From Hypanus sabinus (taxonomy: Eukaryota), in NCBI RefSeq assembly GCF_030144855.1, contig NC_082736.1, forward strand, positions 10,230,001 through 10,294,000: DNA of 64,000 nt, read 5' to 3'. Below the pieces are notes generated by a model. It saw only the letters and a program-made list of their open reading frames with translations, had not been told where the DNA came from and made no database searches. The position numbers were made by a program, and so were the translations under genes. Positions 1-64,000 of the stretch are shown here, one piece after another (the first letter of the stretch is position 1; each line of letters opens with the position of its first letter).

Positions 1-150
1 AAACTTCTTTCCAGCGAACATTCTGGCCTCAGAGACAGACAGGGACTAGTCCGAGTCTCCGCAGCGTCCGATTTGAATTGGAATCGGCGAGTTTTTGAGG
101 AGAGAGAAGCACAGAAAAATGAAGCTGCCTGGAGCAGAAAGCAGGATGTC

Positions 151-180
151 TCCGCCCAGTCCGCTCGCTGCCTTTAAATT
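151..180 (+). promoter_or_regulatory. H1 proximal promoter (GC box and TATA-like element)
   Basis: TCCGCCC at 151-157 and CCTTTAAATT at 171-180, about 75-100 bp upstream of the H1 ATG. Confidence 0.5.
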
Positions 181-254
181 GCTCTGCGCCGCCGCCTTTC
201 GCTTCATTTCTCATTCAGTTCTGATTGTGAGAAGGATTTATCAGAGTCGCCGAC

Positions 255-917
255 ATGACCGAGACAGCACCCGCCGAAACGGCTCCTCCAGCCGCACCCG
301 CCGCCGCAAAGAAGACTCCCAAGAAGAAGGCGGCTGCCCGGAGCAAACCAACCGGTCCCTCGCTGGGCGAACAGATCGATAAGATCGTGGCGGGTTGTCA
401 CGATAGGAAGGGTATGTCCGGTGCGGCCATCATGAAGGCTCTGGTTGACAGCGGTGTCGATGTGGTGAAACGTCGCCCCCAGATCAAGATGAGCATCAAG
501 AGGAAAGTGGAAAGCGGCTCCTTGGTTCAGATGAAGGGTTCTGGTCTTTCGGGATCCTTTAAATCCGGTAAAGGGAAAAGTGCCGTGAAGGTGGTGAAGA
601 AAGCGAAGAAGCCATCGGCAAAGAAATCTCCAAACAAGAAATCTCCCAGCAAGAAGCCTGGCGCCAAGAAACCAGCGGCTAAAAAAGCGGGAGGTAAGAA
701 ACCAGCGACTAAGAAAGCGGCAGCAAATAAACCCGCGGCTAAGAAAGCGGCAGCTAAGAAACCCGCGGCTAAGAAAGCGGCAGCTAAGAAACCAGCGGCT
801 AAGAAAGCGGCGCCGAAGCCCAAGAGCCCCAAGAAAGCTGCAGCCCCGAAGACGAAGGCGGCCAAGAAGCCGAAGTCGAAATCCGCGAAACCCAAGAAGA
901 CAGCAGTCAAAAAGTGA
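255..917 (+). CDS. H1: Linker histone H1, replication-dependent type, 220 aa
   Basis: MTETAP N-terminus, globular domain ending KGSGLSGSFK, K/A/P-rich tail with SPKK-like motifs; intronless; followed by a histone stem-loop. Confidence 0.97.
   Translation: MTETAPAETAPPAAPAAAKKTPKKKAAARSKPTGPSLGEQIDKIVAGCHDRKGMSGAAIMKALVDSGVDVVKRRPQIKMSIKRKVESGSLVQMKGSGLSGSFKSGKGKSAVKVVKKAKKPSAKKSPNKKSPSKKPGAKKPAAKKAGGKKPATKKAAANKPAAKKAAAKKPAAKKAAAKKPAAKKAAPKPKSPKKAAAPKTKAAKKPKSKSAKPKKTAVKK
666..815 (+). repeat. 5 x 30-bp coding tandem repeat (KKPAAKKAAA-like) in the H1 tail
   Basis: Unit AAGAAACCCGCGGCTAAGAAAGCGGCAGCT repeated five times with few substitutions. Confidence 0.9.
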
Positions 918-954
918 ATTGAGAATCCACCATATGTAACTATCTGAACCCAAC

Positions 955-993
955 GGCTCTTCTCAGAGCCACCCACATCTCAGAAAAGAGCTG
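955..993 (+). terminator. Histone 3' stem-loop and U7-binding HDE of H1
   Basis: GGCTCT-TCTC-AGAGCC (955-970), ACCCA, then AAAAGAGCTG (984-993). Confidence 0.97.
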
Positions 994-1669
994 ATTCAAA
1001 GTGTTGTGATTCCCGTCCCGGGTCTGACTGAGCTTTCCGGGGGAACTTCTCACATAGAACCGGAGATTGACGGTACCTGACATATGGTGCGGCCGTGCCG
1101 AATCAGTGTCTGAAATGAGACACGGATGCCCGAGCTGAGATTGGGAGATAAGGGATGTGGGCAGTTTTTGGCCCAATTCCTTCTCCGATGCCGGGAGAGA
1201 GTGACTGAGACATTGACAGCAGCGGAGATTCAGCTGAGTTGATTGGGAACTGCTGAAACCTACGCGAGAGGGGAGGGGGCGTGTTGAGAGAGGGATCCGT
1301 CTCTGGGACGGACTGCAGCGAGAGGATATATGATAAACTACCCGGTGGCATTGCCGACTGACCTTCATGCAGGCCCCAGCTACAAAACTACATTGTTAAT
1401 TTACACAAAACACCAATAACAAAAATGTACAAGAGAATGAAATCTAATTTAAAAAATCACTATTTCCTGGTAGTCACCGCCCCCCCCCGAAATCCCTCAC
1501 TATACCCCTCGCGTCGGCATGCTCCACTCCAAGCACAGCGGAGACGAACGTATCCCCATGTCCAAAGCAAACAAAACGGTAACAGCCGCACCAGCTGTAC
1601 ATGACAGGTTTGTGGGAGAAGTGAAGGGCCAGATGAGACCCTGACAGGGAGGGAAGCGCGTTAATCTCT

Positions 1670-1837
1670 GGATGCATTCAAGAGAGAGTGAGATAGAGCT
1701 CTTAAAGATAGCGGGGTCAAGGGAGAGGGCAGGAATCGGGTACGGATTGTATATGATCAGCCATGATCACAGCGTATGGCGGTTCTGGCTAGAAGGGCCG
1801 AATGGTCTAATCCTGCACCTACTGTCCATTGTCTATT
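1670..1837 (+). mobile_element. CR1-type LINE/SINE 3' end fragment
   Basis: GATCAGCCATGATC...GAAGGGCCGAATGG...CCTGCACCT tail shared with other CR1 3' ends in the window. Confidence 0.6.
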
Positions 1838-1950
1838 ACTTCCTATCCCTCGCCGAATTACCCTGTCTGCACAGAACTGATGCTCGAGGTCAATTAGTGC
1901 AAAATCGATCGGCAGGGCAGATCGCTACTACAATAATGATGAGCAAGCTA

Positions 1951-1991
1951 CAGCCCTTCCCTTTGCCGTGGTAGTGGCTCTTAAAAGAGCC
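1951..1991 (-). terminator. Histone 3' stem-loop and HDE of H3
   Basis: Minus strand GGCTCT-TTTA-AGAGCC (1991-1976), then purine-rich AAAGGGAAGGGCTG. Confidence 0.95.
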
Positions 1992-2020
1992 TTTTCTGGT
2001 GTTCGGCGTGCAGGCTGGTC

Positions 2021-2720
<700 letters not shown>

Positions 2721-3056
2721 TTTCAGCGCACCCAGCAATGGTGCATGATAAATTTTTATAATTTACAATTAATTCTATCACGGATTATACATTTTCAGTT
2801 TCATTTAATATCTAAATCACTCAGTTAAAATTTGAATGCATAATTACGGAATTGTTCCTCTAAACGAGGGAACTTATTTCTGACCCAGACGGACGGGAAG
2901 ATTAAGATCAATACAAATGCATTCAGCATTTACGGTAATCACCGTCTGTCAAAGCAGAATCGCGGCTAAATTTCAAGCGGAACAGAGAAATCGATTTCAA
3001 ATGTCAATAGATGAATACAGTAGGATCGATAAAAAATAATTAAAAGGTTGTGGACA

Positions 3057-3097
3057 CAGCTCCGTCTGTGAGGCGGTGGGTGGCTCTTAGAAGAGCC
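3057..3097 (-). terminator. Histone 3' stem-loop and HDE of H4
   Basis: Minus strand GGCTCT-TCTA-AGAGCC (3097-3082), ACCCA, then ACGGAGCTG. Confidence 0.95.
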
Positions 3098-3130
3098 TTT
3101 GTGTTGTTCTCGGGAGGAAGTGGGAGTTTT

Positions 3131-3451
<321 letters not shown>

Positions 3452-3496
3452 TCACTCAGGTCGCTGCTCAGTGACAAACCGACTGCTGATGTCTCC

Positions 3497-3552
3497 TTTT
3501 ATACACAGCGCCCCGACCTGCCCGAGAAACGCGCAGAGAGACAGAGGCGGGG
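3497..3552 (-). promoter_or_regulatory. H4 promoter (TATA, CAGGTC site-II-like element, GC box)
   Basis: TATAAAA 3503-3497, CAGGTC 3520-3515, GAGGCGGGG 3544-3552. Confidence 0.7.
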
Positions 3553-3859
3553 AGGGGAGGATACACAGTCAAGAGTGACGGACAGAGCCGAGAGCGGCCT
3601 CTCATCGTCTAGCTCCGCCTTCACTTTATTACGCCCGCCATTATCCGACACAAAGCGCTTCAGCAGAAAAAAAACTCCCTCACACACAACATACAGGCTG
3701 GAGGATTTCTGGAAATTTGCTGATTCGCCTGCTTTAAATTATAGGAAGTGCTTTTCCATTTCGCAAATACCCAAGAGGTCTCTCCCTCCCCGGCCCCATG
3801 ACCAGTGCGAGCGCCCTCACACACAGCAGTTGGTGGCCGAGGGTGCAGTCACTTCCAGT

Positions 3860-5710
3860 GATGAGAGGGTTAATTCATTAGAACGACTATTCCTCTGGGT
3901 CGCGAGGGAAATGAAAGTCCGGTCACACAAAGGAACAGGATACATAGGCAGACACAAGGATATATATACCGTACTTCTGATGTCTTCTAAAGCCCAGGTG
4001 AAGTGGTGGCTAAGGAGCTGGTGCGAGGTGGGTGGGGGCTTCACGTACAAGGATCATTGCGGTCCCGAAGGAAAGGTGAGACAGGTCCAAGGAGGAGGGG
4101 AGCCAATATGTTTTACGGTGACGTTTTTCGTGCTACACCAAAGGGTTTAAATGAGCAGGTATGAGGTCCAACAAAGTGATTTTCAGGAACTAGGTTAAAA
4201 AGCAGGACTTCCAGCATTGTAATTACGGAATTGTGGGTCAAACCTTGTGCTGGTGTGGTGAGGAAGTGACATGCGGTGCAGTTTAATATGTTGCTGAGGA
4301 ACTGATGTAGGAGGGAGGTCTTCAGATTCATGGATCAATGGGCTCCCTTCCAGTCAGGTGGGAGACCGGGACAAACAAGGCCATTTCCATCTGAATCGGA
4401 GGGGAACCAATATCCTCACCAGGATGTTTGATGGTGTTACTTGGTAGAGTTTCAACTGGAATAGCAAGTGGGAGAATGCATGAATGACAAGACAGTCTGA
4501 AAAGAACGAGGGCCAATGTCAGGCTAACAAACATGCTGGGACCGATAGGCTGAAATTAGTTTATTTCAACATTAGGAGTATTATGTTGTCGAACAGACAG
4601 GGCTGACAGCTCAACAATCCTGTGTTTCATTGTTTTACATGTGAGTGGGGTTTAACAAGAGCAGGGGTTACCCCACTGGGAATGTCACAACAAACTGGAA
4701 GGCTCATTTACAGAGGCAATCTACAGTTACACTGATAGGATTATCATACTGGCCCCCAATGACCAGTGCGGGGACTTTTTCTTCCCTAGAATTGATTGGA
4801 ACTTGCTTAATACTTAGATGCACAAGATTTCTTCATTGAATCTGAAGAGTGTTTGAAACATTATGTACAGAGCCCAACCAGAGGAGAGAACAGACAGGAG
4901 GAATTCGTTTTGGGAAATGAGCCAGGCCAGCTGACAGTGAAGAGTCAGTGAATATTCTGGGATCTTATTTTTTTTCTTAGTGATGAGGAAGAATAAAATC
5001 AGATCTTGTATGAAGGTGCTGAATTGCAGGAGGGCAGGTTAGTACGGAGTAAGACAGAAACCACGGGTCATTGATTGGGAGCAGCCACTGTCAGACAAGT
5101 CCACATCTGACATGCGGGAGCTGTTTAAAGACCAGCAGATCCAAGTTAACCAGAGAATGGAAAGGTCAACTCAAGATTAAAGGAAGACTGATGTGGTTGA
5201 AGTCAGACCAAGTGGCTGAGGTACTAAATGAGTATGTTGTGTCAATATTTACTGAGGAAAAGGAACTGAATGTCAATGAAAACAGAGTGGAGCATGCTAA
5301 TATGCAGAGACGTATTGAGATTAAGGAGGAGGTTGTGCTGGGACGTCTGAAAAGCAATAAAATGGATAAGACTCCAGGACCTGAAGGCATATATCCTGCA
5401 ATAGTGAAAGAAGCAAATGCGCAGATTGCTGGCGATTTGACAAGGACCTGTGTGTCCTTGATCACAACATGTGAGTTCCCACAGGACTCGAGTGTCGTAA
5501 ATGTTGCAGTTTTGTTCAAGAAGGGAAATAACAGAAATCCAGGAATCTATCGGCAAGGCAGCCTCATTTCAGTGGCAGAGAACCTACTGGGGAGGATATT
5601 GAGGTACAGGATTTATGCACATTTGGAAAGGCATGGCCTGCTTAGGGACAATCAGCATGGTTTTGTGTGGGCAGATCACACTTGACAAAATTGATCGAGG
5701 TTTTGGAGGT
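3860..5710 (+). mobile_element. Decayed CR1 LINE (ORF1 remnant and ORF2 5' part)
   Basis: ORF 5071-5685 has KTPGPEGIYP, VAVLFKKG, NPGIYRQGSL and QHGFV motifs of CR1 ORF2. Confidence 0.8.
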
Positions 5711-5719
5711 GGTGGTATA

Positions 5720-6285
5720 GACTCTAAGATATAGGATCAGAATTAGGCCCATCAAATCTTCTCTTTCATTTCATCATGGCTAATCCATTTTCTCTCAACT
5801 CCCGAATCTCCTGCCTTCTCCCTGTAACCCTTCATGATCTGACCAATCAAGAATCTACCAACCTCTGCCTGAAATATACATAAAGTCTTGGCTCCACAGC
5901 TGCCCGAGGCAACAAATTCCACAGATTCACCACTCTCTGGCTAAAGAAATTCCTCACCTGCACATTTTACAAGGATGATGCTCTATTCTGAGGCTGTGTC
6001 CTCTGTTCTTAGACACTCCCATTGTCTGCACATCCACTTTATCAAGGCCTTTCACCATTCGATAAGTTTCAATTAGGTCAGCCCTCATTGACCTAAATTC
6101 CAGTGAGTACAGGCCCAGAGCAATCAAACGCTCTTCATATGCCGAGCTGTTTCATCCTGGAGGCAATTTTGAGAATCTCCTTTGAAACACATCCAGTTTC
6201 AGCTCATCCTTCCTAAGATAAAGGGCCCACAAATGCTCATAATACTCCATTGAGACCTCACCAGTACTTCATAAAGTCTGAACAC
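5720..6285 (-). mobile_element. CR1 LINE 3' fragment
   Basis: Reverse complement of the CR1 ORF2 C-terminus and 3' UTR seen elsewhere (e.g. 16500-16930). Confidence 0.75.
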
Positions 6286-6508
6286 TGTTATGATTTGTGC
6301 AGATATTGTGGACTGAAGGCAGGTTGCCATCTGTTCCATATTGTGTACTGACGAATATGTTGGATATTCCAGCTATTGCAGGGACATGGTTACAGAGTCT
6401 TGGACTGGGAATCTGACATTCCTACATGTTTAATGTTCCACACGGAATCGGCAAAATAGAAAGGAGCAGGATGGATTTGTTCATAACGTGCTGGTGAAGG
6501 GGTGGATA

Positions 6509-7908
6509 CAGTGCCATCAAAAGTATTCAGTTCCCTTTAGAGGTTTTCATGTTTATTGTTCTCCAACGTTGATTCACAGTGGATTTAATTTGGCTTTATT
6601 TTCCCACACTGATCAGCAAAATGGACTCTCTGGAGTCAAAGAGAAAAACAGAACTTTACAAAGTGATCCAATTAACTGCAAATATAAAACAAAAAATAAT
6701 TTAATTGCATTGGTATTCACCTCCTTCAAGTCAGTAATTAGTTGATGCACCTTTGTCAGTAATTACCATTGGCTCTGTGTGGATAGGTCCCTATCCGCTT
6801 TGCACATCTGGACACGGAAAATTTTCCCCATTCTTCTTTCCAAAACTGCTGAAGCTCTGTCAGATAGCATGTGGTTCATGAGTGAACAGATCTTTTCAAG
6901 TCCAGCCACAAATTCTCAATTGGATTGAGGTCTGGACTCTGACTTGGCCACTCCAGGACATTAGCTTTGGTTTTAAGTCATTCCTGTGTAGTTTTGGTTT
7001 TATACTTGCGGTCATTCTCCTGCTAGAAAATGAATCTTCTCCTAAGTCACAGTTCACTTGCAGACTGAATTAGGTTTTCCTCCAAGAATTCACTGAATTT
7101 GGCTGCATTCAATTTACCCTCTACTTTTCTGAGCCTTTCAGGGCCTGCTGCAGTGAAAACGCCCACAGCATGATGCAGCCTCCACCAGGCTGGGATGGAG
7201 TGTTTTTGATGCTGTGTGGTGTTCGTCTTGCGCCAAGCTTAGTGTTTAATCTGACGGCCAAAAAGCTCAATTTTGTTTCATCTGTCGATAGAACCTCCAG
7301 GTGAGATTTCATGAAAGCTGTTTTCAACAATGGCTTTCTCTTTGCTACTGTCCCAAAAAGCTGACAGGTGAAGTATCTGGGCAACAGTTGTTGTATACAC
7401 AGCCTCTCCCATCTCAGCCACTGAAGATTGTGATTTCTCTAGAGTTAGCATAGGTCTCTTGGTGGCCTCCCTCACTCGTCCCCTTCTTGCACAGTCACTC
7501 AGTTTTTGAGGATGGCCTCATCCTGGCAGGTTTACCGCTCTGCCATATTCTTTCCATTTCAGGATGAGTGACTTAACTGTACTCCAAGGGATATTCAGTG
7601 ACTTGAAAATTTTCTTGTAACCGTCTCCTGAATTGTGTTTTTCAATTACCTTTTTGCAGAACTACTCAGAGTGTTAATTTGTTTTTATGGTGTAGTTTCT
7701 CCCAGGATACTAACTACCAACAGTCGTGTATTTTTACTACAATCAATTGAAACACCTTGACTCACACAGTGACCTCCACTTAACAGATAATGTAATTCCT
7801 AAAACTACTTGACTGTACCTGTGATGATTTGGGGGTGAATATTTATACAGTCAATTTTTTTGTGTTTTATATCTATAATTAATTTAAAACAATTTATGGA
7901 GATCTGTT
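6509..7908 (-). mobile_element. Decayed Tc1-like DNA transposon
   Basis: TA|CAGTGCC..AAAAGTATTCA terminus at 6509; transposase pieces STDETK, GGGCIMLW and REATKRPMLTL on minus; inner TIR 6661-6727 mirrored at about 7830-7908; right tip missing. Confidence 0.85.
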
Positions 7909-8019
7909 AGGAGTGGTCTCAAGATCCTCAGGTGTTCCTCCCGATGGGATAAAGCACAAAAGGGGAAATATCAAAGAGAGATGAGAATGGAAATGAGATT
8001 GTCATGAGAGATTTAATCG

Positions 8020-9230
8020 GAAGCAGATTGGAGCACCACTACATTGAGTACGTTTGCTCTGTGCGCTGCAACAACCACGATCTGCCAGTGGCAACCCATT
8101 CTAGTTCCATTTCCCATTCATAGACTGACACAGCCTTACAGCTGTCTTAACCCATGGTGGGGTAGTAACAGGGACAATCTGTCACTTCCTATTAATTGCT
8201 GCTTCAAATTGCCTCTGTCAAGCAAGTCCAACTCCTGGCTTTTACATATTGCTTAGCTACAAAGCCCGACAAACTCTTTCTTGTGATGGGGAGGGTCTAA
8301 CTGGGTTTACTGGCATCATATAACTAACTGCTATGGGCAGATGGGGCTTTCACCCACGGTTGGTAGCTCGTCTAGTGGAAGGAAAATTCTGATCTGAAAC
8401 CTCTACTGGCTTGTGGCTAGACCCATTCATGGGAAAGGCTTCGGGAGTAAACCCCGAGGAACAATCCAGAGCTGGATTCCCTGTCGGTCCGATGTTCAAT
8501 GGAGACTGGCAATCCTGTGATACCATTGGTGCCTGACCCCATCGGTCTCTGCCGTTGCTCTGGATTCATCAGAAGTGTTGAGAGCCGAAGCCCCTGCATG
8601 GGTAACAGCTTGCTTTACGTATTGTACTACCCTGGCTTGCAAATTGAATTTCACAGCGAGGGTACAATATCCATGGTCGACCCTGACCCAGCAGAGGGCC
8701 ATCACTACAAAGTCTGTCCATGGCCTCCTCTACTACTACGATGAGGCCAAATACAGGTTAGATGAGCAACATCTCATATTCTGACTGTGTAGCCTCCAAT
8801 CTTGACAGCATGAACATTGATTTTTCCAAATTCTGGAAATCACTACCCTCTATTCCCCCCCCCCTTCCAAACTGCTCCTTTTTTTCTGACTTTTCCCCCA
8901 TTCTGGTGCCATTTAACCCCTTGAATTCTCTTCACACATCTTCATGAGCTGCCCATCAACTCTCTCTGGTTCTCCACCTCCTTTGTGTCATCCCATGGTC
9001 TAACGTTCTGTACTAATGGATTCCTTTCTCTTCTTCTCTTTTCCTTTTCTACCTGTTACCCAGCTCCTCACATCATTATCCCTCCACAAACCACACCCCC
9101 ACACTCACATATCCTCCTCCCCTCCCCCCAACACCTTATTCTGAATTTTGTCCCTTTCTTTCTAATCCCAGTGAAGGTTCTCAGCCTGAAATGTCGACCG
9201 TTTGCTGAGTTCCTCCAGCATTTTGTTGTC
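8020..9230 (+). mobile_element. Penelope-like element 3' fragment interrupted by an approx. 600-bp insertion (8112-8712, possibly RTE 5'UTR-derived)
   Basis: GIY-YIG-end sequence (CCATGGCCTCCTCTACT...GAGCAACATCTCATATTC) and pLTR tail shared with 20680-20800 and 23540-23985; identity of the insert is from recall only. Confidence 0.55.
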
Positions 9231-9269
9231 AGTTTGCTTCAGTCTGTGTATTGATCAAACTGGTACAGT

Positions 9270-12260
9270 TGAAGAGGAATTTGTGGAGTTGCCAGAGACA
9301 GTTTCTTTCAGCAGGATCATACCCAGGAACAGGACATTTCAGATGTAATCTGTGTAATGAGGTGGGAATACAGATAGATCTTGTGGTGAAGGATCTGTGA
9401 AGAAGTGATCACAATGTGGGAGAACTCCAGAGCCTGATTGAGGGTGAACACCAGGGTCCAGAACCAATGTCCTCAACCTAAATAAAGGCAATTACAGTGA
9501 TGTAAAAGTGGGTTGTCTGGGGCAGATAGGGTAAATAGGTGCAGGGACAGGTCAGTGATGAACAGTGGCAATGTTTAAGGAGACTGTTCATAACACTCAG
9601 CAGACATTGATACCAATTAGACAGAGGGATCAGAGACAGCAAAGAATCTTCTGTGCTGAATGGAGTTCAAATGATACATTAAATTAAAGAACATATAAAG
9701 AGGCAAGGGTTGGCGTTAGAAAAGAGGATCGGGATTTTTCCAGGAACCAGTGATGAGACAAAAGCTAAAACTAATAAGGAAAAAGCAGATAAGTTAACTC
9801 AATAATCTGCAGTAGTGTTCCCAATGGGGACACAGCAAACATCCCACAGATATCTAACGATGATATTTCAAAATTGTGCAATAATGTGTAACAATCACTA
9901 TTGTTATGAAGGTACCACAGCTCTGAGGGGCCGAAGGAGCAGGAGCCGCCCCCTCCTTCCGGAGAATCGCAAGATCGCTATTAATTCGGGTCTCGGAAGT
10001 GAGAGACAATGCAATGCTTCTGACCATTGTTCTTAGAGGCACCTGTGTGTCCTTACTACGTGACAGATGCCATGGACATGAACACCCTCGGGACATGTGG
10101 GGGTGGAGATTGCATCCCCCTACTTTGATGGACAGCTACAACTCTGCAAGTAAAGATAGAAGCGGACTGCAGGATGCAGTACCCTAGCGATGCACCAGAA
10201 GAACTTGCTTGCTCAAAGCTCCCTTGAGAGCTGGAAGCCACTCAACTCCTAACACCTTTGCCTGGGGAGCGGGTGGCTGATAATACCGAGAAGGACTTCA
10301 AACTAACAACGGGGAAACCAACGCTCCCCTGGTTTTAACGGAGTGGCTTCATAAAGACACGGGCAAGTTTTCTTTTCGTTTTCACCGAACCCTCTAAAAC
10401 ACGTGAAACCCAACGATTCCTCGAAAGGCTAAAGTCTGCAGACTTCTGAATGACTTTTTATATTTCCAATGGACAAAAATATTATCCCCTAGACAACAGC
10501 CGAGATTACTTCTTAATGATGATTATGACTATACCCGCGCTTTAGATTGAGTATTGGTGATGTGCGTTATCTGAATGTTTGCATTAACCTTACTTTTGTG
10601 CCCCTTTATAAATAAAAACATTTGAAAATAGTGACATCAGACTTCAACGGATCTCTCTATCTTTGCTGGTAAGTTCTCTAGTTACGGGATACATAACACT
10701 ATCAGGAGGGAGGAACTAATGGGATGAAAAGCAAACATTACCAGGTCCCAACAACCTGAACTGGAGGGTTTCACAGGAAGTCTGGAGAGAAAGTAGAGAC
10801 ACTGAGGTCTGTCAAAACTCACTGTTACAGAAAGGTCCCAGTGGAGTTGAAAACCATTGTTGAAGAAGGGTGGAAGAAAGGTGACTGTAGTCCAGTTAAC
10901 TTCACTTCAGCTATTGGTGTCTATAATCTGTGAAGACATAACAAATCATTTAGAAAAGTTTAATGTCATTGAACTAAGGCAAGAGGGTTTACAGTCAGAT
11001 TCACACAGCACAGAAACGAACCCTTCAGCTCAAATGGTCCACGCTGACCAAAGTTCCCATCTGAGCTTGTGGTCAGTATCACCCTCGCCACCACATTATG
11101 AACAAGGTTATCCTCCTCCTTGTCCCATTTCCCTGCATTTGACCCATATCGTTCAAAACATTTCTGATTGGCCAGTTGTTCTCTCCAACAGGATATGGGG
11201 AAGCTTGTGATTAGAATACACGGTAAATGGAGTTTAATGTGTTAAGTGTGATGGCATGTGGTAGGAGGAATCAAAATTCACTACTATTTATGTGGAGATA
11301 AATTGTAAATAAGAGAAATAGAGTGGGGTCGAGGTGTTGCCTGCACAACAAAATAGAGACGGGTGCAGTGAGGGGTTCATAATACCACACATGACGAAGT
11401 TTCAGAGGTGAATGGCTCATGGACATTTATTGCTTGGACATGAGTGCAGAGAAACAGAGAAGTGTTGTTAGTGTCAAACAAACGAACAATGATGGATCTT
11501 GGGAAGTTAAAGCTTGTCAGGACATACCCAGTGAATGGCAGGGTCCTGAGGAGTGTTAATGAAATGATAAACCTGAGGCACAGGTAAATAGTTCCGTGCA
11601 AGTGCCAACACAGGTAGACAAGGTGGTGAAGAAGGTGCACAACATGCATAAATTCATGGCAAAGGCTTTCAGAGGAGTTCGGACATCACATTACAGTTGT
11701 AGAAATCATAATTAAACCACACCAGGAGTAGCCTGTGCAGTTCTGGTCACCAGGAGAGGAAGGATGTGATTAAGGTGCAGAAATGATTCACAGGAATGTT
11801 ACTCGGACTAGGGGCTTGAGTTACAAGGAAAGATGAGACTGAATGGGACTGTTTTCCCTGGAGTGAAGGAGGCTGAGGGGAGAAATGACAGAAGTTTATA
11901 AAACTATGAGAGGTGTAGACAAGGTAGACAGTCAGAATCACCTCCCCAGTGTAGAAGTATCAAATATGAGAAGGCACAGCTTTAAAATGCCAGGGTGAGA
12001 ATTTAAAGGTGGATTTCAGGGCAGGTAAGATTTCTGTTTCCATACAAAGAGTGGTGAGGGCCGGGTTTCGGCTGCCATGGGCAGTGGTGGAAGCAGATAC
12101 GATAATGACACTTAACAGGGTTTTAGATAAGCCATGAATATTCAGAGGATTGAAGCACATGAATTATACATAGGCTGGAGATTTAGTTTCATTTTGCATC
12201 CTCTTCAACACAGACAGAAGAAGGGCCTGTTCCTGTGCTATACTGTTCTGTGTTCTCATT
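9270..12260 (+). mobile_element. Highly decayed CR1 LINE pieces hosting a solo LTR
   Basis: Colinear CR1 ORF2-like remnants on both sides of 9902-10698; CR1 3' tail GAAGGGCCTGTTCCTGTGCT near 12220-12255. Confidence 0.6.
9902..10698 (+). mobile_element. Solo LTR, 797 bp
   Basis: TGTTATG...CATAACA terminal inverted repeat, perfect 4-bp TSD CTAT (9898-9901 and 10699-10702), AATAAA near 10611. Confidence 0.9.
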
Positions 12261-12268
12261 GAGCCTGA

Positions 12269-12650
12269 GTGACTGGGGATTCATTAGCTGGGGTCACAGA
12301 CAGGTGTATCCGTGGCAAGCAGAGAGATTGCAGGATGCTGCATTACCTGCCTGGTACCAGAGCCAAGGATGTAACTGAACAAGTACAGGCCATTCTGAAA
12401 GGGCAGGGTGAGCAGCCAGAGGACGTGTCCATATTGGTTCTAACAAAAGAGACAAAGTCCTGCAAAGAGACTCAGGGAGTTAGGGAAAAAGATAAGTAGA
12501 GTCTCTTGGGGGGGGGGGGGTGATGGGGGTAATCCCAGTGTCACCTGCTACCGAGGGAAGAAATAAAAAGGTGGTACAGTTATATGTGTGGCTAACAAGC
12601 TGGTGCAAGATGGAGGGTTTTAGTTAAATGGATCATTTGAGTTTTTTTTT
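12269..12650 (+). mobile_element. CR1 ORF1 SGNH-esterase fragment
   Basis: GDSL...LPGTRAKDVTEQVQAILKGQGEQPE translation. Confidence 0.7.
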
Positions 12651-12759
12651 CCAGGAGAGGAGATGGGAAGAGTGAAAGGTCACTGGTGGCGTTGACGGAT
12701 GTGGATTAACACAGAAAGTAAGTCCAAATAGACAAATTACAGTGTCTCTGTAGCACAGA

Positions 12760-13120
12760 TAAACAAATATTAGAAGTAAGAGAAAGAATAAAAAGTTACC
12801 ACAAACAGTCTAACATGAGGGGTGTCATCACTTCCCCAGCTACGGGTTGACTCATTACAGAGCCGGGGGTCAGAATGACTTCATACAGCGCTCCTTGGAG
12901 CAGCACAGTGATGTCAGTCTGTTACTGAAGATGCTCCTCTGTTCAGCCAAGGAGGCATGCAGAGGGTGAGAAACATTGTCCAGAATTGCCAGGATATCCA
13001 TTGGATCGTTTGCTCTACCACGGTCTCCAGTGTGTCCAGTTTGACTCCAATAACAGAGTCAGCCATTCTAATCAATTTATTCTCAGATGACATCATCCGT
13101 GTCGATGCCATTGGCCCAGT
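12760..13120 (-). mobile_element. Rex1/Babar-like LINE 3' fragment
   Basis: NKLIRMADSVIGVKLDTLETVVEQ translation. Confidence 0.55.
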
Positions 13121-14019
13121 ACATCTTTGCATAGTTAGGCCAAGTTAATGAACACAGTGGCATTGAGGGCCTGAAGTGTGCTTGTATCAGTACCGAGTAT
13201 GGAACAGTTAATGCAGATGTACTTCGAGCCTGGATTAGTACATGGCACAGTGATTCAGCCATTACAGAGAAGGGCAGGACTGGTAGCTAAACATTCCAGG
13301 ATTCAGATTCAGACAGTCCAGAGGGAGGTGAATGAGGTTTAGGGAGCTGTACTGCGGATCAGGCAGAATATCACAAATTCAAGGTCATCCCAGAGGCTCA
13401 TCCAGTGAGACAATGTGGGTGGAACTCAGGAATGAGAAAGATGAAATCACTGTGATGGGATGAAACTGTAGGGCTCCCAACAGCCAGTAAGAGAGAGAGG
13501 AATAGATATGTCAGCAGGTAATGGACTGATGTAAAAACAACCGAGTACCTGTAGTGAATAATCTCTGGAAACTGACTGGGTCTCCCTTCCCACTTGAGTC
13601 TTGGTTGGGGCATTATTTGTTAAAAGTTTTCAGCAAGGTTTCCTAAAACAGTATGTGGCAGGAACAACCAGTGTTCAAAGAGAAATTAGTCAGGATTAAT
13701 GGGTCAAATAGACTAGATCAACCCAGAATGATCCTGTGACCAGTAATAGTCTGAAAATTATTCTAGTCTCCAGTGAATCTTCTAAGCTCCTGGTTGGACA
13801 AGATCAATTGTGTAATCAGGACACACCTCTGTAAACACACTGATACCATATTCCAAGCACACTGAGCTGCCAGAGCACAGCACCGGCCAGTGAGGACACA
13901 GACCAGTACAACACCCGGCTCCCTACTACAAAGTTCAAAGCTGAAAATAAAGGTATTATCAAAATACATTTCTGCATTAAATACGCAACCCCGGGATTTA
14001 TTTTCTTGTGGGCGTACTG

Positions 14020-16930
14020 CTGGTTTGTTAGAGCTGTTGGGGGGGGGGGGAGGTATAAACTAATTTGGCAGGGGCATGAGAACTGGCCTGAAAGGACAGC
14101 TGGTAAAGAAAGAAAAGATAGCATGCAGTCACGCTGTCAGGAAGAGCGAGCAGATAATAGGACATAACTGTAGCCAGCAGAGGAATGCAGAATCAATAAG
14201 GGTAGCAAATCCAATACTTGAAGTGTTATACCTCAATGCACAACGTATAAGAAATAAGGTGGATGATCTTATTGCCCTGTTACGGATTGTCATGTATAAT
14301 GTGATCATCACGGAATCACGGCTGAAAAATATTTATAGCTGGGAGCTAAATGCCCAAGTTAGACACATCAGAGGGACAGGAAGGTAGGCAATGGGTTGGC
14401 ATGGCTCTGCTGGAAAAGAATGGTATCAAATCAGTAGAAAGATGTGCCACAGGATCGGAAGATGTTGAATCATTTTGCGTAGAGTTAAAAAAAAACTGCA
14501 AGTGTGAAAGGACGTTGATGCAGTTATAAACAGGCCGTCAACAGTTGTTTGAATGTGGACCACAGATTACAACAGGAAATAGAAAAGGCATGTCAAACGG
14601 TCAATGTTATTGGAGATTTCATGGGAGATTTCGACATCCAGGTCAACTGGGAAAATCAGATTGGAAATAGATCTCGAGAGTGAGTTTGCTGAATGCCTAA
14701 GAGATGGCTCTTCAGAGCAGTTTGTTGTTGATCCTACGAGGGAATCAGCTATTCTGGATAATGTATTATTTAATGAACAGGAGGCAATCAGGGAACATAA
14801 AGTAAAAGAACCCTTAGGAGGCAGTGATCACAGTATCACTGAGTTCAACTTGAAATTGGATAGGGAGAGAGTACAGTCTGACATAGCAATGTTTCAGTGG
14901 AGTAAAGGTAGTAACAGTGGTGTGAGAGAGGAGTTGGTTAAAGTAAATTGGAAGGAGATGCTGGCAGAGATGGCAGCTGAGCAGCAATGGTGAGAGTTTC
15001 TGAGAAAAATGAGGGAGGTGCAGGATAATTGTATTCCAGAAACAAATAAATACTCAAATGGCAAAATAGTACAACTGTGGCTGACAAGGAAGTCAAAGCT
15101 AATGTAAAACCAAAAGGGAGGGCAGAAAACAAAGAAAAAAAAATAGTCAGAATACAGAGGATTGGGAAGCTTCTGACAGCTTACAGAGAGCAACCTAAAG
15201 AGGATAAAGATTAAATATGCAAGCAAGCTAGCAAATATTATCAAAGTGGATAGTTTAAGATTTTACAAGTATGTAAAACATAACGGAGAGATGAGACTGG
15301 ATATTTGACTGCGAGAAGAATAGGCCAGATAAATACTAATGTGTTGGGGTGGGGGTGGGATGGAGATGGCAGATGAACTAAATGAGTATTTTCCATCAGT
15401 GGAAGATACTAGCTGTGTGCCAGTTGTTGAAGGGTGTGAGGGGAGAGAAGGGACTGCAGTTATTATTATTATTATAAGGGAAAGGTGCTCAAAAAGCTGA
15501 AAGCCCTGAGGTTATACAAGTCACGCTGACCAGATGAACTGCACCCTAGGGTTCTTGCAGAGTTAGCGGTAGAGATTATGTTGCCATTAGTAATGATCTT
15601 TCAAAACGTATTGGACTCTGACATGGTGCAAGGGGACTGGAAAATTGCAAATGTCACTCCACTCTTTAGGCGGCAGAAAGGAAATTATAGACCAGTCAGC
15701 CTGACCTCAGTGGTTGGGAAGATGTTGGAGTTAATTGTTAAGGATGAGGTTATAGAGTATTGGAATCACAGGACAAGTAAAGACAAAGTCAGCATGGTTT
15801 CCTTAAAGGGAAATCTTGCCTGATGAATCTGTTGGAATTCTTTGAGATTGCATGAAGGAAAAATAACGGGGATGCAGATTCTGTCATATGTTTGGGCTTT
15901 CAAAAGGCCTTTAACAAGGTGCCACACATGAGGCTGCTTACAAGGTTAATAGCCCATGGTACGGCAGGAAAGTTACTGGCGTGATTACAGCATTGGCTGA
16001 TTGGTAGAAGGCAGCAAGCGGGAATAAAAGGGTCCTGTCTGGTTGTCTGCCAGTGAGTAGTGGTGTTCCGCAGCGGTCGGTGTTGGGAACATTTCTTTTT
16101 ATGCTGTATATTGATGATTTAAATGAAAGAATAGATGGCTTTGTTGCAAGTTTGCAGATGACAAGAAGGCAGGTACTGTTCAGAAAACAGGTAGGTTGTA
16201 GAAGTACTATGACAGGTTAGGAGAATTGGCAAGACAATGGCAAATGAAATACATTGTTGGAAAATGCATGGTCGTGCACTTTAGTAGTAGAAATAAACGT
16301 ACCGACTATTTTCCCAATAGGGAGAAAATCCAAAAATCTGAGATGCAAACGGACTTGGGAGTCTTTGTGCAGACCAACCGAAAGATAACTTGCAGGTAGA
16401 GTCGGAGGTGAGGAAGGCAAAAGCAATGTTAGCATTCACATCAAGCGGTTAGAATACAAGAGCAGGGATGTGATGCTGAGACTTTTTTAAGGCATTAGTG
16501 AGGCCTCACCTTGAGTATTGTGAAGAGTTTTGGGCTGCTCATCTAAGAAAAGATGTGCTGGCATTGGAAAGATTCCAGACGAGGTTCACAAGGATGATTC
16601 TGGGAAAGAAGCAGTTATCATACGAGGAACATTTGATAGCTCTGGGTCTGTACTCACTGGAATTTCGAAGGATGGGGGTGGGGGGGGGGAATATAATTTT
16701 GAATGTTGAGAGGCCTGGACTGAGTAGATGTGGAAAGGATGTTTCCTATCTTGGGGGAGTCTAGGACTAAAAGGCACAACCTCAGGATAGAGGGGTGTCC
16801 ATTTAAAACAGAAATGCGGAGAAATTCTTTAGCCAGAGTGTGCTGAATTAGTTCAATGTATAGCCACAGGCAGCTGTGGAGGCCACATCCTTGGGTGTAT
16901 TTAAGGTAGAGCTTGATAGGCTCATGATAG
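14020..16930 (+). mobile_element. CR1 LINE ORF2 relic (endonuclease and RT, many frameshifts)
   Basis: LYLNAQRIRNK, LGGSDH, WKIANVTPLF, NYRPVSLTSVVGK, RPHLEYC motifs in order. Confidence 0.9.
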
Positions 16931-19900
16931 GACATGGCTCGCTTCTCCACTCTGCACTGAACTAAGCATCTGTGCACAAACTCTCTTTGAGCATTTCAGT
17001 TCAATACAAAATTTGCTTGTGCTTATTGTTTGCAGGATTTGTCTGTCCTTCTGCACATTGGGTGTTTGATGGTCTTACTTTATTTGTGGATTTTTTGGCT
17101 TTCTTTGTTTTATGGCAACCTGTTTGAAACAAACCTCAAAGTTGTAGAATGTATACGTACTTTGATAATAAGTTTACTTTGAACTTTGATTCAAAAACCT
17201 GATGCTTGAGGGATCAAATAAGGACACAAATTTAACAAAACTTAAAACTGATGCTCCTGTAGTTACAGGCCAGGATGCAGAAGAGTGGAAAATGATAAAT
17301 ATTCTTCCTCTTTTTAAGAACTGCAATAGGGACAAAAAGGGAAACTGTACCCTGGTGACTCTTATGTTAAGTGGGAGGGATATTATTAGAAAAGATATTT
17401 AAGGATGGATCAGCTCAGAATTTATAAGGCATTGGTCCAATCACACTTGGAGTATTGTGAACAGTTTTGGGCACTTATCTAAAAAACTACATGCTCACAT
17501 AGGAGAAGGTCTAGAGGAGGTTCACAAAAATTATCATGGCAATAAAAGGGTTAATGAACAAGGATTGTTTGATGGCTTTGGGCCTGTACTCTCTGGGCTT
17601 TAGAAGAATAACGGAATCTCATTGCAACCAATCAAATATTGAAAGGTCTAGAATGGAGTGGGGAGGGTATTTCCGATAGTGGGGCAGTCTGGGACCACAG
17701 GGCACAGCCTCAAAATACTAGGACATACCATTATAACAAAGATAAGGAGCAATTTCCTGAGTAAAGAGTAGTGAATTTGTGCTGCCTATGTCAGGATGTT
17801 GTTCACTGACTAGAGCTCAGCGTTTATCACCATCATTCCCACAGTCCTGATCAATAAGCTACAGAACCTAGTCCCTCTGCAATTGGATCCTCGACCTCCT
17901 AACCAGGAAACCACAATCTGTGTGGTTTGGTGATAATCCACACAGATTGTGTGGATTAATGGAGATGGGCTAACCCCTATTGGCATCAATGGATCTGGAG
18001 TTGAGAGGGTAAACAGCTTTAAGTTTCACAGCAGCAACATACCCGAAGATCTCACGTGGTCTGTACGTACCTGCTGATTGGTGGAAAAGGCACAACAGCA
18101 CCTCTTTCACTTCAGATTACTAAGGAAGTTTGCTATGGGCCCCCAAATCCTAAGAAATTTCTTCAGGGGCACAATTGGGAGCATCCCCACTGGCTAGTAT
18201 GGGAACTGTACCTCCCTTAATCGCAGGATTCTGCAGAGTGTGGCGCGAACAACCCAGCGCATCTGTAGTTGTGAACTTCCCATGACTCAGGACATTTACA
18301 AAGACCAGTGTGAGAAAAGGGCCCGAAGGATCATTGTGGACCCAACTCACTTCAAGCACAATTTATTCCAGCAGCAACCATCCAGGAAACGGGTACTGCT
18401 GCATAAAAGACAGGACCAACAGGCTGCTGGACAGCTCCTTCCACCAGGCTATCAGACTGATTAACTCACGCTGATCTGAGGGAACATCTATGTACATTGA
18501 CTGTCCTATTTATTAACAATTATTATAAATTACTATGATAGCACATGGCATATTTAGATGGAGACATAACATAGATTTTTACTCCTCATGTACATGAAAG
18601 ATGCAAGAAATAAAGTCAATTCAAATTCAAATATCTCTTCTTTGCTGAGGATCAACACTGGCCCTGATGCACCTCAAGAATGTGCAGTTAGTCAACTGCT
18701 CTACTCCCTCTATAGCCATGACTATGTGACTAAGTATAGCTCAAATGCAATCTATAAATATGCCTCATAGAACCATTGTTGGCAGAATCTCAGATGGAGA
18801 TGATTGGACATACAGGAGTGGGATATACCAGTTAGTTGAGTGGTGTCGCAGCAACAACCTTGTGCTCCATGTCAGTAACAGAAAAGAGCTGATTGAAGGA
18901 AGGGTAAGAAGAGGGAACATGAACCAATCCTCATACAGGGATCAGAAGTGGACAGCGAACGATTTCAAGTTCCTGGGTGCCAATATCTCTGAGGATCTAT
19001 TGATGCAGCTACAGTATAAAGAAGGCAAGGCAGCAGATATATTTCATCAGGAGTTTGCAGATATTTGGTTTATCACTTTAAAACACCCAAAAGCTGCTGT
19101 AGATGTATTCTATATATATTATTTAAACTTTGCTCTATTTTAATCTACTTTATATACATATTCATATCCATATATACACACATACTGTAACTTATTTTGA
19201 TATTATCATGTACTCCATTGAACTGCTGCTGCTAAATTAACAAATTTCCGGATAAAAGTGTTTCAGAGGGTTTAAAAATCTGTCATGATCTCTGATTCCT
19301 TGCAGAATGGGGCAGCAGATGAGATGGGCCAAATGGCCTAATTCTGCTCCTGTGTCTTATGGTCCAATGGTCCAGGAGCAGCTGCAGGACATTTCAAAGG
19401 GAAGGTTGAACAGCTGGACATCGTGGTGGACAGTGCATGTTGGTTATTGCAATGTAGGGAGGAGGAGGGATGTGGTCCTGTGCAGTGAATTTAGAAAAAT
19501 AAGACAGAAACTAAAAACTAGTCAGCTCTATATTACTCCCAGTGACACTTGTTAGTGCAGGGAGATATAGACAGATACCACTGATGAATGTGTGGCTGAG
19601 GAGCTGCTGCAGCGGGCAGAATACAGGTTTCATGGATCAATGGGTCAACTTCTAGGGATGGGTAGGCAGAAACTATTCAGTCCCCAGGGTCTTCTAGGGA
19701 AGGAATCGTTTTCTCAATCCTGAAACAGCACGGAATAGTTTTGACGTGACAGGATGGAGGTTGAAAGGGTGAGCTGATGGAGGTGGATAAAATTATGTGA
19801 GGCATACAAGGTTTAGAGTGACAGGGACTGTTTCCCGTGGTGTGGCTGCCAAAAGCTAAAGGGAATTGTTGTAAGGTGAGGGGGTTGCTTTTAAGGGGAA

Positions 19901-21319
19901 CTGAAGGGTAAATATTTGACACAGAGAATAGCCGGTATCCCAAACGGGCTGCCAGAGGAGCTGGTAGAGGCAAATACACACAAAGCCTCTGTTCATGAAC
20001 ACTTCCCTGGAACCTGTCATTACTGTGTTCATCCTGCCCTGGTTTAACTCCCCGATGCTGGGTCCATTGTTGTTTTCCATCTGTATGAACGATCTGGATG
20101 AGAATGTGGTAAACTGGATCAGCAAGTTTGCAGATAACACCAAGATTAGTGGCATGGTGGACAGCAAAGATGGCTAGCAAATCTTGATGTGGGATTTGGA
20201 CCAGCTGGAAAAATGAAGGAGGTTACAATCTAGAACGCACTGCCTGTGGGAGTGGTGCAGGACCATCTGAAAGAGCATTTGGATCATCAGTACAGGGTAG
20301 GAGATAGACCAAGTGCTGAGTTAGTGCAGACAGATACTTGATGGTCAGTATACACATGCAGAAAACACTGACTGTGAAAGCTCAGTGGGAACCTAAAACA
20401 CAGAACTTCAGGATGGACTTACCAAAAACACTCAGAACACAGGACAATCGATTTTTAAACAACAACACACACAAAATGCTGGTGGAACACAGCAGGCCAG
20501 GCAGCATCTATAGGGAGAAGCGCTGTTAATGATTCGGGCTGAGACCCTTCGTCAGGACGAAGCAAAAGGAAAGATAGTAAGAGATTTGAAAGTACTGGGG
20601 GTAGGGGGAAATGCAAAATGATAGGAGAAGACCGGAGGGGTGGGATGAAGCTAAGAGCTGGAAAGGTGACACGTCCCATTCCCATTCTGATATGTCTATC
20701 CATGGTCTCCTCTATTGTCAAATTGAATCCAAACTCATGTTGGAGGAACAGCACCTTATATACCGGCTGGGTAGCCTCCAAGCTGATGACCACATTGACC
20801 TGCATGTGGCATCACAGAGAGACAGGGTTGTCTGTTGTACTTGCCTTGTCAGCCAAAGAACTGCGACTCATTAGAATTAGACAAAACTGATTAAAGGCAG
20901 ATTGAAAGGGGATCTAAAGGGTACATACTTCACACAGAGAATAGCTGCTCTCCTAAATCAGCTGCCAGAGGAAGTGTGGGGGCAGAAACCCACAAAGTTT
21001 CTGTTCATTAAAACTTCTCAGGAGCCTGACATTCACTGTGCACATCCTGCCCTGGTTGAACCGCCCAGAATAGAGTCAGTGATTTATACAGAACTGAAAC
21101 CGTCCCTGCGGTAAAACTCATCCAGGCCGACCTGAACTCGTCCCATTCGCCTGCATTAGACCCGTGTCCCTCTCAACCTTTCCTATCCACGTAACTGTGC
21201 AAATATGGTTTAAATACTGTACCTGAGACAGAGAGCCGGTGCGGTGAGACGCTGACAGACACTCACTGTTCCGAGGGCAGGAAGAGGAGAGGCCATTCCC
21301 ACAGTGGAGCCAAAACCCA
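15319..21319 (+). repeat. Left arm of an inverted segmental duplication
   Basis: Colinear reverse-complement match to 53813-64000 (excluding the Gypsy insertion) across many unrelated repeat junctions; left limit set only by the window end of the other arm. Confidence 0.97.
17790..19250 (+). mobile_element. Two Rex1/Babar-like LINE fragments
   Basis: TIVGRISDGD...LVEWCRSNNL, FKFLG motifs; AATAAA plus short tandem tail at about 18610-18630. Confidence 0.7.
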
Positions 21320-21500
21320 AAGTAGAGACCGACTCCACTTTACCACAACCCCGTGCCCACCATCCCGGACCGTTCCCCAGGGAACGACGTCAATAACGGT
21401 GGACCCGCTATGACGTCAGCTCGTCACAGATCGGCAAACCGCAACACGGTATCACGTGACGTTGAGTCAACAGCTCGGGAGGCGGGGCAAAGAGAACTGT
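21261..21500 (-). promoter_or_regulatory. Putative CpG-rich Pol II promoter and first exon with splice donor
   Basis: TGACGTCA 21411-21418, TCACGTGAC 21452-21460, TGAGTCA 21463-21469, GAGGCGGGG 21479-21487; minus-strand donor GTGAGT at 21266-21261. Confidence 0.5.
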
Positions 21501-21819
21501 CAATCAGTCGAGACGCTGAGAAATTGCGAACATTGTAACAGGTGGGTACGGGGGGAATTTCCGGGAACGTGACCCCACCCCACCCACTGAAATTGAGTGT
21601 AATTTTTATTTGTAATTTTATATGTAATTGACAGTAATTTTAATTTGACTCTTCGGTCTTATAAATATTTCATAATTGTATTTTCTATATTTTTGTGTGG
21701 ATAATATTTTTTTAAATTGGGCTAAAAATACGTTGTAACCAGATTACTGAACCCTTCATAAAAAGAACTTTCCGAAAAAATATTGTTAAAGCCAAAAATT
21801 TTAATCCAAACTAAGTTAA

Positions 21820-22610
21820 CAGAAACATAGAAAACCTACAGCACAAGACAGCCCCTTCAGCCCACAAAGTAATGCCGAACATGTCGCTACCTTAGAAATT
21901 ACTAGGCTTACCCATAGCCCTCTATTTTTCGCAGCTCCATGAACCTATCGAAAAGTCTCTTCAAAGACTATCGTATCGCCTCCACCACCGTTCCAGCAGC
22001 CCATTCCACGCACTGACCACTCTGAGTGAAACACTTATCACTGACATCTCCTCTGTACCTACTCCCCAGCATCTAAAACCTGTGTCCCCTTGTGGCAGCC
22101 ATTTCATCACTGGGAAAAAGCCTTTGACTATCCACACGATCAATGCCTCTCATCATCTTATACACCTCTATCAGGTCTTCTCTGATCCTCCGTCGCCCCA
22201 AGGAGAAAAGGCTGAGTTCACTCAACCTATTCTCATAAGGCATGCTCCGCAATCCAGGCAACATCCTTGTAAATCTCATATGCACCTTTTCCATATCCGT
22301 CCTGCAGTGAGACGACCAGAACTCTGTACAGTGCTCCAAGTGAGGTCTGACCGGAGTCCTATATAGCTGCAACATTACCTCTTGGCTCCTAAATTCAGTT
22401 CCACGGTTGATGAAGGCTAATACATCGAACGACTTCTTAACCACAGATTCAAACTGCGCAGCTGCTTTGAGTGTCTTATGGACTCAGAACCCAAAATCCA
22501 TCTGATCCTCCGCAATGTCAAGAGTCTTACCATTAATACTATATTCTGCCATCATATTTGACCTACCAAAGTGAACCACTTCGCATTTATTTCGGTTGAA
22601 CTCCATCTGC
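21820..22610 (-). mobile_element. CR1 LINE 3' fragment
   Basis: ORF 22073-22444 with VRPHLEHC, RFTRMLPGL and DLIEVYKMMRGIDRVD. Confidence 0.88.
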
Positions 22611-22614
22611 CACG

Positions 22615-23010
22615 ACAGACCCTCTGAAATGATAATGGTGAGAAATTTAATGTTACTGACTCTCCATCTCCAGTCCCTGATGATGACTGGCTGATGGATC
22701 ACCGGTTTCCTCCCCCTGTCGTCGGTGATCAGCCCCTCGGTTTTGCTGATATTGAGTGAGAGGTTGTCGTTGTGGCACCATTCAACCAGATCGTTCATCT
22801 CCCTCCTGAGGGCAAATGTGTCACCACCTTTGATTCATCCAACAACTGTGGTGTCATCTGCACACTTAAATATGGCATTGGAATTGTACTTAGCCACACA
22901 ATCACAGGTATAATGTGAGTGGAGTAGTGGACAATGCTCACAGCCTTGTGGTACACCAGTGCTGATGGTGATTGTGGAGGAGTTGTTGACTTTGAATGCA
23001 ACGTCTTCAC
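22615..23010 (-). mobile_element. Rex1/Babar-like RT fragment
   Basis: LVEWCHNDNLSLNISKT translation and ADDTTVVG region. Confidence 0.75.
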
Positions 23011-23529
23011 TGTGGAAGGGAAATAGAAATTACATCTGAGAGAGAAGATTACATTAAATTCAGCAAAATATCAGAATGAAAGTGAGCTACTTTTTCACAG
23101 AAATGTGAAAACAGGGCCAACTTGTCCACGCTGATGTTTGTCAGTCTGCAAGGAGTATTGTGAGCAATGCTGGGCCCTTTATCCAAGGAATGATGTGTTT
23201 GCATCAGAGAGGGTCCAGAGCAGGTTCACAAGAATGACTGCGGGAATGAAAGGGTTAACATATGAAGAGCATTTGATGCCTCTCAGCCTGTGCTTGCTGG
23301 AGTTTAGAAGAGTGAGGAGAGAGTCACATTATAACCACTTGTGTGAACGTGGAGAGGATGCTTTCTGTAGTGTGTTAGTCCAGCACCAGATGGCACGCAT
23401 TCAGAATAGAAGGATGTGTCCTCAGAACAGAGATGAGAGGCCATTTTTTTTTCAGCCAGAGGTTCATGAATCAGTGGAATCCATTGTCAAGAGTGGAGGA
23501 AGCCACACAGTGAGCACTGGATACAATCA

Positions 23530-24640
23530 ATTGACATGTTAATCCATGGCCTCCTCCACTGTTGCGATGAGGCCACACTCAGATTGAAGGAGCAACACGT
23601 TATATTCCAACAATCTGATGACATGAACTTCAATTTCTCTAACTTCCGGTGTTGTTGCATGCCTCCTTCACCATTCTTCATTCCCTTTTCCATCTCAGAT
23701 TATCTTCCTACCTGCCTATCACCTCCCTTTGGTTTTCGTCCCTGTTTTCTTTCTTCCATGGCTTTCTGTCCTCTTCCACTAGATTCTCCCTCTCTAGCCC
23801 TGTATCTCTTTCACCAATCAACCTCCCAGCTCTTTACTTCACCACCCCTCTCACAGTTTCACCCATCACATTGTGTTGTTTTCTTCAGTCCTGCTGTAGG
23901 GACTCGGCCCGAAACGTTGACTGTACTCTTTTCCATAGAGTCTGCCGGGCCTGCAGAGTCCCTCCAACATTTTGTGTGTGTTGTGCAGATACAGGTGATG
24001 ATCTGAGCAGGCTTGCAGGTGAAGTTTTGCTTCTCCTGGATGGACTATTTGGGTTTCTGAATGGTGGTGCAGGGGCAGGTGTAGCACATGTTCCGATTAC
24101 AGGGATGAGCCAGCTGTGAGATCAGTGGGGAGGGATTGATGGATAAGGAAATCACGGATAGAATGATCCCGGCTAAAAGTGGAGAGTGGGACGGGGAAAG
24201 GATGTGTTTAGTGCTGGAATCCCTTTGAAGGTGGTGGACATTATGTAAAACGTTGTGCTGGACAGAAGCACACGGGAGGTGGTAAGTAAGGACAAGGGGA
24301 ACTGTAACCGTGTTATGGCAGTGAGAAAATGGGGTAAGGGTAAATGTCTGAAAAATGGAGGGGATATAAGAGGGTGAGAGCAGCAGCAATGAGAGAGGAA
24401 GGGAAACCTCGTTCTTTGGAGAAGGAAGACATTGCTGACATTCCAGCAAGGAAAGCTTCATCCTGGGAACAGGTGTGATGGAGATGTATAAAACGGGCGG
24501 CATTTGCACAGAGGACAGGCTGGGAAGAGCTATAGTCAAGATAGCCGTGAGAGCCGGTAGGTTTATAGAAAGGTATCACTAGACAATCTGTCTCCAGAGA
24601 TGGAGGCAGTGGTATTGAGAAATCAGAGAGATGTGAATAT
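23530..24640. mobile_element. Penelope-like element pieces in opposite orientations
   Basis: RLKEQHVIF GIY-YIG end and pLTR tail on + (23536-23985); YKPTGSHGYLDYSSS and VPLVLTYH RT C-terminal motifs on - (24000-24600). Confidence 0.8.
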
Positions 24641-24994
24641 GAAGTGACTGGAGGGTTATGGATGATAAACAGAAGGACATTTAATATGAATTGGCATCAA
24701 TTTTAGTGCAATATCATGGGCCGAATGGCCTTTCCTGTGCTGCACTCTTTTGTTTGTTCCATATTCCAAGAAAGGGAACATGAAATGTCATGAGTGAGTT
24801 TAAGAACATTCAATGGTATTTTTATATACTCTTGAAACAGGATGGTTGCCATAGAGTATGTAGGACCTCTCAAAAACAAACGAGGGAATTTCTGCCAAAA
24901 GCCAAAATAAGTGGGTGAGATACTAAATAAGTAATTTGCGTCTTTGTTTTGGTGGATGGAATTTAATGTATGAAGTGTGAGGTGTTGTATATAC

Positions 24995-25980
24995 ATTTCG
25001 CAACACTGTATTCCACCTGCCGCTTGTTGTCCAGTCTTCTAATTTGTCTAATTTCTACTACAATCGCATTGTTTCCTCAGCATTATCAAACCCCTCCACC
25101 TATCTCCATATCATCCGCAAACAAAGCCATCAATTCCATTTTCTAGATCATTGACAAACTATGTGAGAATCAGCAGTCTCAATAGTGTCTGAACACCATC
25201 AGTCACCAGCAGCCAACCAGAAAAGGCCCGTTTTATTCCCACATTGCATCCTGCCTGCCAGCCATTCCTCGATCCATGCTGGTATCTTTCCTGTAACCCC
25301 ATAGGACTTTATCTTGAAAAGGAGCCTCATGTGTGGCACCTTATAAAACACCTTCTGAAATTCCAGGTAAGTGACATCCACTGCCTCTCATTGTCCATCC
25401 TGCTTGTTACTTCCTCAAAGAACTCTGACAGATTTGTCAGGTAAGATTTCCCCAAGCAGACTTTGAATTATTTTATCATTGGTCTCCAATTACCTCGGAA
25501 CCTCATCCTTAATAATAGACTCCAACACTTCCCCAGCCACTGAGGTTAGGCTAACTGGGTTATATTTCCCTTTCTTTTGCCTTCCACCTTTATTGAAGAG
25601 TGGAGTGACATTCCCAATGCTCCATTCCTCCGGGACCACGCCAGAATTAAGCGATTCTTGAAAGATCATTGCCAATGCATCCGTCATCTCTTGAGAACCT
25701 CTCTCGGGACTCTGGGATGTCCTCCACCTGTCGCAGGTGGTATATCCACCTTAAGGTCTTTGAGTTTGCATCTCACTTTTTCCTTTGTACTAGCAATGTC
25801 AATCACTCCTGTTCCGTGACGGTCACAGACTTACGCAGTCTTACGCTAGCGTCTTCCGCAGTGAAGAAACAAGCAAAGTAGCCATGAAGTTCTTCTGCTT
25901 TTTCTTTGTCCCCCATCACTAACGCGCCAGAATAATGTTCCTGTGGTCCAATATCACCTCTCTTTTTCTCTTTATAAAAC
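24995..25980 (-). mobile_element. CR1 LINE RT fragment
   Basis: NVTPLFNKGGRQKKGKYNPVSLTSV and DVTYLEFQKVFYKVPH translations. Confidence 0.85.
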
Positions 25981-26006
25981 GGGGGAAAATAACGGAAAAA
26001 CCCATT

Positions 26007-26678
26007 TGTAACGTTCTCCTTCGGGTGTAACGATAACGTCGAATTTAACGTCGAGATAAACCACAGTCAATGAAACCAGATCGCAGTAAGATTAACCATT
26101 TACTGTTCACTCTTCACATTAACATATGGTGAAAACTGTTGATAAAACAATACAAGATTGATACAGTATTTGTTCCTTCCTTAATATCACATTTCAAGTG
26201 TAAATACTTGCAAAGGTGACTATAACTACATTACACTAAGGTGCAGTATACAGGGAGAGTTTACCTGCTCCATTGACTACTTTAAATACACTTTCATGCA
26301 AACTATCCGCGACTCTTTAACTAACGAAAGCATAAACATTATCTACCGTCGTTACTTCTAACAGGATCGGCATTAACATCTTAGTTCAATATATCGATTA
26401 TCTATTAACTTACAGCGTTGCTCTCACTGTGATTTCTCATGCCTGCAAACAACTTCTGCTCAGGTGAGCCTCGTGGAAAGCCCCCACCCTCGCGCTAATT
26501 TCAAACCGGTGTTTTCCCACAAGACGCGGCGAAACCGGATGTGACGTCATCACATGCCGATATATTTTACATGCAATGAATATACTTTAAACACTTCTAA
26601 TTCTAACTAGAAAATACTATTGAATGAATTACTAAGCGAAAATATTATAAACTAAATAACTGTCGTAAAGACAGCACA
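26007..26678 (-). mobile_element. Solo LTR, 672 bp
   Basis: TGT...ACA termini, 5-bp TSD CCATT/CCTTT (one mismatch), CpG-richer than its flanks; orientation inferred. Confidence 0.7.
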
Positions 26679-27089
26679 CCTTTATATTGCCGTCATATCA
26701 GCATCGGTCGATGACTCTGCAGGAGACTGAGGTACTGACTGCCTCCAGTGGTGTATGACATCGATCGATCACCATTCCCGAGCTGCTTTCTGACTCGGGT
26801 CACCCTGATTCCTCGCTCTGATGCAGTTCCCGGTATGTCCGGGTGAGGGCGCCATCGTCCGGAGACGCACACCACCGGTGAATAATCAACCCGGAATCAA
26901 TGAGAGAAGTTCGTTCGGCTAATCTTCGAGCGCAGTAGGTGACTGGATGGCTGGAGAGACCTGAGACACTTTCTATGGGAAGGACAGGAGTGAAAGGCTC
27001 CAGTATTGCAGTCAACAAAAATCAAAATAATTCTATTTACCCTTTTGTATTATTGTATATATATGACAGAGTGAAATACCAAGCCCAGT

Positions 27090-27161
27090 TCCTCGTTAGT
27101 ATAGTGGTTAGCATCCCCGCCCAACACGCGGGAGACGAAGGTTCAATTCCCCGACGGGGTG
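27090..27161 (+). pseudogene. tRNA-Asp-derived pseudogene (anticodon now AAC)
   Basis: Aligns to vertebrate tRNA-Asp(GTC); anticodon loop CCAACAC instead of CTGTCAC, T-stem disrupted; T4 at 27169-27172. Confidence 0.9.
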
Positions 27162-27639
27162 ACGGTAGTTTTACTGTATTATTATTCAAGATGAATAATG
27201 AATTTTAAACATTAATTGCGGACAAGCAATTCGGTATTGAAGCGATCAGTTCTTTTGATATTGGAAAGGTGGAATAGCCCGGGTACTGTGAGCTCGAGAC
27301 ACGGGGGATCGCAGAAGAGAGAGACATTGGGTTCAACCTCTTTCCTCAAATATAATCCGAGAGAGTCTGTAGCTCAGCACCATTCATTGTTACACTCAGT
27401 GACAGAGTCCATCACTCCGAACACATTTAAACCGTTGCTTTTGTTGTCAGCTATCAACTCCCGCATGGTCCCACCACTTTACTAAAGTTACTGACGAATA
27501 TCAGACCTGATGTAGAGTCCCGGTCCGAAACGTCGACTGTCTATTCTTTTCCATCGATGATGTCTAGCCTGCTGAGTTCCTTCAGCATTTTTTGTGTGTT
27601 GCTTGGATTTCCAGCATCTGCAGATTTCTCTTGTTTGTG

Positions 27640-29400
27640 ACCAATACTAAATGTCATCCTATAACTCGTCATTTTTATCCTCATCTTGTTTTGGTATGCA
27701 AATGGCTCCAGGTACCCTGCAATGCAAAGGGGAACCAGGGCCTCTAACGACCTTTCTTGCCAAGTTTGACTGCACACTATCTGTAAACTTTCCTTGCCAA
27801 GGCGCGACATTAATTTAACTTGCTGTATCTTGCACACTCCCCACTTCCCTTTCGTCCTGTAAAGGACAGCATGGATTGTGGCTGCAGTTGAACTGCACAG
27901 AGAATTTGGGTGTCCTCAGTGATCCTGTCATCGACTATCTGAAGAGGAGGATTGCTGAACTATAATGGAGGCAGCTGATCTTTAAACCATCACTTCAGCG
28001 AGTGCTCTCAGGAAAGACATTAGAACAAATTTCAAAACCGGCAAGAATATAACCCTTGCCCACTGTACACTGGAGTTGCATAAACTTCCTAGCAGCCAAT
28101 GAAGCTAATCAAATGGATTCCAGAGGTCATGTCTCTCCTGCCCAAACTTCTTAACCTTAGTAACTTCTAACGGGATCTTCACGATTAAATTTGTTGACGT
28201 TCCCAGATATAGCAAGTATGTTTGTGGATCATTCCAGACAATGATGTCACAACTACCTCCCCTCTCAGGCAACAGAAAGTTTAATGCTGTTCAGTTTTGA
28301 AAGGCCACATTGCAGTTTTCTGCCACCTTGTTGGAAAAGTCTTTGGTGTCCAGACTTGTTTCATATAGGATTATGGCGGTGTTGTTAGCCAATTGCTGCA
28401 ACACTGGGTCCATATTCATTCTCTCAGGACACCGTAAGGTAGGTCTCCAGAACAGGAACACTACAATCCAGTAACGTTCATCGTTCTCCTTCATCCGTCA
28501 ATGCTGGCAGGTGTTACATATTTGCTGCTATGTACGCCAAAGAACAATAACCCCTTATCAGCTTTTGTTCAGGGCAAAGACCCATTTAAAGGCAAAACTG
28601 ATATCCTTGCAAACAACAGTAGGCCTGCCAGCCAATACTGTAAGTGTCAGTACCAGAAGTTGTTGCATCACTGGTGACATAGACATTGCACGTATTGTAA
28701 CCTAAATCTGATCCCGTTACTCAGTAATTGCAATAACAGACTTCACCATTATCCTCATGAAGCATCTTCAGAGCAGAAGATGTATGCAGTCCATTATGAG
28801 CAGTTTAATGCCATCGGTCCATTGGCAAGTGTAATTTCGCTGACCAGTGCTGCCTTCACAGCTCTGATCATGTTATTGAAGTGGAAAACAGAATCAAACT
28901 CAGTACAATTGAGGGGTAGAGGCTACACTGTTAACCCACCTTCCGAATAAATGGGTCCCCTACAGCACTTTCAACAACTTGACCGTTTAGTAACAACATG
29001 TTTTCATAACTCAGGGTCATGTTCTTTGAGTGGAACAGGAGCTGTGTCGCCTCATCTTTGACATGAGGTGCACAAACCACATATCCACTGACATTTTCCC
29101 AGTATCACATCGGGAGAAGGAGCCATTAGGGCCAAAAATTGACACATGGGCTCAGGAGGCATTTTACAACGGGCAGAATTATATAATTGTACAAGTTCTA
29201 CAGTACAGTTTGGGATAAGGTTACTTAAAGCAAACTTTGCTGTCGGTGGTGGTAGTGGTAGTCGAGACTGAAAATGAGCTTCATCACACCTGCCTTGGCA
29301 CTGAGGGCATCTCTGAGCTCAGTAGCCAGGCTGTCCATAAACAAAGTGCACCTTCCACTGACGTCTCAATCTTTTACCCCTACCGTGTCCATTACCAACA
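27640..29400 (-). mobile_element. Decayed endogenous retrovirus 3' part: gamma-type env, PPT and start of 3' LTR
   Basis: CQWICG (about 29095-29075), GYCSLAYI (about 28554-28530), ISU domain VAFQN*TALNFLLPERGGSC (28308-28249), PPT AAAGGGAAGTGGGGAG (27852-27837) followed by TGT at 27836. Confidence 0.8.
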
Positions 29401-30199
29401 TCCCCATGTTTGATGAAGTGAATAAAGGAACTGCACAATCCATCCATTTAGAATGGTTTGTTTATTTATTTATTTATTTTGCTAAATAACACTATACATT
29501 CTTCAGAACAGAAATAGTACCAGTCACAAGTGGGTGACAACTCAAATGCTGGTAAAGCAGATAAAGTTGAAACTAAACTTAGAAGGAAATTGTAAATAGA
29601 AATTAATCTAGTAATGATCAGCAACAATGTGATCACTGTCATTTTTATTAAATATAGAACAATACAAGTTAAAATAACATTCCAATTGTATATGGAAGCT
29701 GTCATAATATGTTTATACAACATTCGATGTTAATGAGAGACAATGGTAGAGCGGTCCAGGGGGTCCCCATTCCTCACACAAATATTATGCATTCCCTTAA
29801 CATTTTGAATCACTTGATTTCATGTGGAATTATTATAAACATGACAGAATTTTACCTACCTCTTTTCATCTCGAACAAGTAACATTCTACTTTTTCCGGA
29901 ATCGGGCCTGTGACCCATTCACAATAACATTCATTACGTTAGAGTAAATCCGTGTACTTCTGAAATACCTTGTAAGCGTACCTTACAAATTCATTCATTC
30001 ATCTGCTTCTTTTTTGCAATACTGTGTATCTCATGTTAACATTGAGTGTAAAGGAAACACTTCATTTCAACATACCATATTAGTTGAGAGTGCATGAAAG
30101 TCACCATACCGATCATTCTCACACAGTGCTATTGAAAGCCTCTGACTGTGGTTTACACCAGCCTCATCAAGTACTCAGGGGTACTACTTGGGTGAGTTT

Positions 30200-30725
30200 T
30201 GTTCTAACTGTGCCTGGGGGATGCAGAGGAACAGGGAATTATAAACATCATTATCTCCTCAGTCTCTGGAACCGGGTGTTTCTTGCTAGACACTGTGGTA
30301 GACTGTTCTTTCTTTGCCTTTTCATTCTCTAACTTTAATTCGCATTCTCTGCTCCTACTGCGAGAATCAACTAAATATGTTCGCATTTCACTCTTCCAGT
30401 GAACAATCACAGGACACTTAAACGTTTTCTCCCATTTCTCTCCTTCCATCTACACTTCTGCAAGCATTCTCTTCTTCCATTCCACCCACTTCTCAACATA
30501 TTTCATAGTTTCTGCTCCGGAGCACACGCCACCGGAGTTTTCTCAAGTGACCAGGACAGGGACTCTCACGTGACCATTCAGACACACAATCAAGGCACTC
30601 ACTCATACTTCAGAATTCACTTTCGCTCGGAATCGCTTCTTTCGTGCATCATGGAATCGAATCTAGCGCAAGGCACTCTCTGTCCATCATGAGGCGATAG
30701 GATTCAATCCAACACGAGGCCCCCT
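30200..30725 (-). mobile_element. Possible ERV leader and gag N-terminal remnant
   Basis: Degenerate tRNA-Pro-PBS-like AGGGGGCCTCGTGTTGGAT (30725-30707), then a Trp/charged MA-like frame (MKYVEKWVEW...); same strand as and upstream of the env. Confidence 0.35.
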
Positions 30726-31619
30726 CTTTCCCTATTGACTCATGGGATCCAGCACGGCCCGAGGCAGCTACTGTTTCCATTTGTTCACTCACTTGATTCA
30801 AGCCCATCTAATGCTCCTGTGTTACTGTTGCAGATTTCCTACATTTGACAAAGGTGATGGACTACTCCACACAAGAGGAATTCTGTGTGAGGACTGATCA
30901 GCTAGTGGGGTTGAATTCCTTTCTATTGTACAATAATTCAAGGGTTCGGTATCTCAGTACAAGTGTGTATACATTATGCAACCTCGAGATTCCTCTCCTA
31001 ACGAGCAGCCACAAAAACAGGGACGCCCCCTATCAAAGCATAGAAACAGGAAGACCGTCATCACCCAATGTCAGAGAGAACACAAACGCAAGCGAACACC
31101 ATTCTGAACTGAATTCCGCTAGCGAGCCCACAGTTCAAAGCAGAGCCGAGTGAACTTGGGGAACAGTGATATGAGGGCCTTGGCACCCTGATATTTTCAG
31201 TTTGGTCCGGCACCTCAATCGATGGCCAAACGTCGGGTGTAATCGCTTCGATACGCTCTAGGACCTGGACCTTGTCGCATCGATCTGATTCCCGATTCGG
31301 CACGGCGATTAAGTTTCCGTCCAAACATCGAGTTCAGTGGAATCGGTATGCGCTGGTGCCCGAGCGTCATCACCTCCATTCGGCCTTTGGCAAGGCGCTG
31401 AAATTGATCGAACCTTGAGTCCGTTTCCCTCTTGGCGACCGGCCTGCCTCCTCACCTTGCTGCGGTTCTGCCACTGCGAATTACCCTAATGACCTAAGGG
31501 AAATTACAGATTATTACAGTAATCGTTAGCCAGAAAAATCTGAATTAACAAAAATGTATTTCGTGTTTCATTAGCCACCAACGAGAAATCGCTTAAATTC
31601 ACCATCACCATCTTAAATC

Positions 31620-32720
31620 CATTTCGAATCAACACCCACAGAGATTATCCTGAAGTCACCCATAGTGATAACCCTGTTTTTGTTCCTTCCTATAATTTGT
31701 CTCTGTGACTGATGGAGATGAGGCTGTGTAATATAATCCCATCCGATTGTTTGCCCTTCCTTAATATTGTAGCCTCACTCTTAATGCTTCTCACATTCAA
31801 CTGAACACATTTCAATCCATCTGTCCTGTCGTTTATATCCCCGAACTCCTAGCCATCCATCATACAGCATTACTGAGCATGGCACCTAATTTATATTCAA
31901 TCCCTCCATTCAGTGACTGGTGTTCTGGTTCACATCCCCCTGTCAATCTCGATTCAACCCTCCCGGGGTGCAGTAATGAACTTTATGATACTGACCCTCC
32001 TCCAGTGACGGTGCAAACTATCACTCTTGTACATATCATCCCTGCACCAGGAGGATTCCCAGTGATCAGGTCAATGCAAGCTCGCTTTTCCCTCGGAGGC
32101 GGGGTGGGACTCCAAATGGAGATCAGGGGCTGAGGCTGGTTGGTGATAAAGTTTAATGAGAACACAAAGGGAAAATTTATTCACTCTGATGTGGGTGCTG
32201 GAACGAGCTGCCAACAAGTGATGCATGCAAGTTTGATGTCAACTGTTAAGAGAAGTTTAAGTAGGTACTTGGATCGTAGGAGTATGAAGGGATATGTTCC
32301 CAGTGCAGGTCGATAGGAGTGGGCAGATTAAAGGATTGCGCGCAGATTAGATGGAACGAATGACCTGTTTCAGTGCTATACTTTTCTATGGCGATATGAA
32401 TCTATGATCCAAAATCCTGAACCTCTGCCCCTGCACCAGCTCTTTGGTCACTCATTCATCTGCTCTAACTTTCTCTTCCTACCCCCACTACCACACGGTA
32501 CTGGGAGTCACCCAGAGATTACAACCCTTCAGGTCCCGCTCTTTAACTTCTTCCCTAACTCTCTATATTCACAGTACAGGGCATCATCTCCTTTCTATCT
32601 GTCCATTGTTACCGACGAGAACCACCACCTCCGGCTGAATAAACGCTGACCCCCTTGAGAGATTTCTCCATCTGCTCGGAGACGTCCCTGACCCTGGCAC
32701 CAGGCAGGGGACACGCCGGT
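31620..32720. mobile_element. Composite CR1: inverted ORF1 remnant with a CR1 3' end inserted (about 32070-32400, +)
   Basis: CCTGGCACCAGG esterase-region sequence on minus; CR1 3' tail ending TTCTATG...TCTATG. Confidence 0.65.
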
Positions 32721-34133
32721 TTATGATGATGCTGGTGATGCACGGCGATCACTTGCCAGTATCAAACAAAACCACAAACTACTTTATGAATCACACATTC
32801 TCAGCAAAACGATCACTGCAATCAAAATGCTGTTGCTTGCAACTCGGAGTTGAGTTTCCAACCGCCTATACGAACTGTAGTTTTTGCGGTGTGAACTGCA
32901 GTTTTGAAGCCGCGGGATGGTTGTGCGTGGCGCATACGGACCGAATCGAGGCGATGGGGCCCGGGCCGGAGAGTGGGGAATGAGACAATGTTGGGCCACT
33001 CCTGGAGCAGACATGGAAGTGATTCGATGTGACAGAGCTGAGGCGGGACAAGCGGACCTAATGCAGAGTATTGCCTGACCTAGCTTTTACCCAGTGAGCC
33101 CCAGAGCCACTCTCAGCTCCTCAGCTTCTCCTTCATTCTGAGGAAAGCAAAGCCAATCCATCCAGTCCCACCTCATCACGGAAAGGCCACATGCCGGACA
33201 ACATCCCGGTGAATCTGCTCTACACTGTCAGGGAGGTTCATTGCTGCTACCATGGGATTAGCGGGGGGAGGGGAACCAGAGCACCAGGTCACAGATCACA
33301 GTGCAGTCATGTTCTTCCTACAGTGTGTCGCCCAGAACTGCACACAGTACTCCAGCGGTGTGGGAAACCAAATATTAGCAAGCTGGTGCCTGACACCTCT
33401 TTGTTAATCTAATATCTCTTTATTTTCTGTCAATAAATACTACACCACCCAATAGACTCACTGTTCTTAATTTAAAATTTCAGCGAGAAATCAGCTAATA
33501 TAACAAATCGTTGGCATTAACATTGTCCTGATGAGGGTTCTACCCAAATCGGCGTTTATTTCTAACCTCCCATCGACAGACCAGTAGACCATTTTATATG
33601 TCTGTTTGGTTTTATATCTCGCTCTTTATTTCCCTTTTAAAATATTTGTTATTTTCCTTTCCTTGGGCCCGGTGTGGAGATTTGACTTTCCCAACACATA
33701 CCCTCCATACCACCACCACCCCCCCAGTCGAGCATTTTTCATGAATTATTTGTATCATTTGAAGGCTTCTCATTAGCTGCTCTGATTGACAGCTTATTCG
33801 GACCCCACTCTTCGCACTGGTGGTATGTCTTACAACAGGGTATAGTTTTCATTTCGGCCAGTCATTCAGAGTGGTGGTGGATTGTGAAGAAATGTCATCA
33901 GAATTTACAGACGCCTCCAATATTGATTAATCTGAGGATTAACAATGTATCGATGGTGTTGTGCCTGGGCTTAGATTGGCTTCATGTACAGATGATGGGG
34001 TCTGTGGAAAAGGGGTTGCAATACTGCCTATGTGGTAAGGTCTGAACAAGCAGTGTTAGCAGCAATGGAAGAATGGTCTTTGGACTGGGTTTTAAATTTT
34101 CTGTGTCTAAATCAAAATGTGTGTGTTTTTCAA

Positions 34134-34360
34134 AAGCAAACACGAGGAAATCTGCAGATGCTGGAAATTCAAGAAGCACACACAAAATGCTGGTGGAACA
34201 CAGCAGGCCAGGCAGCATCTATAAGGCGAAGCACTGTTGACGTTTCGGGCCGAGACCCTTCGTCAGGACTATCTGAAAGGGAAGATAGTGGACAGTGCTT
34301 CTCCTTATAGATGCTGCCTGGCCTGCTGTGTTCCACCAGCATTTTGGATGTGTGTGTTTT
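34134..34360. mobile_element. Penelope-derived pLTR inverted repeat containing a hammerhead-ribozyme-like core
   Basis: About 56-bp near-perfect inverted repeat (34183-34238 vs 34291-34347); minus strand CTGACGA-AGGGTCTCGGCCC-GAAA-CGTC at about 34266-34239. Confidence 0.75.
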
Positions 34361-35284
34361 ACTCGGAAACATGGTGCGGATTATATTCGCCTTACAGTGT
34401 ATGAGAGTTTGTTGTCTAGTATTCCTGTGCTTAAAAATATCGTTCTTAGGCTGATATGGAGAGCATATATGTAATACTTAACCAACAGGCTGGTATATGT
34501 CTAAGGGAAAAGGAGATCCATCCACACACCACCCCCACCTCCCACAAACGCAGGTACTGTGAGAATTAAATTTATGCATCGCGCACGCACACAGTATCAA
34601 ATTCACACCAGATACCGTTATGAAATACACTTTAAAGAGTTTACTAAAACTAAAAGAGTACTAGGCAATACAATATATATGAAAGAAAAGAAAAAGTAAA
34701 AGGCGCCAACTTATCAAAGTTAAGTCAGTTTAGTGCACATCGTTGGAGCTCAACCATCGAACCATCCGACCGTCCCCTCGTCGCTTGCCTCCGACCTCCA
34801 CGTCGGATGTTCTACAGACCAGTGCACTTTGACTCTGTAGTGGAGCATTTCAGACCACAGCTAGAGATGCATCGGAGGTCAAACAAGGCGAGATGTTTGG
34901 CGACATGCCGAGAGGAGAAAATGAGCCCTGCAAACTGGACTTGGTTACTAGGGTGAGGAAGCACCGTCAGACTAATTCTGTTTTAATGGTTTGTTGGGAA
35001 TATACCAGCAGAGCTGATAAATGTTTTCTGCAGACACTTACAGAATATGGGTGGGAATATGGTCCTGGGGATTTTTGGACAAGTGTTCCAGCCAGGAGGT
35101 CCATCATGAACATTTCCAGCTGTGGGAATAGATTTGAGATTACTAGAGGATAAACAAATTCTTGTGGTGGTGAGAGGGCGTCTTGTCGTTTATGCAGCTA
35201 GTATTATTTCCTTTTTGCCTATCTTTACAGATGGTTCTAAAAACCCAGTTAGTAACCGGGTGGGCTCAGGGGTATTTATCCACA

Positions 35285-36580
35285 GCTGCCCCCCTCACTC
35301 AACTCCCTGCAGTGTGCGGACCGTCCCAACCGCGCAACAGACGACGCCATTGCCATCAACCTCGACCTGACCCTAACCCACCTGGACAAAATAAAAGACA
35401 GACACGTTCGGATGATGTTCATAGACTTCAGTTTAGCATTCGACGCAATCATCGCTCAGAAACTGATTGGAAATCAGAGCCTATTGGGTCTGTACACCTC
35501 CCTCTCCCACTGGAACCTAGACTTCCTGACGGAGACCTTTGTCAGTTCGGACCGGGAGCAACACCATCACACTGAGCACGGAGGCCCCCCGGGGCTGTGA
35601 GCTCCTTCCAGTGCTGTTCACTCTGCTGACTCACGATTGTTCTGCAACACACAGCTTGAACCACATCATCAAGTTCGCCGATGACACGACTGTGCGGGGT
35701 CTCATCAGCAAGAACGAGTCAGCTTACAGAGAGGAGGCGCAGCGGCTAACGGACTGCTGCAGAGCCAACAACCTGTATCTGAACGTGAACGAATCAAAAG
35801 AGATAGCTGTTGACTTCAGGAGAGAACGGAGCGACTACTTCCGGCTGACGTCGACGGCTCCTCGGCAGAGGACGTTAAGAGCACCAAATTTCTTGGTGTT
35901 CACCTGGCGGAGAATCTCACCTGGTCCCTCAACACCAGCTCCATAGCAAAGAAAGTCCAGCAGCAACTCTACTTCCCGCAAAGGCTGAGTAAAGTCCATC
36001 TCCCATCCCACATCCTCATCACATTCTACAGGGGTTGTATTAAGAGCATCCTGAGCAGCTGCATCCCTGCCTGGTTCGGAAATTGCACCATCTCGGGTCG
36101 CAAGACCCTGAGCGTATAGTGAGGTCAGCTGAGAAGGTCATCGGGGTCTCTCTTCCCGCCATCACGGACATTTACACTACATGCTGCATCCGCTAAGCAA
36201 ACAGCATCATGAAGAACCCCATGCACACCTCATACAAACTCTTTGCCCTCCTGCCGTCTGGGAAAAGGCACCGAAGCATTCGGACTGTTACGACCAGACT
36301 TTATAACAGTTTCTTCTCCCATGCAATCAGACTCCTCAATACTCAGACCTGGACTGACACCTTACTTCCCTATTGTCCTGCTTATTAATTATTCTAATGC
36401 CTGCACTGTTTTGTGTACTTTATGCAGTCTTGGGTAGGTCTGTAGTCTAGTGTAGTTGTTGTTTATTTTTCTCTGTGTTGCTTATTACATAGTTCAGTCT
36501 AGTTTTTGTACTGTGTCATGTAACACCATGGTCCTGAAAAACGTTGTCTCATGTTTACTGTGTACTGTACCAGCAGTTAT
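35285..36580 (+). mobile_element. Rex1/Babar LINE 3' half
   Basis: [25 protein letters not shown] motifs; 3' UTR shared with 47110-47400 and 52870-53185. Confidence 0.9.
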
Positions 36581-36764
36581 CTATACAACAGAACTTATGG
36601 CAATTATCATTAGTCTGCAATTGGTTGAACATGTCAAACAGAGTTGTTATCTGCCCAGACACTGCCTCGGTAATGTAGAGTTTGTAATCGAAGTCTTTAA
36701 GAAGACCACAGCTGATCTGTTGATGGAAGTGTATTATGATCTATATGCTCTGAAGTGTGGGGGA

Positions 36765-37150
36765 AGAACACAGAACACAGAACATAGAAATTTACGGCAC
36801 ATTACAGGCCCTTCGGCCCAAAATGTTGTCCAGACCATGTAACCTACTCTAGAAATTCCCTAGAATTTCCAAGAGGCTCCTAAAAGACCGCATTGTATCC
36901 GCCTCTACCACCACCGCCGGCAGAGCATTCCACTTACCTACCACTCTGTGTGAAAAACTTAATCCTGTCATCCTTCCAGTATTTATTTCCAAGCCCCCTA
37001 AAACTATGCACCCTCGTGTTAGGCATTTCACCCCTGGGGGGGGGGAGCCTCTGGCTATCCACAGGATCAATGCCCCTCATCATTGTATACATCTCTATCA
37101 GGTTACCTCTCAGGCTTCGTCGCTCAGAGGAGAAAGGCCCAAGTACACTC
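36765..37150 (-). mobile_element. CR1 3' fragment nested in the Nimb relic
   Basis: RRSLRGNLIEMYTMMRGID translation; (AGAACAC)n tail at 36765-36790. Confidence 0.8.
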
Positions 37151-38647
37151 ACCAGTGTGTACAGTTTTCATTGGCACCTACACATCTGGGTGTGTTGGGT
37201 AATGAAAGGGCAGATGTTACAGCTAAACAGACACTTGCTAAGTCTGAGGTAGATATTATAGTTCATATGCGAAAGCATGAAGTCAAATGTTGTACTAGGT
37301 TGCCTGGGGTTTGGAAATAGTAGACAGTCTGTAATAACAGTTCCACAGGGAGGTGGTATTATAGTTTGTTTCTAGCAATCCAAGAGTGGTACCTTTTGGG
37401 AAAGAATAGGAAGGAAGATGTGTGGTTTATGTGACTAATTGTCGGACATACGGGTTTGCACTTCTCATTGGCATTTGTTGGGTAGCAGGGGGGGTGTGTC
37501 ACGTGATTTTTGTAATGTCCCAGAGAGGGTGAAACACGTGATCATGATGTGCCACAGATATTATTTGGAACGAAGGAAGCTGTTTAGACATGTAATGGGT
37601 GGAACTGTGGCGCCCAATTGGCAGGATATACTGGCACCTGAGGCAGGGACGGTTATGTCGTGTTGGACCCTATTCAACGTTTTAGCTAAAATAGATTTGG
37701 GACGTAGCATCTGATCCCCATCCAGCTTCCCTTCGTATTCCATTACAGTAGGTGGTGCTAATGCACCTGATGGGAGAAAGTAGGAGGAGAGTGTAATGTT
37801 GAGGCGGGAAAAGGCAATAAAAGTGACGACTTGTTTGTCCTGCAACCAATACGTGTTGCGGCGGTTACCAGCTCATTGATGTCCTCTGTTGGCGGCTGGG
37901 TGTAACACAGGACCTAGACCCTCAATGGCCTCTGAGGCAGCTGGGTGATTTATTGACCTCAATGTGTCTTCTCTTTATCATTTTCCGGCCCAGGAGTCCG
38001 GATGTTTCGTTCACGTCATCGTGCAAGTTAAATAAATCCACAACTTGATATACTCATGACTCGATTGACGGCATTCCCGACTGCAGGGAACAATGTTAGT
38101 TTGGGTATTTAATGACCATTCCGTTTCAGTCTGCAAGAATCTGACAAGTGATTTCTGATTGAAATATTTAGTCCTTAATTTGACGTGAATGCGAATTTCC
38201 TAAAATTTCCTGTTTTTATTCAGGACTAATGTGCAGTCTTGCGTTTGGTGAAACATTTAATTCATCCACTGTTACGTCGGTCTTTTAAATTAATACTCTG
38301 ATTTCAAAAAGCCTGTTGCTGCTCTTTGCCTTAAATTCCTTCAGTTTTGCAGGTCAGTGGTGTGGGGCCGTCAGACAGTCCCGTCTCCTTTTCTCCCTGA
38401 CGCAGCTCCCCACAGTGAGAATAAATCGAGGAGAGGTCAGCATATCTTCATATACAGAAGGGATGAAAGGGCATGCGTAGTGATCGGGAAGAGAAACTGA
38501 GGTTAGATGAGCGACCAGGATCGAAATGAATGGCGGAGTTGTCTCGAAAAGCCGAATAGCCTACTCCGACTTCTATTTTCTATCTTTCAAAGTCCAACCT
38601 TTGGGATCAGAATCTCAGACAGAAGACGTCATCGTTCATTTGCCACT

Positions 38648-38709
38648 GGGGACGTAGCTCAGTGGAGGAGCGCATGTGTGAAGTCCAGGGTTCAAACCCA
38701 GCATTTCAA
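38648..38709 (+). pseudogene. tRNA-Ala pseudogene lacking the anticodon loop
   Basis: GGGGACGTAGCTCAGTGGAGGAGCGCATG joined directly to TGTGAAGTCCAGGGTTCAAA; 9-nt deletion relative to 40700-40771. Confidence 0.88.
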
Positions 38710-39694
38710 CACTGTTGTTTGTGAAGTTTGAAAACTAGGTGGAAAATCCCAGATGAAGATATTTTCCGCACGATGTTTGGCCTTTCATTGCCTCGTTGAG
38801 ACGCCGGGATAATCCTGTGACACGTGGGACAGTTTAGAATCATTCCTTGCTGTATATCAGTCCTCGGCAGGGGAATACTAAAAACACCCGCACATTTCGG
38901 GAAGGGACGGAAGCTCGGCCGTGATCTTCCGAACATGAGAGCAACAACTATAATTCTCATTGAAACCTACTGAAGGTTGAAGGACCAAGACAAGGTGGAC
39001 GTGGAGAAGATGTTTCCTATGGTGGGGGACTGTGGTAAGGAGGATCTTGTTTTTAGCCAGAGTAACAAATCTGTGGAATTTCAGCCGCAGACTGCGGTGG
39101 ATGCAAGTGCATGGGGTTGAGTGGGAACCGGGATCAGCCGTGATGGAACGGCGGAGCAGACTCGCTGAGCTGAATGACCGATTTCTGTTTCTATGTCGTA
39201 TGGTTTTATGGTCTAACTAAATCCCGATGAAGGGATTGTTTGAGGTACGTACTTGCGATGCGGAAACCAAGTCCGCATCTAAATCCGCGAGTTCCGTTCA
39301 CAGGGAGGCGAGGTGAACTTCCAGTTCAACTTGGAATCCAAAACTTATTCAATGATCAGGACAGGGTGGGAACGTAAATGGGACCTCGGGATTGAATGTA
39401 GTGACTTCCGAGTGTGGCTCAAAATGTTGCTTTTTGATAAGAAGCCCCAGAAGATGGATGAATTGTCCATGTTAACAATTAAATAAGGTAAAGCACATTC
39501 AATGGTGAAATATGTGGAACGAGGTGCAAGATGGGATAAAGCATAAACGACACAGAGAGAATAACTGGGTGGTCCAGAAAGTAAGGAAGAAAGAAACGAA
39601 AGTGGAGACAGAAAGAGGTAAAACAAGGAATTATCAACAGAAGTGAAGTAATTGGGTATGAATAAGCGGGAAAGATGGAATTGATGCAACATGG

Positions 39695-39990
39695 ACAGAC
39701 ACAGACGGAGACCCAGACATGTACAGACACCGGCACAGACACAGATAAGACCTAAACATATACAGGCATCGACACACCATAGACAGAAACAGACACAGAC
39801 AGAGATGCGGACATTATACAGACACAGACACAGACTGAGACATGCACAGACATTGTCAAGACAAAGACATATACAAGCACCGACACAGACACAAACAGAA
39901 ACATAGACCCGGACTTATGCAGATACGCAAAAACACACATCCACACCAAGACACACACGCGGAAACACGCTCAGAACGACACACGCACAC
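39695..39990 (+). repeat. Degenerate (CAGACA)n/(CA)n microsatellite
   Basis: Repeating ACAGAC/ACACAG units. Confidence 0.85.
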
Positions 39991-50587: not shown

Positions 50588-51807
50588 GGGTATTCCCAGG
50601 CTGGGCTGGGTAGGTAGGGCGGTGAAGGCGGGGTGGGAAGGAGCTGCCGGTGAGGTGCAATGCTGCCTCTTCTCCCCATAACCGGGGGGGGGGGGTGCGT
50701 ATATCCATGTTTAGTCCCAGTCTCCTCGTGTTTGTTTTTTTTTCAGGACACGAGCCGGACGGGTTTACAAAGAGCGGCTGTTGCAGCATCCCCGAGAGAA
50801 GTGTGGCGGACACAGTTTACACTGGCAACACACACAAAATGCTGGTGGAGAGCAGCAGTCCAGGCAGCATTTACGGAAGAAGTACTTGTTTCCATAGATG
50901 CTGCCAGGCCTGTGAAGCTCCTCCAGCATTTTGTGTCTGTTGCTCGAATTTCCAGCATCTGTGGATGTTCTCTTGTTTGCGAATTTCGATGATCGTTTGC
51001 AGAAAACGTGTGATGAAAAAACAGCAATGAACCTCAGGTTACTGACCATCACCCCCTTCCAGTGAAGATGGAAACCATCCCTTTGGTATCGATCACCCCT
51101 GCACAGATGAAGTCCCAGTGATTGGGTAAATGCAAGCGGCTTTTTCCACGGGGGTTGGGAGGGACTACAACCAGAGAGCCTGAGTTAAGGGTGAAAGGTG
51201 AAAGTTTAAGGAGAACAGGAAAGGAAAATTCTTCACTCAGATGGTTGTGAGAGTGTTGGGACGAGCTGCCAGAATGAGTGGTGCATGCAAGTTTGATTTC
51301 AATATTTAAGAGAAGTTCGGATAGGTACGTGCATGTAGGGGTATGGAGCGATATGGTCCCAGAGCAGGTCGATGGGAGTGGGCAGCATAAATGATGTAGC
51401 ACGGATTAAATGGAACAAAGGGCCTGTTTCTGTGCTGCAGTTTTCTATGACTCCATGAATCTATGATTCAGAACCTTGAAACCCTGCACCTGCACCAGCT
51501 CCTCAGCCACGCATTCATTCACACCTGAAAACGCCAACAGGAATATTAGACTTCAAATCCCAACCAGCACCCCCCCCCCCCCACCCAATAAAAAATAACA
51601 TGACGCTAACAAGAAAGAAAACACTTTCTTAAAAAAAAACTGAAGGATAATAATATAAACTGCAGTCATCAGGAATGTCTTCGAATTTCGAAAATGTTGT
51701 ATCCTCGTTCAGCATCGCTGAGCTCGGCGCGTACTCCGTACTTCAGACGCAAAGGCGTAGTCTCACGACCGATGAGCCCTCTCACTAAAATTGTCACAGA
51801 TAATCCA

Positions 51808-51879
51808 TTGTTCCACCGAGACTCGAACTCGGATCGCTGGATTCAGAGTCCACAGTGCTCATCATTACACCATGGAACC
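51808..51879 (-). pseudogene. tRNA-Gln(CTG), degenerating (probable pseudogene)
   Basis: GGTTCCATGGTGTAATGATGAGCACTGTGGACTCTGAATCCAGCGATCCGAGTTCGAGTCTCGGTGGAACAA; G19A, G27-G43 and G1-A72 mismatches. Confidence 0.85.
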
Positions 51880-52077
51880 AGATGTGCTGATACGAGCAAC
51901 AAAAAAGAGGATGAATCTTAGGGTGGTATGTGGTGACACGTGTAAACATTGACAGTATATTTACATTGAACTTTATACTTCATAGAGCATGTCTTGTGAG
52001 GATATGTTGAGGAAGGGAGCAGTTTTCTGTTTGGAGGGAGTAGGATGAGACGTGACTTGAAAGAGGTATACAAGATG

Positions 52078-53188
52078 CGGACTGACTGGGAGAGCTCAGT
52101 CAGTCCAGATCGGGAGCAGCATCTCCAACACCATCACACTGAGCACGGAGGTTCCCCAGGGCTGTGTGCTCAGTCCACTGCTGTTCACTCTGCTGACCCA
52201 CGACTGTGCAGCAATACACAGCTCGAACCATATCATCAGGTTCGCCGATGAGACGACCGTGGTGGGTCTCATCAGCAAGAACGGCGAGTCAGCACACAGA
52301 GAGGAGGTACAGCGGCTAACGGACTGGTGCGGAGCCAACAACCTGTCTCTGAATGTGAACAAAACAAAAGAGATGGTTCCTGACTTCCGGAGGGCACGGA
52401 GCGACCACCCTGCGCTGAACATCGACAGCTCCTCGGTAGAGATCGTTAAAAGCATCACATTTTTTGGTGTTCACCTGACGGAGAATCTCACCTGGTCTCT
52501 CAACACCAGCTCCATAGCCAAGAAAGCACATCAGTGTCTCTACTTTATGCGACAGCTGAGAAAAGTCCATTTCCCAACCCCTTCATCACCACATTCTACA
52601 GAGGATGTACCAAGAGCTCCTGAGTCCGAAAAGAGCAACGATAGTAAAGTCAGCTGAGAAGATCAACAGGGTCTCTCTTCCCGCTATTACAGACATTTAC
52701 ACTACACGCTGCACCCGTAAATCCAATGACACTGTGAATGACCCCACGCACCCCTCATACAATATTTTCTCCCTCCTGACATCTGGAAAAAAAATACCAA
52801 AGCATTCGGGCACTGACGACCAGACTGTGCAACAGCTTCTTCCACCAAGCCATCAGAACCTTTAATACTCTGCGTCTAGACTGACATCTGCATCATTTAT
52901 TATTATATTGAAATTTGTCCTCTGCTGTGACTACTGTCTTATTTATTAATTGTACTACCCTGCACTGTTTAGTGCCCTTTATGTAGTCCTGTGTAGGTCT
53001 GTAGTCTAGTGTAGATCTTGTGTTCTCTTACATAGTATAGTGTGGCCTTGTGTTGTCTCACTTAGTCTGGTGTATTTCTGTCCTGTTTCATGAAGCACCA
53101 TGGTCCTGGAGGAACGTTATTTCGTTTATACTATGTACTTTTATACTATGTAGTTTCTGGTCGAAATGTCAATAAAAAGCGACTTGAC
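52078..53188 (+). mobile_element. Rex1/Babar LINE 3' part
   Basis: ORF 52166-52657 LSPLLFTLLTHDC...RFADETTVVGLI; ends AATAAAAAGCGACTTGAC. Confidence 0.9.
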
Positions 53189-53189
53189 A

Positions 53190-53812
53190 TGGCTTGCTGA
53201 TAGAAGGCATGTATCGATTAGACAGCTCGAACATTTTTCTTCGGGTGGACTGGCGGGAAAGAGAGGTGGGCGGTGTAATTTTCAGGTCATTGAAGGAATG
53301 CATAGCAGTGGGGGATGCCATAGGCTCTTTTTTCACTCTCAGAAAATGAATAGAATACACAGCTAGGGGTAGTGTTAGAAGCAGATACATTAGGAACATT
53401 TAAGTGACATTCCCCAGGAAGGGGGTGATTCAAAACACGAGGGCATTGGTTTGACAACAGAGCTGAGAGGTTTTAAAGTTTTAAATTTTGAAAGATTATA
53501 ATTTTTTTTTGTATAAGGACTGGAGATGGAATTTTTGAATGCGTCCAGCAGAGCGTTCTGTGCCAGTACATAAATTGTCTCCCTGGATGTTGGACAGAAG
53601 GTGGAGTAAAGTGGAAGTGGACGAGCACTTTGGAACTCGTCAGCAGAGAACACGGGATGTTTCAAATTTGTTCCGAGTAGGGATATGTTTAGTCTGGAAA
53701 TAAAGGCCATGTCATTAATTTCATTATCATAGACAGGATCTGGGAAGTATGGATCGACAGAAGCTATAGTACTGTACCTCGAAAAAGTATTTAGCCCATA
53801 ATCCTTCATTTA
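53190..53812 (-). other. Unassigned decayed coding relic, viral-glycoprotein-like
   Basis: 139-aa ORF plus an adjacent frame rich in N-X-S/T sequons and Cys; no LINE motifs. Confidence 0.35.
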
Positions 53813-54474
53813 TGGGTTTCGGCTCCACTGTGGGAATCGGCCTCTCCTCTTCCTGCCCACGGAACAGTAAGTGTCTGTCGGCGCCTCACCGCACCGGCTC
53901 TCTGCCTCAGGTACAATATTTAAACCATATTTGCACAGTTACATGGATAGGAAAGGATGAGAGGGACACGGGCCGAATGCAGGCGGTTGGGACGAGTTCA
54001 GGTCGACAACTTGGTCGGCGTGGATGAGTTTTACCGAAGGGACGGTTTCAGTTCTGTATAAATCACTGACTATTCTGGGCCGTTCAACCAGGACAGGATG
54101 TGCACAGTGAATGACAGGTTCCTGAGAAGGTTTAATGAATAGAGACTTTGTGGGTTTCAGCCCCCACACCTCCTCTGGCAGCTGATTTAGGATAGCAGCT
54201 ATTCTCCGTGTGAAATATGTACCCTTCAGATCCCCTTTAAATCTGTCTTTAATCAGCTTTGTACAATTCTAATGAGAGGCAGTTCTTTGGCTGACAAGAC
54301 AAGTACAACACACAACCCTGTCTCTCTGTGATGCCACATGCAGGTCAATGTGGTCATCAGCTTGGAGGCTACCCAGCCGGTATAAAAGGTGCTGTTCCTC
54401 CAACATGAGTTTGGATTCAATTTGATAATAGAGGAGAACATGGATAGACATATCCGAATGGGAATGGGACGTGT

Positions 54475-54689
54475 TGTGGCGACCCATTTCCTAGCGTATC
54501 CGAACCAACTCACAATTAGATAGCCTACGGGGGTTTGCGAGCACAGAGCTTTGGAGCCTCTGCGCCATGGGGGGCCGGTTGACAGAGGCTTAAAAGTGAG
54601 GCTGAAGTTTTCGAATAAAGTTTTTTCCTTCGACTGCAGTTACCGACTTCGTGTCGTAATTTTAGCGCTGCGTGTAGCACACCGCTACA
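54475..54689 (+). repeat. 5' LTR (215 bp)
   Basis: TGT...ACA, AATAAA at about 54614; 4 differences from the 3' LTR. Confidence 0.97.
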
Positions 54690-54691
54690 AT

Positions 54692-54705
54692 TGGTGACCC
54701 CGACG
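54692..54705 (+). promoter_or_regulatory. Primer binding site for tRNA-Trp
   Basis: TGGTGACCCCGACG is complementary to the tRNA-Trp 3' end ...CGTCGGGGTCA-CCA. Confidence 0.9.
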
Positions 54706-54729
54706 GTCCAAACGATTTTTGGACCAGAA

Positions 54730-55419
54730 ATGACCGACGCCGCCTCTGTTCATGCGGTTTCGTTGAAACTGCCAGGTTTCTGGACACAGCGCCCGGACCT
54801 ATGGTTCCAGCAAGCCGAAGCCCAATTCCACGTTCGCCAGATCACCTCAGAAGACACCCGCTACTACTATGTGGTGAGCTCCCTCGACCAGGACACAGCG
54901 GCCCAGGTCGCGGAGTTCGTACAGTCGCCCCCGGCAGACGGCAAGTACACGGAATTCAAAGCCCTGCTCCTCAGGACTTTCGGACTCTCACGGCGCAAGC
55001 GGGCTGCCCGTTTACTGCACCTGGATGGCTTGGGCGACAGACCTCCATCGGCTTTAATGAATGAGATGTTGTCTCTCGCCGACGAACACACACCCTGCCT
55101 CATGTTTGAGCAGGCATTCCTGGAGCAGCTGCCCGAGGACATCCGCCTGCTGCTGTCCGACGCGGATTTCAGTGACCCCCGGAAGGTGGCAGCCCGGGCG
55201 GACTTGCTGTGGAACGCCAAAAAGGTGAGCGGGGCGTCCATCGCACGGATATCTCAGCCCCGCTCCCGGCAGCAAACCAGTCCAGGCCCGGCCGCAGAGC
55301 CCGCTAACCCCCGGCCCAATGAACACTGGTGCTTCTACCACCAGCGGTGGGGTGCAGAAGCCCGCCGTTGTCGCCCGCCCTGCAAGTTCCCGGGAAACGC
55401 CAGGGCCAGCCGCCGCTGA
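54730..55419 (+). CDS. gag: Gag (229 aa, open frame) with CHCC knuckle
   Basis: VSLKLPGFW...WFQQAEAQF N-terminus; CFYHQRWGAEARRCRPPC = C-X2-H-X9-C-X3-C. Confidence 0.9.
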   Translation: MTDAASVHAVSLKLPGFWTQRPDLWFQQAEAQFHVRQITSEDTRYYYVVSSLDQDTAAQVAEFVQSPPADGKYTEFKALLLRTFGLSRRKRAARLLHLDGLGDRPPSALMNEMLSLADEHTPCLMFEQAFLEQLPEDIRLLLSDADFSDPRKVAARADLLWNAKKVSGASIARISQPRSRQQTSPGPAAEPANPRPNEHWCFYHQRWGAEARRCRPPCKFPGNARASRR

Positions 55420-55449
55420 TGGCTACGGCGGCTGGCCATCGGGATAGCC
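55392..55449 (+). promoter_or_regulatory. -1 programmed ribosomal frameshift signal (slippery heptamer and stem/pseudoknot)
   Basis: G GGA AAC in gag phase, 5-nt spacer, 12-bp stem 55404-55415/55426-55437, loop GGCTA complementary to TAGCC 55445-55449. Confidence 0.85.
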
Positions 55450-58419
55450 TCCTGTATGTGTGGGATAGAAGGTCGGGACGCCGGTTTTTGGTCGATACTG
55501 GGGCTGAGATCAGCGTTTTACCTCAAACGAGTTACGACACCCGCAGCAGGGCACCGGGTCCCCCCCGAGGGCCGTGAATGGCAGCACCGTAAGGACCTAT
55601 GGCACCCGCCAGGTGCAGCTACAGTTCGGCTCCAGCCAGTTCACGTGGGACTTCACACTGGCCGCCGTAGCCCAACCGCTTCTGGTTGCGGATTTTTTGC
55701 GGGCTCACAGCCTGCTGGTCGACCTGCCCAGGAAGAGACTGGTACACGCCGAGACCTTTCAGACGTTCTCCCTGGGTGCAGCCCAGTTGCCGGCCCCTCA
55801 CCTCGGCTCCATCACGCTGTCCGACAACGACTTAACCAGGGTCCTGGCGGAGTTCCCATCGGTTCTGGCACCGCAGTTCACAGCAGCCATGCCCAGGCAC
55901 GGCGTACAGCACCACATCCCGACCCAGGGACCACCCCTCCATGCCCGTGCTCGGCGGCTTCCCCCGGACAAGCTCCGACTGGCGAAGGAGGAGTTCCAGA
56001 GGATGGAGGAATTGGGGATCATCCGGCGGTCCGACAGCCCATGGGCCTCCCCCCTGCACATGGTGCCCAAAGCGACGGGGGGCTGGAGACCGTGCGGCGA
56101 CTACCGCAGGCTGAACGAGGCTACCACACCGGACCGCTACCCTGTGCCGCACATTCAGGACTTTGCGGCAAACCTGCACGGCGCACGGATCTTCTCCAAG
56201 GTAGATCTCGTCCGGGGATACCATCAAATCCCGATGCATCCTGACGACGTCCCCAAAACGGCTCTCATCACCCCATTCGGCCTTTTCGAGTTCCTCCGCA
56301 TGCCGTTCGGCCTGAAGAATGCCGCACAGACGTTCCAGCGGTTAATGGACGCGGTGGGACGGGACCTGGACTTCGCGTTCATCTATTTGGATGACATCCT
56401 CATAGCCAGCGGCAGTCGTCAGGAGCATCTGTCCCACCTCCGTCAACTCTGCGCCCGACTGAGTGAGTACGGTCTTACAATCAACCCTGCCAAATGTCAG
56501 TTCGGACTCGATACCATTGACTTCCTGGGCCACAGAATTACTAAAGACGGGGTAACCCCTCTGCCCGCTTCCCCCGACCCACCACGATCAAAGGCCTTCA
56601 GCAATTCGTAGGTATGGTCAATTTCTACCGCCGCTTCCTCCCTTCAGCTGCCCGGATCATGCGCCCCCTGTTCGCCCTGATGTCGGGTCCAATCAAGGGC
56701 ATTAACTGGGACGAGGAGTCCGCCGCCGCTTTCGTTCAAACGAAGGAAGCTTTGGCGGACGCCGCAATGCTAGTACACCCCTACTGCCCTCACAGTGGAC
56801 GCATCCAACACGGCAGTCGGTGGGGTGCTGGAGCAGCTCATCGCAGGTCGCTGGCAACCCCTGGCGCTTTTCATCAAACACCTGCGACCACCCGAGCTTA
56901 AGTACAGTGCTTTCGACCGGGAACTGTTGGCGCTGTACCTGGCAATCCGGCATTTCAGGTACTTCCTAGAAGGTCGGCCCTTCACCGCGTTCACGGACCA
57001 CAAACCGCTTACCTTTGCGTTTACGAAAGCATCCGACCCCTGGTCATCCCGCCAGCAACGCCACCTGTACTACATCTCTGAATACATGACGGATGTCCGG
57101 CACGTCTCGGGTAAGGACAATGTCGTGGCGGATGCGCTCTCTCGCCCTACCGTTCATGCCCTTTCCCAAGGGGTAGACTTTGAGGCACTGGCAGAGGCGC
57201 AGCAGGCGGATGAGGAGATTCCGAGTTACAGGACCGCAGTCTCCGGTCTGCAGCTCCAGGACCTCCCCGTGGGCCCAGGTGAGAGGACCCTACTCTGTGA
57301 CGTCGCCACCGGCCAGCCCCGTCCAGTCGTCCCGACAGCATGGCGGCGCCGCGTTTTCGACTCCATTCATAACTTGGCGTAACCCTCCATCCGGACAACT
57401 GTCCGGATGGTTTCCAGCAGGTTCGTTTGGCACGGACTCCGCAAACAGGTCAGTGAATGGGCCAGAACGTGCATGCACTGCCAGACGGCCAAGGTGCAGC
57501 GGCACACCAAAGCCCCACCGCAGCAGTTCCATCCCGCCCACCGGCGTTTCGACCACATTCATGTGGATATCGTGGGCCCCCTGCCAGTGTCGCGGGGAGC
57601 GCGTTACCTCCTGACTATCGTGGACAGGTTCACAAGATGGCCAGAGACAGTCCCGCTCACCGGCACCACCTCCGAATCTTGCGCCCGAGCCCTGATCGCC
57701 ACCTGGTTATCTCGCTTTGGTGTACCAGCCCACATTACCTCCGACAGAGGCGCCCAGTTCACCTCCAGCCTGTGGTCAGCTATGGCCAGCCTTTTGGGGA
57801 CTCAGCTGCACCACACAACTGCCTACCACCCACAGTCGAACGGGCTAGTGGAGCGTTTCCACCGTCACCTGAAGTCGGCCCTCATGGCCTGCCTGCGAGG
57901 AGCCAACTGGGCGGACGAGCTTCCCTGGGTCCTACTCGGCATCCGCACAGCGCCCAAGGACGACCTGCACGCCTCGTCGGCCGAATTGGCCCCTGGTCGT
58001 CCCCGGGGAGTTCCTACCAGCCCCAAGGGTGCAAGAGGAAGAACCCGCAGTAGTCCTGGGCAGACTACGCGAGAAGCTCGGTAACCTGGCCCCCATACCC
58101 ACTTCACAGCATGGGCGGCACCCGACCTGCGTACCCAAAGACCTACAGAACTGTAAGGGGCGGGCATCGGCCACCGCTGCAGCGGCCATACGAGGGGCCG
58201 TTTATGGTGCTCCGGAACAATGGGTCCACGTTCGTGCTGGACGTTGGGGGGAAGGAGGAGGTTTTCACGGTGGACCGCCTCAAACCGGCCCATGTGGACC
58301 TGGCGCAACCGGCCGAGTTTCCGGCGCCTCGGCGCAGAGGCCGACCTCCCAAGCAGGTTCTGGCCCAGACTGTGGACATTGGGGGGTGTATCGCCGGTTC
58401 TGGTTGGGGGGGGGGGTTA
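55392..58419 (+). pseudogene. pol: pol (protease, RT, RNase H, integrase), disrupted
   Basis: LVDTGA, YLDD, DAS...YSAFDRELLA...TDHKPL, HVDIVGP/SDRGAQF/NGLVER; frameshifts near 55570, 56570, 56780, 57990 and 58155; stop at 57380-57382. Confidence 0.93.
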
Positions 58420-58634
58420 TGTGGCGACCCATTTCCTAGCGTATCCGAACCGACTCACAATTAGATAGCCTACGGGGGTTTGCGAGCACAGAGCTTTGGA
58501 GCCTCTGCGCCATGGGGGGCCGGTTGACAGAGGCTTAAAGGTGAGGCTGAAGTTTTCGAATAAAGATTTTTCCTTCGACTGCAGTTACCGACTCCGTGTC
58601 GTAATTTTAGCGCTGCGTGTAGCACACCGCTACA
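58420..58634 (+). repeat. 3' LTR (215 bp), preceded by a G-run PPT (58406-58416)
   Basis: Direct repeat of 54475-54689; followed by TSD GTGT 58635-58638. Confidence 0.97.
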
Positions 58635-61600
58635 GTGTCACCTTTCCAGCTCTTAGCTTCATCCCACCCCCTCCGGTCTTCTATCATTTTGCATTTCCCC
58701 CTACCCCCACTACTTTCAAATCTCTTACTATCTTTCCTTTTGGTTCGTCCTGACGAAGGGTCTCAGCCGGAATCATTAACAGCGCTTCTCCCTATAGATT
58801 CTGCCTGGCCTGCTGTGTTCCACCAGCATTTTCTGTGTGTTGTTGTTTAAAAATCGATTGTCCTGTGTTCTGAGTGTTTTTGGTAAGTCCATCCTGAAGT
58901 TCTGTGTTTTAGGTTCCCACTGAGATTTCACAGTCAGTGTTTTCTGCATGTCAATACTGACCATCAAGAATCTGTCTGTACTAACTCAGCAATTGGTCTA
59001 TCTCCTACCGTGCACTGGTGATTCAAATGCTCATTCAGATGGTCCTGCACCAACCCCACAGGCAGTGTGTTCCAGATTGTAACCTCCTTCATTTTTCCAG
59101 CTGGTCCACATCCCACATCAAGATTTGCTAGCCATCTTTGCTGTCCATCATGCCGCTAATCTTGGTGTCATCTGCAAACTTGCTGATCCAGTTTACCGCA
59201 TTCTCATCCAGATCGTTCATACAGATGGAAAACAACAATGGACCCAGCACTGGGAGTTAAACCAGGGCAGGATGAACACAGTAATGACAGCTTCCAGGGA
59301 AGTGTTCATGAACAGAGACTTTGTGTGTATTTGCCTCCACCAGCTCCTCTGGCAGGTCATTTGGGATACCGGCTATTCTCTGTGTCAAAAATTTACCCTT
59401 CAGTTCCCCTTAAAACCACCCCCTCACCTTATAACAATTCCCTTCAGCTTTAGGCAGCACACCACGGTAAACAGTCTCTGTCACTCTAAACCTTGTACGC
59501 CTCACATAATTTTATCCGCTTCCATCAGCTCACCCTTTCAACCTCCACCCTGTCACGTCAAAACTATTCCGTGCTGTTTCAGGATTGAGAAAATGGTTCC
59601 TTCCCTAGAAGACCCTGGGGACTGAATAGTTTCTGCCTACGCATTCCTGGAAGAAGTCCCATTGATCCATGAAACCTGCACTCTGCCCTCTGCACCAGCT
59701 CCTCAGCCTCACATTCATCAGTGGTATCTGTCTATATCTCCCTGCACTAACAAGTGTCACTGGGAGTAATATAGAGCTTACTCGTTTTGATTTTCTGTCT
59801 TATTTTTCTTAATTCACTGCACAGGACCACATCCCTCCTCCTCCCTATGTTGCTATTACCAACATGCACTGTCCACCACGATGTCCGGCTGTTCAACCTT
59901 CCCTTTGAAATGTCCTGCAGTTGCTCCTGGACCATTGGACCATAAGACACAGGAGCAGAATTAGGCCGTTTGGCCCATCTCATCTGCTGCCCATTCTGCA
60001 AGGAGTAAGAGATCATGACAGATTATTAAACCCTCTGAAACACTTTTATCCGGGAATTTGTTAATTTAGCAGCAGCAGTTCAATGCAGTACATGATAATA
60101 TGGATTACAGTATGTGTGTATATATGGATATGTATATGTATATTAAGTAGATTAAAATAGAGCAAAGCTGAAATAATATATAAATAATATATATAGAATA
60201 CATCTACAGCAGATTTTGGGTGTTTTAAAGTGACAAACCAAATATCTGCAAACCCCTGATGAAATACATCTGCTGTCTTGCCTTCTTTATACTGTAGCTG
60301 CATCAATAGATCCTCAAAGATATTGACACCCAGGAACTTGAAATTGTTCACTGTCCACTTCTGATCCCTCTATGAGGATTGGTTCATGTTCCCTCTTCTT
60401 ACCCTTCCTTCAATCAGCTGTTTTCTCTTACTGACATTGAGCACAAGGTTGTTGCTGCGACACCACTCAACTAACTGGTATATCCCATTCCTGTATGTCC
60501 AATCATCTCCATCTGAGATTCTGCCAACAATGGTTGTATGAGGCATATTTATAGATTGCATTTGAGCTATACTTAGTCACATAGTCATGGGTATAGAGGG
60601 AGGAGAGCAGTTGGCTAACGGCACATTCTTGAGGTGCATCAGGGCCAGTGTTGTTCCTCAGCGAAGAGGAGATATTTGAATTTGAATTGACTTTATTTTT
60701 TGCATCTTTCACGTACATGAGGAGTAAAAATCTACGTTATGTCTCCATCTAAATGTGCAATGTGCAATCATAGTAATTTGTACTAATTGATAATAAATAG
60801 TACAGTCAATGTACATAGAGGTTCCCTCAAATCAGCGTGAGTTAATCAGTCTGATAGCCTGGTGGAAGGAGCTGTCCAGCAGCCTGTTGGTCGTCTTTTA
60901 TGCAGCATTACTGTTTCCTGGCTGATTGCTGCTGGAGTAGATTGTGTTTGAAGTGACTTGGGTCCACAATGATCCTTCGGGCCCTTTTCTCACACTGGTC
61001 TTTGTAAATGTCCTGAGTCATGGGAAGTTCACAACTACAGATGCGCTGGGCTGTCCACGACACACTCTGCAGACTCCTGCGATTAAGGGAGGTATGGTTC
61101 CCATACTAGCCAGTGATGCAGCCAGTGGGGATGCTCCCAATTGTGCCCCTGTAGAAAGTTCTTAGGATTTGGGGGCCCATAGCAAACTTCCTCAGTCATC
61201 TGAAGTGAAAGAGGCGCTGTTGTACCTTTTCCACCAATCAGCAGAAACGTACAGACCACGTGAGATCTTCGGGTATGTTGCTGCAGAGAAACTTAAAGCT
61301 GTTTACCCTCTCAACTCCAGATCCATTGATGCCAATAGGGGTTAGCCCATCTCCATTAATCCACACAATCTGTGTGGATTATCACCAATCCACACAGATT
61401 GTGGTTTCCTGGTTAGGAGGTCGAGGATCCAATTGCAGAGGGACTAGGTTCTGCAGCTTATTGATCAGGACTGTGGGAATGATGGTGATAAACGCTGAGC
61501 CCTGGTCAGTGAACAACATCCTGACATAGGCAGCACAAATTCACTACCCTTTACTCAGGAAATTGCTCCTTATCTTTGTTATAATGGTATGTCCTAGTAT

Positions 61601-64000
61601 TTTGAGGCTGTGCCCTGTGGTCCCAGACTGCCCCACTATCGGAAATACCCTCCTCACTCCATTCCAGACCTTTCAATATTTGATCGGTTTCAATGAGATT
61701 CCCTGATTCTTCTAAAGTCCAAGAGTACAGGCCCAAAGCCATCAAACAATCCTTGTTCATTAACCCTTTTATTGCGAGGATCATTTTTGTGAAACTCCTC
61801 TAGACCCTGTCCTATGTGAGCATGTAGTTTTTTAGATAAGTGCCCAAAACTGTTCACAATACTCCAAGTGTGATCGGACCAATGCCTTATAAAGTCTGAG
61901 CTGATCCATCCTTAAATATCTTTTCCAATAATATCCCTCCCACTAACGTAAGAGTCACCAGGGTACAGTTTCCTTTTTTGTCCCTATTGCAGTTCTTATA
62001 ATGAGGAAGAATATTTATCATTTTCCACTCTTCTGCAACCTGCCCTGTAACTACAGGAGCATCAGTTTTAAGTTTTGTTAAATTTTTGTCCTTATTTTAT
62101 CCCTCAAGCATCAGGTTTTTGAATCAAAGTTCAAAGTAAACTTATTATCAAAGTACGTATACATTCTACAACTTTGAGGTTTGTTTCAAACAGGTTGCCA
62201 CAAAACAAAGAAAACCAAAAGAACCCACGAATAAAATAAGACCATCAAACACCCAATGTGCAGAAAGACAGACAAATCCTGCAAACAATAAGCACATGCA
62301 AATTCTGTAGCGTTTTGAACTGAAATGCACAAAGACAGTCTGTGCACGGATGCTTAGTTCAGTGCAGAGTGGAGAAACGAGCCATGAACAATCATGAGTC
62401 TATCAAGCTCTACCTTAAATACACCCAAGGACGTGGCCTCCACAGCTGCCTGTGGTTATAAATTGAACTAATTCAGCACACTCTGGCTAAAGAATTTCTC
62501 CGCATTTCTGTTTTAAATGGACACCCCTCTATCCTGAGGTTGTGCATTTTAGTCCTAGACTCCTCCAACATAGGAAATATCCTTTCCACATCTACTCAGT
62601 CCAGGCCTTTCAACATTTAAAATGATATTCCCCCCCATCCATCGAAATTCCAGTGAGTACAGACCCAAAGCTATCAAATGTTCCTCATATGATAACTGTT
62701 TCTTTCCCAGAATCATCCTTGTGAGCCTCTTCTGGAACCTTTCCAATACCAGCACATCTTTTCTTAGATGAGGAGCCCAAAACTCTTCACAATCCTCAAG
62801 GTGAGGCCTCACCAATGCCTTAAAAAAGTCTCAGCATCACATCCCTGCTCTTGTATTCTAACCGCTTGATGTGAATGCTAACATTGCTTTTGCCTTCCTC
62901 ACCTCTGACTCTACCTGCAAGTTAGCTTTAAGTTGGTCTGCACAAAGACTCCCAAGTCTCTTTGCGTCTCAGGTTTTTGGATTTCTCCCTATTTGGAAAA
63001 TAGTCTGTACGTTTATTTCTACTACTAAAGTGCACAACCATGCATTTTCCAGCAATGTATTTCATTTGCCATTGTCTTGCCAATTCTCCTAACCTGTCAA
63101 AGTACTTCCAGAACCTACCTGTTTCCTGAACAGTACCTGCCTTCTTGTCATCTGCAAACTTGCAACAAAGCCATCTATTCTATTTTTTTAATTCATTGAT
63201 ATATAGCATAAAAAGAAATGTTCCCAACACCGACCGCTGCGGAGCATCACTTCTCACTGGCAGACAACCAGAGAGGACCCTTTTATTCCCTCTTGCTGCC
63301 TTCTACCAATCAGCCAATGCTGTAACCACGCCAATAACTTTCCTGTTATACCATGGGCTATTAACTTTGTAAGCAGCCTCATGTGTGGCACCTTGTTAAA
63401 GGCCTTTCGAAAGTCCAAATATATGACAGGAGCTGCATTCCCGTTATCCATCCTGCGTGCAATCTCAAAGAATTCCAACAGATTCATCAGGCAATATTTC
63501 CCCTTAAGGAAACCATGCTGACTTTGTCTTTTGTTGTCCTGTGTTTCCAATACTTTATAACCTCGTCCTTAACAATTAACTCCAACATCTTCCCAACCAG
63601 TTAGGTCAGGCTGACTGGTCTATAATTTCCTTTCAGCTGCCTTCCTCCTTTCTTAAAGAGTGGAGTGACATTTGCAATTTTCCAATCCCCTAGCACCATG
63701 CCAGTTTTGAAAGATCATTACTAATGGCACCATAATCTCTACCATTAACTCTGCAAGAACCCTAGGGTGCAGTTCATCTGTTCCGGGTGACTTGTATACC
63801 CTCAGGGCTTTCAGCTTTTTGAGCACCTTTCCCTTATAATAATAATAACTGCTGTCCCTTCTCTCCCCTCACACCCTTCAACATCTGGCACACGACTAGT
63901 ATCTTCCACTGATGGAAAATACTCATTTAGTTCATTTGCCATCTCCTCCCCCCCTCCCCCCCCCCCAGCCTCAACACATTATTATTTATCTGGCCTAATC

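What the first reader, a model, noticed from the sequence alone, without database searches (positions are those of the whole stretch)
54471..58638. Young CsRn1-like Gypsy element in a vertebrate: candidate horizontal acquisition
Seen: short 215-bp LTRs differing at 4 positions (about 98% identical), GTGT TSD, tRNA-Trp PBS, Gag knuckle C-X2-H-X9-C-X3-C, no env, and much higher GC/CpG than the flanks. Established: a CHCC Gag motif with tRNA-Trp priming characterises the CsRn1 clade, described from trematodes (CsRn1, Boudicca) and insects (Kabuki). Inference: a recent invasion, possibly via a parasite. It is truly integrated, since it interrupts host duplicated sequence, so it is not contamination.
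Basis: partly seen in the sequence, partly recalled or inferred. Interest (0 to 1): 0.7.

Follow-up and report, generated by a model that had tools for sequence, protein, structure and literature searches.

The report
Old ray retrotransposon family, young copy
This is a broken, fairly young copy of a CsRn1-type jumping gene in a stingray, from a family that has many older relatives in the same genome and in other rays, so it is not a recent invader from a flatworm parasite, though the family likely reached early rays long ago from a marine invertebrate.

Summary
The anatomy is confirmed: 215-bp LTRs with 4 mismatches, GTGT target duplication, tRNA-Trp-type primer site, CHCC Gag, no env, and an empty paralogous site. 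It meets the published CsRn1 features; pol is broken. The interpretation mostly fails. CsRn1 elements are already published in teleosts. The host is a stingray whose genome holds about a thousand close candidates plus older subfamilies (LTR divergence up to 14.5%, dS up to 0.6, dN/dS about 0.2). A sister copy sits in an RNF185 intron and is predicted at the same junction in Hypanus and Hemitrygon, so the lineage likely predates their split. All 12 named ray Gag hits form one clade with this copy. No non-ray relative exceeds 69% Pol identity; the one trematode is at 49% and is rejected as sister (p-AU 9e-44). CpG richness tracks copy age. What remains of the idea is an ancient transfer: ray elements group with crab and whipworm elements, not with teleost ones (vertebrate monophyly rejected, p-AU 0.006). 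Verdict: new member of a known clade, long inherited in rays; ancient transfer probability about 0.55; recent parasite-borne invasion about 0.04.

The parts
54471..54474 (.). left target-site duplication GTGT
   Evidence: single GTGT at the empty paralog
54475..54689 (+). 5' LTR, 215 bp, TGT...ACA; AATAAA at 54614
54692..54703 (+). primer-binding site of the CsRn1 (tRNA-Trp) type
   Evidence: against the consensus in PMC2582038 section 6; no host tRNA-Trp was aligned here
54730..55419 (+). gag, uninterrupted, DUF7041 plus CHCC knuckle at 55330-55383
55392..55437 (+). predicted -1 ribosomal frameshift signal: GGGAAAC (55392-98) and a 12-bp hairpin (55404-37)
   Evidence: z -2.0; 10 of 200 shuffles as good; heptamer in 31 of 41 copies; pol in the -1 frame; function inferred
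55399..58405 (+). pol (protease, RT about 56063-56539, RNase H about 56780-57085, integrase core about 57539-57832, GPF motif), broken by five short deletions near 55570, 56570, 56780, 57990, 58160 and a stop at 57380
58406..58419 (+). polypurine tract (G run)
58420..58634 (+). 3' LTR, 4 mismatches to the 5' LTR
58635..58638 (.). right target-site duplication GTGT
15318..21319 (-). inverted host paralog of both flanks, with the empty site at 20669-20672

Best explanation
This is a pol-broken copy of a CsRn1-type Gypsy LTR retrotransposon that inserted into a stingray histone/tRNA cluster and belongs to a high-copy lineage with much older relatives in the same genome and in other rays, a lineage that likely entered early rays from a marine invertebrate long ago. 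It works like other CsRn1 elements: transcription from the 5' LTR, Gag with a CHCC knuckle, Pol likely made by a -1 frameshift at GGGAAAC plus hairpin, reverse transcription predicted to be primed by tRNA-Trp and the G tract, and integration with a 4-bp duplication. Shown: anatomy, integration, breaks, many copies, old subfamilies under purifying selection, one ray clade. Inferred: frameshift, priming, orthology of the RNF185 insertion, absolute ages, and the ancient transfer (about 0.55 on its own). After insertion this copy decayed and was multiplied by host segmental duplication.
For: 976 LTR and 1,191 RT first-look candidates, all 40 scored in each search at 99% or more; 13,815, 19,586 and 14,266 first-look candidates with three ray Gag queries (not copy numbers). 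16 of 16 independent close copies have a 4-bp TSD and 1-9 LTR mismatches. Of 20 further copies, internal identity to the window runs from 96% to 76%; of the 15 whose LTR pairs were aligned, 8 differ by 7.8-14.5%. Between subfamilies dS 0.25-0.61 and dN/dS 0.16-0.28 in 4 pairs. RNF185-Gag fusion models in Hypanus and Hemitrygon share the junction; the Hemitrygon protein's best of 115 matches in this genome (95%, next 91%) is the copy just behind RNF185 exon 2. Gag tree: window plus all 12 named ray hits form one clade, 99/84 (83 in the mixture-model quick tree). Pol identity over 885 aa: crab cluster 69%, skate 68%, Trichuris 66-69%, teleosts 57-63%, trematode 49%. AU tests reject ray plus trematode (p 9e-44) and ray plus skate plus teleost (p 0.006). 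CpG o/e falls with LTR divergence, rho -0.52, p 0.003, n 31. 4 of 4 laid sequencing runs also carry the host flank repeats.
Against: No DNA of other rays or of crabs was available, so element dS against host-gene dS across species was not computed. Only 33 of 240 RT hits and 13 of 72 Gag hits carry an organism name, and the closest Gag sister of the ray clade (P0127) is unnamed. The nodes skate plus stingray (85/75, 92/87) and crab plus batoid (93/92) are not starred; the RT-only tree is unresolved; the Gag AU test did not finish. Ancient paralogy with loss can also break vertebrate monophyly. RNF185 orthology rests on protein models, not on Hemitrygon DNA flanks. Copies were picked as best hits, so they are not an unbiased age sample.
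Confidence: 0.8

Rival explanations
1. Recent horizontal invasion from a flatworm or other parasite.
For: 98% LTR identity, high CpG. One invertebrate-metagenome run holds 40% of the element's words, and in it the element is better covered relative to the flank SINE bin than in the two large runs. Parasites of rays are likely poorly sequenced (recalled).
Against: That run also covers host flank repeats (28 of 30 bins). Old subfamilies and the RNF185 copy. No named trematode among 240 RT and 72 Gag hits; Dicrocoelium Pol 49%, rejected as sister. The young subfamily nests inside the ray clade.
Confidence: 0.04
2. Purely vertical descent from an early bilaterian, with several ancient CsRn1 lineages lost differently in different hosts; no transfer is needed.
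For: The clade is spread over many phyla in the hits: cnidarian, flatworm, mollusc, echinoderm, nematode, arthropod, fish. Deep nodes are weak.
Against: Stingray-to-crab Pol path (0.54) is no longer than stingray-to-skate (about 0.57, summed from the tree), and ray Gag is closer to crab-cluster Gags (57-69%) than to teleost Gags (40-50%). No shark among the named hits, which is weak evidence.
Confidence: 0.3
3. The lineage is old in rays, but the young subfamily also moved horizontally between ray species.
For: Runs of nine coded organisms hold 6-54% of the sampled words; pieces at about 98% identity in two runs.
Against: Hypanus and Hemitrygon differ at only 11 of 247 residues in the shared RNF185 copy, so a few percent divergence is what plain inheritance among stingrays would give. 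Organism names are coded.
Confidence: 0.12

Closest known systems
CsRn1 clade of Ty3/Gypsy: CsRn1, PwRn1, AgCR1-14, Boudicca (PMC2582038; passages and section 6 read)
   Same: CHCC Gag, tRNA-Trp-type primer site, 4-bp TSD, TGT...ACA ends, gag/pol in -1 overlap as in 9 AgCR elements, GPY/F motif, no chromodomain or env.
   Different: Host is a ray, whereas that paper calls the clade invertebrate-specific; the one trematode Pol tested is only 49% identical; target sites here lean to RNNY (14 of 16), whereas that paper saw no preference.
Teleost CsRN1 families (PMC4746887, PMC11117352; passages read)
   Same: Vertebrate host, 4.3-4.6 kb, 174-302 bp LTRs, Pol of 1,061-1,069 aa, no env.
   Different: Teleost-named hits form their own clade (100/100) at 57-63% Pol identity, not sister to the ray lineage; 39 full-length copies over ten pufferfish genomes against about a thousand close candidates here. 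That my teleost hits are the published CsRN1 families is inferred, not matched by sequence.
Decapod (Petrolisthes, Portunus) and Trichuris DUF7041-Gag Gypsy proteins
   Same: Nearest named non-ray relatives; one Pol clade with the ray elements, 98/99 and 100/98.
   Different: About 30% Pol and 30-40% Gag divergence, far from a recent donor; predicted proteins, not described elements.

Membership tests
CsRn1 clade | Gag CHCC motif CX2HX9CX3C | tested here: met
   also in 52 of 72 Gag hits; definition from PMC2582038
CsRn1 clade | PBS of the published tRNA-Trp-type consensus | tested here: met
   same site in 16 of 16 independent close copies
CsRn1 clade | 4-bp TSD and TGT...ACA-type LTR ends | tested here: met
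   (16 of 16)
CsRn1 clade | PR DT/SG, RT YXDD, RH DAS, IN HHCC and DDE, GPY/F, order PR-RT-RH-IN | tested here: met
   the zinc-binding region is interrupted by the stop at 57380 in this copy; DDE rests on the Pfam rve match
CsRn1 clade | No chromodomain; env absent in most members | tested here: met
   no room between integrase and the 3' LTR
CsRn1 clade | Pol groups with the named references CsRn1, Kabuki, Boudicca against other GyDB clades | not testable with these tools
   reference sequences and other-clade outgroups were not obtainable; trees hold only search hits, with one trematode protein
Recent horizontal transposon transfer | Near-identical element in a distant host | tested here: not met
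Recent horizontal transposon transfer | No older relatives in the recipient lineage; patchy distribution | tested here: not met
Horizontal transposon transfer (any age) | Element tree conflicts with host tree | tested here: met
   vertebrate monophyly rejected, p-AU 0.006; ancient paralogy not excluded
Horizontal transposon transfer (any age) | Element dS below host-gene dS between the two hosts | not testable with these tools
   no DNA of other eukaryote genomes; only proteins

The most novel reading that the evidence does not exclude
A CsRn1 retrotransposon crossed from a marine invertebrate lineage (decapod or whipworm side) into early rays, independently of the teleost CsRn1 elements, was then inherited through the ray radiation, grew to thousands of copies in stingrays, and supplies an LTR splice acceptor that fuses Gag to host genes such as RNF185.
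Probability: 0.5. Interest if true: 0.42.

Novelty: new member of a known kind. Interest (0 to 1): 0.25.

Why it matters
As a single copy it is ordinary. The family is of modest interest: my searches found no paper naming CsRn1 in cartilaginous fishes, it appears to be abundant in a 4-Gb stingray genome, and it may be a dated case of an invertebrate-to-ray transfer. Shared insertions would also be useful markers for ray phylogeny and substitution rates.

Tried and rejected
Contamination: rejected by the empty paralog and dispersed copies. GC/CpG as a sign of foreign origin: rejected, it decays with copy age. RT-only tree: unresolved. Gag AU test and careful mixture tree: unfinished, not rerun. 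Window-versus-copy dN/dS is inflated by out-of-frame ends and was not used. No RNA holder listed with certainty; small-share rows not used as evidence. Atlas search gave only DUF7041 clusters. The 50%-identity library search showed no closer relative but represents close ones by one protein; 10 of its 150 hits were looked up, giving one trematode. PMC2774666 held none of my terms. Domestication of the RNF185-Gag exon: not shown; 11 of 247 differences against 1 of 96 in the host part, and the case was found because it is open. Earlier scan findings: none by sequence or by the full word set; those by 'CsRn1' and 'Gypsy' concern other elements. Trees left out rows: one search dropped Amblyraja and Knipowitschia as too short; one search dropped 10 rows listed in its output.

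Full report
Observation. The LTRs are 54475-54689 and 58420-58634, 215 bp, TGT...ACA, with 4 mismatches (98.1%; Poisson 95% range 0.5-4.8% divergence), flanked by GTGT. The primer site matches the CsRn1 consensus of PMC2582038 section 6, the Gag has CX2HX9CX3C, and Pfam finds DUF7041, RT, RNase H and integrase but no env or chromodomain in the 7 frames sent. Both flanks continue into one inverted paralog at 15318-21319 with a single GTGT, so the copy is integrated. Gag is open; pol has five short deletions and one stop. GC is 60.8% and CpG o/e 0.85, against 44.9% and 0.52 for the rest of the window, parts of which are as CpG-rich.

Host and context. The window is a histone H1/H3 and tRNA cluster in a 4.04-Gb genome. 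The nearest named Gag is from Hypanus sabinus at 97%, and RNF185 exons of this genome read like the Hypanus protein: the host is a dasyatid stingray. Four of 20 fetched close copies are segmental duplicates of this very insertion, so it inserted after a duplication now 7% diverged and before duplications under 1% diverged.

How it works. Shown: LTR-PBS-gag-pol-PPT-LTR layout, 4-bp duplication in 16 of 16 independent copies, pol in the -1 frame to gag. Inferred: Pol is made by a -1 frameshift at GGGAAAC followed by a 12-bp hairpin (z -2.0, 10 of 200 shuffles as good; heptamer in 31 of 41 copies, hairpin behind it in 30 of 31; no compensatory changes were tested); tRNA-Trp priming follows from the published consensus. 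Four of the 16 independent close copies keep a pol frame over 1,000 codons, and LTR pairs differ at 1-9 sites, so the subfamily was active recently; this copy is a decayed product.

Is it a recent invasion? No. (a) CsRn1 is already reported in teleosts: medaka, stickleback and Tetraodon (PMC4746887, passages) and Takifugu (PMC11117352, passages); PMC4131045 lists it in a table of a frog study (passages). (b) The genome holds 976 LTR and 1,191 RT first-look candidates and 13,815-19,586 Gag candidates; these are not copy numbers. Twenty further copies range from 96% to 76% internal identity; 8 of the 15 LTR pairs aligned differ by 7.8-14.5%; four subfamily pairs have dS 0.25-0.61 and dN/dS 0.16-0.28. 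(c) Hypanus and Hemitrygon gene models both join RNF185 exon 2 to the LTR end and gag at the same point; the Hemitrygon protein's best match here is the copy behind that exon (95%, next 91%). Orthology is inferred from this. A mitochondrial dating puts crown Hypanus at about 40 Ma (bioRxiv 10.64898/2026.02.25.708098, passages), so that insertion is likely older than that; scaling LTR divergence (1.9% against 7.8%) would make the window copy roughly 10 My old, a rough figure. (d) Named Gag hits are 12 rays (Hypanus, Mobula 78-80%, Pristis 60-72%, Hemitrygon, Narcine 53%) and one crab of 72; with the window they form one clade, 99/84, 83 in the quick mixture tree. (e) CpG o/e falls with LTR divergence (rho -0.52, p 0.003, 31 copies), so it marks youth, not foreign origin. 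(f) Of 240 RT hits, 33 carry an organism name and none is a trematode or a shark (both searches scored only the top 8,000 or so candidates). A Dicrocoelium Pol found via searches is 49% identical and is rejected as sister (p-AU 9e-44). (g) Twenty of 24 listed runs hold part of the element. The 4 laid (three coded organisms and an invertebrate metagenome) all also cover the host flank repeats, 28-30 of 30 bins.

Was there an older transfer? Over 885 Pol residues the stingray family is 69% identical to a crab-cluster protein (Petrolisthes members), 68% to a skate, 66-69% to Trichuris, 57-63% to teleosts. Rays, skate, crab cluster and Trichuris form a starred clade (98/99; 100/98), teleosts a separate one, and holding all vertebrate rows together is rejected (p-AU 0.006). 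The stingray-crab path (0.54) equals the stingray-skate path (about 0.57), which fits a transfer near the origin of rays better than descent from the bilaterian ancestor. But the inner nodes are not starred, most neighbours are unnamed, rates vary, the direction is not shown and ancient paralogy is not excluded. I put it at about 0.55. A parasite route remains possible on the nematode side (fish-infecting relatives of Trichuris are recalled, not from a call), a prey route on the crab side.

Novelty. A search for 'CsRn1' with 'shark' gave 0 papers; none of the top 15 of a wider search with elasmobranch terms contained 'CsRn1'; searches were read as listings. Ray genome papers give only class totals: Gypsy/DIRS1 2.5-3.7% of five batoid genomes (bioRxiv 10.64898/2026.10.27.761883, passages), LTR 19.3% in Fontitrygon (PMC12946260, passages). 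The Squalomix preprint curated five high-copy stingray repeats in a supplement that I could not see (passages and section 7); this family may be among them, and Repbase/Dfam were not searchable. PMC10671267 (passages) gave no sawfish-stingray date. Verdict: a new member of a known clade; interest 0.25.

Noticed in passing
L051/L053/L057 (G000:C28:149405350-149414300): An older copy (LTRs 7.8% apart) lies about 0.9 kb behind RNF185 exon 2; gene models in Hypanus and Hemitrygon splice that exon into the LTR end, in frame with gag, giving a RING-Gag fusion. Possible exonisation; selection not shown. The window LTR has an AG at the same place, and a Mobula Gag model is named as an slc35g1 isoform.
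   Followed up: partly
L001-L004 (G000:C81, 9.92-11.47 Mb): Four more copies of this same insertion with 99.3-99.8% identical flanks: host segmental duplications of the cluster, not new insertions.
   Followed up: yes
window 231-2503 and 27089-51880: Histone H1 and H3 genes, a histone stem-loop and six tRNA genes: a histone/tRNA cluster, like the one described in red stingray (Squalomix preprint, passage).
   Followed up: partly
L005-L020: Target sites fit RNNY in 14 of 16 independent insertions (about 1 in 4 expected by chance).
   Followed up: no
L013: A copy with three LTRs (an extra internal one), 4.5 kb.
   Followed up: no
L033-L042: Several copies have gag and pol in one frame; they were picked by a Mobula query that reads across the junction, so they may be single-copy deletions, not a single-ORF subfamily.
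   Followed up: no
run X6 laid on window 54691-64000: An invertebrate-metagenome run holds the element and ray flank repeats: most simply ray DNA inside an invertebrate sample.
   Followed up: partly
window 52061-52657: LINE-type RT fragment (RVT_1), with diverged partners at 35526-36566 and 47109-47959.
   Followed up: no
window 3044-4150: A 368-codon open frame beside the histone genes with no Pfam match.
   Followed up: no
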